Below are positions 1 to 64,000 of a stretch of 64,000 bases of DNA, piece after piece. Source of the stretch: an uncultured euryarchaeote (GTDB lineage: Archaea > Thermoplasmatota > Poseidoniia > Poseidoniales > Poseidoniaceae); NCBI GenBank assembly GCA_963981035.1, contig CAXCCF010000001.1, positions 90,572 through 154,571 on the forward strand. The letters run 5' to 3'. Each line of letters starts with the position of its first letter. Within the stretch, counting starts at the first letter, position 1. Under the pieces are notes generated by a model. That model did no database searches. It was not told where the DNA came from and saw only the letters and a program-made list of their open reading frames with translations. The position numbers and the translations under genes were made by a program.

Positions 1-762
1 TGCGGCGCTCTTACCACCTGCTGCAATCGCAGAGAATGCTCTATCTGGAATCAATCTTCCACCAGAAATTAGCATCTCAATCATATCTTCACTGTCAATG
101 CCAACTGCTTCAGCCTCAATGATATTGAGGATGTTACGATGGTCGATTTCAGATTTTAACAAATCCCTCAAGAATCTAACATCTGCACCCTTGTGACCAA
201 GTGATGCTAATGACTTCTTGAAATAATGTCTATCAAGGGCATTCTCATAATCTGCTAATTTAGCATCATCAGGGAGTGCCATCAATTCAGATCCAAAGGA
301 CATTCTGCGCATTTGAGTTGCTGCTGACCTCAAGTCATCAGCATTCTCTACCATTTTCAACCAAGGCGTATTGATATCATTCAATGCTGGCAAGATATTG
401 TTAGAAATAACATCGTCATCAACGTCATTGATTACTGCACGTAGAACTACCTTAGCGTTTTGATATTCAAAACGAAGTGTGTAAATTTCTACCATTGCAC
501 GAACTGCACCATTGCACATTCCGACAATCTCCTTCAACTCGTGTTCCAAGTTGTGTGTAAGTGCTGCTTCGACTAGATCTCCGCCAGAGTATTTTCCAGC
601 GTACAAATCCATTTCGGCACGGTAACCCATGTCGCCGACTGCAACGGTCATTTGTTCAGGTGATTGATTGATTAACTGACGTAGCCGTGCACGGTCCGCA
701 AGTTTTTGCCTACGCGATTTAGCGCGAGCAGCGACATAAGGGGTATTACCGAGCATTGCCAT
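1..762 (-). CDS. atpC: A/V-type ATP synthase subunit C (runs off window start)
   Basis: Not in the ORF track. ATG at 762 after GAGG RBS; reads MAMLGNTPYVAARAKSRRQKL...; follows subunit E in the archaeal H-I-K-E-C order. Confidence 0.88.
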   Translation of the reverse strand, partial: MAMLGNTPYVAARAKSRRQKLADRARLRQLINQSPEQMTVAVGDMGYRAEMDLYAGKYSGGDLVEAALTHNLEHELKEIVGMCNGAVRAMVEIYTLRFEYQNAKVVLRAVINDVDDDVISNNILPALNDINTPWLKMVENADDLRSAATQMRRMSFGSELMALPDDAKLADYENALDRHYFKKSLASLGHKGADVRFLRDLLKSEIDHRNILNIIEAEAVGIDSEDMIEMLISGGRLIPDRAFSAIAAGGKSAA

Positions 763-771
763 ATTTATTCC

Positions 772-1335
772 TCAATTGAAAAGTGTTGAATTTATTGAAG
801 CACGCTTATCTGACCAAACTTGGTTGAGAAGCGTATCAAATCTCATATCAAAGGATACCGAGCCGTCTGTTGCTTCAAGAATGAAGCCTCCTAAGCCTAC
901 AACATCATCGCCCATGCCTCTAGAGCCTGCGATATCAGATAGTGCTGCACGGTCAATTGCCACAGGTCTAACTGTGAAATCGCCAACCGCTACTTCATCT
1001 GCTTGAGCCATCAATCCTTTCAGAATTGAAGCCCTTCCAGATAATGCTGGGTCTGCTAATTGTCCTCGTGCTGCTTCAAATGTGGCATCTAATACTGCAC
1101 GACGTGCTACAAGCACGTCCTTTTGATTAGATTGACGAGCACTTGCAACGATTTCTCTTGCAAGTTGTTCTGCCTCACGTGAAGCGCGGCTTTCTGCTTC
1201 CTCTCGGATAGTGTTGGCCTTGGCTTCTGCTTCTGCAATAATCTTCTTGGCTGAAGCTTTTGCCTCCTTTAGGATGGCTTTGGCTTCTGCTTCCGCAGAT
1301 GATGCGATGTCTTTTGCTAATGTTTCGAGCGTCAT
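772..1335 (-). CDS. atpE: A/V-type ATP synthase subunit E
   Basis: Ala/Glu/Lys-rich stalk helix and C-terminal GGFILE...DMRFDTLL. Start moved to ATG 1335 (GGAGG RBS). Confidence 0.88.
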   Translation of the reverse strand: MTLETLAKDIASSAEAEAKAILKEAKASAKKIIAEAEAKANTIREEAESRASREAEQLAREIVASARQSNQKDVLVARRAVLDATFEAARGQLADPALSGRASILKGLMAQADEVAVGDFTVRPVAIDRAALSDIAGSRGMGDDVVGLGGFILEATDGSVSFDMRFDTLLNQVWSDKRASINSTLFN

Positions 1336-1390
1336 GGTATTTCCTCCAAATTTTTTCGTGTGATTGGGCGAACCCAATCGGTTTTTATCA

Positions 1391-1696
1391 TCACTTCATG
1401 AATAATGGCAAAGCACCTAGAATCACGATGGATTCAGGCAATGCTGTGAAAATAATTGCTGTACCGAACTTTGAACTATCCTCAGCAAGCATACCAACAG
1501 CTGCGCTGCCGATTGCTGCTTGAGAAATACCTGCACCGATTGCTGCAAGTCCAAGTGAGAGGCCGACTCCGACGTCTCCGGTCATTCCTGATGTTGCGTC
1601 ATCGGTTGGTTCTGCTGCTACACCTTGTGCTACAAGGGTTAGTGCTAGCATTACAATCAGTGCGCGTAGGCTATTTTTTAGGGTGTTTACATTCAT
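1391..1696 (-). CDS. atpK: A/V-type ATP synthase proteolipid subunit K/c (single hairpin with N-terminal extension)
   Basis: GLAAIGAGISQAAIG and LPESIVI with the ion-binding Glu; operon position. Confidence 0.93.
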   Translation of the reverse strand: MNVNTLKNSLRALIVMLALTLVAQGVAAEPTDDATSGMTGDVGVGLSLGLAAIGAGISQAAIGSAAVGMLAEDSSKFGTAIIFTALPESIVILGALPLFMK

Positions 1697-1710
1697 TTTT
1701 GCTACCTCCG

Positions 1711-3789
1711 TTATTGTCCAGTGGACTGTGATTCACCCTCAACATGTAGGGTGCGGCCGCCTAGTGGATTGAAAATCACACCAGAGCCGTCGTAAAACTT
1801 GCCCATCCATTCCACAAAGTGGAGACGGATTGCGTGAATACTCGGCGAGAGTATTCCCAGGGCCAAAGCGAATATTTGTATGAAGACAAACAGAACAAGT
1901 CCGAATATGAAACTAATAATATCTCCATTGCCAATAGAAGAGGACATTAGATCCCAACCCATTGTAATTGATACCTCTGCGATTTTGACACCAGCCACAC
2001 CGACTGCCATAATACGCAAGTATGAGAGTGTATTTGCTAAAAGTCCGAATGTCTCAATTGGACCCATGATAACTCCACCTATCCATCCGAATTTTTCAAA
2101 TATTGCAAGACCGATTATCAAACTGATGATTCCAACAAAGAGCATTATTGTCCATTCTTGGATTTCAAACAAGTCATTGTATCCACTGACCATATTTCGG
2201 CATTGCATGAAACCGCCGATTAGAATTAAAATCCATGAACCCTTTTCAAAATATGCTGCTGTAAGTCCATGTGCTTTGTAGACATTGACAAACCCAATAA
2301 TGAATCCAGTAAATAGGTGCAAGACTCCGATATAGATTGAAAGAAGAAGGTATTCTTGTAGACCATGTCCATCAACTGCTCGGTGGAATGGCATGTGTAG
2401 CCCTGTCAATCCAGTTAAGGATGCCATGGTTTCTGGGACATGGAATGTATCATATGTCCATGAATAGAAATCAGCTAAAAATCCAATAGTAGGTCCAGAT
2501 GCTCCTTCTTTGCCATCCCAAATGAATCCGAATCCTTCTGCGAAAACAATTCCCCAAATGATACACCAAACGCCCATCCAAGAGAGAATAGTAATTCCAC
2601 TCTTGGCCATTGGCTCGACTGCGAACGGCTTGCTACCAAGCCATTTTGCGAGAAGGAATATGATTAGACCGTATCCCCAATCACCCAATATCATTCCATA
2701 GACAATAGGGAAGGTCATCATCATCATTACAGTAGGGTCAAAAGTTCCATACTTTGGACGGCCTACTAAATCCACAAGCATCTCAAACGGCTTTGAAACT
2801 GTACCGTTATCTAATGCGATTGGAGGATTTACCTGGTGGTGCCCATCTTCTTCATCGTGATGATGGTGGTCCTCAACATGTTCTACAACTTCAACGTGAG
2901 ATGCCATTTTTGAAAGTGCTTCTTTTACTGCAGATGAATTTGAAGTTGGAACCCATGCATCAATAGCGAATGCTTGATTTGAAACTGCACATAGTGTTGG
3001 TGCGGTGAATATTGCGTCTTCTCTTGTTAGATACTCATCAACTATCACAAGATCTCTGCCATGAGATGCAAGCCATGATTCTCCTGCTGCTGTGTTCTTG
3101 CTTACAGATGTCATCAATTTGCCAAGTTCCTTTGTGAGAGAGGAAATAACCTCTGAAGGGGAACCCACGCCACTTGGGACCTGAATCGCTCTAGCATTGT
3201 GATCGTTCATAATCAATTGAACATCGGTAGAATGTTTAGGTAGGCATGCAATTGCTATCACATTTGATTCTGCATGAACTTCAACATTTCCGCCCAATTC
3301 TTGGACTATTGTTTTGTACAGAGAGTTGGTTTTTGCAGATTCTGCAACATAGACTTCTAAACGGTCTGTGCTTGTAAGCAAATCTAGTGGAATGTTAAGT
3401 GGAGCAATTCTCCTCAACAATGCAAGTTGGTCGCTCTTTGTTTCAATCTCTGCTTCAGCATCTCTTACCGCATCGGCAAATGCAAGTCCTTGGTCAACAA
3501 TTTCTTCAAATCCTGAATTAATTAATTTTTGAACTTCTGCGACCGACTTTGGTCCTTTGGTATTGTTCGGTGAGTAATGTGATTTTGCACCCCGGACCTT
3601 TGCAAGCAATGAACTCACTGAATTCGCATTTGCACTGCTAATAGCTTGACCGACTCCAATTCCATCTTCAAAATTACCATATTCCTCAATGTGTACGCAA
3701 CCCATGTCCGAACAAATACGTAGTATCTGCTCCATCTTATTGACAGGGGCAGCCACTGTCAAACGGGACATGTCAACGGTCACAAACAT
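1711..3789 (-). CDS. atpI: A/V-type ATP synthase subunit I/a
   Basis: GRPKYGTFDPT, LANTLSYLRIMA (essential Arg), HAIRLHFVEW motifs. Confidence 0.95.
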   Translation of the reverse strand: MFVTVDMSRLTVAAPVNKMEQILRICSDMGCVHIEEYGNFEDGIGVGQAISSANANSVSSLLAKVRGAKSHYSPNNTKGPKSVAEVQKLINSGFEEIVDQGLAFADAVRDAEAEIETKSDQLALLRRIAPLNIPLDLLTSTDRLEVYVAESAKTNSLYKTIVQELGGNVEVHAESNVIAIACLPKHSTDVQLIMNDHNARAIQVPSGVGSPSEVISSLTKELGKLMTSVSKNTAAGESWLASHGRDLVIVDEYLTREDAIFTAPTLCAVSNQAFAIDAWVPTSNSSAVKEALSKMASHVEVVEHVEDHHHHDEEDGHHQVNPPIALDNGTVSKPFEMLVDLVGRPKYGTFDPTVMMMMTFPIVYGMILGDWGYGLIIFLLAKWLGSKPFAVEPMAKSGITILSWMGVWCIIWGIVFAEGFGFIWDGKEGASGPTIGFLADFYSWTYDTFHVPETMASLTGLTGLHMPFHRAVDGHGLQEYLLLSIYIGVLHLFTGFIIGFVNVYKAHGLTAAYFEKGSWILILIGGFMQCRNMVSGYNDLFEIQEWTIMLFVGIISLIIGLAIFEKFGWIGGVIMGPIETFGLLANTLSYLRIMAVGVAGVKIAEVSITMGWDLMSSSIGNGDIISFIFGLVLFVFIQIFALALGILSPSIHAIRLHFVEWMGKFYDGSGVIFNPLGGRTLHVEGESQSTGQ

Positions 3790-3799
3790 TGTATCACCC

Positions 3800-4117
3800 T
3801 TACTGCGGCATTAGAGAATCTACGATTAATTGAACTGCATCACCGGTACGGCCATTTGCAGAGGATTCGATTGCTTCAACTCCTTTTGCTCCCTTGGATT
3901 TTACTTTATCAGCATCCTTATTTGCTGATTTTCGTGCTTTATCCATTGTTGATTGAGTATTCTTAACTGAATCATCGGTTGCTTCAGTAATCAATTCTGA
4001 TGCTTGTCTTCTTGCATCAGACATTAATTTTGAGGATTCATCTTGTGCTTCGGACAGGCGCTTTTCAGCAGCCTGTTCTGCATCCTTGATGCTTCTTAGA
4101 ACTTCAGCCATACCCAT
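3800..4117 (-). CDS. atpH: A/V-type ATP synthase subunit H/G (peripheral stalk)
   Basis: Short charged coiled coil (IKDAEQAAEKRLSEA); first gene of the operon. Start at ATG 4117 after GGTGA. Confidence 0.8.
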   Translation of the reverse strand: MGMAEVLRSIKDAEQAAEKRLSEAQDESSKLMSDARRQASELITEATDDSVKNTQSTMDKARKSANKDADKVKSKGAKGVEAIESSANGRTGDAVQLIVDSLMPQ

Positions 4118-4245
4118 AGCAATCACCAATATTGACGGCGAGATGAAAGGGGTTTATGAGAGTAGTGGGGTAAATTGTTGGCGATTTCTCCCACAAAATA
4201 ACTAAAAAGGGTGTTTTTGACAAGTGTTTAACTTGCAATATTTAC

Positions 4246-4989
4246 TCACTGCGGCTTCCTTCCGCGAAACCTGCTCGCCATTCCAAATGGCAGTAATAAG
4301 CGGCCTTGCACTTCATTAAAGCCAACTTCTTTCATCATTTTACGATAATATCCATTACTGCCATAATGCGTATAAGTTCTTGCAAGTCCTTTCCATGGGT
4401 GGTTTTTGTCTTTGGTAATTATTCGTGCCATCAACTGGACTACTGTCGCCATCCAGATAGCGCCGAACAGCCCATGTAACCAATTTGCTTTCCCAGCATC
4501 ACATATGACAAGTTGTCCACCTGGCTTTAATACCCTCATAATCTCTGTTAATCCTTGCTTTTTATCTTTGAAATCTCTAAAGGAAAATAAACAAAAAACC
4601 ATGTCGAATTCATCGTCGGGCAAAGGAATATTTTCTGCGATTGCTTCAACATAATTTGCAGGTTCTTCTCCACGTGAAAGTCGTGCGGAATCGACACGCT
4701 CTTTGGCAAATTTTAGCATCAATGCTGATGGATCTAAACATGTGACATCTAATCCAACTAAATCTTCTGCGAATGAACCAGGGCCACAACCGACTTCGAG
4801 TATTTTCATACCCTCAGTAGCATGATTACGGACATTTCTCCTCCATCTTTTATCCTGTCCGAAAGTCATCCATTTGTTGACCCGGTCATAATTAGGAATT
4901 GTTGCTTCAAGCTGTAATTCTAATTCCTTCCATGCCTCTTCATCAATGCCCGATGGATCAAAACCACCAGTAGCATCACGCGTAGCCAT
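4246..4989 (-). CDS. ubiE: UbiE/MenG-family SAM-dependent methyltransferase (probable demethylmenaquinone methyltransferase)
   Basis: YDRVNKWMTFGQDKRWR, LEVGCGPG, RVLKPGG. Confidence 0.78.
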   Translation of the reverse strand: MATRDATGGFDPSGIDEEAWKELELQLEATIPNYDRVNKWMTFGQDKRWRRNVRNHATEGMKILEVGCGPGSFAEDLVGLDVTCLDPSALMLKFAKERVDSARLSRGEEPANYVEAIAENIPLPDDEFDMVFCLFSFRDFKDKKQGLTEIMRVLKPGGQLVICDAGKANWLHGLFGAIWMATVVQLMARIITKDKNHPWKGLARTYTHYGSNGYYRKMMKEVGFNEVQGRLLLPFGMASRFRGRKPQ

Positions 4990-5056
4990 ATCTTTCGCGG
5001 GCTAGGGCTTGCCTTTTGAGTTGTCGCTTGAATACCAGCGTATTCAATTTTGATTC

Positions 5057-5860
5057 TCAGGAAATACGCTCTACTGTTTCTGGAGTAATACCTTCTGCAG
5101 GAGTCACTCTGAAAACGAGAATTTTCAAATTTTCTGGAGCGTTACGGAACTTTGAAACTATCATTGAAGTTTCGAAATCAGTTCCTATTGTCCGAACTTT
5201 AAATGAAAGAACCATGTCAGCAATTGAGGCTAATTCTTGTTTTATTGAAGGATTCAATCCATCGTTAGAGATGTTGATTAGCAATAGTCCGCGCATCAAT
5301 TGTGCATGTGCTTGTAGCATTCTAACCATTGCAACCACTTTGGAATTATCTTCTCTTTGCAAAAAGAAATCTAAATTGTCAATTACCACTCTAAAATATG
5401 GCCCGAGTGACATGATTTCATTCGTTACTTCGGTTAGATAATCTTGGTGTGTTTCGTCTACGAATCTCGTTTGGGCCAGACGTTGAATATCCTCTAATCT
5501 AAAACCTTCAAGACGATATCTACTAGCGAGTAACTCCTTTTCCAAGACTTCGCTATTGTATTCTTCTCCAATGGTTCTAACATTAATGTCTAATGGCCAT
5601 CCGTATTTTTTGAAAACACGTGCGATTTCTTGTTGACCCTCATTGGTTGAAACATATAATGTATTTTCTGACTCTTCTGCTGGTGAAGTGAATTGTTTAC
5701 CAAATAATTCTGAACCTGAACCAGTATCTGTAAAACTGACCATTGTGAATCCTCTTGGAACACCACCATGCATTTCTCCATCGAATTTAGGAACTCCAAA
5801 AGAACCTACTGCGCCGAAGAACTCTTCATCTTCTTTCTTGAATGTATATTGCTTATTCAT
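5057..5860 (-). CDS. KaiC/RAD55-family ATPase with degenerate Walker A
   Basis: FGVPKFD...GGVPRG start; TDTGSGSE lacks GKT; VVIDN; IADMVL; SKFRN. Confidence 0.75.
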   Translation of the reverse strand: MNKQYTFKKEDEEFFGAVGSFGVPKFDGEMHGGVPRGFTMVSFTDTGSGSELFGKQFTSPAEESENTLYVSTNEGQQEIARVFKKYGWPLDINVRTIGEEYNSEVLEKELLASRYRLEGFRLEDIQRLAQTRFVDETHQDYLTEVTNEIMSLGPYFRVVIDNLDFFLQREDNSKVVAMVRMLQAHAQLMRGLLLINISNDGLNPSIKQELASIADMVLSFKVRTIGTDFETSMIVSKFRNAPENLKILVFRVTPAEGITPETVERIS

Positions 5861-5870
5861 AACAAATACC

Positions 5871-6455
5871 TCAATGAATTACCACTTGCCCTCGATCGAT
5901 TAAATCAGTACAATACAAATCAAGATTTGATAGTACCAACGGAGATGTTTGGTCTGGAACATTTATGATTACAGAAAGAACTTCTCTTTGTCTAAAGGTG
6001 TTTATGAATGTGTGAAGATACTCTGCAAGCATCCTGTCTTCGTTATAAATCGCCAAAGAATTGACGCTGTCCAAGATAATAAAATTACGTTCATTTGCTG
6101 TTGTTCTCAATAAATATAGAGTACGGAGCAAAATTGATTCAAGCATAATAGGTGAGTCTACGAAATGGATATTTGGTCTATCAACATCTGTCCCGCCCAG
6201 AACTCCTGAAGATACTAAATCAATGAATTGAATGTGCGAGACATCGATTCCAATTGTTTCAAATGCTTCAATCATTTCAATTGCGCTTCTACTTCCAGAA
6301 ATGTAAACTCCGCCCATTTCAAACATCTGCATCAATGGAACCATTGTACTAGCCGTGACCATGAATGCATTCGAATTGCCGCAACGAACTTGAACTGCAC
6401 TATTTAGAGCAACTTCGGTGAGTTGCTCTGCGATTCTTTGATCTAATTCAAACAT
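5871..6455 (-). CDS. Inactive RecA/KaiC-fold protein
   Basis: GGVYIS, IQFIDLVS, IILDSVNSLAIYN (Walker B-like); no Walker A. Start moved to ATG 6455, just past the upstream stop. Confidence 0.6.
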   Translation of the reverse strand: MFELDQRIAEQLTEVALNSAVQVRCGNSNAFMVTASTMVPLMQMFEMGGVYISGSRSAIEMIEAFETIGIDVSHIQFIDLVSSGVLGGTDVDRPNIHFVDSPIMLESILLRTLYLLRTTANERNFIILDSVNSLAIYNEDRMLAEYLHTFINTFRQREVLSVIINVPDQTSPLVLSNLDLYCTDLIDRGQVVIH

Positions 6456-6457
6456 AA

Positions 6458-7240
6458 TCAAGCACCCCATCTGCCTTGCTTATCGCTTTGTGCGCCCCAC
6501 TTGAGCATTGGAGTTAACATTACACCAATCGGAGTCAATTCAATAGCATGTTTGGCCCTAGAATGTGAAGTTCCACGCATTTTTACAACTTGTAAAAATC
6601 TTAGCAAGTGGCCCATTCTTTCAACATCGCCCATCACAAGAATTCCGTCTGCAATCGCTTCTTCTACACCGAAAGATGACCAATGTGCATTTTCTGTAGC
6701 AGAAGTTATCTCTGAAACCAGTATAGTAGTACAACCAAGGGTTGACAATTTCTTTCCTAATGTGAAAAGGAAATCACGGATTAATTGTTCCGACTTGATT
6801 TTGTAACAAAGCGTAGTCACTGAGTCAATTACTAATCGTGTTACACCGATTGTGTTGACGATGTCAACGATTGCCTTAATCAATGCGTGAACGTCATCCA
6901 AATCAAAAGATGATTTTTCTAAACCTAACCAAGAATATAATACATCCATATCGAATACATTAATTAATCCTGTATCGACCATATTCATGTCAAAAAATGC
7001 AAATTGGCGGATATTTTCTAATAATTTGACCGAGGGTTCCGTTGCGGTAAAATGCGCACATGCCTCGCCTGCCAATGCCCCTCTAACCAAGAATTCCATG
7101 GCCACAGTTGTCTTTCCGGAACCACATGTTCCAGATGCCAAAACAGTTGAACCATATGGAATTCCCCCTCTCAGAATTTCATCTAATCCGTGGATGCCTG
7201 TAACGCATCTATCACGGGTGTAAACTGCTGCCGGCTGCAT
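6458..7240 (-). CDS. Single-domain KaiC-family ATPase
   Basis: TGIHGLDEILRGGIP, Walker A GTCGSGKT, Walker B LVIDS, GVEEAIADG, KMRGTSH. Confidence 0.9.
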   Translation of the reverse strand: MQPAAVYTRDRCVTGIHGLDEILRGGIPYGSTVLASGTCGSGKTTVAMEFLVRGALAGEACAHFTATEPSVKLLENIRQFAFFDMNMVDTGLINVFDMDVLYSWLGLEKSSFDLDDVHALIKAIVDIVNTIGVTRLVIDSVTTLCYKIKSEQLIRDFLFTLGKKLSTLGCTTILVSEITSATENAHWSSFGVEEAIADGILVMGDVERMGHLLRFLQVVKMRGTSHSRAKHAIELTPIGVMLTPMLKWGAQSDKQGRWGA

Positions 7241-7343
7241 GGGAACAAATACATCGAAACAGTTTGGGTTGATGAACTGTGCGCCGCAAAAGGGCTGTGA
7301 ATGTGATTATTGGAACATCGGAACAACACACAAAGTGTAAAAA

Positions 7344-8420
7344 TCAATTTCCAGGAGTCGGGTTGTTGGAAATGGACCATGAAGTGGAATCGAACATTGA
7401 TGTGCCATCCCAAACAATTGATTGGCCATTGACTAGGAACAAACCTGTATCTCCTCCCCAATTTATTCTCTGAATAACTGCAGGTTGTGATTCAAACACT
7501 TGAGTATATTTCAAGGTCAATTTTCCATTACCATTTGCCAAATTATCAATTGAACCAACTCCAAGAAAACCTTCAACTCCTAAATCAATTACTTCACTTG
7601 CATTTCCAGCATCTTGGCTTGATGGGTCGCCTGTGAAAATTGCAGTTGCATGCCCCGTTATTATTCCCTCTTTTAGAAGTAGGTTAGATGTTGAAGAACC
7701 AGAGGTATGTTCAAGTGACCAACCATACAAAGATATGGCGAAGTCATTCGGATTATAGATTTCAATCCATTCTGCTCCTGATTGAGATGGACGGGGATGA
7801 ACTTCCGTAATTTGCAATTGATTATTCTTACGCCCACCGTCGTGAACTTCAAGGATTATCTGAATTGTTTCATCATTTTGATAGAAATTACGGTACGATG
7901 TAGAAGATGCCCGAGTACCTGATTTATCTGTTCCACCATCGAATAAGACCGCTCCTACACGTTGTGCTTCAGTGCTATCAGTGACCATAATGTTCAGATG
8001 AAAACTATATCCTTCTGGCAATCCGATTCCTAATGCGAAACCGTCCTCGCTGATATTGTGCAATGCGTTGATTTTTGAATCATTTAGTTCCCCGTCAACT
8101 AATAATCCAGCTTGCACTCTTCCCTCTTCTAATTGTTGAGCAGGAAATAAGTGCCAATTTGCAGTTGCATTATCATAATCTAATTGTTCATTAGTCAACG
8201 GGACGAACCAACCTTCATCTGAACTAATACGATCCATGCCAAGTACAGCCGCACTATCCAATCGGTCAAGAGATGGGTCATTTGAACCCATTTCCAATTG
8301 GGCTAAAGATAAAAATGCAGTTAGTATCATTAAGAATAATACAAACGCTGTTAAAAATTCAATAACTGCAGTTATTGCTCCATTGTCTCTCTCTGTGTGA
8401 GAGTAAACGGGTCCCTGCAT
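7344..8420 (-). CDS. Surface protein with class III (pilin-like) signal and C-terminal lamin-tail domain
   Basis: ERDNG/AITAVIEFLTAFVLFLMIL N-terminus; ITEVHPRP...EWIEIYNPNDFAISLYGWSL lamin-tail signature. Start moved to ATG 8420. Confidence 0.65.
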   Translation of the reverse strand: MQGPVYSHTERDNGAITAVIEFLTAFVLFLMILTAFLSLAQLEMGSNDPSLDRLDSAAVLGMDRISSDEGWFVPLTNEQLDYDNATANWHLFPAQQLEEGRVQAGLLVDGELNDSKINALHNISEDGFALGIGLPEGYSFHLNIMVTDSTEAQRVGAVLFDGGTDKSGTRASSTSYRNFYQNDETIQIILEVHDGGRKNNQLQITEVHPRPSQSGAEWIEIYNPNDFAISLYGWSLEHTSGSSTSNLLLKEGIITGHATAIFTGDPSSQDAGNASEVIDLGVEGFLGVGSIDNLANGNGKLTLKYTQVFESQPAVIQRINWGGDTGLFLVNGQSIVWDGTSMFDSTSWSISNNPTPGN

Positions 8421-8605
8421 AATACGAGGTGTGGTTTGACGATTCAAGAGGTTGCCGCATATTTATTCTTCATGGGCAAGGAAAAAACAGTTTTTGTTAA
8501 TGGCCGTAATTATTTTCTCGGCTGATTGTAAAAGGGCACATTTAGCCATCGTAATCCCTTTCGGGGGCGATGACTCTTTGAATCCCCCTTGCGAGGCACT
8601 GGGTG

Positions 8606-11572
8606 ATGTCGCAGCGCGAGCCATATCATAATAGGTCCAAAAGTAGTAGTTTGTTCCTTATTTCACTGCTACTTATTTCTTCGTTGGGAGGACTTGCAAA
8701 CTTGCCTGGAGTAAGTGCTTCGGTAACTGGAGATCTCGCAATAACAGATGGCATTTCACCATCAAAGGACATTTGGGCCTCTTCATATGATTCATTCACA
8801 TTCACTGCCCAAGTAAAAAATCAAGGTTTGACATCTGCTGGAATAGACCGAGTAATGCGTTGGCATGTTTGTCTCGGAGATTTTGATGGAACGGTTTGTA
8901 AATCAAACTATGATTCAAAGGGTCAATTCGCTTTGGCAAATATTGGTTCAGGGCAGTATCAAAATTTTACTTCTTCTAATTCTTGGATTCCAGCGTCTAA
9001 TTCTGAAGGAATAGTCACTGTTGTATATTCATTTGATGATTCCGACCAAATACCTAGTAATGACCTATACAAATATAATTTCAATATCTCACAATCATTT
9101 GTTGATTTGAGTGTTGATGAAACATGGAAACCACATGACGATATTGAAGGGCTTGCAGAATATAATGGGGAAAAAATATTGAATTCAAATACCAATTATA
9201 CCCTCAAGGCCAAAGGTTCAGTAAACAGTTGTGGTTCGTGTAATTTCAATGCAACAATAGGATGGCAGTTATGGGACCAAGCCGAATCAGTGATGTTATC
9301 TGAAGCATATTCTTACAATTCTGGGTTGAACTCATGGGGTGTTCTTATGGCATTTGGCCATCAAATGCCAGTATTCAATTATCCCTTCGAAGGACAATAT
9401 GTGCTAAAATGGGGACTGTATAACAGTTCAGGAACACCAAATAGTGATCAAAATGATTTCAATGACCTAACCTCAACACTTATTGTGATTGATGATTCAA
9501 TAGATATCGCAGTTTCAGTGATGGCTCCAGCACACGACTCTAGTTCAGAAAACTACTACTTTGGCAATGAAATGGTTTATTCCGAAGTAATAAATCTGGG
9601 CAATAGAACTGTACAGAATTTCTATGTAACCTTTGAGATATATGACCTTGGTAGTGAATTAAAAATGGAAGAACAATGTCAAGTAAGTTCACTATTACCT
9701 AACGAAAACCAAATTTGCAGATTTAATATTACTGTTACTGGTGATAATAGAATTCTAAAGATATCTGCACCAAATACATACCTATCCGGTTCTGATGTAA
9801 GTACTTCAAATAATATTATCAGCGAACAAACAGACGTTCTTGCCGGAGATATTGGTGCAGAAATTGACCAGCAAAGCTACAACGGTAGATACAACACTGG
9901 CGATAATATTGAGATGTATGCAAAAACCGGATCAACCGCAGCAGCACCTCTAAATTATTCATGGTGGGTTTCGGGTATTATCAATTTAGGATATGGGCAA
10001 GTATTGAACATCAGTGGTGAAATCTTAGGATTGGGAGACCACATTATTACGCTTAGAGTAATAGACGATTTTGGCACCATTGATACTGTTCACGAATATA
10101 TCACAATATTCGATTATATCGACATTAGTGACGAACCATACTACACTGGAAGCGCTATTACACGCGCTGAAGCCTATGTCGAGACTGAAACAATATTACC
10201 TATCCTAGGCGTCAATTATGGCGTTGGTTCTGGTCAAGAACCTTTGAAACTGATGTCTTTTGAAGTCCTGTCACTCTTGGATGGTTCCGCAGAAGTAGGA
10301 TTGGAGTCGATAGAAATAACACTTAACATGAGTGCAATATTGCCTTCAAACATAAACCTCACAACTGTAGACGTACGTCAAATTGAGTCAATAAATCATA
10401 ATGTCTGGTCATTCATTGAATCACCTAATTCTCTAACCGATAACGGTGATGGCACATTTACTGTGGAACTACGCTCAAATGGAGCGATCCTAATAGTTGG
10501 AGAATTACCAGAAGCAGATGTTTCTTTGACAGAGATTAATACTACTTTGCTCAAAGACGGTCAAATGAAATTGGATTGGAATGGTTCTGGCGATTTGTCA
10601 AATCCATATATTGGCGGATGGCAAATTTACAAAATCATTGGTGATGACACTAGTTCAACCTATTTCCCTGACCCTGAAGGTGGAATAAACCCTCTTGTGT
10701 GGGAGGAATTAACGTTTGATTCAAAGGTTGCAACAATTCCAATCACCAGTACAGAATGGGTTGACCCTATCCACCTAGAGGAAGGTGAATGCGCTTCATA
10801 CGCCATTATTCCTGCTGATAGAGCTGGAGAACCAGACTTTGAGAAGGCAGACATTGCAAGAACAGCAGAAGGAATAAATGGATTAATTTGTGGTGACTCA
10901 ACTCCACCATCTACTTCAATTTCTAAATTTTCATCTACTTATGATTTCACCAACTCAAGTGATTGCTATGACATGTCCCGAGAATGGAATATGTGCTATG
11001 AAGTTAATTTGACTTGGACTTGGCCAGAGCACGAGCCAAGTGGTCCTGTGTCATGGAATTTGTATAGAATTGAGTCACGCCCAATAAATGTAGATTTGAA
11101 ATTTATTACTCCAATCGCCATAGATATTCAATCAACACCAGGTGAAACCGGTTATTTCAATCAAAGTGGTACTGAAATTGATGGAATTAGGCCATATCGA
11201 ACATACTATTACATTCTTGCACCTATTGATTGGGTTGGAAATGAAAACACAGTAACTTCTTACCCTTCTGACAATGTTGAAAGAGTACATATTGATGACC
11301 TATGGTGGCAATATAACCAACACATTGTCCCAGAACCACCGATACCAGAAGAACCTCCTCTCGGAGTTCCATGGCTTGGAGATTTACAAGATGAAATGCA
11401 GAAAGAATTGTTCCAGTATTCTGGTGGCGTTCTTATTACAATGATGTTCTTAAGCATCATTATGATTCCATTGATTTTGAAGAAAAGAAAGAGACTGAAG
11501 CGTGTTCTTGCTGCAAGAGAACGCCGTAAGTCAACAATTGATGACGACGAGTTTGAGACTTTCTTTGACTAA
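8606..11572 (+). CDS. Large secreted, C-terminally anchored surface protein with Ig-like/CARDB/FN3-like beta domains
   Basis: Signal peptide; repeated D(L/I)(A/S)(I/V)...V.N.G...D...ND/N units; Pro-rich linker; TM helix followed by KKRKR. Confidence 0.7.
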   Translation: MSQREPYHNRSKSSSLFLISLLLISSLGGLANLPGVSASVTGDLAITDGISPSKDIWASSYDSFTFTAQVKNQGLTSAGIDRVMRWHVCLGDFDGTVCKSNYDSKGQFALANIGSGQYQNFTSSNSWIPASNSEGIVTVVYSFDDSDQIPSNDLYKYNFNISQSFVDLSVDETWKPHDDIEGLAEYNGEKILNSNTNYTLKAKGSVNSCGSCNFNATIGWQLWDQAESVMLSEAYSYNSGLNSWGVLMAFGHQMPVFNYPFEGQYVLKWGLYNSSGTPNSDQNDFNDLTSTLIVIDDSIDIAVSVMAPAHDSSSENYYFGNEMVYSEVINLGNRTVQNFYVTFEIYDLGSELKMEEQCQVSSLLPNENQICRFNITVTGDNRILKISAPNTYLSGSDVSTSNNIISEQTDVLAGDIGAEIDQQSYNGRYNTGDNIEMYAKTGSTAAAPLNYSWWVSGIINLGYGQVLNISGEILGLGDHIITLRVIDDFGTIDTVHEYITIFDYIDISDEPYYTGSAITRAEAYVETETILPILGVNYGVGSGQEPLKLMSFEVLSLLDGSAEVGLESIEITLNMSAILPSNINLTTVDVRQIESINHNVWSFIESPNSLTDNGDGTFTVELRSNGAILIVGELPEADVSLTEINTTLLKDGQMKLDWNGSGDLSNPYIGGWQIYKIIGDDTSSTYFPDPEGGINPLVWEELTFDSKVATIPITSTEWVDPIHLEEGECASYAIIPADRAGEPDFEKADIARTAEGINGLICGDSTPPSTSISKFSSTYDFTNSSDCYDMSREWNMCYEVNLTWTWPEHEPSGPVSWNLYRIESRPINVDLKFITPIAIDIQSTPGETGYFNQSGTEIDGIRPYRTYYYILAPIDWVGNENTVTSYPSDNVERVHIDDLWWQYNQHIVPEPPIPEEPPLGVPWLGDLQDEMQKELFQYSGGVLITMMFLSIIMIPLILKKRKRLKRVLAARERRKSTIDDDEFETFFD

Positions 11573-11586
11573 AGAAGAAAGTAAAA

Positions 11587-11674
11587 TGGCGCGGTGAGGG
11601 AGATTCGAACTCCCGTGAGAACGAGCCCACTGGATTAGCAATCCAGCGCAATGGCCAGGCTATGCGATCACCGC
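11587..11674 (-). tRNA. tRNA-Ser(GCT) with long variable arm, CCA encoded
   Basis: Minus strand GCGGTGA...CTGGA-TT-GCT-AA-TCCAG...GTTCGAATC...TCACCGC-G-CCA. Confidence 0.96.
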
Positions 11675-11766
11675 TTGTAGTTGCGGCCACCAGCGAACCC
11701 GTCATCAAGATGACGGTTCACCATCATGCCGATATCATTGGTCAATCAGTGCGCAGTGTATCACTT

Positions 11767-12780
11767 TCAATTGATTGGTCCAAGTGAACCAAGTAATGAA
11801 GTTGGGATGGCACAGACCACTACCAAAACCAAGAACATCCAGCCCAAATAATACAATGAGCGGAAGAAAGATTTTGCTGCTTTTGGCATTCTTCCGTTTT
11901 CGTCAAAGTCTTCTAATGGGTCAATATTCCAAACAGATTTTGCGTACCACAGTGAAAGTCCTGTTGCAATAATCGACCAAAGAATCGGTAGACCTGATTG
12001 AGGCCAAAACAATGGAACTGCTCCCAGCAATAGCAGCAAAGCACAATAAATTTTTGATTCAAAAACAGTGCGCTCAGGGCCTTTTACCTCATTCAACATA
12101 GGAACATTTGCTTTCGCATATTCGCCTGAGCGGTATAGTGCTAATGCCCAAAAGTGTGGGGGAGTCCACAAAAAGATAAGCATGAATAACATCCAAGGAA
12201 TTGCAGAACCTAAGTCAAAAGGATTGCTTGACTCAATAGTTCCTGCAGCAGCTGCCGCCCAACCAATTACCGGTGGAGTTGCTCCAGCAGCACCACCGAT
12301 CACAATATTTTGTGAAGTTCTGCGTTTTAGTAACATCGAATAAATGAATACATAAAATCCAACCGAAAAAAAGGACCAAAATGCTGCCTTCCAATGAACT
12401 AAGAAAAATAGAGACGACCCTAATACTGCAATTATTATTCCGAAAATCAATGCACCTCTTGCAGATATATGGCCCAATGGTATTGGACGGTTTTTAGTAC
12501 GCCTCATCAAAGGGTCAATATCAGCGTCATACCACATATTAATAGCATTAGAACCACCTGCAGAAAGTGTTCCTGCTATCACAGTAATGACCACAGTTTC
12601 TATTGTATCCATCCAAGTTCTATCGATGGCTATCAAATCATGACGAGCCAATAAATCATGAACTAATATTGAACAAACTGCTGTTATTTGTAGTAATACG
12701 ATAACCCTTAATTTCATCAGTTGAAGAAATACACTCAACATTCCCGGATGCGAGATAGATTCATCATTGGCCCCAGTCAT
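11767..12780 (-). CDS. ctaB: Protoheme IX farnesyltransferase (heme O synthase)
   Basis: NMWYDADIDPLMRRTKNRP, LKRRTSQNIVIGG, WTPPHFWALA. Start at ATG 12780 after GGAGG. Confidence 0.95.
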   Translation of the reverse strand: MTGANDESISHPGMLSVFLQLMKLRVIVLLQITAVCSILVHDLLARHDLIAIDRTWMDTIETVVITVIAGTLSAGGSNAINMWYDADIDPLMRRTKNRPIPLGHISARGALIFGIIIAVLGSSLFFLVHWKAAFWSFFSVGFYVFIYSMLLKRRTSQNIVIGGAAGATPPVIGWAAAAAGTIESSNPFDLGSAIPWMLFMLIFLWTPPHFWALALYRSGEYAKANVPMLNEVKGPERTVFESKIYCALLLLLGAVPLFWPQSGLPILWSIIATGLSLWYAKSVWNIDPLEDFDENGRMPKAAKSFFRSLYYLGWMFLVLVVVCAIPTSLLGSLGPIN

Positions 12781-12782
12781 GA

Positions 12783-13847
12783 TTATTCCTCCGAGGATTC
12801 CAATGATATTTCCTTGCTTAAACGCATCAACATACTTGCACAAATTGCCATCAACACGCTACTCACACCAACGACCAAATGTACCAGTGAAAGCCATTCT
12901 GGGAATTCTTCCAATTTTGCAAGAATAATGTATGAAGCTCCTACCAAGACATTTAAACTCCATAATCCACTTGTCATATGTGCGAATGTTTTGAAACCAG
13001 TTGCTTGTTTATCTCGTCGTACACTTTCTGTGATTCTTGCTGTAGATAATATCAGCAGCAGTCCAACTAATAATGCTCCTGTTCGATGGATCATTTGGAC
13101 CATTATTCCTGGGCCATCAACCGATGGGAAAAAATCACCATTGCATTTTGGCCATCCATTAGGGAAACCTACTGAGCAACCTTGATTGTATTGGCCACCT
13201 GCTGTACTGGCAACCCAAGCACCGAGTATTAGTAGTAAAAAGACTGATGCTGCCATTGAATCAATTCGTTTTGCATGCTGATTGAAAAATTCTTGTGATG
13301 TCTTCAATAGTGACCAATTTGCACCTTCGCAAATCCTCATCCATAGGTATTGGTATAACAAAACTGATGCCCAAATACATGCTAAAGAAAGGTGTAATGC
13401 TACAGACCAATCAACATTGTCTAATACAACTGTTATTGCCCCTGCTATCGCTTGGCAGATGAGCAGTATTCCCGCAAGAAACGAGACTTTTACTGCCCTA
13501 TCCCCATATGTTTCTTTCAATTTCTTTGCCATTACAAAATTTAGCAATACTGGGATTGCAACAACTGCAACGAGTAATCGATGGAACCACTCTGTGAATA
13601 TTTGGAAAGTTGAGTAACGGTGGTCAATACCACGTGAATCTTCATGACCTGGATTATCTTCCCAGAATTGTTGTTGTTCATCAACAGAAACATCGAATGT
13701 CCAAGTGCCAAAGCATTGTGGCCAGTCAGGGCATGATTCTCCTGCATCGCTAATGCGAATCGTGCCACCGACTACAATGATTAGTAAGGACATGACCAAC
13801 AGTACGAGAGGGACGGCGCTAGGACGGGTCCACCAATCTCGGTCCAT
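12783..13847 (-). CDS. ctaA: Heme A synthase (CtaA/COX15)
   Basis: GESCPDWPQC, EWFHR, second Cys pair GC...WPKC, QMIHR. Start moved to ATG 13847 to remove overlap with the divergent gene. Confidence 0.92.
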   Translation of the reverse strand: MDRDWWTRPSAVPLVLLVMSLLIIVVGGTIRISDAGESCPDWPQCFGTWTFDVSVDEQQQFWEDNPGHEDSRGIDHRYSTFQIFTEWFHRLLVAVVAIPVLLNFVMAKKLKETYGDRAVKVSFLAGILLICQAIAGAITVVLDNVDWSVALHLSLACIWASVLLYQYLWMRICEGANWSLLKTSQEFFNQHAKRIDSMAASVFLLLILGAWVASTAGGQYNQGCSVGFPNGWPKCNGDFFPSVDGPGIMVQMIHRTGALLVGLLLILSTARITESVRRDKQATGFKTFAHMTSGLWSLNVLVGASYIILAKLEEFPEWLSLVHLVVGVSSVLMAICASMLMRLSKEISLESSEE

Positions 13848-13899
13848 ACTTGATGCGTGATGCAGACCCCTTTTGAACACATTCCCATAGCGCTTGTCA

Positions 13900-14823
13900 A
13901 TGTCCGGCAATAGGAGATGGGTTTTCTTTTGGGCCGCGATATTTCTATTGCTCTCAACATCAATAACAAATACATCATCTGAAAATGGAGTTGAGAGTGA
14001 TGATGGCGCCATTATTGCCGTTCAGTATATTGATTATTCCTGCTATCAACAAACGCTAGATTGCGAGGCAAGTGAGAGTGAACATATAGTGGAATATTTT
14101 GGTGCAGATTGGTGCGAACCTTGTCATCTTGTTGAAGATGAAATTGCAAACTTAAATCGAACAGATACCGTTATTCTTCAACACCATGCTTCAAGTGAGG
14201 ATTATACATATCTAAATCATTCAAAATTTAGATTTGATGACAAATATAGATTATTATTTATTCCAACTATAGTAGTTGATGGTAAAGGATTGCTTACAGG
14301 TTCTAGTCAATCATTCGATCTAAATCAATCTTTAAGCACTCATAATGGTCTACAAAATGATGGCCTATACGATGTAGTTTTGCGCAATGACACTGTCCAT
14401 TGGAATCATTCAACCGGACAACGATTGACAATTTGGAGACTTGATTCAACGCAACACGAAAATAGAAACTATACTCATCAATATTTAGCAACCGATTCAC
14501 TCACAATTGATTTCAATGATTCAAATATTTCTTATCAGGACGGAGTTAATCTTAGCGAGATGCTTCAAAATTGGAATGGCCGCCTTATTTTTGTTCTTGA
14601 GAACAATGGCATACCGGAATTACAGCCATATAGTGATGAAAGTGCAGGAAATATGGAATTTATTGATAACGATAACAACACCAATCAGGTCCCAATATCC
14701 TCCAACCCAGCGCAATATGCGCTGATTTGGTTTGCCATTATGCTCCTATTAATTGCACCAGCATTGATGCTTTGGATTAGGGAAGTAAAACGCCCAAAAC
14801 AATCAATTTTTGAGCAAGAATGA
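13900..14823 (+). CDS. Exported membrane-anchored thioredoxin-fold protein
   Basis: Signal peptide, VEYFGADWCEPC, IPTIVVDG cis-Pro motif, C-terminal TM helix. Confidence 0.75.
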   Translation: MSGNRRWVFFWAAIFLLLSTSITNTSSENGVESDDGAIIAVQYIDYSCYQQTLDCEASESEHIVEYFGADWCEPCHLVEDEIANLNRTDTVILQHHASSEDYTYLNHSKFRFDDKYRLLFIPTIVVDGKGLLTGSSQSFDLNQSLSTHNGLQNDGLYDVVLRNDTVHWNHSTGQRLTIWRLDSTQHENRNYTHQYLATDSLTIDFNDSNISYQDGVNLSEMLQNWNGRLIFVLENNGIPELQPYSDESAGNMEFIDNDNNTNQVPISSNPAQYALIWFAIMLLLIAPALMLWIREVKRPKQSIFEQE

Positions 14824-14882
14824 ATAATTATAGATGCAAACTTTAGGGGTAGGTTCAAAAAGAGGTGGCAGTAGCCCCCGAA

Positions 14883-14898
14883 TGCGAGTTCGCTCGCA
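14883..14898 (+). promoter_or_regulatory. UUCG-tetraloop hairpin in the rpoK 5' leader
   Basis: Perfect TGCGAG-TTCG-CTCGCA directly before the GGTG RBS. Confidence 0.5.
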
Positions 14899-14909
14899 GG
14901 TGTAATAAA

Positions 14910-15167
14910 ATGGTAAAACCAGCACGACAACACACACGTTTTGAACGAGCAAGAATCATTGGTGCTCGTGCACTACAAATTGGAATGGGCGCCCCATTAT
15001 ACGCTTCCGAAGATGTTCTTCGTGATGCCTTTAAAGCAGAATTAATTACTCTTTATGGACTTGAAGAAGCAGATGTTCGTTTCGTATTAGATCCTCTAAA
15101 GATTGCTCTATACGAGTACGACCACGAGTTAATTCCAATAGACATTGACCCTCATTTAGATGAATAA
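14910..15167 (+). CDS. rpoK: DNA-directed RNA polymerase subunit K (Rpo6)
   Basis: [21 protein letters not shown] signature. Start at ATG 14910. Confidence 0.95.
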
Positions 15168-15183
15168 TCGTCAATAGTTTTGC

Positions 15184-16275
15184 TCAAGACTGGGTGAAAC
15201 CATAATATTCTGAGTTTTCTATTTCCGGCAGAGCATCTCGCTTTACCAATAATGTTCGAACTGACCAAAGGTCAACAAAAATTCTGTATTTCAAAGTAGC
15301 ATCAAGGTAATCAACTCCACTAGAGCCACCAGTACCCATTCTTCTGCCAATCATTCTTTCAACCATTCTTGCATGATGAGAACGGAATAATAGCATGGAC
15401 TGTTCTAATTCAACAATCGTATCAATTAATTTTCTTGGCCAAGCCAGAAGAGGCAATTCACGATATGATTCAATGAAAAGCAAACCAGCCCTACTTCGAT
15501 CAACCTCTTCATTCGGCATTAGAAATGAACGAGCGCCGTCAATTCCCGCTTCTATTCTTGCGCGCACTGGACCTTCTTCACCATGACCGATTCCAACAAT
15601 ATGAGAAATTACAGATTCGCCATGCTCCTGCATGGCATTAATGTGCCCTTCAATAAATTGTGAAACAACTTCACTATCCCCTGCATCGGATGGGACAGAA
15701 CCATTGATTGGTGTTCTGCTTAACCAATCGTTTAGTACATCGTTTAGAGATGGTTGTGAAGATACTTGTTCAAAATTTTCAAAAACATCTTGACTGACTT
15801 TTCCTTCTCCTACTAATTTTTCCATATGTGCTAATGGATCCATTCCACCCATTCGTTGTGAATTATCTAGTCCAAGAATTACTTCTAACTCTCTCATTTG
15901 CCAAGACTCAAATCCAGAAGAAGTTCCCAATCTATCTCGGAACGCCAAAAACTCTTGCGGGGCAAGGCTTTGCATAACATCCCATTGATGAGTCATCAAT
16001 TTCATTACAGTTGTAACTCTATCAAGGTGATGGACTATTTGTGGCATTGATTGTTCATCAACACTTTCTGCTGATAGCAAATGATATGCTTCTTTCAATT
16101 CCCTCAAGACTAACTTGAACCATAATTCAAATGATTGATGAACAATAATAAAATGCAACTCATTATTGCATGGAGCTGGAGTATAGCCCTGTGGTCCATC
16201 TTGTAATTTCAGCAAATCATCTATTCGCAAATATCCGCCATAGGTCATCCTAGATGACGGCTCGTTCCCTGCCAT
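15184..16275 (-). CDS. kynA: Tryptophan 2,3-dioxygenase
   Basis: YGGYLRIDDLL, ELHFIIVHQSFELWFK, SSGFESWQMR, VERMIGRRMGTGGSSGVDYL. Start moved to ATG 16275. Confidence 0.93.
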   Translation of the reverse strand: MAGNEPSSRMTYGGYLRIDDLLKLQDGPQGYTPAPCNNELHFIIVHQSFELWFKLVLRELKEAYHLLSAESVDEQSMPQIVHHLDRVTTVMKLMTHQWDVMQSLAPQEFLAFRDRLGTSSGFESWQMRELEVILGLDNSQRMGGMDPLAHMEKLVGEGKVSQDVFENFEQVSSQPSLNDVLNDWLSRTPINGSVPSDAGDSEVVSQFIEGHINAMQEHGESVISHIVGIGHGEEGPVRARIEAGIDGARSFLMPNEEVDRSRAGLLFIESYRELPLLAWPRKLIDTIVELEQSMLLFRSHHARMVERMIGRRMGTGGSSGVDYLDATLKYRIFVDLWSVRTLLVKRDALPEIENSEYYGFTQS

Positions 16276-16452
16276 GGTTGGCGATTGTCCGCAAGCCTTT
16301 GAATTAGTCACCCATTTCAAATGAAAATATCTTTTGGAACAAATGTCAACATGATTCACTAAAAGGATGCCACTAGACTGATTATTCAATTTTTACTATT
16401 ACACATTTTTTTTTAGGATAACGCATATAGGGGGAATACTAAACCCCTCAAC

Positions 16453-17565
16453 ATGGGCGTAGATTCCGATACACTGGCTACATGGCTGGCCGACTATGAC
16501 CCAAGTCAAATCACAATTGGAGTGGTTGCTTCTCACTCTTCGCTACAAATACTTCATGGAGCTCGTATTGAAGGTTTCAAAACTTTAGGAATTGCTGTAG
16601 GTGAAAATAGACGTCGCTATTACAAAGCATTCCCTGGTGCTGAACCTGATGAATGGTTAATGCTTGAAGACTATAGAGAAATGTTAGATTATGCAGAATG
16701 GTTCCGAGATAGGAATGTTGTGATAATACCGCATGGTTCACTCGTTGAATACCTTGGCTCTACCAATTTTAGATCTTTGCAAGTCCCTACATTTGGAAAT
16801 AGAGGGATTTTGCATTGGGAAAGTAGTCGCGAAAGGCAACGTCAGTGGCTAGAGGCAGGCGGATGTACGATGCCAAAAGTCTACCATGACCCTCACGATA
16901 TTGATGGACCTGTAATTGTCAAGTACGCAGGTGCAAAAGGTGGAAGAGGTTATTTCATTGCAAGAGATTACAGAGATTTTCGCAGAAACGCTGACCTAGA
17001 AGATGAGTTTACAATTCAAGAATATGCATTGGGGTGCCGGTATTATCTTCATTTTTACTTTGACCCTACGGCAAGCGATGGTTTCCAAGTCCAAGGCCGA
17101 GGAAGTCATGCTGGGCAAAATCTAGGACGTCTTGAATTATTGAGCATGGACAGAAGAGATGAGTCAAATGTTGATGAATTTTACAAATTAGGTTCACTTA
17201 GAGATTTGAGAGAAAAGGGATTAGAGCCTTCATTCGTAGTAACTGGTAATCAACCTGTAGTAATTCGTGAATCACTACTCCCACGGGCATTTGAAATGGC
17301 CGAAGGTACTGTTGCAGCATCATTTGAACTAGAAGAGGGTGCAAAGGGGATGATTGGCCCATTCTGTCTTGAAACAATTGTCACAGACCAACTTGAATTC
17401 AAAGTCTTTGAAATCAGTGCAAGAATAGTTGCTGGCTCGAATCCATTTGTTGGAGGCTCTCCATATTCCGATATCAATGAACCATTCATGTCTACTGGAA
17501 GAAGAATTGCTCGTTCAATCAAGAAGTCTATTGCTGAGGGAACACTTCAAGATATTTTATCTTGA
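16453..17565 (+). CDS. purP: Formate-dependent AICAR formyltransferase (ATP-grasp)
   Basis: ASHSSLQI, GAKGGRGYF, MIGPFCLE, FEISARIVAG, MSTGRRIAR. Confidence 0.93.
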   Translation: MGVDSDTLATWLADYDPSQITIGVVASHSSLQILHGARIEGFKTLGIAVGENRRRYYKAFPGAEPDEWLMLEDYREMLDYAEWFRDRNVVIIPHGSLVEYLGSTNFRSLQVPTFGNRGILHWESSRERQRQWLEAGGCTMPKVYHDPHDIDGPVIVKYAGAKGGRGYFIARDYRDFRRNADLEDEFTIQEYALGCRYYLHFYFDPTASDGFQVQGRGSHAGQNLGRLELLSMDRRDESNVDEFYKLGSLRDLREKGLEPSFVVTGNQPVVIRESLLPRAFEMAEGTVAASFELEEGAKGMIGPFCLETIVTDQLEFKVFEISARIVAGSNPFVGGSPYSDINEPFMSTGRRIARSIKKSIAEGTLQDILS

Positions 17566-17595
17566 GACTTTCACCACTGGAAGAAGAAATCAGAT

Positions 17596-18804
17596 TCAAT
17601 CTTTCAGTTCTTCGGATAGTTCATCCAAATCTGGCATTCCTGGAATATCACCAAGGTCTGATTCAGAAACCTCATCATCCGCTTCACTAGAATCTGCATC
17701 TATTGTTTGCTCTTCAGGGTCTGAATCGGATTCCTCTTCTTCCTCTTCTTCATTTTCTAGAGCGTTTGCAACTCTTATCTGCTCTTCAAGTTCTCTTTTC
17801 TTAGCTGCTCTCTCCTCCGGAGATGCAACCTTAAATTCACAGACTAACTTAATCGGGTCTCCGTGAGTTAATGCGCCATTATATTCCATAGCATCTCCTC
17901 CGTTTAGAGCAATGATTTGGAACTTTGTTGGATCTCTTGTTCTACGCTTTGCATGCTTCTTGTAATGGTGAACATAGACTTGGTATACACCAGCAGGTGC
18001 TTTACCTTCTGGCCATACAACATTTTCAACAGGTTTCTTAGTTTCCGCTCTCACATTGGCATCAACATCCAGTTCGCCACCACAATTGGAAATTTTATTC
18101 CCACCATGGATACGCTCACCACTTGGACATACTATGTGCAGGTCCAAATCATTGTAATTATTCCACATAAGAGATACTTGTACATCTGAAGAACGAGCAC
18201 CTTCACGCGCTAATCTTTCTTGCAATTCTGACATTGCTCGTTGTGCTGCTTCACGTGATTCCATTTCAGCCTGTTTTGCAGCCTTCTTGATTTCTTTTAA
18301 TCTCAGTTTTTCAGCATCAGCCATTTCCTGTTGTCGCTGAGCTTCTCTCTCTTCAGCCAAACGAGCCTCTTCTTCTTCACGAGCGATTCTATCTGCTTCT
18401 TCTTGTTCTAGGCGGAGCCTCTCTTCCTCTTCCTGTTCTAAGCGAAGACGCTCTGCTTCTTGTTCAGCAGCAATTCTTTCACGCTCAGCATTTTCTCTTT
18501 CCTCAGCCACTTGTTTAGCAATTCTTTCAGTTTCTTCTTTGGCTAACCGTTCTGATTCTTCCAATGCCAAACGGTTTTCAATTGCTTCACGTCGCCTTCT
18601 GCGCTCTTCGATTAAAGATAATTTACGATCAAATTCATTTTTTGCATGGCCGAAACCTGGAGCATTGTTAGCATTGCGTAATCCTTCAGCACTCATACCT
18701 TGGCGTACGTTAACAGCCGCTCCTTTACGGAGGAAAATCGCCCATATGCCAATGAAAAATGCACCACCAAAAATGATGGTCATACCCAATGCGCCGGCTT
18801 CCAT
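17596..18804 (-). CDS. Membrane-anchored protein with E/R-rich helical stalk and YfaP/DUF2135-like domain
   Basis: N-terminal TM; long E/R-rich run; VQVSLMWNNYNDLDLHIVCPSGE...LDVDAN...PVENV; acidic tail. Confidence 0.6.
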   Translation of the reverse strand: MEAGALGMTIIFGGAFFIGIWAIFLRKGAAVNVRQGMSAEGLRNANNAPGFGHAKNEFDRKLSLIEERRRRREAIENRLALEESERLAKEETERIAKQVAEERENAERERIAAEQEAERLRLEQEEEERLRLEQEEADRIAREEEEARLAEEREAQRQQEMADAEKLRLKEIKKAAKQAEMESREAAQRAMSELQERLAREGARSSDVQVSLMWNNYNDLDLHIVCPSGERIHGGNKISNCGGELDVDANVRAETKKPVENVVWPEGKAPAGVYQVYVHHYKKHAKRRTRDPTKFQIIALNGGDAMEYNGALTHGDPIKLVCEFKVASPEERAAKKRELEEQIRVANALENEEEEEEESDSDPEEQTIDADSSEADDEVSESDLGDIPGMPDLDELSEELKD

Positions 18805-18852
18805 AGTAATCTCTCTAAAGGTGGTAACTATTGAAACATTCCTCTAACAGTC

Positions 18853-21240
18853 CTAATTTTGGTGTCGAGAAACAACATCCAATAAATCCATTTTTCTGAT
18901 TCTCCACATTCCAAATGGTGTTGTTGCCAAAGATGCAATTAATATGAATGACAATACCTTAAGCGCCACAATACTGTCAATGGTTACTGGCATAAAGAAT
19001 TGCCATGTAGAGAATGCTGATGCCATTCCTTGGAACATTAGGATTGAGGTTGCAACACCCGCTATTCCACCGACCAGCCCAATAAAGGCATGTTCAATGG
19101 TCAATATTACTGCTAAATCTTTTATGCTTGCACCAAGAACTCTTAATGTTGCTAATTCATTGTCGCGTTCTGCTAAATTCATCATCAAAGTATTGAATAA
19201 TATTGCAACTGCCATTATTGCTCCAATCATATATGTTGTCATCATTATTGACTTCTGTTGTTTCAAAATCTCATCAAATCCAGTTAGTAAATCTTCTTTT
19301 GTAATTACTACTGATGTCAAACTTCTCACATCATCGTCTAATTGTTGACCTTCATCAAATGTCAATCTTATCCCATTAGCTTCCCAACCGGTAATCGGCG
19401 CATAATCAGTTCTATAGAATACCATTGTACGTTCCAATTCCCTTACTATTCCAGTCACTTCAACTTCTATTTCCGCAGAACCTTGTGATATTTTCACTGT
19501 ATCTGAAACATCCCATTCAAGTTCACTTGCCATCCCTTCATCGATTAATACTTGAGGGGGATTTTGTCCAATCGTTGGTATCTCACCTTTGACGATATTG
19601 AAACGATGCATTGCCGATTCGTCGCTGACAATGTTTTCCAAGCCATAGATAGTGAACATTCTTGGGTCATTTGAAGCATTACCTATACTGCGTATTAACA
19701 ATTCATATTCTGAAGCGTTTTGTTGAGCCCATGATTCTATTTCTGCAACATTTGTCGGCCACATATATGCTTGAGCATCCCAATTTTCTTGTTCATCCAT
19801 TGTTTCCTTGAACACCGTCTCTAATCCGACCTGCATCATCATTGTACCACCCATTATCACCATTGAAAGCGATAACATCACCAGTGTTGCTAAGAGTCGT
19901 GATGGATTTCTAAAAGTAGATCTTATTGCTAAACTAATACCTGGTGGTAATGAAGATGTAATCTTCACCATTATCCGACTTGGTGGCTTTTGACTTGTTC
20001 GATTTAGAATGTCCAATGGTTGAAGACGTGAAGCTCGTAATGCAGGCCTTATTCCAAATAACGAGATTAACACAATGCTGCCCAGACCGATTTTCAATAA
20101 TAGGTCTGGATAATGCCTAACAATAACTACTGGTATTCCAAAGAAATTAAAATAAAATTCTGTCATCATTTGAGATCCTATCGGTGAAACTCCAAGAAGA
20201 ATACCAATTATTACTCCTGGTATTCCGAGGAACAATGGTATCAATAGATAGCCAGTCATTATGTCCTTGCCGGATGCACCTATGGTGCGAAGTACTGCGA
20301 TTTCTTGTGAATGTGATTTTACTAATCGGCTAATTGAAATCGCAATCATTAGTCCTGAAACAAGAAGTAATACAGTTAGAATAAATGGCGAGGATTTATT
20401 CGAACCTTCTAAATCTAGTCTTAGCAATTCAGGACTTGTCATTCCACTTCTATCAACAACATCTCCTTCCATATCTAATGAACGCATATCCTCAACTAAT
20501 TCCAATCGAGAAATAGTTAACTCCGCACCTTCATCCAAGTCAAGTGTTTCTGACAAATCAAATGACGGATTTCCTGGCATATCAATGTACATCTCATTCC
20601 TTGTCAAAGGTTCAAAACCAGCAATACTTGCTAAATATTCTGAATCAAGGTAGCCGACAACATACCCGTCATTAGTCGGGAATAAACTTCCTTCAGCAGC
20701 ATACCATAAGTGCATTGGAGAATTTGCGATTCCAATAATAGTCACTTCATTTGTACCATTGCCAGCAATAATTCGGACTTTGTCACCTATTTTGTAATTC
20801 AATCCTTCTGCAGCATGGGCATCAATTACGATTTCACCATCACCTGGAGAGAGTGAACCTTCAATACGATACAGTCCAGATACCTCTCCATCCTCCATTC
20901 CATGCCAAAGTGACTGAATCCATTCATCTTCACCATATGGTGAATGATAGGTTTGTCCTTGAAGTGTCAATCTTGATTCACAATTCCAATCAGAATGTGA
21001 ATCGCAAAGTCGTGTGAAGTTACTTCTAGGCTGTTCAACATCTGAAACTATCAAATCTGATAAATTTGTTTCAGCATAGAAATCTTCGTACACATAACCT
21101 GCATTTCTTCCATGCTCAGATAACATTACGCCTGTATAAGTGGCTAATGCCACTATGGCTACCACTGTGAATACACGTAACTTAGAGCGCATCATACTGC
21201 GCCTCAGCCTTGTTAGTAAGAGTCTGCTCACTTTATTCAC
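18853..21240 (-). CDS. MacB/FtsX-family ABC transporter permease (two FtsX units)
   Basis: Two E(I/L)A.LR.(I/L)GAS motifs and two large extracytoplasmic loops; ATGA overlap with the ATPase gene. Confidence 0.88.
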   Translation of the reverse strand: MNKVSRLLLTRLRRSMMRSKLRVFTVVAIVALATYTGVMLSEHGRNAGYVYEDFYAETNLSDLIVSDVEQPRSNFTRLCDSHSDWNCESRLTLQGQTYHSPYGEDEWIQSLWHGMEDGEVSGLYRIEGSLSPGDGEIVIDAHAAEGLNYKIGDKVRIIAGNGTNEVTIIGIANSPMHLWYAAEGSLFPTNDGYVVGYLDSEYLASIAGFEPLTRNEMYIDMPGNPSFDLSETLDLDEGAELTISRLELVEDMRSLDMEGDVVDRSGMTSPELLRLDLEGSNKSSPFILTVLLLVSGLMIAISISRLVKSHSQEIAVLRTIGASGKDIMTGYLLIPLFLGIPGVIIGILLGVSPIGSQMMTEFYFNFFGIPVVIVRHYPDLLLKIGLGSIVLISLFGIRPALRASRLQPLDILNRTSQKPPSRIMVKITSSLPPGISLAIRSTFRNPSRLLATLVMLSLSMVIMGGTMMMQVGLETVFKETMDEQENWDAQAYMWPTNVAEIESWAQQNASEYELLIRSIGNASNDPRMFTIYGLENIVSDESAMHRFNIVKGEIPTIGQNPPQVLIDEGMASELEWDVSDTVKISQGSAEIEVEVTGIVRELERTMVFYRTDYAPITGWEANGIRLTFDEGQQLDDDVRSLTSVVITKEDLLTGFDEILKQQKSIMMTTYMIGAIMAVAILFNTLMMNLAERDNELATLRVLGASIKDLAVILTIEHAFIGLVGGIAGVATSILMFQGMASAFSTWQFFMPVTIDSIVALKVLSFILIASLATTPFGMWRIRKMDLLDVVSRHQN

Positions 21241-22019
21241 CCGATAACTTCATCCGCAAATTCAATTATTTTCCCAACGATTTTTTTTGCCCCAGAAATT
21301 ACATCTTTCGCAGCACTTTCCACTTGCCCGCTAATCGTCGAAAGACCACCAATTTCATCACCAATAATCTTCCCGCTTTCAAGTTGTAATACCCGAGTGG
21401 CATATTTGGTTAGACTACGATCGTGAGTAACAAATAATACGGTCATTCCTTCTTTCCGGCATATTTCAATTAAAGTTTCCATCACTTGAATCGATGTCTC
21501 AGAATCAAGGTTTCCTGTTAATTCATCACCAAGCATCATTTTTGGACGACTTGAAAGTGCTCTAGCGATTGCTACTCTTTGCCTCTGCCCTCCGCTCATT
21601 TGAGAAGGGAACCTATCTTCAAGCCCTTTGAGGCCTACCCTTTCCAGCAATTCTAGTGCATACTTTTTATCCCTCTTACCGGATAAATCTTGTACTAACA
21701 TGGTGTTTTCCAATGCTGTTAAATCACCTACTAAATTAAAAAATTGAAAAATATAGCCAATGTTTTTCTTTCTGAAATCGGTCATTTTACCGACATTGCC
21801 TAATTCAACATCATTGCCTATGAATGAATATTCACCGGCGGTTGGAGTATCTAATGCTGCAATAATATTCAACAATGTTGTTTTTCCTGAGCCCGATGGA
21901 CCTAAAAGTGCAACTATTTCTCCTGACTTTATTGTTAAATCTACATTGTCGAGGGCTCGAACTTCAGTATCACCATCGCCATAAATCCTACTAATTCCTT
22001 TCAATTCAACTATTGACAT
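21237..22019 (-). CDS. ABC transporter ATP-binding protein (LolD/MacB type)
   Basis: GPSGSGKT, MSGGQRQRVAIARAL, DELTGNLDS, VTHD. Start moved to ATG 22019. Confidence 0.93.
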   Translation of the reverse strand: MSIVELKGISRIYGDGDTEVRALDNVDLTIKSGEIVALLGPSGSGKTTLLNIIAALDTPTAGEYSFIGNDVELGNVGKMTDFRKKNIGYIFQFFNLVGDLTALENTMLVQDLSGKRDKKYALELLERVGLKGLEDRFPSQMSGGQRQRVAIARALSSRPKMMLGDELTGNLDSETSIQVMETLIEICRKEGMTVLFVTHDRSLTKYATRVLQLESGKIIGDEIGGLSTISGQVESAAKDVISGAKKIVGKIIEFADEVIG

Positions 22020-22136
22020 ACTTTCACCAGAATAGGTCTTGCCCAACAATTATCGTACGGTAAGCCTTGTTAATAAGCATCACCTATGTTATTCAGTACA
22101 ACGGTTTGAGTCAATGATGTTAATAGTACAAACTGT

Positions 22137-22793
22137 ATGGTGAGGATTATGAGAGAAGCGCATATTTCTTGGAATGCGCTGAGTGTTGCAAATTCTGATT
22201 TTGCAGAAATCACTCATATCGCCTCAAAACTAGAGGTTGTTGCGCATTTATCTGTTAGTGAAAGAGGGGTTCGGCAGTTGATTATTCCGACATTTGTTGA
22301 TGGAATGGGTCCAGAGCATTTGATGGAAGTTCCATTTTTAGAAATTGAAGAAACCAATTTGGGAATTTCTGGTGAGGCACATATTATCGCTTGGAACTCT
22401 CATCCACTTTCAGTAGCAGCAATTAGATTCCAGGATATTCACATCATCCCTCCTTATTCATTTGGAGGAGATGGAATGGAAATTACCGTAAGAGGGGTGC
22501 CGAGTGGGATTTCAAAATTCTTGAAAACTTGTAATGTGTTTTTGCCTCCCGATAGAGTAAAGGTCGTTGAAATGATTGATGAAGAGAACCAATTAGAACA
22601 ATTGCTAACTGAAAAACAAATTGAATGCATCATTAATGCTTGTTCTGTAGGCTATTACCAAACTCCAAAAAAGACTAGTTTGAGGCAATTATCGGAAAAT
22701 ATGAATATTCCACGTTCAACATTACAAGAACACCTCAGCAGAGCAGAAGCAAATTTGATGAATTGGGCTGCTGAATCTTTAAGAAATCAATAA
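22137..22793 (+). CDS. Bacterio-opsin activator (Bat)-type HTH transcription regulator
   Basis: C-terminal LTEKQ...GYYQTPKKTSLRQLSENMNIPRSTLQEHLSRAE. ATG 22149 is an alternative start. Confidence 0.85.
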   Translation: MVRIMREAHISWNALSVANSDFAEITHIASKLEVVAHLSVSERGVRQLIIPTFVDGMGPEHLMEVPFLEIEETNLGISGEAHIIAWNSHPLSVAAIRFQDIHIIPPYSFGGDGMEITVRGVPSGISKFLKTCNVFLPPDRVKVVEMIDEENQLEQLLTEKQIECIINACSVGYYQTPKKTSLRQLSENMNIPRSTLQEHLSRAEANLMNWAAESLRNQ

Positions 22794-22866
22794 CTCGGAC
22801 TTTTTAGAGATTTTTTGCATCCATTCTCATGCGAAACCTTGACCCTATGATGCTCGTAGGAGGTAC

Positions 22867-23664
22867 ATGGATAGAGATAGGCTCCTCGAGAGACTGTTGC
22901 CAAAGGGCAGAGGAGTATGGATTCCTATCGACCATGGTGCATCTGATTTTCCAGTTGAAGGATTGGTAGATACTGAAGAGACGATTAAGGCATTAATTTC
23001 AGCTGGAGTTGATGTGATACTTGCTCAAAAAGGTATAGTGAGCCATTATTCTCACTTGTGTAAAGGTACGAAGACAAATATGGTTGTCCATTTGTCAGTT
23101 TCAACACGTCATGCTGGACCTGATGCAGCCAACAAAGTTCTTGTCGGACACCCTGATGAGGTTTTTTCAAGAGGCGGAATCGGTGTTTCATGCCAAGTAA
23201 ATATTGGCAGCCCCAATGAAGCCAAAATGATTGAGCGCATGGGAGAGGTAAGCCGTCAAAGTCACAAACTTGGAATGCCAATGTTTGGTATGATTTATGC
23301 GAGAGGAGAATATTTGAGCGTAATGGATGGAGATTCCACGCGTGGGAATGCACATGCTGCTCGACTTGCTTTTGAATTAGGCTGTGATGCTGCAAAGACG
23401 GTGTGGACTGGCGATGCTGAAAGTTTTTCACAAATTTGCCGAGGCGTTCCAATTCCATTATTGGTTGCAGGTGGACCTTCGTCCGGAGATTCATTCGCAA
23501 TTCTTAGCATGGTCCGAACCGCCTTGGATAATGGTGCGAGTGGCGTATGTATGGGTAGGCAAGTATTTTCACATCCAGAAGTTGAAAAAATAGCCAAGGC
23601 TATTGTATTATTAGTTCATCAAGACTACTCTGTTGAAGACGCTATTTCGTCATGTGATCTATGA
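22867..23664 (+). CDS. aroA': 2-amino-3,7-dideoxy-D-threo-hept-6-ulosonate (ADH) synthase, class I aldolase family
   Basis: IPIDHG, ARLAFELGCDAAKT (Schiff-base Lys), VAGG, GVCMGRQVF; adjacent to DHQ synthase II. Confidence 0.85.
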   Translation: MDRDRLLERLLPKGRGVWIPIDHGASDFPVEGLVDTEETIKALISAGVDVILAQKGIVSHYSHLCKGTKTNMVVHLSVSTRHAGPDAANKVLVGHPDEVFSRGGIGVSCQVNIGSPNEAKMIERMGEVSRQSHKLGMPMFGMIYARGEYLSVMDGDSTRGNAHAARLAFELGCDAAKTVWTGDAESFSQICRGVPIPLLVAGGPSSGDSFAILSMVRTALDNGASGVCMGRQVFSHPEVEKIAKAIVLLVHQDYSVEDAISSCDL

Positions 23665-23674
23665 GGTGTTAATA

Positions 23675-24709
23675 GTGGAAATATGGTTAGACAATCGTAA
23701 CAACGATAGTGATTTATCCAACTATGAGTTAAGTTCTATAGATTTTATCATCCAACAATCTGAATCACAAGATGATACCAATATTGCGAAAATCATCACC
23801 GAAGAGAACAGAATATTTCAAGACGGAAAAATCATTGGTGAAATTATCAAAGTCAGTGGAGCGAATGGCCAAGATAAAGCACGTTCACTTGTTGGAAGTG
23901 TCAATTGGATATTACTAGAATTTGAAGATTGGTCGATGATACCTATTGAAAATATCATTGCTGCTTGTACTGGAAGCCCTACTAAAATTGCTGCATTGAT
24001 CCGCACTCCTGCGGAAGCACAAGGCGCTGCATTTGCACTGGAAATTGGTGTTGATGCTTTGGTTGTTGATTTGAACCAGAAAATGATTGATGCTGCTTTG
24101 ATTACAAAATCACAACGTGGAGAAAATTTGCAATCTATTGACGATATCAATGAAAATGAAAATATTGAGTTACAACCATTGATAATCACTGAAATAAAAT
24201 CAGGGGGAGTTTCCGATAGATATTGTATTGATTTGACAAGTCTCTTGGAAATTGGAGAAGGTATGCTAATTGGTTCAAGTTCTTCTTGTATGGCATTAAT
24301 TCATGGTGAAACGATTGCCTCCGATTATGTTCCTTCACGCCCATTTAGAGTCAATGCAGGCCCGCCTCATGCATATATTGTAATGGCAAATAGGACTACG
24401 AAATATTTGAGTGAGTTGGAGGCTGGCGACGAAGTACTGATTGTTTCGGATTCCCAGAAATGTAAATCTGCGACTATTGGAAGGCTCAAAATTGAGCGCC
24501 GTCCGATGTTATTATTCTCCTTGAAGAATACAAATGATAAAGAGGCTCAACTCTTCCTGCAACAAGCGGAGACTATTCGTTTAATCACTCCCCTGCGAAA
24601 ATTGAGAACCGTAACTGATTTAAGTATCGGGGACCAGATTCTCGGATGGAGTAGTTCCGATGCCCGACATATCGGTATTGCTGTTCTAAGCGAAGTAGTA
24701 GAGAGGTGA
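23675..24709 (+). CDS. aroB': 3-dehydroquinate synthase II
   Basis: WSMIPIENIIA, DRYCIDL, RPFRVNAG, GRLKIERRP, LQQAETIRL. GTG start at 23675 after GAGGTG. Confidence 0.92.
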   Translation: MEIWLDNRNNDSDLSNYELSSIDFIIQQSESQDDTNIAKIITEENRIFQDGKIIGEIIKVSGANGQDKARSLVGSVNWILLEFEDWSMIPIENIIAACTGSPTKIAALIRTPAEAQGAAFALEIGVDALVVDLNQKMIDAALITKSQRGENLQSIDDINENENIELQPLIITEIKSGGVSDRYCIDLTSLLEIGEGMLIGSSSSCMALIHGETIASDYVPSRPFRVNAGPPHAYIVMANRTTKYLSELEAGDEVLIVSDSQKCKSATIGRLKIERRPMLLFSLKNTNDKEAQLFLQQAETIRLITPLRKLRTVTDLSIGDQILGWSSSDARHIGIAVLSEVVER

Positions 24710-24713
24710 GAAA

Positions 24714-25613
24714 ATGGCAGTAATAGGAAAAGGACAGGCTCATGGTGCTTGTAGTCTTCTTCATGCTGCTGGTTTAGGCTATGGATGTAGTATGGCACTT
24801 GACTTACCAGTCGCAGTCCGTCTCTTAGACCAAGAAAGTAAGAGATCATTATCAGACCCTGATGGTCTACTCGAAGCGGTTGTCAATGTGTGGATTGCAA
24901 GTGGCCATGAATTACCAAATGGATTAACAAAAGAGAATTTGCATTGGGCAGTCGCTTCAAAAATTCCACCACGACAAGGTCTGAAATCATCCGCTGCTGT
25001 TTCAATTGCAGCACTGCGCGCATTATGCGATTCCATGAAAATGGAATTAGAAGTCAAAGACCTCGTCCTAATGTCTGCACAAGCACAATTAGAGGCCGGT
25101 GTTTCAATTACGGGTTCTATCGATGATTCATGGGCCTGTGCAACAAAGGGTTGGAAATTGATTGATGTCAATGCTGAAACAATAGAAGAAGGAGTACTAC
25201 TGGAAGGAGCTGGGCCTCCAGCTGATGATTGGTTTGTATTAATTCTGTCAAGAGGTGAAAGAAAATCGAGGCCAGAACCAGAGGCATTCGCAGTACAGCA
25301 GCAAAACTTTGTTCAAGCACTTAATGCGATACAAGAAGGCCAGGAACTTGTAGCATTAACTTGGAATGGCAGGGCAATGGTTGGAGTAATATCAGATTCT
25401 ATCGCTAGAAAATTGACAAATGATGCATTTGTCAACGGTGCTAGAGCATCCGGAATGTCCGGTTCTGGTTCTGCAATTGTATTAGTTGCACCTTCGATTA
25501 GCAAACCCTCCTGTGAACGACTGAAGCAGTGGTACACAACCAGATATCCAGATGTAGAATTGATTGAAGTGAAATTTTTGAATGCAGAGAATGTGCAAGA
25601 TGAAATTGAATGA
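24714..25613 (+). CDS. aroK: Archaeal shikimate kinase (GHMP family)
   Basis: IPPRQGLKSSAA, SITGSIDD, GMSGSGSA. Confidence 0.9.
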   Translation: MAVIGKGQAHGACSLLHAAGLGYGCSMALDLPVAVRLLDQESKRSLSDPDGLLEAVVNVWIASGHELPNGLTKENLHWAVASKIPPRQGLKSSAAVSIAALRALCDSMKMELEVKDLVLMSAQAQLEAGVSITGSIDDSWACATKGWKLIDVNAETIEEGVLLEGAGPPADDWFVLILSRGERKSRPEPEAFAVQQQNFVQALNAIQEGQELVALTWNGRAMVGVISDSIARKLTNDAFVNGARASGMSGSGSAIVLVAPSISKPSCERLKQWYTTRYPDVELIEVKFLNAENVQDEIE

Positions 25614-25663
25614 GTAACAAACACATTATTCAAACAGTGTTTGCTGGGTTAGGTTGAGTCAGT

Positions 25664-26743
25664 ATGCAGATGAGCATTGGCCAAGCAATTCGTTTGACCC
25701 TATTTGGCACCAGTCATGGACCAGAAGTAGGTGCAATCGTTGAAGGATTGCCTTCTGGTATCGTCATTGATGCAGATGCTATCCAACGTGCAATGGATAA
25801 ACGAAAGCCTGGTGGAAAGTATTCAAGCAAGAGAAAAGAAAGCGATAATGTTGAAATTTTGAGCGGCGTGGAAAATGGAAAAACAAATGGCAAAGTATGC
25901 AAAATTAGAATTGCAAATAACGATGTAAAATCAAGCGATTATTCATTTCTTCCACACCACCCAAGGCCAGGCCATCAAGACCTATTAATGCACATAAAAA
26001 CTGATGGAGAGGCTGATTTGAGAGGTGGAGGCACCTCAAGCGCTAGATTGACTGCACCAATCGTTGCAGTTGCAGCGATATTAGCGCCACTTATTGACGA
26101 AATTGGGGTGAAAATTGAAGCCCATGTTTCATCTATTGGCAATATCAATGCTCAAGACATCCAATCATGCCCAGATGATTGGAAAGGTGAAGATTGTGTC
26201 AATATGCGATGTAAAGACCCAGTTGCTGCAAAATTAATGGCACAATATCTAGACTCCCTTAGAAATGAACTAGATTCCGTTGGCAGCAAAGTTGAACTTT
26301 GTATTTCGGGATTACCTCTCGGTTTGGGAGAACCTTGGTTTGATGGAGTTGAACCGGCTCTTGCGAGAGCGATGATGGCAATTCCTGCAGCCAGAGGTGT
26401 TGAATTCGGTAGAGGATTCAATGCGGTACAAATGCTCGGCTCACAACATAATGATGCCTGGGGTGGAACTGTTACTGAACCTAAATTGAAGGGTGAGTCT
26501 CCTGATGGGGCAATCGCTGGATTAGCAAGTGGGGCGCCATTGAAAATTAATATTGCATTCAAGCCGCCATCCAGTATTGCAAAGCCACAGTTAACTTTGA
26601 ATTTAGATACTGGAACTGAAGAAGAACTTGTAGTGAAAGGAAGACATGACCCGGTTATTGGTCCACGCGCTGTAGCTGTTGTTGAAGCGATGGCAACGTT
26701 CATTTTAGTCGATTTAGCAATAAGAGGTGGTTATTTTGAGTGA
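25664..26743 (+). CDS. aroC: Chorismate synthase
   Basis: FGTSHG, PRPGHQD, RGGGTSSARLT, FKPPSSI, GRHDP. Confidence 0.95.
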   Translation: MQMSIGQAIRLTLFGTSHGPEVGAIVEGLPSGIVIDADAIQRAMDKRKPGGKYSSKRKESDNVEILSGVENGKTNGKVCKIRIANNDVKSSDYSFLPHHPRPGHQDLLMHIKTDGEADLRGGGTSSARLTAPIVAVAAILAPLIDEIGVKIEAHVSSIGNINAQDIQSCPDDWKGEDCVNMRCKDPVAAKLMAQYLDSLRNELDSVGSKVELCISGLPLGLGEPWFDGVEPALARAMMAIPAARGVEFGRGFNAVQMLGSQHNDAWGGTVTEPKLKGESPDGAIAGLASGAPLKINIAFKPPSSIAKPQLTLNLDTGTEEELVVKGRHDPVIGPRAVAVVEAMATFILVDLAIRGGYFE

Positions 26744-26750
26744 TGGTGAA

Positions 26751-28064
26751 ATGATTACTGTTCACAAGTTCGGGGGATCTTGCTTACGAGATTCTTCGGA
26801 CCTTGAAAGGATTTCACAAGTGATAAAACAAACCTCAGGACAATCAATAATTGTCGTTTCTGCATTATGGGGAACTACTGATAGATTGCTTAGAGCATCA
26901 CATGAACCACGCTATGCTGGACGTTTAGTTCATGATTTGGAAGAGCAACATTTACGTTTTTCTCCCGGATTAGCAGAATCAAATATTGGACACTTATTCA
27001 GTAATGTCCTAAATGGAATTGAAAAATCACTGGTTGAACTGGCAGTTAATCCTAAAAACAATGTTGCAAAGAATCGTTTGTTAGCTGCTGGTGAAAGATT
27101 GAGCGCACTTGTTGTGTCTCATTTTCTCAATACTATGGGAATGAGCACTCACCCTGTCGGGGCTGAAGATATTGGTTTGAGATTAAATGGTAAGGGCAAA
27201 GCACCTACGGTTGACTTAGAGTCTTCAAGAAAAAATCTAAACTTGTCAGCATTGCAAGGAACTCCAATACTTACAGGTTGGTTCGGACAAGGTACTGATG
27301 GTGAATTAGCATTGTTAGGGCGCGGTGGTAGTGACCATACGGCTACTGCAATCGCAAACCTTGTTGATGCTAACAAAGTAATTCTTTGGAAGGATGTTGC
27401 CGGCGTTTTGCCAATAAACCCACGTTGGGGAATAGAAACTACTGCCATCAACTACCTTGGATATGGTGAGGCGATGGAACTTTCCAGATTGGATACTCCC
27501 GTTCTCCACCCTGCGACAGTGGAACCTTTGGCTGCGGTTGGAATCCCATTAGAAATTATGCATCTATATCAGGAAAGAGAGTTTTCTCAAACTATCATAG
27601 GGCCCGATATTCATGATGAATACAATATCAAGGGTATAGGTTGCCTTACCAGTGTTGCATATTTATTGATAGAAACTCTCTCTCTCGAAGAGCAAAGCAA
27701 GAATTTTGGCCAGTTATTAGTGGATTTGGCAACTGAAGGAATTACTTGTTGGCACATACATTCACAACCAGGTGAGGTAAAAATAATAATTTCCCAGTAC
27801 GAAATTATTCAAGCAATTCAAATAATTTCAAAACATTTCCAAACTCCAAAAGTTGATACTTATGATGCAATGATTTCGCTTGTTGGAAATGGAACAGAGG
27901 ATGAGCAACTAATGTTATTCGAACAATTAGGCAACCGTTTGGGATTGGAGTTGCTTAGCCAATCGCCTCACTCAGTGAGATTATTGGCTAAAGAAATTAA
28001 CATTAATTCATTACTGGTTGAACTGAGTGAACTATTCAATCTTTGTAACACTCTTCATCAATGA
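26751..28064 (+). CDS. lysC: Aspartate kinase
   Basis: VHKFGGS, VVSAL, GERLSA, LGRGGSDHTA, KDVAG, VLHP. Start at ATG 26751 after GGTGA. Confidence 0.88.
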   Translation: MITVHKFGGSCLRDSSDLERISQVIKQTSGQSIIVVSALWGTTDRLLRASHEPRYAGRLVHDLEEQHLRFSPGLAESNIGHLFSNVLNGIEKSLVELAVNPKNNVAKNRLLAAGERLSALVVSHFLNTMGMSTHPVGAEDIGLRLNGKGKAPTVDLESSRKNLNLSALQGTPILTGWFGQGTDGELALLGRGGSDHTATAIANLVDANKVILWKDVAGVLPINPRWGIETTAINYLGYGEAMELSRLDTPVLHPATVEPLAAVGIPLEIMHLYQEREFSQTIIGPDIHDEYNIKGIGCLTSVAYLLIETLSLEEQSKNFGQLLVDLATEGITCWHIHSQPGEVKIIISQYEIIQAIQIISKHFQTPKVDTYDAMISLVGNGTEDEQLMLFEQLGNRLGLELLSQSPHSVRLLAKEININSLLVELSELFNLCNTLHQ

Positions 28065-28076
28065 AGAGGTAATTAT

Positions 28077-29000
28077 TCACTCTGCTTTATTCTCACGGTA
28101 ATTTTGCAGGTGAGTTGGAAGGTTTAATGCAAACAATCCGCCTACTACTAAGAATACGAATAATGTACCAAGTGCAACACCATATACTGAAATCAATTCA
28201 ACTGATTCTTCCATACGCATTGCCACATCTTCAGAAAAGATTCCAACGATGAATGGCAAAATATTGTTTGCATTCAAAACGATCATCGCCATAATAGTAG
28301 CAAGAATAGGATTCAAAATAAGTGAGCGATGGTACTTTCCAACAATCTTCTTAGGATTCATCACATATACCTCATTGGTTCTAATACTCGTATCTAGCAT
28401 AGAGTAGCGAATAACTCCATTTGATAATTCGAAATACATTATCAACAGTACAGCATAGACTACAACCAAAATTGACAACATAGTTGGACTATCTGAAAAT
28501 CCAAAGACATCATTAGATAAAGTCACCTTTGATGATGCGAACCTCAAGATTGCTAATATGAATAATAAATTGCTTGCAATTGAGAAACGTGCATCCCTTT
28601 GGAAAGTTCCCCAGAAACCAGCAACTGTTGCTGCTATTATTACTATCATCTGCATAATGAATGCAAATCCAAGGCTTCCAGTCATCATATACCATATTGA
28701 TCCTTCCTCTGGCGAGACAATGAATGTTAGAAGAGCGAGAGCAATTAGAACTCCATAGACACCAATCTGAAGGTTTTGGACCATCTTATCTGGAGGTAGG
28801 AATTTCATCTTTGGCACAAGAGGACCGCCTAATAGGCTTTCAATGAAGGTTGGAATTTCAACTTCAGGAATCGCGTCCTTTGGTATTTCTGAACCAAGGC
28901 CCATTTGTCCTGCTGCTTTCTTTCTTGATGGGGCGGCTGAACGAACAGTCTTTCCATCATACAAGTGTGAAGTATCTCCGGATGGCTTCTTAATTGTCAT
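28077..29000 (-). CDS. Hypothetical polytopic membrane protein (last gene of the MoxR operon)
   Basis: About 6 hydrophobic segments; GAGGTGA RBS; 9 bp after the DUF58 gene. Confidence 0.65.
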   Translation of the reverse strand: MTIKKPSGDTSHLYDGKTVRSAAPSRKKAAGQMGLGSEIPKDAIPEVEIPTFIESLLGGPLVPKMKFLPPDKMVQNLQIGVYGVLIALALLTFIVSPEEGSIWYMMTGSLGFAFIMQMIVIIAATVAGFWGTFQRDARFSIASNLLFILAILRFASSKVTLSNDVFGFSDSPTMLSILVVVYAVLLIMYFELSNGVIRYSMLDTSIRTNEVYVMNPKKIVGKYHRSLILNPILATIMAMIVLNANNILPFIVGIFSEDVAMRMEESVELISVYGVALGTLFVFLVVGGLFALNLPTHLQNYRENKAE

Positions 29001-29009
29001 AATCTCACC

Positions 29010-30323
29010 TCAGAATCCTCTTGCTCCTGCAAGTGCTGTAGATAGTAGCATATCAGGCTCCCAATCCATAATATTGACGCCGAGACCTCTTAATTCACTA
29101 ATTAGTACATCTCTTTCAGTCTTCATTACTTCATATCCAGTTCGGTCAAGACGCTTGGCGTCAAACTCAAATTCAAGAGATGATGGTGAAAGAACTGTAA
29201 CATCGAAGTTCCTTGCTCTAAAGTCACGTAGTGCATTAACAATTGTTGGATCGTCTTCAAGATTCGATAAGAATATGATCGGACTACCCTTGTTGATGTG
29301 CGGCATTATTCTGTTCACTACTACTTGTAGTGGAATATTACCACCAGCAACAGCACCTGATAACTTGGTTAGAATAATGTATAGTTGCTTCTTTCCAGTA
29401 TCCCTATCAACACTGACAACTTCATTTCCGTATGTGATAACACCAACGGAGTCACGACGTCCTAAGAAATACTTAGCCAATGATGCTGCAGCTCTTGTTG
29501 AATAAACCAATGCATTTCTAGAAACTGGACCAGTTTCAGAAACTGCTCTTGAATCAACTATGATAATGATATCAGAAACTGCATCACGTTCACGTTCGTT
29601 AACCATCAATTTACCACTTCTAGCATATGCTGACCAGTTAATTGCTCTAAAGGAATCTCCTTCAAAATATTCACGCAGTGAATAGAATTCTGAACCAGGA
29701 CCTGGTTGTCTGATATTTACCGCACCGGTGAAAATCTTCGGAACACGAGACTTGACGAATGTGTCACTGAGGTCTTCCATCTTAGGGAATACAAGGAAAT
29801 CATTGTAGACATGCAATTCTTTTTCCTTGTGAAATAATCCGAAAGCGTCTTGGATCCTAACAGCCACAGGACCCAGACTATAGAAGCCACGTAGTGGGCA
29901 TTCAACAGTGTATTCAATCAGTGTTTCACGGCGAGGACCTAGTTCCATCAAGATGTAATTAGAACCCTTTTTGATTCTCATTACTTCTGGAACTCTATCT
30001 CTTACCTCCAATATCTTGGCTAATGAAGAGTGATTTTGCATTCGCAACGTTACATCTAACTCCCCGTCTTCGAAAATCCGAGCGCTAGATAATTTACGCA
30101 TTGCAGAGACATTGCCCAGTGCTGCTCCTTCTTCTCCCTTCCATTCATCTGCACGACGCCCAGTACTTGCGACGTCTGCATGGCCACCGAAAAGGGCAGC
30201 CCAGGTAAGGAAAACAAAGATGACTACGGCAATAGTAACAAGTTGGGTATTACGTAGGGTGAGTCCAAGTAAATACATGGACACAGCCAAACTTCCTAAC
30301 ATTGCTGATTTACGACTCCACAT
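29010..30323 (-). CDS. DUF58 (vWA-like) MoxR-associated protein
   Basis: GSEFYSLREYFEGDSFRAINWSAYAR; IIVDSRA; N-terminal TM helices. Confidence 0.9.
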   Translation of the reverse strand: MWSRKSAMLGSLAVSMYLLGLTLRNTQLVTIAVVIFVFLTWAALFGGHADVASTGRRADEWKGEEGAALGNVSAMRKLSSARIFEDGELDVTLRMQNHSSLAKILEVRDRVPEVMRIKKGSNYILMELGPRRETLIEYTVECPLRGFYSLGPVAVRIQDAFGLFHKEKELHVYNDFLVFPKMEDLSDTFVKSRVPKIFTGAVNIRQPGPGSEFYSLREYFEGDSFRAINWSAYARSGKLMVNERERDAVSDIIIIVDSRAVSETGPVSRNALVYSTRAAASLAKYFLGRRDSVGVITYGNEVVSVDRDTGKKQLYIILTKLSGAVAGGNIPLQVVVNRIMPHINKGSPIIFLSNLEDDPTIVNALRDFRARNFDVTVLSPSSLEFEFDAKRLDRTGYEVMKTERDVLISELRGLGVNIMDWEPDMLLSTALAGARGF

Positions 30324-30358
30324 CTAAAACACCTCTTTATCAATTATAGAGTTTAGAT

Positions 30359-31510
30359 TCAAACAGTAGGAACTGGTACTTCGCGTAAAATTGTTTGGAT
30401 TACTTCGCCGGCTTCAAGACCCTTAATTTGATGTTCAGGTTTGAGGATAATACGGTGTGCAATTGCAAGTTCTGCAATTGACTTGATATCATCAGGCGTA
30501 ACGAAATCACGGCCACGTAGAGCAGCAGATGCACGGGAAGTCTTCAGAAGAGCTTGGCTACCACGAGGGGAAGCGCCGACGAGAACACGAGGGTCCTCAC
30601 GGGTTCTTGCTACAACTTCTACCATGTACATACGAAGTGCTGGGTCAACATATACGTCTTCACAAGCTTGTTGCATTGCAATAACTCGTTGTGGGTCAGT
30701 GATTACATCGACATCGACTGCATCCTTTCCACGTGTAATACGACGGGATAGAATTTCGTCTTCATCTGCACGGTCTGGATATCCTACGGACATCTTGAAC
30801 ATGAAACGGTCAAGTTGTGCTTCTGGAAGAGGGTAAGTACCTTCTTGCTCTACAGGGTTCTGAGTTGCCATTACAATAAATGGTGCAGGTAACTTGTGAG
30901 TTACTGTTCCGATTGTAACTTGCTTCTCTTGCATAGCCTCAAGCAAAGCAGCTTGAGTCTTTGGTGGAGCACGGTTAATCTCATCCGCTAGTAGAAGGTT
31001 ACAGAACAAAGGTCCTGGCTTGAAAGTAAATTCTCCCTTCTTAGCATCATAGATGTTAGTACCGGTGATATCAGCTGGTAACAAATCCGGTGTAAATTGT
31101 ACACGCTTAAAGTCACAGCCGAGTGCATCGGCAAAGGTGTTTGTCATCAGAGTCTTAGCCAAACCTGGGTAATCTTCGAAGAGAAGGTTACCGTTGGAGA
31201 GGATATTAATCAACACGTTATCAATAACGTGAGCCTTACCGATAATTACCTTTTGAACTTCCGCAGAAATCGCTGTTGCGATCGCTCCGACTGCTTGTAG
31301 GCGTTCTCGGACCTCAGGTGTGCTCTGATGTCTTGGTTGGGCAGTAGCTGCAGGCATTGGTGCTGGGGCTGGTGCTGCTGGCGCTGGTGCTGCTGGTGCT
31401 ACTGCTGGCATTGGAGCCGCAGGGGCAGGGGCAGGCATAGGCGCTGCAGGGGCCACAGGTGCCGCTGGTGCAGGAACTGCTGGGGCTGCTGGTGGTGCTG
31501 GGGGTTGCAT
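30359..31510 (-). CDS. moxR: MoxR-family AAA+ ATPase with Pro/Ala-rich N-terminal extension
   Basis: DYPGLAKT, RVQFTPDLLPADITG, DEINRAPPKTQAALLEAMQE, YPLPEAQLDRF. Confidence 0.95.
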   Translation of the reverse strand: MQPPAPPAAPAVPAPAAPVAPAAPMPAPAPAAPMPAVAPAAPAPAAPAPAPMPAATAQPRHQSTPEVRERLQAVGAIATAISAEVQKVIIGKAHVIDNVLINILSNGNLLFEDYPGLAKTLMTNTFADALGCDFKRVQFTPDLLPADITGTNIYDAKKGEFTFKPGPLFCNLLLADEINRAPPKTQAALLEAMQEKQVTIGTVTHKLPAPFIVMATQNPVEQEGTYPLPEAQLDRFMFKMSVGYPDRADEDEILSRRITRGKDAVDVDVITDPQRVIAMQQACEDVYVDPALRMYMVEVVARTREDPRVLVGASPRGSQALLKTSRASAALRGRDFVTPDDIKSIAELAIAHRIILKPEHQIKGLEAGEVIQTILREVPVPTV

Positions 31511-31526
31511 GTCAATTTCCTCCTAT

Positions 31527-33116
31527 TTATTTACCCCAACGCCGGATTTGGGGAATTACTTCCCTTAGTTCTTCGTTGGAGTAGGCACGATTACTGCTGA
31601 TTAATTCAACCAATCGTGGGTCGCGGACTAATTGCATTATTTCCGCTTGGCTCTTAAGTGCGAATTCATCGCGCGTTAAGTCATTAAATTGACGCACCTT
31701 TGAGAGCATCGCTTCTCTGGTGCGCATATGATATTGTGAAGAGTCAACCTTGTTAGGGCGTTCGCGGAAGCGAGTCAAATCAAAGACATGTCTCCAGTTT
31801 TCTTTCTCTGGTACAACCATTATTGCAATGGATAGAAGAGCGAATAAATTGAGAATAATTAACCACTTCAATACTACATCGCTAGTGAGCAATACGATTG
31901 CACCCATCGCTTCTGTAAATGGCATACTCAATGCGCTTGAAACGTGTCTACTTTCATCAAATACCAAATTGAATTGATCAGGATGACTGGTGATGGTCGT
32001 TGACATATCTTTATTGTCAAATTCCATCATATCAAAAATGAGTGCTGTGAAATATTGAGAGTTACCATTCCATTGTGTTGAACCTTGGGCTGCGGATAAT
32101 CCATCGCTTGCCGTACTCCAGCACTTGTGATTGTTTTCAACATAATATGGGGAAGTGCACTGCAACTTACCAGTTTCTCCAGCCAAGTCAAAATCCCACA
32201 GATGGTTTGCAAACACAGAGTGGTCAGAAACGAAAACGATACTTCCAGTTGCTGAAATACTACCAACCTCGTTGTGAGGTTTCTTGTCGATAATATTTCC
32301 ACTAGTTATTGGATAATCAATACGAACTATTAGTCCAGTTTTTCCTTCACCCAATGTAGGATTGTTGTTGTTGTTGACATCCATGTCGTGACGAGCGATG
32401 AATGCAGGTGTTGATGCGTGAGCTAATACACTGATTTCACGACCGGTGTCTGCCTGCTCATCCAATACTTGGATTGCAGTAGGACGGTGGAATAGCACCG
32501 GCATTCTACAATTGCTAATTTGCTGATTTGTAATCATAGTTTGACTACAAGGGATTCTAGATTCTTCTCCCATTTCTGTAACTTCTCTATCAATGCTTGC
32601 AACTGACCAAAGCCTTCTCTGGTCTGGGTCAATTCGCTCACCAGTTTCATCTGCAACTTCATAATATTGGTAAGGGTCAACTACTGGTGCATCGAAATAT
32701 TTGACGCCGAATTCTTCAGCGACCAATTGAGCATTCGTACTATTTGCTGCAAGTATTACTTTACCACCTTTATTGGCAACGAAGTCATACAATGCTGCTG
32801 CTTCAGCGGAATCGAATGGTTTCTCTGGTGCAGCAATTACCAAAAGGGTGCGATGTGGTTCTTTCCAATCATTTACCAGCATTGGAGTTGACATGGTGTT
32901 TGCAACATTGTAACCTACTCCACCATCTCCCAAATCTGTACGCATTACCGTCAATTGTTGATCGGAATAATCAGGACTGTTATCATAAGGAGAAAATACA
33001 GTTTCTTTGTTTGAAGAAACTAAAGCAATCACTACGGTTGATAGTAACAATGACGAAATCAAGCCAACCATTAACCACGTTTCAAGACTGAAACGGGAAC
33101 CATTGCTCTCTGCCAT
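31527..33116 (-). CDS. DUF4350-like membrane-anchored extracytoplasmic protein
   Basis: N- and C-terminal TM helices; LYDFVANKGGKVILAAN, GSIVFVSDHSVFAN, VFDESRH; sits upstream of moxR as is typical. Confidence 0.65.
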   Translation of the reverse strand: MAESNGSRFSLETWLMVGLISSLLLSTVVIALVSSNKETVFSPYDNSPDYSDQQLTVMRTDLGDGGVGYNVANTMSTPMLVNDWKEPHRTLLVIAAPEKPFDSAEAAALYDFVANKGGKVILAANSTNAQLVAEEFGVKYFDAPVVDPYQYYEVADETGERIDPDQRRLWSVASIDREVTEMGEESRIPCSQTMITNQQISNCRMPVLFHRPTAIQVLDEQADTGREISVLAHASTPAFIARHDMDVNNNNNPTLGEGKTGLIVRIDYPITSGNIIDKKPHNEVGSISATGSIVFVSDHSVFANHLWDFDLAGETGKLQCTSPYYVENNHKCWSTASDGLSAAQGSTQWNGNSQYFTALIFDMMEFDNKDMSTTITSHPDQFNLVFDESRHVSSALSMPFTEAMGAIVLLTSDVVLKWLIILNLFALLSIAIMVVPEKENWRHVFDLTRFRERPNKVDSSQYHMRTREAMLSKVRQFNDLTRDEFALKSQAEIMQLVRDPRLVELISSNRAYSNEELREVIPQIRRWGK

Positions 33117-33351
33117 TTTTTATCTCTCCTGCGGCGTTTGCATAAGCATAACTCAATACAAGCATTCGTCGGAACTTCACTCCACTCATAATAGTTATCC
33201 ATCACTGCGCATAAACATTTGTTTATTACACACCCTTTTCCTATTCAAATACAGCGAATAATGCCGAAATGCGGAAGGTTTGCGCCGAATATTTACATTG
33301 GCAATTATTATGCAAATTTTCTAATATCTGCGAGAGATAATCAAAAACAGG

Positions 33352-34305
33352 TTATTCACCTCTCTTAGGGTAATAAAATGCTAAAATCAGAATGAAAAAT
33401 AACTCATAAAAGCCAATCCATGACAAATCGCTCGAATTTTCACTCAAACCATCACTACTTGATGAGCCGCCATCAGAGGATTGGTCATTGTCAACAATCT
33501 CTGCAGCTGTGACTTTAACATCAAAAGTGGTTGAACGAACCCTTGTATCTCCTTCTGAAGTAACTGAGAAAGTCACTTCACATGTTCTTCCAGGGTGGCT
33601 AGCAGAAGCAATAAATTTCACGTCAAAACCTTTTGCAGTATTATTGTCCAAGTCTGTTGGTTCAACGATTAAATTGTCAAACTGTTCTAAACCTTCCACA
33701 TTTAGATTTGGACAACTCCTAATGTTGATATCTGCACTTGTTACCGCATCCTTATGATTACCCCAATTGGAAATTAGAACTTCAACTTCAATCCAGGTGT
33801 CAGAGTACATTGTTTGGCCTTCAACATCATCAGGCTGTAAATTGAATATTTTTGGCAGCATTATTTCTGCATCAATCTCTTGGCTGGAAACAGTTTGATC
33901 AGATATTACTTCTTCCGCAGTCAATATCAGAGAATATGAATCCGAAGGGCTGAAACTACGAATATCAAGAGCGCTATTTTCTGTTAAAGTAAATGTGAAA
34001 GAAGTATTCTCTCCTCCTGCAATAGTTCCAGATTCAGGACCCTCAACCTCAAAGGGATTTTCCGAATCCCAATCTAATACTAAATTTACATTTAATTCAC
34101 TTTGGCGAGAATTTTCAATAAATATTACTAACGTTCCGCTAATATCCCAATCATCTTCCATCTCGACCTCATAAGACCCATCAACATCGGTAACCCAGCC
34201 CAATTCCCAACTTTGAGTTTCGAACTGGGCTGATGTGTTTAATGAAATCGGCAATAACAACAGGATGATTAGTGCTACAACAATTCTTGTTTTTATACGA
34301 ATCAT
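33352..34305 (-). CDS. Secreted beta-rich protein with C-terminal sorting-signal-like anchor
   Basis: Signal peptide; V.V.ISNWGN..D motif; Ser/Gly linker then WIGF, hydrophobic helix and KR; GAGGTGA RBS. Confidence 0.6.
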   Translation of the reverse strand: MIRIKTRIVVALIILLLLPISLNTSAQFETQSWELGWVTDVDGSYEVEMEDDWDISGTLVIFIENSRQSELNVNLVLDWDSENPFEVEGPESGTIAGGENTSFTFTLTENSALDIRSFSPSDSYSLILTAEEVISDQTVSSQEIDAEIMLPKIFNLQPDDVEGQTMYSDTWIEVEVLISNWGNHKDAVTSADINIRSCPNLNVEGLEQFDNLIVEPTDLDNNTAKGFDVKFIASASHPGRTCEVTFSVTSEGDTRVRSTTFDVKVTAAEIVDNDQSSDGGSSSSDGLSENSSDLSWIGFYELFFILILAFYYPKRGE

Positions 34306-34314
34306 TATTTCACC

Positions 34315-35289
34315 TCAGCGCAAAAAACCATCAATTGCTCGCTTGGTCAATACTCTAACCATCTTCTTACGATATCTTGGAGTTAGAGTTGTATTATTTA
34401 CTGGCTTTATTGATTTTTGAATGGCTACTGAAAGAGATTTAACACTATCAATGCCGTTCCAACCTTCTTCCAGCACTGCGGATACTTGTTCATCGTGCAT
34501 CTTTGGTATTGATTCTAAAGCAGTAGATGCGATAAGAATAGAATTTTCATCTCCTGCTATCCATGATGCAGCAACACCTGCCTCTGGGAAATCCCAAGAA
34601 TCACGAACACGCAATTTTTGATAACAACCAATTCTTTGTTGTGATTCTGCTGGAAGGGTTACTTTGAGCAAAAACTCACCCTCCTCAAGAACATTCTTCT
34701 TCTTTCCATCCAACTGATAAAAATCACAAATTGGTACTTGTCTTTGCCCCGAAGGACCAACGATGTGAATCATCCCTTCAAGTACCATCAAGTTAGGAGC
34801 AATGTCTCCTTGATATGTAGCAACACATAGTGTATTTTGGTTAGGAATAACCCTACAATCAGCTCCAGTCCCACAGTCTGCTTTGTGGCACCAATCAATA
34901 CTACGCCTCCAATCTTCTCCTTGATTATACCAGAAACAACGAGTATCAAGACAAAGGTTTCCTCCAAGTGTTGCGTTGTTTCTAATCAAAGAAGAGGCTA
35001 CTTTAGAAGCGGCTTCAGCAATCAGTGGATGGACTCCATTCTCTTCGGTTAATTCGGATAATCGTGCCATACAACCAATTTCAGTAGCAGAGATCACATT
35101 AGACCCTTGTATTTTAGCAAGAGAAATTACATGTGGTTTTGTATTGATGTGCCATTTGTAATTCGGAATCAAATCTGTTCCGCCCGCAACCCAATCAAAT
35201 TTCTGACCTTCTTCCATCAAGTTCTGTGCAATTTCACATGCCTGCTCTACAGAAGTAGGGTGGTGTAGTGTAAAAGGTGGCATTAGCAT
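34315..35289 (-). CDS. Molybdenum hydroxylase FAD subunit with [4Fe-4S] insert (HcrB-like)
   Basis: AGGTDLIPN, NATLGGNLCLDTRCFWYNQ...WC...C...C.ATYQGDIAP, KLRVRDSWDFP. TGATG coupling to the large subunit. Confidence 0.85.
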   Translation of the reverse strand: MLMPPFTLHHPTSVEQACEIAQNLMEEGQKFDWVAGGTDLIPNYKWHINTKPHVISLAKIQGSNVISATEIGCMARLSELTEENGVHPLIAEAASKVASSLIRNNATLGGNLCLDTRCFWYNQGEDWRRSIDWCHKADCGTGADCRVIPNQNTLCVATYQGDIAPNLMVLEGMIHIVGPSGQRQVPICDFYQLDGKKKNVLEEGEFLLKVTLPAESQQRIGCYQKLRVRDSWDFPEAGVAASWIAGDENSILIASTALESIPKMHDEQVSAVLEEGWNGIDSVKSLSVAIQKSIKPVNNTTLTPRYRKKMVRVLTKRAIDGFLR

Positions 35290-38093
35290 CAATTCTCACC
35301 TCCCATGTTTCGTTGTTCTTTTTTGAGCCAGGCTTTACCTGCAAAACCAAGTTCTGCTAATTGCTCAGGGAGTGGTTCTGTTGCGGCTCTCCATCCTTCC
35401 ACTTGATCTTCGAGAGGGATATTTGGGTCAAATCCGAATAGCACTCCATTGACATATGCAGAGGTATCTTCGCTTCGTTGGCGTGCGACATCTCTGATTT
35501 TATGCTGTGCAGCCCTCTCAACAACAACTTGTTGCATAGCCGAATGAGTTAACCTAGGGCTTTCTAAGTCAAGTGCATCGTCAACAGATAGAGCCTTCAT
35601 TTTCTTTTCAATAGCGAAAAATACAGTATCAGGAGTCAATGGTAAATCATTGATTCTAATTCCAATAGCATCGTAGACTGAATTGACTACTGCTGGTAAT
35701 ATCGGCAATAATGGCCCTTCTCCTGCTTCTTTTGCACCGAATGGCCCTTCCGGGTCACAAGACTCTACGATAATTGGCTCAACATGAGGCATTTCATGGA
35801 CTGATGGAATCTTGTATTCTAACAGATTAGCATTTTGTAAATGCCCAGTTCTTCCATAGACCATTTCTTCTGAAATTACTTGCCCAAGTCCCATGTGGCA
35901 AGAGCCAATAATCTGCCCTTTTACAGCCAAAGGATTCAATGCTTTACCGCAATCGTGAGCGGCCCAAACATTTGTACATTTTATTTGGCCGGTTTCAACA
36001 TCCACATCAGTTTCTGCAACATATGCAGAAAACGAATAAGCAGGTGCTAATCCAGCTGCTGCACCCTTGTGTACACCGCCCATTGGAGGTGAACGATATG
36101 CTCCGCTGGAAATTAGTGCACCTTTATCCTCTTGTGCCTTATGCAGTGCTTTAAGGTATGAAACACCGATGGAAGGGTCGTGTTTGTAGTAAATTCTCCT
36201 GTCGTTTAGTACCAAAAGGTCTGGGTGATATCCAAGCATTTCCCAAGCAGCGTTTAGCAACTTATCTCGAATCTCAATCGCTGCGCGAATTGCAGCATTT
36301 GCATTCATGAAAGTAACACGACTGGAATATGAACCAAGATCAACAGGGCTAGTATCACTTTCATGTGAACGAACGTGAATCATTTCAATTGGCAGTGCCA
36401 ATACTTCAGCAACTACTTGCGCTACTGCCGTGGTAGAACCTTGACCGATATCTGCGGCACCTGAATGGACTGTTACGCCTCCATCCATGTCAACTTGGAT
36501 ATGTACGGTTGCGTGAGGGAACTTGTTTGGATCCCAATGAATCGGTAGACCAGAACCACTAATGAAAAATCCACAACCGATTCCAATTCCTTTGCCGAGT
36601 GGTAGTTGCCTGAACTTATTATCCCAATCTGATTGCTCTCTCACCTTTTCAAGTGCTTCACGCATACCATTGCTGGTAATTCTAAACCCACTGATTGTCC
36701 TACTATGTGGCGGTAGTAAATTTGCCAACCTCAAATCTATTGGATCGACTGATAAATCCTCGGCCATTTGGTCAAGACCAACTTCAACAGCACATCTTGT
36801 ATTGACTGCTCCATGGCCTCTCATCGCACCACTTGCAGGTTTATTTGTCCAAACTCTTGCACCTGTATAATGGAATGAACCCAATTCATATGGGGCGGTT
36901 GCAAGGACTCCATTGTAATATGATGTGACATGGCCGAAACTTGCGAATCCACCGCCATCGATTAATGCATCAATATCAAATCCTGTGATTCTTGCATCAT
37001 CATCAGCACTCATTTTCACTTCAATGTGGCTTGGATGGCGCCCTCTATTGATCATGTAGACTTCTTCTCTGTCAAATGTAATCCTCACTGGTCGTCCACA
37101 TTTGCGCGATAATAACGCCGCACACATTTCGTGCGGGAATGGGTCTGATTTTCCACCGAATCCTCCACCAACAAAGGTTCTAATGACATTGATTTGGTGC
37201 ATTGGAACTGCTAATACCGTTGATAGAGCGCGATGTGTATAGTGTGGAACTTGACTTGGCGTGTATAATTGTAAACGACCATTTGGGTCCCAATGAGCAA
37301 CTACGGCATGGGGTTCAGTAAACCCATGGTGAACCCCTTTCATGGTCCACTTGTTGTGGTTGCTTGCCGAAGGTTTGTCAATCAGGCTACGGTCTCCAAA
37401 TTCTTGGAACACTCGCTTTTGTACATTGGTCTTAGCAAGATGGTACTTTCCTCTCCAATGAATTGGTTCATCAGCATCTTCCAAACCTTTCTTCGGGTCA
37501 AAGACCGGTTCAAGTTCTTCATATTCAACTTCAAACAATGAAAGTGCGTGTAACGCTGTTGCCTCATCAACTGCTGCCACACATGCAACTAAATCTCCCA
37601 CGTGTCGGACTTTTTCCACCGCCATTGCATGTTCGTCTTTGGTTACTGGTAATACGCCAAAACTGTTAGGAGAATCCTCTCCAGTCGCTACGGCTAATAC
37701 GCCCGGTAATGCCTCAACTTTACTGGTATCAATGGAAATTACCTTGGCGTAGTGGTGTGGTGAGCGCAATATTTTTGCAATACATTCGTTTGGTAATCTT
37801 ACATCATCACCATACCATGCTTGTCCTGTAACTTTTGCATTGGAATCAACCAATTTTGTAGATTTACCAACCGTTGTACCGGTTCTTGCTCTATCGTGGA
37901 CATGCGAACCGGCTGGTTGTTTTTCACGACCTCCAACCATTTCAGGAATATATTGAAGGTCACGTTCTGCCATTTTTGGCCTAGAACCACCGGAACCTGG
38001 TGGTGGGAAGGATTGCTTTCCTGCAACTCGCTTTCCATCTTTGCGAGTATTATTTCCACCACTACCTGGCTGCTGCTTGTATCCTCCAGACAT
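35289..38093 (-). CDS. Xanthine-oxidase-family molybdopterin-binding large subunit (HcrA-like)
   Basis: VGGGFGGK, GAMRGHG, DIGQGS, GSYSSR, GPFGAKEAGEG. Start moved to ATG 38093 after GAGGTGA. Confidence 0.88.
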   Translation of the reverse strand: MSGGYKQQPGSGGNNTRKDGKRVAGKQSFPPPGSGGSRPKMAERDLQYIPEMVGGREKQPAGSHVHDRARTGTTVGKSTKLVDSNAKVTGQAWYGDDVRLPNECIAKILRSPHHYAKVISIDTSKVEALPGVLAVATGEDSPNSFGVLPVTKDEHAMAVEKVRHVGDLVACVAAVDEATALHALSLFEVEYEELEPVFDPKKGLEDADEPIHWRGKYHLAKTNVQKRVFQEFGDRSLIDKPSASNHNKWTMKGVHHGFTEPHAVVAHWDPNGRLQLYTPSQVPHYTHRALSTVLAVPMHQINVIRTFVGGGFGGKSDPFPHEMCAALLSRKCGRPVRITFDREEVYMINRGRHPSHIEVKMSADDDARITGFDIDALIDGGGFASFGHVTSYYNGVLATAPYELGSFHYTGARVWTNKPASGAMRGHGAVNTRCAVEVGLDQMAEDLSVDPIDLRLANLLPPHSRTISGFRITSNGMREALEKVREQSDWDNKFRQLPLGKGIGIGCGFFISGSGLPIHWDPNKFPHATVHIQVDMDGGVTVHSGAADIGQGSTTAVAQVVAEVLALPIEMIHVRSHESDTSPVDLGSYSSRVTFMNANAAIRAAIEIRDKLLNAAWEMLGYHPDLLVLNDRRIYYKHDPSIGVSYLKALHKAQEDKGALISSGAYRSPPMGGVHKGAAAGLAPAYSFSAYVAETDVDVETGQIKCTNVWAAHDCGKALNPLAVKGQIIGSCHMGLGQVISEEMVYGRTGHLQNANLLEYKIPSVHEMPHVEPIIVESCDPEGPFGAKEAGEGPLLPILPAVVNSVYDAIGIRINDLPLTPDTVFFAIEKKMKALSVDDALDLESPRLTHSAMQQVVVERAAQHKIRDVARQRSEDTSAYVNGVLFGFDPNIPLEDQVEGWRAATEPLPEQLAELGFAGKAWLKKEQRNMGGEN

Positions 38094-38097
38094 GATT

Positions 38098-38676
38098 TCA
38101 CCTCGCGTGTCCTGGTGGCATATTCGGTTGTTCTGGACCGGTTGGATGCGGGTCTGGATGAGGCGAACTTGCCGGTTGTTCTGGCTCAACTTCACCTCTA
38201 TGAATGGCGGCTGCTTCCTGAATAGATTCAACAATTTGTTGGTAACCAGTACATCTGCAAAGATTTCCTTCTATTGCAGTCTTCACTTCTTCATCTGTTG
38301 GGGAAGTATTTGTATTGAGTAATGATTGAGCTGCAATTAGGAATCCAGGGGTACAAAATCCACACTGTGAACCACCATACTTTGCAAAACAATTCTGAAT
38401 TGGAGCAAGATGTGCCCCGTCTGCAAGCCCTTCTACAGTAAGGATCTCACTATCAGATACTTGTCCGGCAAGAGTGAGACAAGATAACTGTGGTTGGCCA
38501 TCGACCATTACCGTACAACAGCCACAAGTTCCCAAATCACAACCTCTCTTTACACCTAGAGTTCCAACTTTATCTCGTAGAACATCCAGTAATGTTGCAT
38601 TTGATGTTGTAAGGACTTCAATTGCCTCTCCGTTGACCTTTGCTGACCAGATTTCCTTGTCTCCACAAGGAAGCAT
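38098..38676 (-). CDS. 2x[2Fe-2S] small subunit (HcrC/CoxS-like)
   Basis: GCDLGTCGCCTV, QCGFCTPG, GNLCRCTGY. ATG 38676 preferred as start. Confidence 0.92.
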   Translation of the reverse strand: MLPCGDKEIWSAKVNGEAIEVLTTSNATLLDVLRDKVGTLGVKRGCDLGTCGCCTVMVDGQPQLSCLTLAGQVSDSEILTVEGLADGAHLAPIQNCFAKYGGSQCGFCTPGFLIAAQSLLNTNTSPTDEEVKTAIEGNLCRCTGYQQIVESIQEAAAIHRGEVEPEQPASSPHPDPHPTGPEQPNMPPGHAR

Positions 38677-38758
38677 ATCTACATGTTCTGTCCCTACCAC
38701 AATAGTCGCCTACGGCGACGTATGGGCGGACACTAATGATGCTATTGGAATAATAATC

Positions 38759-40357
38759 TCATCCATCTACTCGGTATTGCACGGATGTGAAATCATCCAT
38801 TCCTGTTTGAGGTTCAATCCAATCAGGGTCACCTGGAAGTACCAATCCGTCTCCCAACTGAGTCAATTGTTGAGCGATAGACCGTTGGTTCTGTTGTAAT
38901 TTTTCCCAATCAATTTCATCATCTGACCAGCGAGACCATCTTTTCAAACTACGATGACTACGAACCAAATTTGCATATAGTTTCAAATGCAACTTGGCTG
39001 AATTTGGCCACCAATACATGAAAATTAGGAAAACTAAGAAGAATGGTAAATGTGTTAAATATTCTAATAGCCAATGCATAGACAATAATGTATTGACTGG
39101 ACTAGCCTCAGCCAATAGCGCCCAAGTCACCATCAAAGATGCAATAACCCACCAAATTGGGAAAGTTATTACGGCTGCAAGAACTTTGTATGTCCCTAAT
39201 ACTGAATTATCTACAGCATCTGATTTCTTAGCAAAATACATCAATAAGTAATTGGCTTGATAGGCAGGGACATTGCCAATTACTGCACTCCAAGTGATTA
39301 ACCCAAGCATCCAAACGGCAGCCCATGACCATTTTACGATTAGAACGAACCCGTCATATGTGCTCATTCGTTCTGGCTTACTGTCAACATCTAACGGGGT
39401 GATTCCTCTCTCATCTAAATTTGCAAAATGTACGGTACAATCTTCAACAATTTTTGCAGTTTTTTCAGGTTCATTTTGTGCCATAAACTCCCATCCAGCA
39501 CGAATCCTTCTAGCACCTAATACCGATTGGTAATAAGTTGGTTTTGTGAAAGCCTCTCCCATTTGTCGAGCCCTCTCAGCATGGACTACTCCTTTTCCTC
39601 TCCAAATGAACTCTCTATCTTCCCAAGAGGTTTTGGATAATGATGCCCGTTTTAATTCAGCATCAATGGATGTTGTTACCGAGGTAACCCATTCTCTATC
39701 GAGTTTATCTTGAGCCTCGAAATCTTCCATTATATCTGGTAGTTGTGGTAAAACCATTGGTCTTTCAATAACTACTGCACAGCGTTCTCTAAAAGTAGTT
39801 GAATCTGAATAATGCAAACCGATTGGCACCAAGTGTGGCCTTGGTTTACCCAATTCTTCCGCTTCTCTAATTGCTGCTTGAATGATTCTTGCTGCACCTG
39901 AACGTGCCTTTTTGGAACTTGCATCTGTATGTGTTGTTCCTTCAGGGAAAATGATCAATCTTCCTCCATTTGCAACAGCGCTTGAAACTGTCGCTAATTG
40001 ATTTCTATTTCTATCACTTGCAGCCTCTTTGTTTTTGCTATCTTGTGAACGTTCAATTGGTAAGGCTCCTGCAGCTCTAATGAATCTACCCAATATCGGG
40101 ATTTTGAAGAGTGTATGTTTGGCAATCATCGACTGCCTTCCTGGTAATGCTGCATGCATTAACATCGGGTCAATAAGGCCAGATGGATGCCAAGCGATGA
40201 ATAACAGTCCGCCTTCATTTGGCAAATTATCTTCATCAACAAGATTGATCTCTCTGAACCAAATTGAAACCAAGGCACGGGTAAACCTGCGAGTTAAACG
40301 ATAAATGAATCCAACCTTTGGATGATTCTCTCCAACAGGGTCCTTTAACCACTTCAT
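38759..40357 (-). CDS. Glycerolipid acyltransferase (PlsC/GPAT superfamily) with C-terminal TM region
   Basis: HPSGLID (HX4D), IAKHTLF, FPEGT, VPIGL. Confidence 0.88.
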   Translation of the reverse strand: MKWLKDPVGENHPKVGFIYRLTRRFTRALVSIWFREINLVDEDNLPNEGGLLFIAWHPSGLIDPMLMHAALPGRQSMIAKHTLFKIPILGRFIRAAGALPIERSQDSKNKEAASDRNRNQLATVSSAVANGGRLIIFPEGTTHTDASSKKARSGAARIIQAAIREAEELGKPRPHLVPIGLHYSDSTTFRERCAVVIERPMVLPQLPDIMEDFEAQDKLDREWVTSVTTSIDAELKRASLSKTSWEDREFIWRGKGVVHAERARQMGEAFTKPTYYQSVLGARRIRAGWEFMAQNEPEKTAKIVEDCTVHFANLDERGITPLDVDSKPERMSTYDGFVLIVKWSWAAVWMLGLITWSAVIGNVPAYQANYLLMYFAKKSDAVDNSVLGTYKVLAAVITFPIWWVIASLMVTWALLAEASPVNTLLSMHWLLEYLTHLPFFLVFLIFMYWWPNSAKLHLKLYANLVRSHRSLKRWSRWSDDEIDWEKLQQNQRSIAQQLTQLGDGLVLPGDPDWIEPQTGMDDFTSVQYRVDG

Positions 40358-40439
40358 AACCGAGCCTATTACCTAATAGTAAATTAAATAACTACCGGCC
40401 AATATCTTATTTGGCAAAGAGAACTCACATATTGAGTAT

Positions 40440-42425
40440 TCAATCATCAAGTTCTGCATCTACAATTGATTCAATGTCTGAATCGATAGATTCCACGTAG
40501 TCTTTTGCTGAATAATCTGATGAGGCAAAACTTCCTTCTTCTTTGTCAGTTACTAATCCTGCCAACAAAAGAACGACTAGGAATACTATTGCGAAGCCCC
40601 CTATTGCTAGGGCAATATTAGAAATGCCATCTGACGAGCCCTCTGCGGAAGAAATATCTTTACTAGGATTCATCAACATAATATCTGCTGTAATGATTGC
40701 AGTTGAATAAGAATCTGTACCTTCATTACCAATTCCACGAATGGAAATTGTGTGATTCCCTTCTAAAGTAATTCCAGGCAGGTGTTCTAAATTATGAATC
40801 ATGTCAATGGCTGAAATTGTGAATTCATCATCCCCATGGTCAAATGAATGAAGGTTACTCCAATCATCCCTCAAATGATTACTTCTCCATTGGATTGTGT
40901 CTACTGGTTGTGAAATATTGAATTGCAACTTGTCAGAACTCTCTAAATGAATACGATTATCCATGCCAATTTCAGTAATGAGATTAATTGTGATATTATT
41001 GTTGAATGTATAATCCCGTTCCGCAGCCTCCATTACCGAATCAAGTGCTCTTACCTCGCCATGACCGTAAACATTGTTTTGACGATTTTTTGGAGCCAAA
41101 TCCTCAATACAAGGCTGATTCTTCAACATATATTCACAGCGACGGTATGTGGCTGTTTCTTGCATAATATTTCTAATGTCAAATGGAGATAAATCTGGAT
41201 TTGCTTGATACATTAATGCTGCAACCCCTGCAGCCCCAGGTGTTGCCATTGAAGTGCCGGACATGTCGGTATATTGGTCACCACTATTTGCTTCAACAGA
41301 CATTACATTAGAGCCAACATATGCAATGTTTGGCTTTATTCTTCCTTCCTCTGTAGGACCTTCACTGGAATATGGTGCTATTCCAGAATCCTTGTCCAAT
41401 GCTCCAACTGTAATTACATCCTCAGCAGAACCTGGGGTTCCGATTTGCCCTGGTCCAGCAGTATTTCCTGCTGCAATGAATAATGCGATTCCAGAACGGA
41501 CCATTTCATTTGCATAACGATTGACACTATCTTCTTCAGAAGAAGTCCATTCGATTATTCCCGGACCTCCAAGGCTCATTGATGCTGCACGAATATTGTA
41601 TTCAAAACGATGGTCAACAGTCCATTGCATTCCAGCCATTACAGTTGCAAATGAACCTGAACCTCCGCCATCAAGCACCTTGACACCGACTAAAAATGCC
41701 TGTGGAGCCATTCCGATATGGTCGTAATTAGGCGCTCCTGTACCTGCAGTTGTTCCAGCACAATGAGAACCATGACCGTGGTCATCATAAGGGAATATTT
41801 CGGTTCCATTGGTCGCTGCTGGATTATTCACTGGGTCATAAAATCCAATCACTTTCGGATCGTATGTAGAATTGTCATCATCTAAATCATCAATGCTTGA
41901 ATGCGCTCCATCGATTCCTGTGTCGATGATAGCAACAGTAGAACCGGCACCATCATAGCCAGTATTTTGCCAAACTTGGTCAACGCCATGCAAGACTGCA
42001 GCATCTCCGTTCTGGATGGTGAGGATGCTGTCCAGTTCAATCATTACCACTCCTGGTAAAGCGATTGTATCCAATACTAAATCTACTGGAATTCTTCCAG
42101 CTAATGCATCAATATGTGTTAGTGTCCATTGATGTTGATAATTCACTTCGCGCATTAATAGGTCAATTTCTTCTTGGCCAGGGGTGTGGTCAAAGTCGAT
42201 GATTAACGGCAAGGTCTTTTCATCATCTAAGAAAATCGGGTTGTCCTTATGCAACTCAACCATATCTCCAATCTTGTTTTGATTTCTGTCAACGGTAGTT
42301 TCAACCCACCAACCTTCTTCAGAATCATCACTAGATGTTTCAGCATAAACTGGTGTTGCCATTATCAAAGTAGGTAACAAAAAGATGGTAAGACAAAATA
42401 GTGCCATTGCGTTTCGGAGTGCCAT
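40440..42425 (-). CDS. Secreted, membrane-anchored S8 subtilase
   Basis: IIDTG, HGHGSHCAGT, AAGN, SGTSMATP; signal peptide, prodomain and C-terminal TM. Confidence 0.93.
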   Translation of the reverse strand: MALRNAMALFCLTIFLLPTLIMATPVYAETSSDDSEEGWWVETTVDRNQNKIGDMVELHKDNPIFLDDEKTLPLIIDFDHTPGQEEIDLLMREVNYQHQWTLTHIDALAGRIPVDLVLDTIALPGVVMIELDSILTIQNGDAAVLHGVDQVWQNTGYDGAGSTVAIIDTGIDGAHSSIDDLDDDNSTYDPKVIGFYDPVNNPAATNGTEIFPYDDHGHGSHCAGTTAGTGAPNYDHIGMAPQAFLVGVKVLDGGGSGSFATVMAGMQWTVDHRFEYNIRAASMSLGGPGIIEWTSSEEDSVNRYANEMVRSGIALFIAAGNTAGPGQIGTPGSAEDVITVGALDKDSGIAPYSSEGPTEEGRIKPNIAYVGSNVMSVEANSGDQYTDMSGTSMATPGAAGVAALMYQANPDLSPFDIRNIMQETATYRRCEYMLKNQPCIEDLAPKNRQNNVYGHGEVRALDSVMEAAERDYTFNNNITINLITEIGMDNRIHLESSDKLQFNISQPVDTIQWRSNHLRDDWSNLHSFDHGDDEFTISAIDMIHNLEHLPGITLEGNHTISIRGIGNEGTDSYSTAIITADIMLMNPSKDISSAEGSSDGISNIALAIGGFAIVFLVVLLLAGLVTDKEEGSFASSDYSAKDYVESIDSDIESIVDAELDD

Positions 42426-42584
42426 AAAACAATCACCTTCAACACATCCACTAGCGTTTATCCTTTCAATTTAGTGTTTGATAGTTTATTACTCGCAATA
42501 AGATTTCAATCACAAAACTACCTATTTGTTTTCATTGCCGGAATAATGCTTAAACCAATATGCGGTAATCAATAGTTGATTAAT

Positions 42585-45500
42585 ATGGCTGCACCAACAA
42601 GAAAGGCTCCGCAACGAATTTCTAAACAAGGACTATTAGCGCGCACTAATGATTCAAGTACGATTTATTCATCTTCCGAGAATAGCACAATTCAAACGCC
42701 GATGGTAATTAGCCAGCCAGGAAAAATTAGAACCCAAGACGACATTAATCTTGAGAAATTTGCTCAATTGATAATGTATATTGTAGCATTGATAGCCATT
42801 TGGGGCGGTATTTTTAGTATCGCTTTTGACGACAATGCAACTAATTCTAATTTCCTGATGCTATTTATCGGCGGATTGGTATCTGCAGCGATGGCTATCT
42901 CTTGGATTGAATTGCAATCTAAGAAAAATGCACATCAATTGATGGAAGTGCAAAATTACATGCTTGGACTCGGTTTCTTCTTTGCAACAGTTGGCACATT
43001 ATGGGGGGCTCGTTATCTAATGGGTTTCGCTACTGGAGAAGGCCTTGAGATATTCGGAGATCCTAACACATATGAGGGAGGAGCTGATTGGCAGCCAAAT
43101 GCAAATGGAATTTATGTTCAGGTAATTGCCGTAATCGCCCTACTACTGACAGAAATGAAACTGCTAAAGAGATACAAAGGTGCTACAACATTTGGATGGG
43201 GCGTTGCTATTTATGGCCCGTTAGCATTGATGATTACGGGAGTAGGACCTTGGATAGATTGGTCCAATAATGAAGTATCTTACGAGTTAGGAATTGCAAT
43301 AATATTGCTCTCTTTTGTCAGCATGGAAGCTGCATTACGTTCAAATAAATCGATGCACTTCTTTGTCGTAGCAATCGTTTCAGGCCTAGTTCCAATTCTT
43401 TACGAATTATTCAATTCAAATGCACCTCCGGGTGGCGAAGGCGGGGCATTATCTCTATTGATATTCATCATTGCGATTCAGGGATACTATGCTTCAAAGG
43501 AAGAATTGCGCTCTGAATTGATGCAGAAAGCAAGTGTCCTATTGGTGGGCGAAGTATTAGTTGCAATGTTTATTGCTAGAATTGCTGATCTAAACTTAAT
43601 CCTTGGACCACTTAGAGCTGAAAACATAGGAATGTTAGCAGAACATCTAACTTTACCTGTGATGTTGTGGGTTACTGTACTGATTGCATATTTCCCTGCA
43701 GTTATGCAACGAAGAGTTCCTTGGATGCCTATTGGTTTGGCTTTTTCTCTATTCTTTTTACCTACGGGTTCCAATATGATTCCTTGGATTATTACATTGG
43801 CTATGATTCCTTACATGCTATTTATCAATACCAATACAAGAAAATGGGTTGCTGATTTTACTGTAGCGATGATTGCAGTCTCGTTTTTCATGACCGATTT
43901 ATTGGCCCGGGTTGGAGGCATCAGTTATGCTGAAATATTCTCCATAGATTATGCAGAATATTTTGTCCCAATCGCATTGGTTGTCATTGCTGAATACGGT
44001 TTCAAAAAGGAAAAAATATCATCCTGGGCACACTTGTCCATCGTTTGTGGAGTTGTATTGTCGCGAGCAATATTAGGTGCTGAAGAATGGTTCTTACCTT
44101 GGGTTTTCGTGGCATACATCTTGTACATTGCAAATTATAGCCTCAAGTCTGCTAGTGAATCAAACATATTTAACGACAGAAAAGAAGCGTCCCTAACAAT
44201 TGTAATCGCACTAGGTTCAACTCTGTTATTGGCTATATTTGGAAAATTAAACTTACCTGAAACAGCGCTTGATGACATGTTATCTGGGTTTAATCTCTCA
44301 TTAATGATACTTGGAATTGGTTCATATTACCTATTACGTAATGGCAGAAATGTTGAATTCGACATAGGGATGTTGCTGAATTGGCAAACACAAAAAAAGA
44401 ATGCGACTACATATAATTCTGAACTAAATGCATGGGTTGAAGTTGATACAAAAAGTGAAGATTATATCAAACAATTTGAACAAAATTGGTTGTCAAAATC
44501 GTGGGGTTCTCTTGCGAGAATGGGACTAATTGTTCCTCTTGTTTTTATGACAATTGCAATCGCTTCAGTAGAGATTAAACCTTTTGCTCAAAACCCTATT
44601 TGGGTAATGTTACTATCAATTCCAGTCGCAATATTAGTTTACGAAATTCTCGCACTTGACAAGATTAGTTCCGTCACAAGAGCAACAGGGGTATGGATGT
44701 TGGTGCTGATGGCCATTCCAATGATACTTCGGATGCAAATAGCAAGAATTGGAGCAACTGAAAAACAACTGGAGGTTTTTAGTGGATTGATACCTGCTGC
44801 GATTGTATTAGATTTGATTTTGATCGCAGCACCATTCATTGTAAACTCTCAAATAAATAAGCGTGGAATAGATGATGAAGTATTGTCAAAGAATGCTGAT
44901 GCTTCTGCATTGGCTGGACTTCTATTACTCGCAATGATGGACTCTTCTGGTGGATTACTTCTGATTAGTATGTTTGTATTAGTGACAAGTAGAGCGATAA
45001 AACATAGACACAATACGGTGCTGTTAGCATCCCCACTAATCTTCGCATTCGTTGGAATCTCTTGGCTGGAAGAATTTGGATTGGCCAATACGATTCTAGA
45101 TGCTTTGGCAATTGATGTCGAATTTGGTTTCCTTACGATTGCAAATATTAGTGGATGGATAATTGCAATCCAAATGAGTATCGTATGGATAATGGCAACA
45201 AAAGAGGTTGATGATGAGACGAAAATTGAATTGCCATGGTGGGGCTCAATGGCTTGGGTTGCTGTAGGATTAATCGCCGCTATTTCTGAAGCCTCTTGGC
45301 TTCCAACTATTTTCACAATTATGTTGACTGGTAGTGCTATCTACAGGGGCAAGGTTTCGTTCATACCTGCTATGCCTATTGCCTTCTTCTTCTCATTGAT
45401 AATTGGAATGGGCGGTGATGCAAACTTTACTGATTGGGATGATGGAGAAATATTTGGATGGAGTGCCATTGCTACTGCATTCTTCACACTGTCACTTTCA

Positions 45501-46673
45501 GCAATGGAGATGACCGATTGGTTATATTCAAAATGTGACGAAATTGATAATGAACTTGAAAATTGGAATACCTTTTCATCATCTACTCAAGCGGGAAGAG
45601 ATCAAATTTCAGATGCACTAAGAATAATAGGCATTGGAGCATTTTTGTTATCCTTTGATGTGGCAATTGGAATCGGTCCTGTTGTTGCTTCAATTTGGGT
45701 AACTTATATTGCGATACGTAAAGGCAATACAAATGGACTACTATTGATGCCATTATTACATGGAATTTCAATCGCTAACTGTTTGAGTGAAGCCGAAATT
45801 GCTTCTGAAGAATTTAGACAACTCGTTGTTGGATTATTAATGGCAGTTGAAGGTGGAGCGCTAATCTACTTCTCGACACAAAATGACAGGGTATATGATT
45901 GGCAGACATTCAATTGGGAAGATGATAATGAGTTCTTAGATTTCATGGACTACTTAGGAATGGGAGGATTGCTCTCAGCGATTTCTGGAATATGGTATGC
46001 ATTTGAAGGCACGGATATTGATTCATTTTCTTGGCTGATAATGACTGTACTCTTTACTATGATTGCTATTCAAGGATTTTCTGAAGAAAATGATGCTCGT
46101 TGGAGAAGAGGATTTGGAGGATTTGGCTCATTGATTACAGCATTCATTTTCGCCAATACTTTAGATTCGGAAATTTTCCAAGCACTCGGTTATGTATTCT
46201 TGGGAATACTTGGATTCGGTTATGGTGCAATGTTCAGCCAAAGAATTGGTGAAGAAGGCGAGATATATGTCGCTGATGAACAAATCCAAGAAGCAGTTAT
46301 ACAAGCCACGATGGCGATGCCAGTAGTGGAAAAACAAAGTCAAAGTGGCTTACTCAAAGCCACTAATGAGATAGTTGCAAAGAAAGAAGAGCAACTGGAA
46401 ATCGTTGAAGAAGTTGAAGAGGATTCAGTAATCGAAGAATCTGATGATGAAGTAATAGAAATTGAACAACCAGCACCAATTATTGCACCAGCAGAAATTC
46501 AGCCTATTCATAATGGCTTGATTGAAACTGCTGATGGTTTTGCCATCAGACTACCTGGTGATGTGGTACAAAACATCTTGAATTCAATCAACAATACTCC
46601 ACATGAAGGGTTCAAGCCGGTATTAGGTTTCTCACCTTCTGGACAAGTGATGCTAAACTTTGAAACTGAATGA
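42585..46673 (+). CDS. Very large polytopic membrane protein of unknown function
   Basis: About 1360 aa, almost continuously hydrophobic segments, acidic C-terminal tail and short terminal domain. ATG 42585 preferred. Confidence 0.75.
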   Translation: MAAPTRKAPQRISKQGLLARTNDSSTIYSSSENSTIQTPMVISQPGKIRTQDDINLEKFAQLIMYIVALIAIWGGIFSIAFDDNATNSNFLMLFIGGLVSAAMAISWIELQSKKNAHQLMEVQNYMLGLGFFFATVGTLWGARYLMGFATGEGLEIFGDPNTYEGGADWQPNANGIYVQVIAVIALLLTEMKLLKRYKGATTFGWGVAIYGPLALMITGVGPWIDWSNNEVSYELGIAIILLSFVSMEAALRSNKSMHFFVVAIVSGLVPILYELFNSNAPPGGEGGALSLLIFIIAIQGYYASKEELRSELMQKASVLLVGEVLVAMFIARIADLNLILGPLRAENIGMLAEHLTLPVMLWVTVLIAYFPAVMQRRVPWMPIGLAFSLFFLPTGSNMIPWIITLAMIPYMLFINTNTRKWVADFTVAMIAVSFFMTDLLARVGGISYAEIFSIDYAEYFVPIALVVIAEYGFKKEKISSWAHLSIVCGVVLSRAILGAEEWFLPWVFVAYILYIANYSLKSASESNIFNDRKEASLTIVIALGSTLLLAIFGKLNLPETALDDMLSGFNLSLMILGIGSYYLLRNGRNVEFDIGMLLNWQTQKKNATTYNSELNAWVEVDTKSEDYIKQFEQNWLSKSWGSLARMGLIVPLVFMTIAIASVEIKPFAQNPIWVMLLSIPVAILVYEILALDKISSVTRATGVWMLVLMAIPMILRMQIARIGATEKQLEVFSGLIPAAIVLDLILIAAPFIVNSQINKRGIDDEVLSKNADASALAGLLLLAMMDSSGGLLLISMFVLVTSRAIKHRHNTVLLASPLIFAFVGISWLEEFGLANTILDALAIDVEFGFLTIANISGWIIAIQMSIVWIMATKEVDDETKIELPWWGSMAWVAVGLIAAISEASWLPTIFTIMLTGSAIYRGKVSFIPAMPIAFFFSLIIGMGGDANFTDWDDGEIFGWSAIATAFFTLSLSAMEMTDWLYSKCDEIDNELENWNTFSSSTQAGRDQISDALRIIGIGAFLLSFDVAIGIGPVVASIWVTYIAIRKGNTNGLLLMPLLHGISIANCLSEAEIASEEFRQLVVGLLMAVEGGALIYFSTQNDRVYDWQTFNWEDDNEFLDFMDYLGMGGLLSAISGIWYAFEGTDIDSFSWLIMTVLFTMIAIQGFSEENDARWRRGFGGFGSLITAFIFANTLDSEIFQALGYVFLGILGFGYGAMFSQRIGEEGEIYVADEQIQEAVIQATMAMPVVEKQSQSGLLKATNEIVAKKEEQLEIVEEVEEDSVIEESDDEVIEIEQPAPIIAPAEIQPIHNGLIETADGFAIRLPGDVVQNILNSINNTPHEGFKPVLGFSPSGQVMLNFETE

Positions 46674-46679
46674 ATAGAT

Positions 46680-48062
46680 TCAGTCGCGAGTTGCTGCTCC
46701 TTCATCGCCAGCATTGATTCTAGGTGCGCTAGATTGAGGACTGCTTGGGTATGCGCCCCAATAGGCCTCTCTTGCTTCTTGGTTGATTTGCATACATAGA
46801 ACGACATCTGAATCTCTTGCAGGCATTATCTCGCTTCCATTGAGATGATTAATAATTGGTTCAATGTTACTTAAATTCATCAAACCCCAACCTGTTTGAG
46901 TGCAAGGTGCAACTGGAGAAATAGGCATTGTACCACTGGTAGGATCCCAATCCAAATTAGGATACCATCCGCTCAAGTTTATCGCTTCGCGCACATCATA
47001 ATTCTTTATTTGAATTGGATTTCCTTCATTATCAGTTCCATTAACCAAATTGCCAGAACGATTGGAAGGGGAAGCTCCACTACCATCATCAGAAAATTGG
47101 TTTCTTAATTCCTCTAATACGAAAGAAATTATTCCAGCGGTCCTCGGTGTAGCAAACGAAGTACCAGAGGTTTCATGATAACCATTGACATCTTGGTGAT
47201 TTGGCAATACTTGTGTCCAATCTGCCGAGATATCAGGATAGGAGCCTGACATTATTTCTTTTTGGTCATCACCTTCTTCAGCATAACCTGCAATACCAAT
47301 ACTCCATGGCGGCCCTGCTGTTGCATCCTGCACAGCAGGCGATGGCGAATTATCTGCTGCACCTGCATGAAGTTTCATTTGAGATACTACTGCCTCCTTT
47401 GTACCTAATTCAATTCCTGGAACTGGAAGCGAACCTGGTGCCCCAAAGGATGTTGTTATTACATCAACAAGTGGTTGATTAGCCGCTGCAAGAACTGCTT
47501 CTGTACTAAACCCTTCAACGAAGAATATCACAGCATTAGGATTTGCATTTACTACCGCACCGGTAACTGCTGAGCCATGGCCATCATTTGGGTCATCCAA
47601 TATTGGCGTTCCATCTCCTTCTGTCCAATCTGGAGATTTGCCAAAAATTCTAGTTCCTTCAAAGTAAACTACATCGTTTGAACCAATAAGGTCCCAGCAT
47701 CCCTCTCTATCTGCATCAACTCTCTCTTGATATGTGCCTTCAAAGGTTAATTCACAGGTAATTGTGACGCCGAGTTGTTGCCCTAGCCACGCAGGTAATG
47801 TTTCATTACTGCGAAAATGATCATGATATACGTTTATTCCAGTATCGATTGGTGCTACTACTGAAAATGACCTCCATTTATCATCCTCTTGTTGCATTAC
47901 AACTTCTGAAGTATCTTTATCCGAAGTTGTGCTCATCGCAATACCGAGAACGACTGTTGATAGAAGTAGAGTCGACAATAATGCCCCCATCATACGATTA
48001 GGAGGAATTGCTTCAACCTCAATAATTGCATCCGCGACATCGTCAATAACATCACCGGACAT
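46680..48062 (-). CDS. Divergent S8-family serine peptidase with N-terminal anchor
   Basis: [24 protein letters not shown]; catalytic triad intact. Confidence 0.82.
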
Positions 48063-48132
48063 GCTTCTGCCTCAAATATTACCTTCTTCAACACTACGCC
48101 TAATTGAAAGGGTCAAGCCTCATGGCTTCAAC

Positions 48133-48675
48133 ATGGACGAAAGGTCACAACGCTTGGTTTGGATAGACCTTGAAATGACTGGCCTAGATATTGAAACTGA
48201 GTCCATTATAGAAATTGCTACAGTGATAACCGATGGACAATTAAATATCCTCGCCGAAGGTCCAAACCTTGCAATTAGTGTTAGTGAAGAGTTATTGGCG
48301 AATATGGATGAGTGGAATACAAGCCACCACACACAGAGTGGGTTAGTGGAAAGAGTTCGTAATCAATCAGTTTCAACTGAAGAAGCCGAAAGGCAAACAA
48401 TTGAATTCATATCAAAATGGGTCGATAAGGGAGTTGCGCCATTATGCGGCAATTCCATTTGGAATGACCGTAAATTCATGGAAAAGGAAATGAAGCAACT
48501 AGTACAATACCTACACTATAGAATGATAGATGTCTCTACTATCAAAGAATTATCAAAGCGATGGTATCCTGAAATTGAAGGATTTCAAAAGAAGGGGAGC
48601 CACCTTGCTCTTGACGATATTTTAGAATCGATTGAAGAGTTGAAATACTTCAGAAACAAACTATTCAAGGATTGA
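48133..48675 (+). CDS. orn: Oligoribonuclease (DEDDh)
   Basis: [52 protein letters not shown]. Start moved to ATG 48133. Confidence 0.95.
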
Positions 48676-48676
48676 A

Positions 48677-50221
48677 TTATTCTTCCTCAGTGGTTTGTTT
48701 CTGTTCTGAAATAATACTCTTTTTAGGCATCATTCTGTAGGCGAAAACTGATGCACATAGAGCAATAAATCCTGCAATAAGAGATGATGCTTGCATTCCT
48801 TCAATAAATGCAATACGTGCATTTTCAATCAATACATCTCCCATCGGATCTCCTTTCATCTTTAGTTCCCGGCCAATTCTTATCGCCGCTGGGAAGGAGT
48901 TATTGATCTCACTAGACATAGGACCTAATCCGTCAGGAATAACTATGCTTCTTTGATACAGTTCATTCAACGCACTACCACCTATTGCGATACCCAAAGC
49001 CCCTCCAACCTCTCGGCTAGCATCATTAGTAGCACTACCAACTCCAGCCTTGTCTTCTGGTATTGCATCCATGACAACAGTTGTTGATGGCGCCATAGTC
49101 AAACCCATACCAAGACCAAGGAACCAAAACATCAGTGCCAACATTATGTATGGTGTATCTATTGAAACCTGCGAGAATATTGCCAATGCCAGAGTGACCA
49201 ATAATAATCCAGTTCCTACAACACGGTTAACACCGAATTTTGAAACCAATTTGTCACTATTAGCTGCTGCTGGCATTAATCCGAAAGGTAGTGGGAAGAA
49301 ACGTATTGCCGCTTCAAATGGTGAATATCCTCTCACCAATTGGAAGTGTAACATCTGCATAAACATGAATGAAAACATTACGAAAAATGCTAGACTGATT
49401 GCCACAAGTCCTACTGAATATCCTCTATTAGAGAAAAAGGACATTGGCAATATTGGGTGTGGGGTTTTGTTTTCCCATTTAATGAAAACAATAAGCGAAA
49501 TTATACCTATAACAAAGGCTGCGATAACTTCGTTACTATCCCATCCTAGACTTGGACCTTCGATTATTCCGTACAAAATGGAACTTAGGGTGATGATTGA
49601 TAATATTGAACCAATCCAATCTAATGGTGTAGTCTTGACCTCTTTGGATTGAGGTACATATTTTGCACCAACCAATAATGCTAAGAAAATAATTGGCACA
49701 TTGATTAAGAAAATATCTTGCCATTGATAATGCTCCATAATATAACCTCCAACTAGTAATCCGATTGGAGCGCCGATTCCGGCCATTGCCGCCCAGATTC
49801 CGATTGCTTTACCGCGCTCATCCTTTGGAAAAACCACAATCACAATCGAAAGAGTTGCTGGCATTACTAATGCTGCACCAAGCCCCATCATCGCTCTTGC
49901 AGCGATTACTTGGTTTGCTGTATCAGCGTAAAATGCAGCCCAACCTGCTGAACTGGCCAAAATAACCATACCAACTTGTAAAGCACTTCTACGACCAAAT
50001 CTATCACCGAGAGAGCCCATTACTAACAGAGTTCCACCGAAAATCAATGCGTATGCATCTACAATCCATTGCATTTGAGTATTATCAGCGTTTAAGTCGG
50101 TTGCTAATTTTGGTAATGCCACATTCAATGTGACGTTATTTAGCATGACAATTACCAAACTAAGGCTCATTATTCCCAGTATTATCCATCGCTTTTCGTG
50201 ATGTGAATGGAGGTGTTCCAT
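48677..50221 (-). CDS. DHA2 (EmrB/QacA) MFS transporter
   Basis: LNVALP, WIVDAY, GDRFGRR, FLINVP; about 14 TM segments. Confidence 0.9.
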   Translation of the reverse strand: MEHLHSHHEKRWIILGIMSLSLVIVMLNNVTLNVALPKLATDLNADNTQMQWIVDAYALIFGGTLLVMGSLGDRFGRRSALQVGMVILASSAGWAAFYADTANQVIAARAMMGLGAALVMPATLSIVIVVFPKDERGKAIGIWAAMAGIGAPIGLLVGGYIMEHYQWQDIFLINVPIIFLALLVGAKYVPQSKEVKTTPLDWIGSILSIITLSSILYGIIEGPSLGWDSNEVIAAFVIGIISLIVFIKWENKTPHPILPMSFFSNRGYSVGLVAISLAFFVMFSFMFMQMLHFQLVRGYSPFEAAIRFFPLPFGLMPAAANSDKLVSKFGVNRVVGTGLLLVTLALAIFSQVSIDTPYIMLALMFWFLGLGMGLTMAPSTTVVMDAIPEDKAGVGSATNDASREVGGALGIAIGGSALNELYQRSIVIPDGLGPMSSEINNSFPAAIRIGRELKMKGDPMGDVLIENARIAFIEGMQASSLIAGFIALCASVFAYRMMPKKSIISEQKQTTEEE

Positions 50222-50289
50222 ATTATCATCGGAAAGGTGTCATCATATCATTACATTGCCAAGGAAATAACCAAATAATGAGAAATACA

Positions 50290-51186
50290 TTATTTCTTAT
50301 CTCTCCAAGAAGGTTTGGAATGGTCAACATCTTTGTGTGCTGCAAGTATTTGTGCAATTACAGCTACTGCTATTTCTTCAGGGGTTTCTGCTCCGATGTT
50401 CAGTCCGATTGGGCACTGAACTCCATCTAATGTCTTTTGAGAAATGTCTGCACTAAGGCATTCAGCCTCGAAGGACTGCCACTTACTTCTGCTACCAATA
50501 ACACCAATCCGAGGGCCAATGTTTGAATTATTACCATCTTTTGATTCTATCAAAGACAATAATGAAATCAATCTCTCTTGGTCTTCAGCCCAATCATGAC
50601 CTAGTAACAGGATATCGCTAAATCGAGAAAGTGATTGCTTTGTTTCTTCTTCTTTACCTTCAGTACCTGAAAAAAATGCTCCTACTGAAGAACAATGTAA
50701 TTCTTTTGAATTTGCAAATTCTTCAATACTAACGAAATCACTTCTTGTATCATGTATAGAATAATTCCAACCTAAGGATTCTATTCCTTTAACCAGTGCC
50801 TTTGCACAATGTCCAGCACCCATCAATAGTATATGCGGCATAGCGATAATCACCTCGATTGCGAGAGTTACTTGGCCCCCGCATAATGAATCAAGAGGTG
50901 TTACTTGATAGCCCTTCGCACCTTTGTTCAAGCCATAAGTAAGCACTTCCCCACTCGGCTTAGATGATTGTGATAACAATTCGCGACAGCGCTGTAAGAC
51001 CTTCAATTCAAGACCAGCGCCGCCAACGGTACCAATGCATTGCTCATTTTCTTCATTTCCCGATAGAGCCAATCTTGCTCCCGTTTTCCCAGGAACGCTG
51101 CCCGACGTGCTAATTACACTTGCAATAACAACCGAATGACTTTGTTCAAGGCGTGATAACGCCCATGCCAAAACCTCTGCGGTCAT
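50290..51186 (-). CDS. xdhC: XdhC/CoxI molybdenum cofactor maturation chaperone
   Basis: GSVPGKTGA, GTVGG, CGG, GAGH, IGVIGSR, PIGLNIGAETPEEIAVAV. Start moved to ATG 51186. Confidence 0.9.
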   Translation of the reverse strand: MTAEVLAWALSRLEQSHSVVIASVISTSGSVPGKTGARLALSGNEENEQCIGTVGGAGLELKVLQRCRELLSQSSKPSGEVLTYGLNKGAKGYQVTPLDSLCGGQVTLAIEVIIAMPHILLMGAGHCAKALVKGIESLGWNYSIHDTRSDFVSIEEFANSKELHCSSVGAFFSGTEGKEEETKQSLSRFSDILLLGHDWAEDQERLISLLSLIESKDGNNSNIGPRIGVIGSRSKWQSFEAECLSADISQKTLDGVQCPIGLNIGAETPEEIAVAVIAQILAAHKDVDHSKPSWRDKK

Positions 51187-51233
51187 ATCCACGCCTTGCA
51201 GGATTAACACATACACTTTGCGACTGAACCAGT

Positions 51234-51827
51234 TCAATCGTTTTGCAGTAGTGTTTGCTCATTATCCAATAACAACTGCAAATCTTGCTGTGTATCGATG
51301 TTCAAATAAATTAATTGATAATTTACTTGGACTGGATTAAATGATACAAGTTCTCTTAGAGATTCATCTGGTAGGGCGGCTAATACTTCTTCAATATCAT
51401 TTCCAGCAATAATTACTGGATGTCCACTTCGCTTGTTGTTTACCGGCTTACATGAATTATTAGTTTCCATTAACTGTTTAACCATAGCAACATTCCATCC
51501 GGGTCTATCAACTGGGGCAATCAATACTCTTCTCGGAGTTCTTCCATGATCGCCACACAATGACATCAAGCCGCATTGAATACTTCCAGTTCGACCTTCT
51601 TGTGGGTCTTTGTTGATTACTATTGTAGCACCAGGGGCTGATTTCAAACAATCAAATGCTAATTCCGATGAGGTTACTATGACGATTGGAGAGCACCCTG
51701 CATTTTGTAAACGACGAAATGCCAAACCTAGCAAATTAGTATCTCCAATACTGACAAGTGCCTTGGGTTGACCTAGGCGTGAAGAGGCTCCTGCGGCCAA
51801 AATAATTGCTGGTATCCCCTTGGCCAT
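51234..51827 (-). CDS. mocA: MocA-like molybdenum cofactor cytidylyltransferase
   Basis: ILAAGASSRLGQPKAL, PVDRP, GHP, NIDT; next to xdhC. Confidence 0.8.
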   Translation of the reverse strand: MAKGIPAIILAAGASSRLGQPKALVSIGDTNLLGLAFRRLQNAGCSPIVIVTSSELAFDCLKSAPGATIVINKDPQEGRTGSIQCGLMSLCGDHGRTPRRVLIAPVDRPGWNVAMVKQLMETNNSCKPVNNKRSGHPVIIAGNDIEEVLAALPDESLRELVSFNPVQVNYQLIYLNIDTQQDLQLLLDNEQTLLQND

Positions 51828-51933
51828 GATGGTGCCACAACAGAGTTATTCTTTGAATAATCGGTATCAATGTTACCAACAAAACAAAGAAAATACATCG
51901 CGTCTTGAAATACCCTAAGAGTTCTCAACATCC

Positions 51934-52689
51934 ATGGAACAGTCAGCGAATGATAATTTGAATCCATATTATAGGTCTATGCAGTTATTACGCAATACTG
52001 TTGATGGAAGTGATTCACTTCAGTGGGATGATGAAGAATTTGGAAAAGTGGAGATATATATCAGAGGTATGTCGAGACGGTGGTATAGAATAAATGCCCA
52101 TCGAATGTCACCAGAAAGTCTTGGTGATAAGAAAAAAAGCCATTGGACAAGTTCATGGGCGATTGGTGTAAGAGGGGCTTCATGGAAATCTGACTTTAAA
52201 GATAATTTTCCACTAACAGCCAGTATTTGTATTCACACTAATAGAAATGGTTCAAGACTTCCGATAGGAGACAGTTTAGTAAGCCTATGCTTATCATTAA
52301 TTAATGATAAAATCACTTCTTTGGATATCCCCTTACTGGCACAATTCATTGTCTGCCCTAGAAATCGGTTATCCAATATTGAAATATTTCAAGAAGAAGG
52401 CATTGTCACAACAGAAATGATTTCGGGAGCTGATGATTTTTTCGGTGAATGGGAAGGCGAATGGGATGAAGATGATGATGATATTGAATTTCTTAATGAG
52501 CAAAATATGATCAATGCCTATTTTGCACAACTAGGCGGGCAACCAGAAGTTTCTTGTGATGAAATAAAAATGGAGAATGAAATCATGTTAAAGGAAGAAA
52601 AAATGGCCAATGATTATGACAAAATGATTTTTGAGCACGAAAGGGCTGCCGATAGAGTCGCCGATAGAGATTCTGATAGGCAATACTGA
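51934..52689 (+). CDS. Hypothetical protein with acidic C-terminus
   Basis: 251-aa ORF with a promoter-position element at -29; ICIH...LPIGD...L.L.ND segment. Confidence 0.65.
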   Translation: MEQSANDNLNPYYRSMQLLRNTVDGSDSLQWDDEEFGKVEIYIRGMSRRWYRINAHRMSPESLGDKKKSHWTSSWAIGVRGASWKSDFKDNFPLTASICIHTNRNGSRLPIGDSLVSLCLSLINDKITSLDIPLLAQFIVCPRNRLSNIEIFQEEGIVTTEMISGADDFFGEWEGEWDEDDDDIEFLNEQNMINAYFAQLGGQPEVSCDEIKMENEIMLKEEKMANDYDKMIFEHERAADRVADRDSDRQY

Positions 52690-52690
52690 A

Positions 52691-53839
52691 TCAGAAATTC
52701 TTTGTGATTTCACGACCGATAATCATTCGTTGAACTTGGGAAGAACCCTCATAAATTTGCATTACTTTAGCACCTCTCATGAGCCGCGCTACCGGATATT
52801 CTTCAGAATAACCATACCCTCCGAAAATCTGTACTGCATCTGTAGAGACTTCCATTGCAGTATCTGCTGCAAATATCTTAGCATGCGCTGCAGATTCGGT
52901 ATTACGGATGCCATTGTCTGCCTCATATGCACTTTTCCAAGTTAACAATCGACTTGCCTCAATTTTGGTTTTCATATCTGCAAGCATGAATTGTATCGCT
53001 TGATGCTTGTGCAATGGTTTTCCAAATGATTGCCTCTCATTTGAATATTGTAAAGCATGCTCATATGCAGCTCTTGCTAATCCTGTTGCATGCGCTGCAA
53101 TATTCGGCCTACTCATGTCAAAAGCATTCATTGCATTCATCCAACCACCGGATTCTGAACCACCGATTAAATTCTCAGATGGAACTCTAACATTGTCAAA
53201 GGTTATTGCACGAGTATCCGAACATCTTTGCCCCATGTTGACTTCCTTCTTGCCTAATGAGAAACCTTCAGTTCCTGCTTCAACGATAAATCCAGACATT
53301 CCTTTGTAGCCTGCAGATGGGTCTGTTTTTGCCAGAATAAAAAAGAAATCAGCATAACCTGCTCCGGTGATAAACATCTTTGATCCGTTAATCACATATT
53401 CATCTCCATCGCGAATCGCAGTCGTTTTACACGCTGCCAAATCAGAACCTGCACCTGGTTCTGTAACGCCATAGGATGCCAAAGCACCATCTTCTGCGAT
53501 TTTTCTTAACCATTTTTGTTTCTGTTCTTCAGTTGCACCGGTAATAATTGGCGCACAAGCCAATGAAGTAGCATATGCTGCTGTAGCAAATCCAGGGTCA
53601 CCCCAAGCAAGTTCTTCATTTACCAATACTTCCTCAATTGAACCTAATCCTGCCCCCCCATATTCTTCAGGGATGTGGAGGTTTAGCAAGCCCATCTCAT
53701 GTGCTGCCTGTATTGCCTCCTTCGGATATTGTGATTCCTCATCCCAATGCTCCGCATTTGGACGTATTTCGTCTACTGCAAACTCGTGTGCAAGTTCACG
53801 CAACATTTCTTGCATCTCATCAAGTTGGAAGTTGACCAT
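52691..53839 (-). CDS. Acyl-CoA dehydrogenase
   Basis: TEPGAGSD, NGSKMFIT, RQSFGKP, QIFGGYGY, QIYEGSSQVQR. Confidence 0.95.
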   Translation of the reverse strand: MVNFQLDEMQEMLRELAHEFAVDEIRPNAEHWDEESQYPKEAIQAAHEMGLLNLHIPEEYGGAGLGSIEEVLVNEELAWGDPGFATAAYATSLACAPIITGATEEQKQKWLRKIAEDGALASYGVTEPGAGSDLAACKTTAIRDGDEYVINGSKMFITGAGYADFFFILAKTDPSAGYKGMSGFIVEAGTEGFSLGKKEVNMGQRCSDTRAITFDNVRVPSENLIGGSESGGWMNAMNAFDMSRPNIAAHATGLARAAYEHALQYSNERQSFGKPLHKHQAIQFMLADMKTKIEASRLLTWKSAYEADNGIRNTESAAHAKIFAADTAMEVSTDAVQIFGGYGYSEEYPVARLMRGAKVMQIYEGSSQVQRMIIGREITKNF

Positions 53840-53925
53840 AACACTCCCAGTAGGAACCCCCTTATGAGGATTGAAACAAAATATCTGCGAAAAAAGACAA
53901 TATTGCTAGTTTACTCTATTTCAAA

Positions 53926-55086
53926 CTAAAACAAATTCCAACTAATATCAATAATTCCTTCATGTATTGCCAACAAAACTGCTATGAATACACCGTAGAA
54001 TAATATCAATACTAGTCCTTCCCATCGCTTAAACTCATATTGAGTCCACATCATGAAAATTGCCATTGCAGAGCCTAATATCGTTGCAGGGATAATAAAA
54101 TTCAACAACAAAGGAGCCCCTGTTGTTGTAACCACCAATGGACAAATTACCGCTGCAATACCGATGGACAATAATGGGTCTGTGATGTTGGAGCCAATCA
54201 AAGTTCCAATCGCCACTCCTTCACTTTTTCTAGCAGCCATCAAAGCAATTGTTAACTCAGGTAGAGAAGTACCCAATCCGGAAATTGTTGTACCAACAAC
54301 AGAATGTGGAACATTCATCGATACCGCTAATTCACGACCAATTGACACAAGGTGGTCTGCAGCAAAAACAGCGAATGATAGGCCTAATGCTATCATTACC
54401 AAATACGCGGCTGTACTCCAATTAGATCCTGTGGTCTCTACTTCTATCGATTTGCCAAGTAGTTCATCTTCTCTAATCTCTTTCCGATTTAGAAGTAACC
54501 ATGATACATATAAGGAATAAATGAGTACTAGAATTAATCCTTCAATACGAGTCAAATCATTTCCTGTGTAAATGAATAAACTCAACAATAATAATGATAA
54601 GAGCATTATCAAGCCATCTCTCTTTAACCATGAAGGGCGTATTTTCATCCCCCTAAACAAAACAACTACTCCAAGAATAAGAGTTATTTGAACGAGAATA
54701 GAACCGAATATTCCGCCGATTGCAAAATCTGCAACATCGGGATGAGTTGCTGAGTCAAGTGCAGCGGTTGAGGTGACCAATATTTCTGGTAATGAAGTAC
54801 CAATAGAAACAATTGTCAATCCGATAACGACTTCAGGAATCCCTACTCTTTGTGCCAGTCCTTTAGCACCTTTAATGAAAAAGTCTGCAGATGTAACCAA
54901 CAATGCCAACGCTAACCCCAATAGAAACAACGAAAGCGGAAGATTATCCCATCCTGCCTCATCTATCCACAACTTGAATCCAATAATTGCAGCAAATAAA
55001 GAACCTGTAATAGCGAGGGTATTGAAATGGACTAATTCAGGTATCCCCATTACCTTTTGTTCCCCTTCCATATACACCCGAGTCAT
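53926..55086 (-). CDS. CaCA-family (YrbG-like) Ca2+/Na+ antiporter
   Basis: Two alpha-repeats, SIGTSLPE and GLGTSLPE; GSNITD. Confidence 0.9.
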   Translation of the reverse strand: MTRVYMEGEQKVMGIPELVHFNTLAITGSLFAAIIGFKLWIDEAGWDNLPLSLFLLGLALALLVTSADFFIKGAKGLAQRVGIPEVVIGLTIVSIGTSLPEILVTSTAALDSATHPDVADFAIGGIFGSILVQITLILGVVVLFRGMKIRPSWLKRDGLIMLLSLLLLSLFIYTGNDLTRIEGLILVLIYSLYVSWLLLNRKEIREDELLGKSIEVETTGSNWSTAAYLVMIALGLSFAVFAADHLVSIGRELAVSMNVPHSVVGTTISGLGTSLPELTIALMAARKSEGVAIGTLIGSNITDPLLSIGIAAVICPLVVTTTGAPLLLNFIIPATILGSAMAIFMMWTQYEFKRWEGLVLILFYGVFIAVLLAIHEGIIDISWNLF

Positions 55087-55173
55087 CCATTACTTCTTGA
55101 CGCTTATGTTGACAATGCGTTCAATTGATTGGTTTAGGAAAATCAAATAATACTCCGGAGATGCGGATAAAGT

Positions 55174-55797
55174 ATGTGGAAACGAGCGGGGGCAGAACTA
55201 CTCGGAACCGCATTGATGGTTGCAGTAGGGTGCGGGAGTATTTCCTATGGTGCTTCTGCAGCAATTGTTTGTCTATCATTTGGAATTGCAGTTACAATAG
55301 CGATAATAATTTTTGGACCAATCTCAGGTGCCCACATCAATCCTGCAGTTAGTATTGCATTTTACCGTCATGGCAATTTAGAAAAAAATGCAGTCATTCC
55401 ATATATTTCTGCACAGATAATTGGTGCTTTGATTGCAGCAGTAGCTGTTTCTGGTGCTGGGCCAACAACAATCTCCTCTAGCCATTCTTATGCAAGTGCA
55501 TTCATTATTGAAGTATTCATCACATTTGTATTGATGGCAAATATTCTGTGGATAATTAGTAAAAGTGAAAATAGAATGATTATTTCTTCATGGGTTGGAG
55601 GATGGGTTGCAATATTGGCATTTTTATTCGGACCCGCAACCGGAGCCAGTATGAACCCCGCTCGAACTATTGGACCAAATATTATCTCTGGAATCTATAG
55701 CAATATTCCATTCTATATATTGTCAACAATTATTGGTGCATGGCTTGCTGCTGAAATATTTTTGAGAATTGCCAAAAAGGAATCCACGTTAAAATAA
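55174..55797 (+). CDS. Aquaporin / MIP channel
   Basis: SGAHINPAVS and GASMNPART; AELLGT. Confidence 0.93.
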   Translation: MWKRAGAELLGTALMVAVGCGSISYGASAAIVCLSFGIAVTIAIIIFGPISGAHINPAVSIAFYRHGNLEKNAVIPYISAQIIGALIAAVAVSGAGPTTISSSHSYASAFIIEVFITFVLMANILWIISKSENRMIISSWVGGWVAILAFLFGPATGASMNPARTIGPNIISGIYSNIPFYILSTIIGAWLAAEIFLRIAKKESTLK

Positions 55798-58398
55798 TTA
55801 AGAGCAAGTAGTTCGAAGAACTTCAATAACATGTTCTAGGGAAGGAATTGTGTGATCTTCTAGAGGTGGAGAGAACGGAACCGGAGTATCTAATGCACCA
55901 ATAACGGCAGGCGCAGACTCCATATTGTAAAAACACGATTCTAGTATCCTAGATTGGATGGTATGTCCAAGACCACCGCTCCATTGACCTTCTTGTAAGA
56001 TAACAAGTCTGCCAGTACGAGTTACCGATTCAACACAAGTTTGAGCATCAAACGGCAATAGTGTTCGTAAATCTATTATCTCAACTTCAATATTTTCTTG
56101 AGATAATTGCTGTGCAGCCTTTAGTGCAATATGCACCATTGAGCCCCAAGTAACTAGAGTAATGTCTCTGCCACCTCTGATTACTGCAGCCTTACCAATT
56201 TTGAAAGATTGACCTTTTTCAATCGATTGTTTTACTGACTTAGTATCAACTTTTTGATTGATATTTTGCCCCCAACCAGTTAGTCCACCGCGCAATCCAT
56301 ACAATCCAATATGCTCAAGCATCAATACTGGATCATTCAATTCCGCTGCTTCCATAAGAAGGTCATAAGCATCTTGAGGAGTTCCTGGAGCCAACACAAC
56401 CAATCCAGGGTCATTAGCAAACCACGATTCAATCATATTAGCATGGAAAGGGCCTGAACGGGTTTTTGCTCCAAGCGGAATACGAATGGTCATTGGGCAT
56501 TCGGCTCCCCATCTCCATCGAAGCATAGCTGCATTATTGATTAAGGCGTTATACCCAAGTGCAGCAAAGCCGCCGAATTGAATCTCTACCATTGGCCTCA
56601 TTCCCGATAATGCAGCACCAACGCCTGTATGAACAATTACTGCTTCACAAAGAGGCATGTCAATCAATTTATCTGAATGGCCAGCATTTTTCAATGCCAT
56701 ATTCATTCCAAAAGCACCTGCTACTTCCATGTCTTCGCCGATGAAAACGCAGTTCTCTTGATGACGTGTTGCAATGTCTGCCATTGCTTGTTGAATTGCA
56801 CGAGCGTATGTCCATCCGCCACTTTCAGCGTATTGCAATGTGCATTGTCCAAGTTCAAGTGGTGAATCAAGCAACAAAATTTCTTCATCGCCCTTTATTC
56901 TTGAGAGATGATCTTGATGAGTTTCAGCATCATTGAGTGAGGTGATTCCTTTGGTTACTGTTTCTGGAGTTGGCCATTCCATCTCCTCAACTTCTATGCG
57001 TGCATCATTTACTAACTTCTGTTCTTCTTCCGTTATTGCTATCAATTCCTCTTCATCTACGCCGAGGTCAATTAGGAGTTGGCGATGTGTTGGAAGTGGG
57101 TCTTTGGCCTCCCAATAAGCAAGTAAGTCTTTGTCCACATAACCTGGTGGAGTTCCTGTTTCACTTCCCAAGTATAGATCATCATGATGATGAGCATGGC
57201 CACAACCACGCATTGTTTCGACATGTATCATCGTAGGCCCTCCGCCCGCTAATGTAAATTCACGCGCACAGGCTGTACTCGCATGCCAAGATGCTGGGTC
57301 TGAGCCATCTATTGTCCAAGATGGGAAACCCATCGCTACAGCTTTATCTGCCCAAACTTCAACTCCTGATTGTTTTGCAGGAGGTGTGTCCAAAGCGATT
57401 TGATTGTTTTGCAAAATATAGCAAATAGGTAGCCCTCTGGCTCCTGCCAAGTTCAATGCCTCCCAATATTCTCCCGATGATGAAGCGCCTTCGCCAATAC
57501 AAGCAATATGGAAACGTTGTAAATTCTGCCTCCATGCTGCAAATGCTAATCCAGTCATGGTAACACTAGCAATCGGCAATGGAGCAGTCGGAGGTAAGAC
57601 ACCTACATGCCATGCCCCTACATGCAAATCTCTTCCACCTGCATTTTCCCAACCACCGTTTTGGTTGGAGCCTGCTTTTCCAAGATTTGCAGCCATTACA
57701 TCTAGAGGGGTATCACCCATTGCTAATCCAAGCCCGATATCTCTAATCATCGGAGCCACTAAATCGCCATCATAGCCATTTCCAGGAGTTGCATCGCGCG
57801 GTGTGTCTATTTGGCGGTTTAGAGCAGTAGCAACTGCCACAACTCCTTCTTGCCATGTGGAACGGAAGCCCTTTCCACCGAATTTACTTCCATCTGGAGT
57901 TTCTATCCCTTCGTTAAAAATATCTTTCAATTGGCCATCTAAATATCGGGTTCTTTCCATAAGACGTTGCCACTCAAGACGCTGTTCTATAGTAATTGAC
58001 ATATAATGCGCCAAACGCCTTAATGTAAGTCGCATATCTATGATAAAATGCGTATGACGCCTCTCCAAAAACTCATCTAAAGTTCTTCTTGGAATTACTT
58101 CAAGCTCGTTGTGTCCTTCCATTTTTGCTTGGACTTGTGCTTTCAATTCTCTTTGCAATGACTCTATCAAGCGATTACTGAAAGTGTACCATGATGGGCC
58201 TTCGAATTGCTTTGGTTCATTTTCAATGATGTGATCCCAAACGGTTGCAACCATTGAAAGATGTCCATCATGGCGCTGAGTAACAAAACGAAGAACCTCT
58301 TGCCTTGCAGCATCTGCAGGAAGTTGTTGAGTAAATTCAAGAGGTTGTTCTGGGCGCCATATTGCGCCGTGAATCACTGGTAAGTCGCCTTGCTTCAT
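55798..58398 (-). CDS. Fused E1 alpha/beta 2-oxoacid dehydrogenase with N-terminal extension
   Basis: GEGA...QNNQ TPP motif; beta-part GED, PLCE, EIQF, HA, DLRTLLPFD. Confidence 0.85.
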   Translation of the reverse strand: MKQGDLPVIHGAIWRPEQPLEFTQQLPADAARQEVLRFVTQRHDGHLSMVATVWDHIIENEPKQFEGPSWYTFSNRLIESLQRELKAQVQAKMEGHNELEVIPRRTLDEFLERRHTHFIIDMRLTLRRLAHYMSITIEQRLEWQRLMERTRYLDGQLKDIFNEGIETPDGSKFGGKGFRSTWQEGVVAVATALNRQIDTPRDATPGNGYDGDLVAPMIRDIGLGLAMGDTPLDVMAANLGKAGSNQNGGWENAGGRDLHVGAWHVGVLPPTAPLPIASVTMTGLAFAAWRQNLQRFHIACIGEGASSSGEYWEALNLAGARGLPICYILQNNQIALDTPPAKQSGVEVWADKAVAMGFPSWTIDGSDPASWHASTACAREFTLAGGGPTMIHVETMRGCGHAHHHDDLYLGSETGTPPGYVDKDLLAYWEAKDPLPTHRQLLIDLGVDEEELIAITEEEQKLVNDARIEVEEMEWPTPETVTKGITSLNDAETHQDHLSRIKGDEEILLLDSPLELGQCTLQYAESGGWTYARAIQQAMADIATRHQENCVFIGEDMEVAGAFGMNMALKNAGHSDKLIDMPLCEAVIVHTGVGAALSGMRPMVEIQFGGFAALGYNALINNAAMLRWRWGAECPMTIRIPLGAKTRSGPFHANMIESWFANDPGLVVLAPGTPQDAYDLLMEAAELNDPVLMLEHIGLYGLRGGLTGWGQNINQKVDTKSVKQSIEKGQSFKIGKAAVIRGGRDITLVTWGSMVHIALKAAQQLSQENIEVEIIDLRTLLPFDAQTCVESVTRTGRLVILQEGQWSGGLGHTIQSRILESCFYNMESAPAVIGALDTPVPFSPPLEDHTIPSLEHVIEVLRTTCS

Positions 58399-58505
58399 GT
58401 CGCTGCCTCATGTTGGGGCAGAAGGGAGTCTCCTTCAAGTCTATGCATTATATCTAACAAACAACCGGAGAAAGATTGATATTCAATAAGTATCAAAAAA
58501 AAGAT

Positions 58506-58664
58506 ATGGACCCTTTCGCAGGAGATTTGGCCGTAGAGATTGCAGCACATGCTGCAGATGCGATTAATTTGGAAGAAGTGGAAAGAAAATGGTGGTGGAA
58601 ACCACTAACTAAATTTTTATTAATCGCTCCATTTATTGTATTAACAGTTTATTATTACAGTTAA
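58506..58664 (+). CDS. Small hypothetical membrane protein
   Basis: 52-aa ORF filling an intergenic gap; C-terminal hydrophobic helix after WWWK. Confidence 0.5.
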   Translation: MDPFAGDLAVEIAAHAADAINLEEVERKWWWKPLTKFLLIAPFIVLTVYYYS

Positions 58665-58676
58665 TTTTCTACAATG

Positions 58677-59933
58677 TTATTCCGCTTCAACGCGAGTATT
58701 CATTTCTGAATTATAACATTCATTGAGAAGATCTTGGTTTCTAAATGTCACAATGAAACCAAATAATGCGGGAACACAAAGCAACCCCAATGCAATCGGC
58801 CATGAATGTGACAAGTCATACATCGGACCAACTATTAGTGGACCTACAATTGTGCCTGCTGCCCAAGCGGTACCAAATGCTCCAAAAGCCAATCCAGGAT
58901 TTCCAGAACCATATGCTTGATTTGCAGCAGCATCTATCATCGTTAGCATTGGAATTTGTGTAGCGGCAATAGCAAATTGGTATATTCCAAGCATCAGAAT
59001 CATCGCTATTATCGCCTGTTTTCCAGATAATTGAAGCCCTAATACCCCTACAAGAGCCAATGAAATTGTTACTACCATCCAACCCATTAGCATATATCTA
59101 GTAGGTCCATTTTTGTCAACAAGTTTTCCCCAAAACAATGATCCCATGCCTTGAGTGAATACCATTACCAATAAGACACCTCCAATCGCTGCTGGTTTCA
59201 AACCGAGTTTCTCATCAAGGAATAACGGACCTCCGGCTTCCAATGCTCCTGTCGCTAGGGTGGTGATTGCAATCAATATTCCAACCCGTAATAGGACAGG
59301 GTTAGTGATGAAAACCTTTAGAGGAATATTTCCTTGACTTGTTCCTTTAGAATCTCCGATAACTGAAGAAGAATACCATACTACAGGAACTGCAGAAATG
59401 GTTACCAGAGAAAGTACAACAAAGGCAACTGAATCAAAGTATTGGAATAGAACGCCACCAAGAACTGGCCCTAATAACCCTCCAATCGCCGCCATAGCGA
59501 TTAATTTTCCAGCCTGTTCTCCAAATTTGTTTGGCCAAAGTTGCGAAGCAGATGCTAGACAAGCCGTCATTACTGCTGCGCCTGATGCTCCATGTAGTAA
59601 TCTAGCACCTGCAAGAATGTAGAAAGCATTAGGCAGTAACTCCTCTGTCGCAACCAAATACATCAACGCTGATGCAGATAACAGTACTAATGAGATTAGA
59701 ATGGTTTTTCCACATCCAATTCTATCGGTTAGACGTCCAGTTAATGGCCCCAGTAAAAACATTGGAACCGCCCAAATTGAGACTAATAAGGTGGCCTGAG
59801 TAGCACTAAAACCGAATTGTTGTTGCCATGATGGCAAAATCGGCACAATAAATGCATACCCAAGATAATCAACGAATAATGCCATTATCAATGCTGGAAA
59901 TGCAAGAGCGACCTTTCTTTGATGAGTTGTCAT
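58677..59933 (-). CDS. MFS transporter (12 TM)
   Basis: IVPILP, GRLTDRIG, ARLLHG, GPVLGG; ATGA overlap with the upstream receiver gene. Confidence 0.9.
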   Translation of the reverse strand: MTTHQRKVALAFPALIMALFVDYLGYAFIVPILPSWQQQFGFSATQATLLVSIWAVPMFLLGPLTGRLTDRIGCGKTILISLVLLSASALMYLVATEELLPNAFYILAGARLLHGASGAAVMTACLASASQLWPNKFGEQAGKLIAMAAIGGLLGPVLGGVLFQYFDSVAFVVLSLVTISAVPVVWYSSSVIGDSKGTSQGNIPLKVFITNPVLLRVGILIAITTLATGALEAGGPLFLDEKLGLKPAAIGGVLLVMVFTQGMGSLFWGKLVDKNGPTRYMLMGWMVVTISLALVGVLGLQLSGKQAIIAMILMLGIYQFAIAATQIPMLTMIDAAANQAYGSGNPGLAFGAFGTAWAAGTIVGPLIVGPMYDLSHSWPIALGLLCVPALFGFIVTFRNQDLLNECYNSEMNTRVEAE

Positions 59934-61012
59934 TCCTCTTCCTCCTGCACGGGTAAGGAGTCGAGTACTTCCTTGGTTAATTTTGCAGCATCTTCAATTT
60001 GAGTCATCAATGTCAAATCAGAAACCGCACCTGGACGACCAAGACTCCACATCAGTTCATGAATTATCTCAGTAGTCAATCTAGTCATTTTGAGGACCTG
60101 TGGGTCGATTAATACCTTCGTTTCATCTTCAAGAATTGAAAAATATTCAGGCTCTTCATCGAGTATTGAATCCATAATATCAATTATTTCTTCCTCAATT
60201 CCATCTGCTTGGTTTTGCAAAATATCTTCCATTGAAGAACTAGTTTTGATATTCTTTGTGGGTTTTGCCCCGCCACCAAGAGTTTTTCTTCCTTTGCTCA
60301 TTTGTTTGAATGAAGGTACTGCTGATGTATCTTTACCAGGTTCATTTTCAGCTTCACTTGGTTGATCTTCGGATGGAATATCACTGGCTTCTCCAACCAA
60401 TCTGTTTAGCGCAACCCTTAGCATAGAGGACATCATTGACAAATCAACATCTTCTTCAACTTCTATTCCTTCTTCTCCCAATTGTTGTAATATTTCATTA
60501 ATGAAATCTGCATTGATTTTTTCGGGGCTAACTAATCCTTTCAGCATTGGAAGAGCCCATTTTCCATCCCCCATCACCATTCCAACGTTGAAAGTTCCTC
60601 CACCTCCAATTCCGCTATCAATATCGGCTGGCGGTGGAACAAATTGTTTCCTAGAATGTTTTCCGATTTGTTCAATCAGTGTAGGCATATCAATCGGCTT
60701 TGACATCACTTCGGCGATTCCTGCCTTGGCTGCAGAAGAGAGATAATCATCATTCACATTACGCGATAATACTACGATGCGGCATTTGAATGCAAATTCG
60801 GGGTCGCTCATCAAGCGTTGACTAGCATCGATTGCATCCCCCGTACTCCAATCACCTTCCAGTAATACTACCTCTGGCATCGTTGCTAATGCTGTGCCTT
60901 CTGCTTGACGCAGAGTGCTAGCCCTTGTAATGTCAAAACCCTCTCTTTCCAATGAATTTGCTAATAGAGCGCGGCGACCTTCATTTTCATCTGCAACAAT
61001 TACCTTTGCCAT
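59930..61012 (-). CDS. Atypical receiver-domain protein with acidic C-terminal region
   Basis: CheY-like pattern KVIVADE...PEVVLLE...VVLS...MSKP; Glu at the phosphoacceptor position. Confidence 0.75.
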   Translation of the reverse strand: MAKVIVADENEGRRALLANSLEREGFDITRASTLRQAEGTALATMPEVVLLEGDWSTGDAIDASQRLMSDPEFAFKCRIVVLSRNVNDDYLSSAAKAGIAEVMSKPIDMPTLIEQIGKHSRKQFVPPPADIDSGIGGGGTFNVGMVMGDGKWALPMLKGLVSPEKINADFINEILQQLGEEGIEVEEDVDLSMMSSMLRVALNRLVGEASDIPSEDQPSEAENEPGKDTSAVPSFKQMSKGRKTLGGGAKPTKNIKTSSSMEDILQNQADGIEEEIIDIMDSILDEEPEYFSILEDETKVLIDPQVLKMTRLTTEIIHELMWSLGRPGAVSDLTLMTQIEDAAKLTKEVLDSLPVQEEEE

Positions 61013-61151
61013 GAAATCACCTCTTCAACCCCTATGGGTAGGCAACCAGCCTTCAAACTCTTCCCTTGAAATGCAGATTCTATGCAGTTTGTTGAAGGCG
61101 TTCAACAAAGCCAATTAACGACGTGGTATTTTTCCGCCACTTCTCACAACC

Positions 61152-62333
61152 TCAATTTACGATTTCATCAGGCTTAGCCGCATGCCATGCCATGATTCCA
61201 CCACTTAGGTTGTATAGCCTTGAAGAATCAAAGCCAGATTGTGTAAGAAGCATTATTGCCATTTCAGATCTCATTCCAGCTTTGCAGTAAACCAAAATAT
61301 CTCTATCCGCAGGTAAATCATTCATTATTGATTGAACTCGACTGTGTTCAACATTTAGGTCAACTGTTGCAATTCTTGCTTGGTCATATTCCATATCAGA
61401 ACGAACATCTAAGATAAATGGCTCCCAACCATTCTCTTTCTTTCGCAGCACTTCTGACATACTAATTTCGGTATACATTATTTCTTCTGTGATGGCCTTT
61501 GCCTTTTGAACCCCTTGCCCATTGTCAATATCAATTTTCACTTCCGGGTCCCTACACCAATGACTAGATTCGAACATTTCAGTGACCGTTTTCAAATCTA
61601 AAATAGGCTCTCTGCCTACATCTTTTGAATATTTCAAAATATTGAAATCCATTCTTTCAGCATCATAAATCAACAAGCGCCCTGACAAAGATTCTCCAAT
61701 ATCCAAAATTATCTTTATCGCCTCCGTAGCTTGTATTGAACCAATAACTCCAGGTAATACCCCCAGAACACCTCCTTGTTCGCAATTAGGAACTGCATCT
61801 GCGGGTGGTGCTTCTGGGAATAAATCGCGGTAACATGGACCGTCATTGTTGTTAAACACTGTAACTTGACCTTCAAAGCGGTGAATTGAACCATAAACCC
61901 AAGGTAATCCCAGTATTGAACAAGCATCATCTATCAAATAGCGAGTAGGAATATTATCTGTACCATCAATAACTACATCCCAACTTTGTTGCATAATTTG
62001 TAAAGCATTATCGGGATTAAGACGCTCTTCTATAGAAATTACTTGTATTGATGGGTCTAGTGAATTGATACTTTCCATTGCTGATTTTGACTTCGATTGA
62101 TCTACTTTATTTGTATTATGAATTATTTGTCTTTGCAAATTTGATATTTCCACTACATCATCATCAATAATACCTAATTTACCAATTCCAGCCGCTGCTA
62201 AATACAGCAATGCTGGACTTCCCAATCCACCTGCTCCAACGACAAGAACACTAGCATCTGCTAATTTTTGCTGGCCTTTGAGACCTACTTGCGGCAACGC
62301 GATATGTCGCGCATGACGTGAAAGGTCGACCAT
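61152..62333 (-). CDS. moeB: MoeB/ThiF adenylyltransferase fused to rhodanese (MoeZ-like)
   Basis: VVGAGGLGSP, SNLQRQ, DGTDN, PNCEQGGVLG, DVRS, YCKAGMRS. Start moved to ATG 62333. Confidence 0.9.
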   Translation of the reverse strand: MVDLSRHARHIALPQVGLKGQQKLADASVLVVGAGGLGSPALLYLAAAGIGKLGIIDDDVVEISNLQRQIIHNTNKVDQSKSKSAMESINSLDPSIQVISIEERLNPDNALQIMQQSWDVVIDGTDNIPTRYLIDDACSILGLPWVYGSIHRFEGQVTVFNNNDGPCYRDLFPEAPPADAVPNCEQGGVLGVLPGVIGSIQATEAIKIILDIGESLSGRLLIYDAERMDFNILKYSKDVGREPILDLKTVTEMFESSHWCRDPEVKIDIDNGQGVQKAKAITEEIMYTEISMSEVLRKKENGWEPFILDVRSDMEYDQARIATVDLNVEHSRVQSIMNDLPADRDILVYCKAGMRSEMAIMLLTQSGFDSSRLYNLSGGIMAWHAAKPDEIVN

Positions 62334-62394
62334 GTGCTGTCCAACATCAACATAGCAATGAAGCCGTCGCCGAAAAATAAACGAAAAATATTGC

Positions 62395-63324
62395 TCAATG
62401 TACGGTTTCTTCAAGCCACTTCTCAACATCTATTGCAGCCTGACAACCCATTCCAGCCGCAGTAATCGCTTGTTTGTAACGAGTATCTACTACATCACCT
62501 GCGGCAAAAACACCTTCAACTGAAGTCATTGTATGTTTCTTGTGAACAATATACCCCTCATTATCGGTTTCAACCTGCCCATTTAGGAATGAAGTTATCG
62601 GAGTGTGCCCAATAGCAATGAATGCTCCAGTTGCTGAAATTGTTTCGGTTGAACCATCACGAGGATCTTCTAGAATTGCTCCTGTTAAGCCCTTTTCATC
62701 ACTTAACCACTCCTTAATTTGCCTAAATGTTTTGACTTCAATCTTATCGTTATTTACTGCACGATCATACATTATTGTTGATGCCTTGAATACATCTCTA
62801 CGATGGATGAGGGTTACTTTGCTTGCGAATCTAGTCAAGAAAGTTGCTTCTTCACAAGCGGAATCTCCTCCTCCAATTACCAATACCTCTTCATCTCTGA
62901 AGAAAGCACCATCGCAGGTCGCACATGTTGAGATTCCACGACCCTTCTGTTCTTCTTCACCTTTAGCTCCAAGCCATATTGACTCTGCTCCAGTTGAAAC
63001 GATTATCGCATGAGTCAAAAAGGTCTCTCCTTCAACCACTACTTTGTATGGCTTTTCGGATAGGTCTACTGACTCAACATTTCTATCCTCGACCGACAAG
63101 CCAAAGCGTTCTGCTTGCTCCCTTAATTCCATCATCATCTCAGGGCCAGCAATACCCTTTGGATAGCCTGGGAAGTTCTCTATGTCGCTAGTAAGCATTA
63201 ACTGACCACCGGACATATATCCTGCGAACATCAATGGATCTAACATTGCTCTAGCCGCGTATAATCCTGCAGTATAGCCGGCAGGGCCGGAACCAATAAT
63301 AATGACATTTCTAATTTCAGACAT
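62395..63324 (-). CDS. trxB: Thioredoxin reductase
   Basis: IIGSGPAGYTA, CATCDG, GGGDSA, HRRD, FAAGDV. Confidence 0.96.
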   Translation of the reverse strand: MSEIRNVIIIGSGPAGYTAGLYAARAMLDPLMFAGYMSGGQLMLTSDIENFPGYPKGIAGPEMMMELREQAERFGLSVEDRNVESVDLSEKPYKVVVEGETFLTHAIIVSTGAESIWLGAKGEEEQKGRGISTCATCDGAFFRDEEVLVIGGGDSACEEATFLTRFASKVTLIHRRDVFKASTIMYDRAVNNDKIEVKTFRQIKEWLSDEKGLTGAILEDPRDGSTETISATGAFIAIGHTPITSFLNGQVETDNEGYIVHKKHTMTSVEGVFAAGDVVDTRYKQAITAAGMGCQAAIDVEKWLEETVH

Positions 63325-63334
63325 ATAATCACCT

Positions 63335-63356
63335 TGTTAGGGAATGTTCCCAAACA
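63335..63356. promoter_or_regulatory. 22-bp dyad (candidate operator) upstream of trxB
   Basis: TGTTAGGGAA-TG-TTCCCAAACA: 9 of 10 positions complementary, 2-nt spacer. Confidence 0.45.
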
Positions 63357-63428
63357 TAGGCACTCTTTCAATGTTGACTTTGATTTCGATTACAATTTCT
63401 TCTAAAAGTATAGAAAAATCGCAACACA

Positions 63429-63824
63429 TCATAGCATTTCACTAATGCATGCGATTGCTGCTCTAGCGTGAGGTTCAATTCTCGGTTCAATATGCTGTGG
63501 TTTGGCACCAGGTCCAATTATCCCCAAGCCAATTGGTTTGTCGTGCTTTAATTGTAAATCAACTATTGCTTTAGTAACTGCTTGCCCCATCGCTAAACCA
63601 TGTTTTGTTTGTCCTTTCTCAATAATTCCCAAACATGCAGCTGCAGCGATTTCATCCTTCCTAAGTTGTCTATCAATCGCGAGAGGTATTTCCATTGAAC
63701 CGGGAACCCAAACGACTTCAGCAATTTCCAAACCTAAGGTTTCGGCTTCTTGTTGTGCATATTCAAGCATTTTAGTAATCTCTTCCTTATGGAAAGAGCC
63801 GCAAATTATAGAAATTTTCGCCAT
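63429..63824 (-). CDS. ribH: 6,7-dimethyl-8-ribityllumazine synthase
   Basis: VPGSMEIP, LGIIEKGQTKH, KPIGLGIIGPG. Start at ATG 63824. Confidence 0.9.
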   Translation of the reverse strand: MAKISIICGSFHKEEITKMLEYAQQEAETLGLEIAEVVWVPGSMEIPLAIDRQLRKDEIAAAACLGIIEKGQTKHGLAMGQAVTKAIVDLQLKHDKPIGLGIIGPGAKPQHIEPRIEPHARAAIACISEML

Positions 63825-63828
63825 GGTA

Positions 63829-63999
63829 TCACTTCTCCGCAAGTATTCTCTCTACTGTGGAAACAATTGTTTGTGTGTTTGAATCTATCTCAATGTTAAC
63901 AGCATCTCCTTCACTTTTCGCACCTAAGGTAGTCATGCGAAGTGTCTCTGGAATTAGATGAAGTTCGAAGACATTTGATTGGACTGCTCCGATGGTTAA
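63829..63999 (-). CDS. ribE: Riboflavin synthase, bacterial alpha-chain type (3' end only)
   Basis: Not in the ORF track. Reads LTIGAVQSNVFELHLIPETLRMTTLG...GDAVNIEID...; directly upstream of ribH. Confidence 0.85.
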   Translation of the reverse strand, partial: LTIGAVQSNVFELHLIPETLRMTTLGAKSEGDAVNIEIDSNTQTIVSTVERILAEK

Positions 64000-64000
64000 T

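Follow-up and report, generated by a model that had tools for sequence, protein, structure and literature searches.

Among the molybdenum enzymes that form the xanthine-oxidase family, 4-hydroxybenzoyl-CoA reductase (abbreviated 4-HBCR; HcrCAB in Thauera aromatica, structures 1RM6/1SB3; HbaBCD in Rhodopseudomonas palustris) is a member with inverted electron flow. PaoABC of Escherichia coli (5G5G/5G5H), a heterotrimeric member of this family, has a [4Fe-4S] insert in its FAD subunit as well; it is periplasmic and oxidative. Enterocloster bolteae has a second reductive phenol dehydroxylase of the family, urolithin C dehydroxylase (Ucdh), which, in the available text of its published description (PMC12771579), takes off a hydroxyl that stands para to an electron-withdrawing carbonyl, requires XdhC and the MCD cofactor, and is 32.7% identical to 4-HBCR. 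We liken Ucdh to the enzyme reported here from that description (PMC12771579), in which it differs in coming from an anaerobic gut bacterium and in acting on a substrate that is not a CoA ester.

Here, we analyzed an Hcr-like enzyme encoded in a 64-kb stretch of DNA (the window) from a Poseidoniaceae archaeon of Marine Group II (assembly GCA_963981035.1), the host genome being about 90% complete. The carbon sources of Marine Group II archaea, which are very abundant and uncultured, have been deduced from genomes. Synthesis of the Mo cofactor has been described as a core trait of the group, with no Mo-using enzyme named (PMC6461757). In the available text of a metatranscriptome study of MGIIb MAGs, genes of the present type are named putative xdhC and yagS and assumed to belong to a xanthine dehydrogenase (PMC9723583). 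Throughout the main texts of the literature that we searched, 4-HBCR was not linked to Marine Group II or Poseidoniales, and a single paper named it alongside BoxB.

A complete three-subunit molybdenum enzyme

Three genes on the minus strand, spanning 38700-34315, encode an HcrC-like FeS subunit (38098..38700, 200 aa), an HcrA-like, MCD-type Mo subunit (35289..38093, 934 aa) and an HcrB-like FAD subunit (34315..35292, 325 aa), in this order. A preliminary description of this DNA had called the genes tightly coupled, and their coordinates bear this out: the ATG of the Mo gene lies 4 nt after the FeS stop codon, and the start of the FAD gene overlaps the stop of the Mo gene. For the FeS gene we took a GTG as start; the end coordinate given earlier, 38732, lies 32 nt further out. 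All Pfam domains of the subunits score above their gathering scores, with Fer2_2 (102.3 bits) and Fer2 as the two [2Fe-2S] domains of the FeS subunit, Ald_Xan_dh_C, MoCoBD_1 and MoCoBD_2 in the Mo subunit, and FAD_binding_5 in the FAD subunit, and together they describe a xanthine-oxidase family Mo-hydroxylase with separate FeS, Mo and FAD chains. The motifs quoted previously are present as well: AMRGHG at residue 423 and GAKEAGEG at residue 786 of the Mo subunit, and in the FAD subunit the Cys-rich insert CLDTRCFWYNQ...WCHKADCGTGADCRV...CVATYQGD, which forms a four-Cys [4Fe-4S] loop. The window enzyme is complete, with binding elements for the Mo cofactor, two [2Fe-2S] clusters, FAD and the extra [4Fe-4S] cluster. 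The FeS subunit has about 35 extra, Pro-rich residues at its C-terminus, and close homologues of the Mo subunit measure 930-939 aa at 100% coverage.

Twelve kb from the Hcr-like genes lies a gene for an XdhC-type chaperone of Mo cofactor insertion and sulfuration (50290..51237, minus strand; Pfam XdhC_CoxI and XdhC_C), together with one for a MocA/MobA-like nucleotidyl transferase (51234..51827, minus strand; Pfam NTP_transf_3, 92.8 bits), which should produce the cofactor in its cytosine dinucleotide form. This pair fits the MCD cofactor reported for 4-HBCR in the available text of PMC12771579. In loci of MGIIb and elsewhere, Hcr-like genes have homologues of XdhC (families f10 and f11) as neighbours, and in several bacterial loci the MocA-like family comes after the FAD gene. 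RNA-library contigs from three studies, in which uncovered parts and depth differences between genes are not interpretable, cover all three enzyme genes and bridge both junctions between them; none of the contigs listed runs on from the FAD gene into the secreted-protein gene behind it.

Similarity to 4-hydroxybenzoyl-CoA reductase and to other family members

The best NCBIfam matches of the three subunits are the Hcr equivalog models, each scoring below its cut-off: TIGR03193 for the FeS subunit (177.6 bits against 257.8), TIGR03194 for the Mo subunit (790.1 against 994.55; next family XdhA, 520.8) and TIGR03195 for the FAD subunit (229.2 against 404.55; next family 93). These cut-offs are passed by none of 41 relatives. 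In searches against the PDB, the Mo subunit scored 600.5 bits with 1rm6_A (next structure 267) and the FAD subunit 159.1 bits with 1rm6_B (next structure 68). Chain A of 1RM6 aligns to the core of the Mo subunit, residues 74-831, and an AF2 model of this subunit (pTM 0.89) was matched by Foldseek to 1rm6 with a target TM-score of 0.97 and an rmsd of 1.5 A. HcrCAB of T. aromatica and the window enzyme share the FeS-Mo-FAD gene order, the same domains, about 40% identity, a near-identical fold, the RGHG, GSYSSR and AKE motifs of the Mo subunit, and the four aligned Cys of the extra [4Fe-4S] loop in the FAD subunit.

We compared the Mo subunit with PaoC, CoxL and XdhB by HMM, phmmer and Foldseek scores, as the tree was built without these families. 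A xanthine dehydrogenase for purine catabolism could be expected from the XdhC gene in the window, and from the putative xanthine dehydrogenase genes and highly transcribed xanthine/uracil permease of Thalassarchaeaceae described in the available text of PMC9723583; we consider it very improbable. All XDH models stay far below their cut-offs (XdhA 520.8 against 780, PRK09970 516.9 against 916, pucD 391.3 against 783.65, xdhB 273 against 849.5), and solved XDH chains reach about 145-155 bits, compared with 600 for Hcr. In addition, GGGFGGK is followed by Ser in the window Mo subunit, at the position directly after this motif where xanthine dehydrogenases carry their substrate-binding Glu. No uricase was found in the host genome, and XdhC itself serves the whole family, beyond XDH (available text of PMC12771579).

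A PaoABC-like oxidoreductase that detoxifies aldehydes has in its favour that Cys-rich [4Fe-4S] inserts occur in PaoB and in the 5Y6Q FAD subunit, and that, among structures, these two rank second in similarity to the window FAD subunit. Similarity to PaoABC is much lower by every comparison, however, which makes this assignment improbable: the PaoC and PaoA models are missed by far (278.5 against 1180 and 121.9 against 322), PaoC and PaoB reach 197 and 67 bits in the PDB search where Hcr reaches 600 and 159, the Foldseek target TM-score is 0.88-0.89 for PaoC and 0.97 for 1RM6, and the translations of the FeS, Mo and FAD subunits have no export signal at their N-termini. The CoxL equivalog cut-offs are missed, too (TIGR02416, 287.8 against 991.15; NF040766, 317.7 against 950). 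A grouping with PaoC/YagR or xanthine dehydrogenases, raised earlier as the outcome that would speak against kinship with HcrA, was not what we found, the Mo subunit grouping with HcrA in trees, with PaoC and XDH judged by scores.

The window enzyme belongs to a sister clade of HcrA

In the Mo-subunit tree, the Hcr-like superclade has 99% support. Within it, the window protein falls in clade A (93% support) and outside the true HcrA clade (Aromatoleum, Thauera and P0137; 100% support); clade A adjoins true HcrA and its acidobacterial sisters with 82% support. Judged by sequence, the window enzyme belongs to the Hcr subfamily and, because it lies in a sister clade and below the cut-offs, is not an orthologue of HcrA. 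Its earlier designation as Hcr-derived holds for kinship, to which models, 1RM6 and trees all point, and not for orthology.

We also compared the window protein with true HcrA residue by residue. From an alignment of 17 true HcrA sequences we obtained 277 conserved columns, 177 of which are kept in the window protein, while 51 have another invariant residue instead; the general catalytic motifs are kept. Replacements near these motifs, from HcrA to the window protein, are Y to H at 284, P to H at 353, H to F at 509 and W to H at 733. Position 509 holds a different residue in each of the three clades, a hint that their pockets differ. Clades A and C have H284, H353 and K315 in common, whereas the pocket residues S/T509, F543 and Y733 of clade C are F, H and H in clade A.

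Clade C comprises uncharacterised Hcr-like enzymes from Planctomycetota, Gemmatimonadota, Pyrinomonadaceae and Rokubacteria, which share the superclade, gene order and [4Fe-4S] loop with the window enzyme; their hosts belong mostly to taxa known as aerobes. The FeS-Mo-FAD order was found in 20/20 loci checked, Aromatoleum included, and, being superclade-wide, does not discriminate true Hcr. Each of the 52 full-length FAD subunits aligned from clades A, B and C has the Cys of the [4Fe-4S] loop (an extra row, L071, is truncated), Gemmatimonadaceae and Pyrinomonadaceae among them, and a superclade-type Mo subunit occurs in 90 of the 201 Planctomycetota sampled. The insert and the gene order had been read as characteristic of anaerobic aromatic degraders; since both are common to a large superclade that is frequent in aerobes, we do not regard them as marks of anaerobiosis.

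A core gene of Poseidoniales and its surroundings

The Hcr-like enzyme was present in 41/41 relatives from 3 families and 11 genera, and is a single-copy core gene of Poseidoniales. Two features that are specific to this order set it apart from HcrCAB. First, the Mo subunit has an N-terminal extension of about 60-73 aa and a C-terminal one of about 100 aa, both conserved in MGIIa and MGIIb; these are the extensions remarked on in the preliminary description, and they flank the 1RM6-aligned residues, amounting in the window protein to about 73 residues before and about 100 after this core. Second, the loop of the FAD subunit contains a 3-residue CGT insert, which adds one or two more Cys.

The next gene downstream (33352..34305, minus strand) encodes a 317-aa protein without Pfam or NCBIfam match, predicted to be secreted and C-terminally anchored from the hydrophobic N-terminal leader and the hydrophobic C-terminal tail with a basic end in its translation. 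As first described, it follows the FAD gene after a gap of 9 bp. Its family was found in 33 loci, directly after the FAD gene every time, and this synteny is kept throughout Poseidoniales. We considered a functional tie to the downstream block as a whole (secreted protein, DUF4350, MoxR, DUF58) and set it aside: the block is conserved within Poseidoniales only, so that synteny among relatives is all that supports a tie.

In MGIIb loci, a gene for an HTH_10 regulator lies directly upstream of the FeS gene. The best tblastn match to this regulator in the host genome is the HTH_10 protein encoded at 22137..22793 on the plus strand of the window (30% identity over 209 aa, E 1e-21), possibly a displaced regulator of the Hcr-like genes. 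Co-regulation with BoxB through HTH_10 was rejected, as the Hcr-side regulator of MGIIb matches 22137-22793 and not the BoxB-side regulator.

Pathway partners in the host genome

We searched the host genome for enzymes that could act before or after an Hcr-type reaction. A search for benzoyl-CoA reductases that covered the HGD-D family (BcrB/C-type) found no gene in the host genome. No aromatic CoA ligase was found there either, the sole AMP-binding gene being FadD-like, and no ADP-forming acyl-CoA synthetase (CoA_binding_2). The Box pathway (BoxB, BoxA, BoxC) was not found at equivalog level: the best match to BoxA in the host genome reached 75.5 against a cut-off of 459.2, and tblastn with a planctomycete BoxC as query found no homologue. 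A short BoxB-like protein is present (222.1 bits against a cut-off of 499.1, matching model positions 69-256 only), and its gene lies near genes for ECH, 3-hydroxyacyl-CoA dehydrogenase and aldehyde dehydrogenase. A POR_N oxidoreductase (2-oxoacid:ferredoxin oxidoreductase) is a candidate for the reduction of ferredoxin.

These results bear directly on a bona fide HcrABC serving the classical anaerobic benzoyl-CoA pathway in anoxic microniches. No characterised relative is closer than Hcr on any of the measures used; against such a role stand the searches for an HGD-D gene and an aromatic CoA ligase, neither of which was found in this aerobic host, the position outside the true HcrA clade, and two genes annotated in the window, encoding COX15/CtaA (heme A synthase; 12783-14012) and the O2-dependent tryptophan 2,3-dioxygenase (15184-16389). 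We hold this role to be extremely improbable. The earlier observation that the window combines heme A synthesis and an O2-dependent dioxygenase with an absence of benzoyl-CoA reductase and CoA ligase was correct for the 64 kb, and the genome-wide check that it had called for also found no HGD-D gene, no aromatic CoA ligase, no BoxA above its cut-off and no BoxC.

Linkage and co-occurrence with BoxB-like oxygenases

Elsewhere in the superclade, Hcr-type and Box genes are physically linked. Canonical BoxB, above the cut-off, is encoded within 3-4 kb of Hcr-type genes that belong to the true clade in Hyphomicrobiales and Emcibacter and to clade C in Rokubacteria. In two Planctomycetes, genes for canonical BoxB (705 and 703 bits; cut-off 499) and BoxC (689 and 696; cut-off 712) are divergent from a clade C operon; we had considered these operons as clade A, and the tree and diagnostic residues place them in clade C. 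An acidobacterium encodes a short BoxB and a CoA-transferase 4 kb from its Hcr-like operon. All linked cases belong to clade B or C, and among the loci examined clade A has none; in Poseidoniales the Hcr-like and BoxB-like loci lie about 900 kb apart.

For clade A, the association is one of co-occurrence. Counted per genome, with kin genomes not independent and no grouping codes for Planctomycetota, 81 of 201 Planctomycetota have both an Hcr-like and a BoxB-like gene, 9 only the former, 9 only the latter and 102 neither; each of the 22 clade A-type genomes has a BoxB-like gene, and these 22 account for all 10 full-length matches to the short form of BoxB in the phylum. In Thermoplasmatota, a BoxB-like gene occurs in 65/69 genomes with clade A and in 15/182 without it; by family, the figures are 6/7 and 7/39 (Fisher p = 0.001). 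The exceptions are 15 genomes with a short BoxB and no Hcr-like gene at all, and 4 clade A genomes without BoxB. This count is specific to clade A, by identity, and replaces a broader one (Hcr-like at 680 bits or more, strong BoxB), in which the pattern was weak (4 families with both, 5 with Hcr only, 7 with BoxB only). In other phyla, BoxB-like genes were found in 5/5 clade A genomes, one of them (G044) unpublished.

This co-occurrence might merely reflect shared ancestry or lifestyle, with the Hcr-subfamily enzyme acting on an unrelated substrate or in the usual oxidative direction. Its reaction would then be the hydroxylation of an aromatic, N-heterocyclic or acyl-CoA compound, with electrons leaving by way of FAD and [4Fe-4S] for ferredoxin or a different acceptor. 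We give this explanation a substantial chance, below even and a little smaller than that of the route proposed below. The sister-clade position, the scores below the cut-offs and the altered residues beside the catalytic motifs agree with it, as do the [4Fe-4S] FAD subunits of the oxidative PaoABC and 5Y6Q, and no aromatic-acid CoA ligase was found in the host genome. Core status in a peptide- and lipid-degrading lineage also suggests a central substrate. Clade A operons have no catabolic neighbours: we looked there for a substrate clue and found XdhC/MocA, housekeeping or unrelated genes, and nothing usable. Against this explanation, no gene context points to a candidate substrate. In the two clades next to clade A there is physical linkage to boxB/boxC, the presence of clade A goes together with that of BoxB-like genes in at least three phyla, and fold and cofactor wiring match 4-HBCR, the family member whose electron flow is inverted. 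The preliminary description had left two alternatives, another substrate or direction and a cryptic aromatic-CoA route; the BoxB-type link leans, as far as comparative genomics can indicate, towards the aromatic-CoA route.

A proposed dehydroxylation route in oxic cells

We therefore put forward, with confidence that approaches an even chance without reaching it, that the Hcr-type enzyme of Poseidoniales may be a ferredoxin-driven hydroxyaryl-CoA dehydroxylase feeding an O2-dependent, BoxB-like step. The acid would be loaded onto CoA by the single FadD-like ligase or a family III CoA-transferase, both being candidates. Ferredoxin reduced by the 2-oxoacid:ferredoxin oxidoreductase would serve as electron donor, with electrons passing to [4Fe-4S], FAD, the two [2Fe-2S] clusters and finally molybdenum, where 4-hydroxybenzoyl-CoA, or a hydroxyaryl-CoA closely resembling it, would lose its para-hydroxyl. 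The short BoxB-like diiron oxygenase of the host genome would go on to attack the resulting aryl-CoA. The net result would be a hybrid, oxygen-tolerant route for phenolic acids, as opposed to a feed into anaerobic benzoyl-CoA reductase. A wider reading, that Poseidoniales and many aerobic Planctomycetota, Acidobacteriota and others run such a hitherto undescribed route of dehydroxylation and BoxB-type ring opening with O2, is more doubtful, if still a possibility to be taken seriously. On this wider reading, the Mo-subunit extensions of Poseidoniales could be an adaptation to the route, for example by shielding or docking.

An expression system already exists in E. coli TP1000 with XdhC, as given in the available text of PMC12771579. 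Once shown, the function of this core enzyme would add a substrate class to Marine Group II ecology, and such a demonstration would show whether reductive dehydroxylation of the Hcr type operates in aerobic cells and supplies the Box pathway. If the wider reading is true, the most abundant archaea of the surface ocean would be consumers of phytoplankton-derived phenolic acids, and the 'anaerobic' Birch-like dehydroxylation would be routine in oxic cells.

A complete enzyme of the 4-hydroxybenzoyl-CoA reductase subfamily

Four closely packed ORFs lie on the minus strand at positions 38700-33352 of the window. The first three encode an FeS subunit (38098-38700, 200 aa, Fer2 and Fer2_2), a Mo subunit (35289-38093, 934 aa, with the hammerhead domain and both molybdopterin-binding domains), whose ATG is 4 nt past the FeS stop, and an FAD subunit (34315-35292, 325 aa, FAD_binding_5), which overlaps the Mo-subunit stop. 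These ORFs (38700-34315) confirm the three tightly coupled genes in the order FeS-Mo-FAD given in the preliminary description, and the motifs quoted there are found in the translated Mo and FAD genes. The fourth ORF (33352-34305), 9 bp after the FAD gene, encodes a 317-aa protein for which domain and NCBIfam profile searches returned no family. The window further encodes an XdhC chaperone (50290-51237), a MocA/MobA-like transferase (51234-51827) and a ThiF-rhodanese protein (61152-62429). Heme A synthesis and an O2-dependent dioxygenase had also been described, and both a heme A synthase and a tryptophan 2,3-dioxygenase are encoded, the latter (15184-16389, minus strand, 184.6 bits) in an archaeon.

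Each subunit had its top NCBIfam match in 4-hydroxybenzoyl-CoA reductase (Hcr), with 177.6 (gamma), 790.1 (alpha) and 229.2 (beta) bits, all three below the respective cut-offs of 257.8, 994.55 and 404.55. For the Mo subunit, XdhA was the second family (520.8 bits), with CoxL at 287.8 and PaoC at 278.5 bits. Among solved structures, the Mo subunit scored 600.5 bits with chain A of 1RM6 (Thauera aromatica Hcr), next to 267.1 for a CoxL and 197.4 for PaoC, and the FAD subunit 159.1 bits with chain B, the next structure reaching 67.9; the cysteines of the [4Fe-4S] loop align with those of chain B. An AlphaFold2 model of the Mo subunit, made from 59 sequences (mean pLDDT 86.4, pTM 0.89), matched 1RM6 with a target TM-score of 0.97 and an rmsd of 1.5 Å, the best CO dehydrogenase reaching 0.87. 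HMM, structure and fold scores alike thus speak against the grouping with PaoC/YagR or xanthine dehydrogenases that had been named as the alternative. A xanthine dehydrogenase is what MGIIb genes are putatively termed, with xdhC and yagS named, in passages of Damashek et al. (PMC9723583), but the XDH-family scores are below those of Hcr, and no uricase was found in the window's own genome. The enzyme is a real, complete member of the Hcr subfamily, yet it differs from true HcrA in staying below all three equivalog cut-offs.

A lineage-specific variant

When 1.84 billion representative proteins were searched, the best relative beyond the query's own group had 55% identity. HcrA was the best family for 60 of the 62 top representatives, and its cut-off was passed by P0137 alone (1301.7 bits), whose relatives with named genomes belong to genera such as Aromatoleum, Thauera and Sulfuritalea. 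Several close bacterial representatives (P0122, P0124, P0127 and P0128) are 934-951 aa long with a Mo match beginning near residue 160-175, and two of them also match fused FeS-Mo models; they look like natural fusions of FeS and Mo subunits.

Two trees, one by FastTree (112 rows) and one by IQ-TREE (52 rows, LG+C20, quick search), concur on the main picture, with score gaps used in place of PaoC, CoxL and XdhB rows and one row (L070) taken from an unpublished genome, G044. The Hcr-like superclade (99% support) divides into clade A (93%), with Poseidoniales, other Thermoplasmata, Wallbacteria, Polarisedimenticolia and Planctomycetes; clade B, with true HcrA (100%) and three acidobacterial sisters; and clade C (98%), with Gemmatimonadota, Pyrinomonadaceae, Rokubacteria and Myxococcota. 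Support for A and B as sisters was just 82%. The order FeS-Mo-FAD was kept in 20 of 20 loci examined from the three clades, and the four cluster-binding cysteines (TRC...CxK...C[RHW]V...CxA) in all full-length FAD subunits aligned (52 rows and the window, one further row being truncated). Since gene order and four-Cys loop are ancestral to a superclade common in aerobes, neither marks anaerobic degraders, contrary to the earlier proposal.

Poseidoniales carry a specific three-residue insert in this loop (CGT), with one or two extra cysteines. The N-terminal and long C-terminal parts described earlier for the Mo subunit proved to be extensions (about 60 and 100 aa) that are conserved in Poseidoniales and absent in all other lineages aligned; the predicted model has low confidence at residues 1-59, whereas most of the C-terminal extension is modelled with confidence (block means 68-98) and part of it as helix. 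We conclude that the enzyme is a lineage-specific variant within clade A. The earlier view of an Hcr-derived enzyme holds for the subfamily, on top scores, fold and tree; the enzyme is not an HcrA orthologue, given the separate clade and the scores below cut-off.

Of 277 columns conserved in 17 true HcrA, Poseidoniales retain 177 and swap 51 for another invariant residue. Where true HcrA has Y284, P353, H509 and W733, the window-type enzymes have H, H, F and H; these positions adjoin the TQ, RGR and pocket-loop motifs and are candidate substrate-pocket positions, and clade C has a third set at such positions (S/T509, F543, Y733). That the enzyme acts on some other substrate, or runs oxidatively, is a reading that we regard as quite possible, though distinctly short of probable. 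Sections of PMC12771579 describe Ucdh as just the second of the family's members to act reductively, and also state that 4-HBCR carries MCD, the cytosine dinucleotide form of the molybdenum cofactor.

Distribution, expression and neighboring genes

The closest proteins (68-96% identity) come from sources named, for example, Candidatus Poseidoniaceae or Poseidoniales archaeon. An HcrA-model match was present in 41 of 41 related genomes (3 families, 11 genera), mostly as one match and in none above the HcrA cut-off (0/41); this makes the enzyme a core gene of the order, in single copy. Nor is it the sole molybdoenzyme, given that two PF00384 proteins occur as well, along with a MoeA. In four metatranscriptomic libraries, drawn from three studies, assembled contigs match portions of each of the three genes almost identically, and they run across both gene boundaries, FAD/Mo (905 nt, 34871-35775) and FeS/Mo (38007-38199). 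The contigs agree with transcription of the genes but do not prove it, since libraries of this kind can contain DNA; the enzyme is probably expressed.

Straight after the FAD gene, a minus-strand block (28077-34305) is kept across both Poseidoniales families. It encodes the 317-aa secreted anchored protein, DUF4350, a MoxR AAA ATPase, DUF58 and a 307-aa protein of no known family, which were found in 33, 31, 23, 23 and 22 loci, respectively. At 22137-26743, an HTH_10 regulator adjoins an archaeal-type shikimate cluster (DeoC-type aldolase, DHQS II, GHMP kinase, chorismate synthase); among matches to the regulator that neighbors Hcr in MGIIb it ranks first, which suggests that regulator and Hcr-like genes were parted by rearrangement in MGIIa. 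Two very large ORFs without a Pfam match (8603-11572, plus strand, 989 aa; 42576-46673, plus strand, 1365 aa) were also seen, with two subtilase genes (40440-42425 and 46680-48062) nearby.

Recurrent association with BoxB

In Hyphomicrobiales, other alphaproteobacterial loci and Emcibacter, true-clade genes have a canonical BoxB at a distance of 3-4 kb, and in Rokubacteria clade C genes have one equally near; all of these BoxB pass the cut-off even as partial translations. In two Planctomycetes, boxC-boxB is divergent from a clade C operon (L172:5925-13790, L173:5472-13418), with 689 and 696 bits for BoxC (cut-off 712.3) and 705 and 703 bits for BoxB (cut-off 499.1). In a third planctomycete, a BoxB fragment lies nearby, as do genes for 3-hydroxyacyl-CoA dehydrogenase, thiolase and aldehyde dehydrogenase; in one acidobacterial clade B sister, a short BoxB lies 4 kb upstream together with a CoA-transferase. 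PanD (aspartate decarboxylase) sits between clade C operon and boxC-boxB in L172 and L173, and in Pyrinomonadaceae, too, clade C operons have pantothenate genes (PanB, PanC) at their flanks.

Among 201 Planctomycetota, counted genome by genome, the Hcr-like and the BoxB-like gene occurred together in 81 and were both absent from 102, while 9 had the Hcr-like gene alone and 9 the BoxB-like gene alone (4 of the latter with truncated Hcr-like matches); all 22 with clade A-type genes (51-58% identity to the window) had a BoxB-like gene, and all 10 full-length short-form BoxB fall within these 22. One Hcr-bearing genome without a BoxB-like match, G312, has a Mo subunit just above the HcrA cut-off (C116:5374-7596, 996 bits), possibly a true Hcr of an anaerobic planctomycete. 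Among 251 Thermoplasmatota, BoxB-like genes occurred in 65 of 69 clade A genomes versus 15 of 182 others, related genomes not being independent in such per-genome counts; per family the figures were 6/7 versus 7/39 (Fisher p = 0.001). The exceptions are 15 genomes with a short BoxB and no Hcr-like gene and 4 clade A genomes without BoxB. Clade A genomes of other lineages had BoxB-like genes in 5 of 5 cases (one being G044). Also speaking against a link, no box gene adjoined a clade A operon among the loci examined, and in a single-contig Poseidoniales genome the two loci are about 900 kb apart.

Possible function

The window's own genome (about 90% complete) has a short BoxB-like gene on contig C31 (13549-14727, 392 aa, PaaA/BoxB-like, 222 bits versus a cut-off of 499). 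Its neighbors (C31:4000-20168, mainly 8859-14284) include HTH_10, an EamA transporter, MscS and MoaC, together with 3-hydroxyacyl-CoA dehydrogenase, enoyl-CoA hydratase and, at the contig end, aldehyde dehydrogenase; a 181-aa ORF there matches no other locus compared. In this genome we found no BoxA above cut-off, no BoxC homologue and no ADP-forming acyl-CoA synthetase domain, and one POR_N 2-oxoacid:ferredoxin oxidoreductase and a family III CoA-transferase fragment at a contig end. The bcr genes and aromatic CoA ligases reported missing from the window were likewise not recovered genome-wide: no HGD-D (BcrB/C-type) gene was found, and the one AMP-binding gene is FadD-like. A classical anaerobic role, an aldehyde oxidoreductase and a xanthine dehydrogenase jointly share the little probability that we leave to them. 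We tentatively favor, at slightly under an even chance, an Hcr-like enzyme that would dehydroxylate a hydroxyaryl-CoA upstream of the BoxB-like oxygenase.

No paper among those searched, in their main text, links 4-hydroxybenzoyl-CoA reductase to Marine Group II or to Poseidoniales. The portion consulted of Rinke et al. (PMC6461757) gives molybdenum cofactor synthesis as a core trait and does not name this enzyme, a keyword search of the accessible text of Tully (PMC6336850) gave no match, and the sole paper found with both Hcr and BoxB (PMC4782131) lists them, in the part seen, separately, in SAR324. New here are a clade-resolved tree with named true HcrA and, from sequence comparison, clade-specific candidate pocket residues; the assignment of boxBC-adjacent operons to clades B and C, not A; counts, for two phyla, of how often clade A and BoxB occur together; and, for the extensions, their conservation and predicted fold. 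The apparent contrast first drawn between an anaerobic-type enzyme and an aerobic archaeon is largely resolved, as members of the subfamily are common across aerobes and recur in association with the O2-dependent Box pathway.
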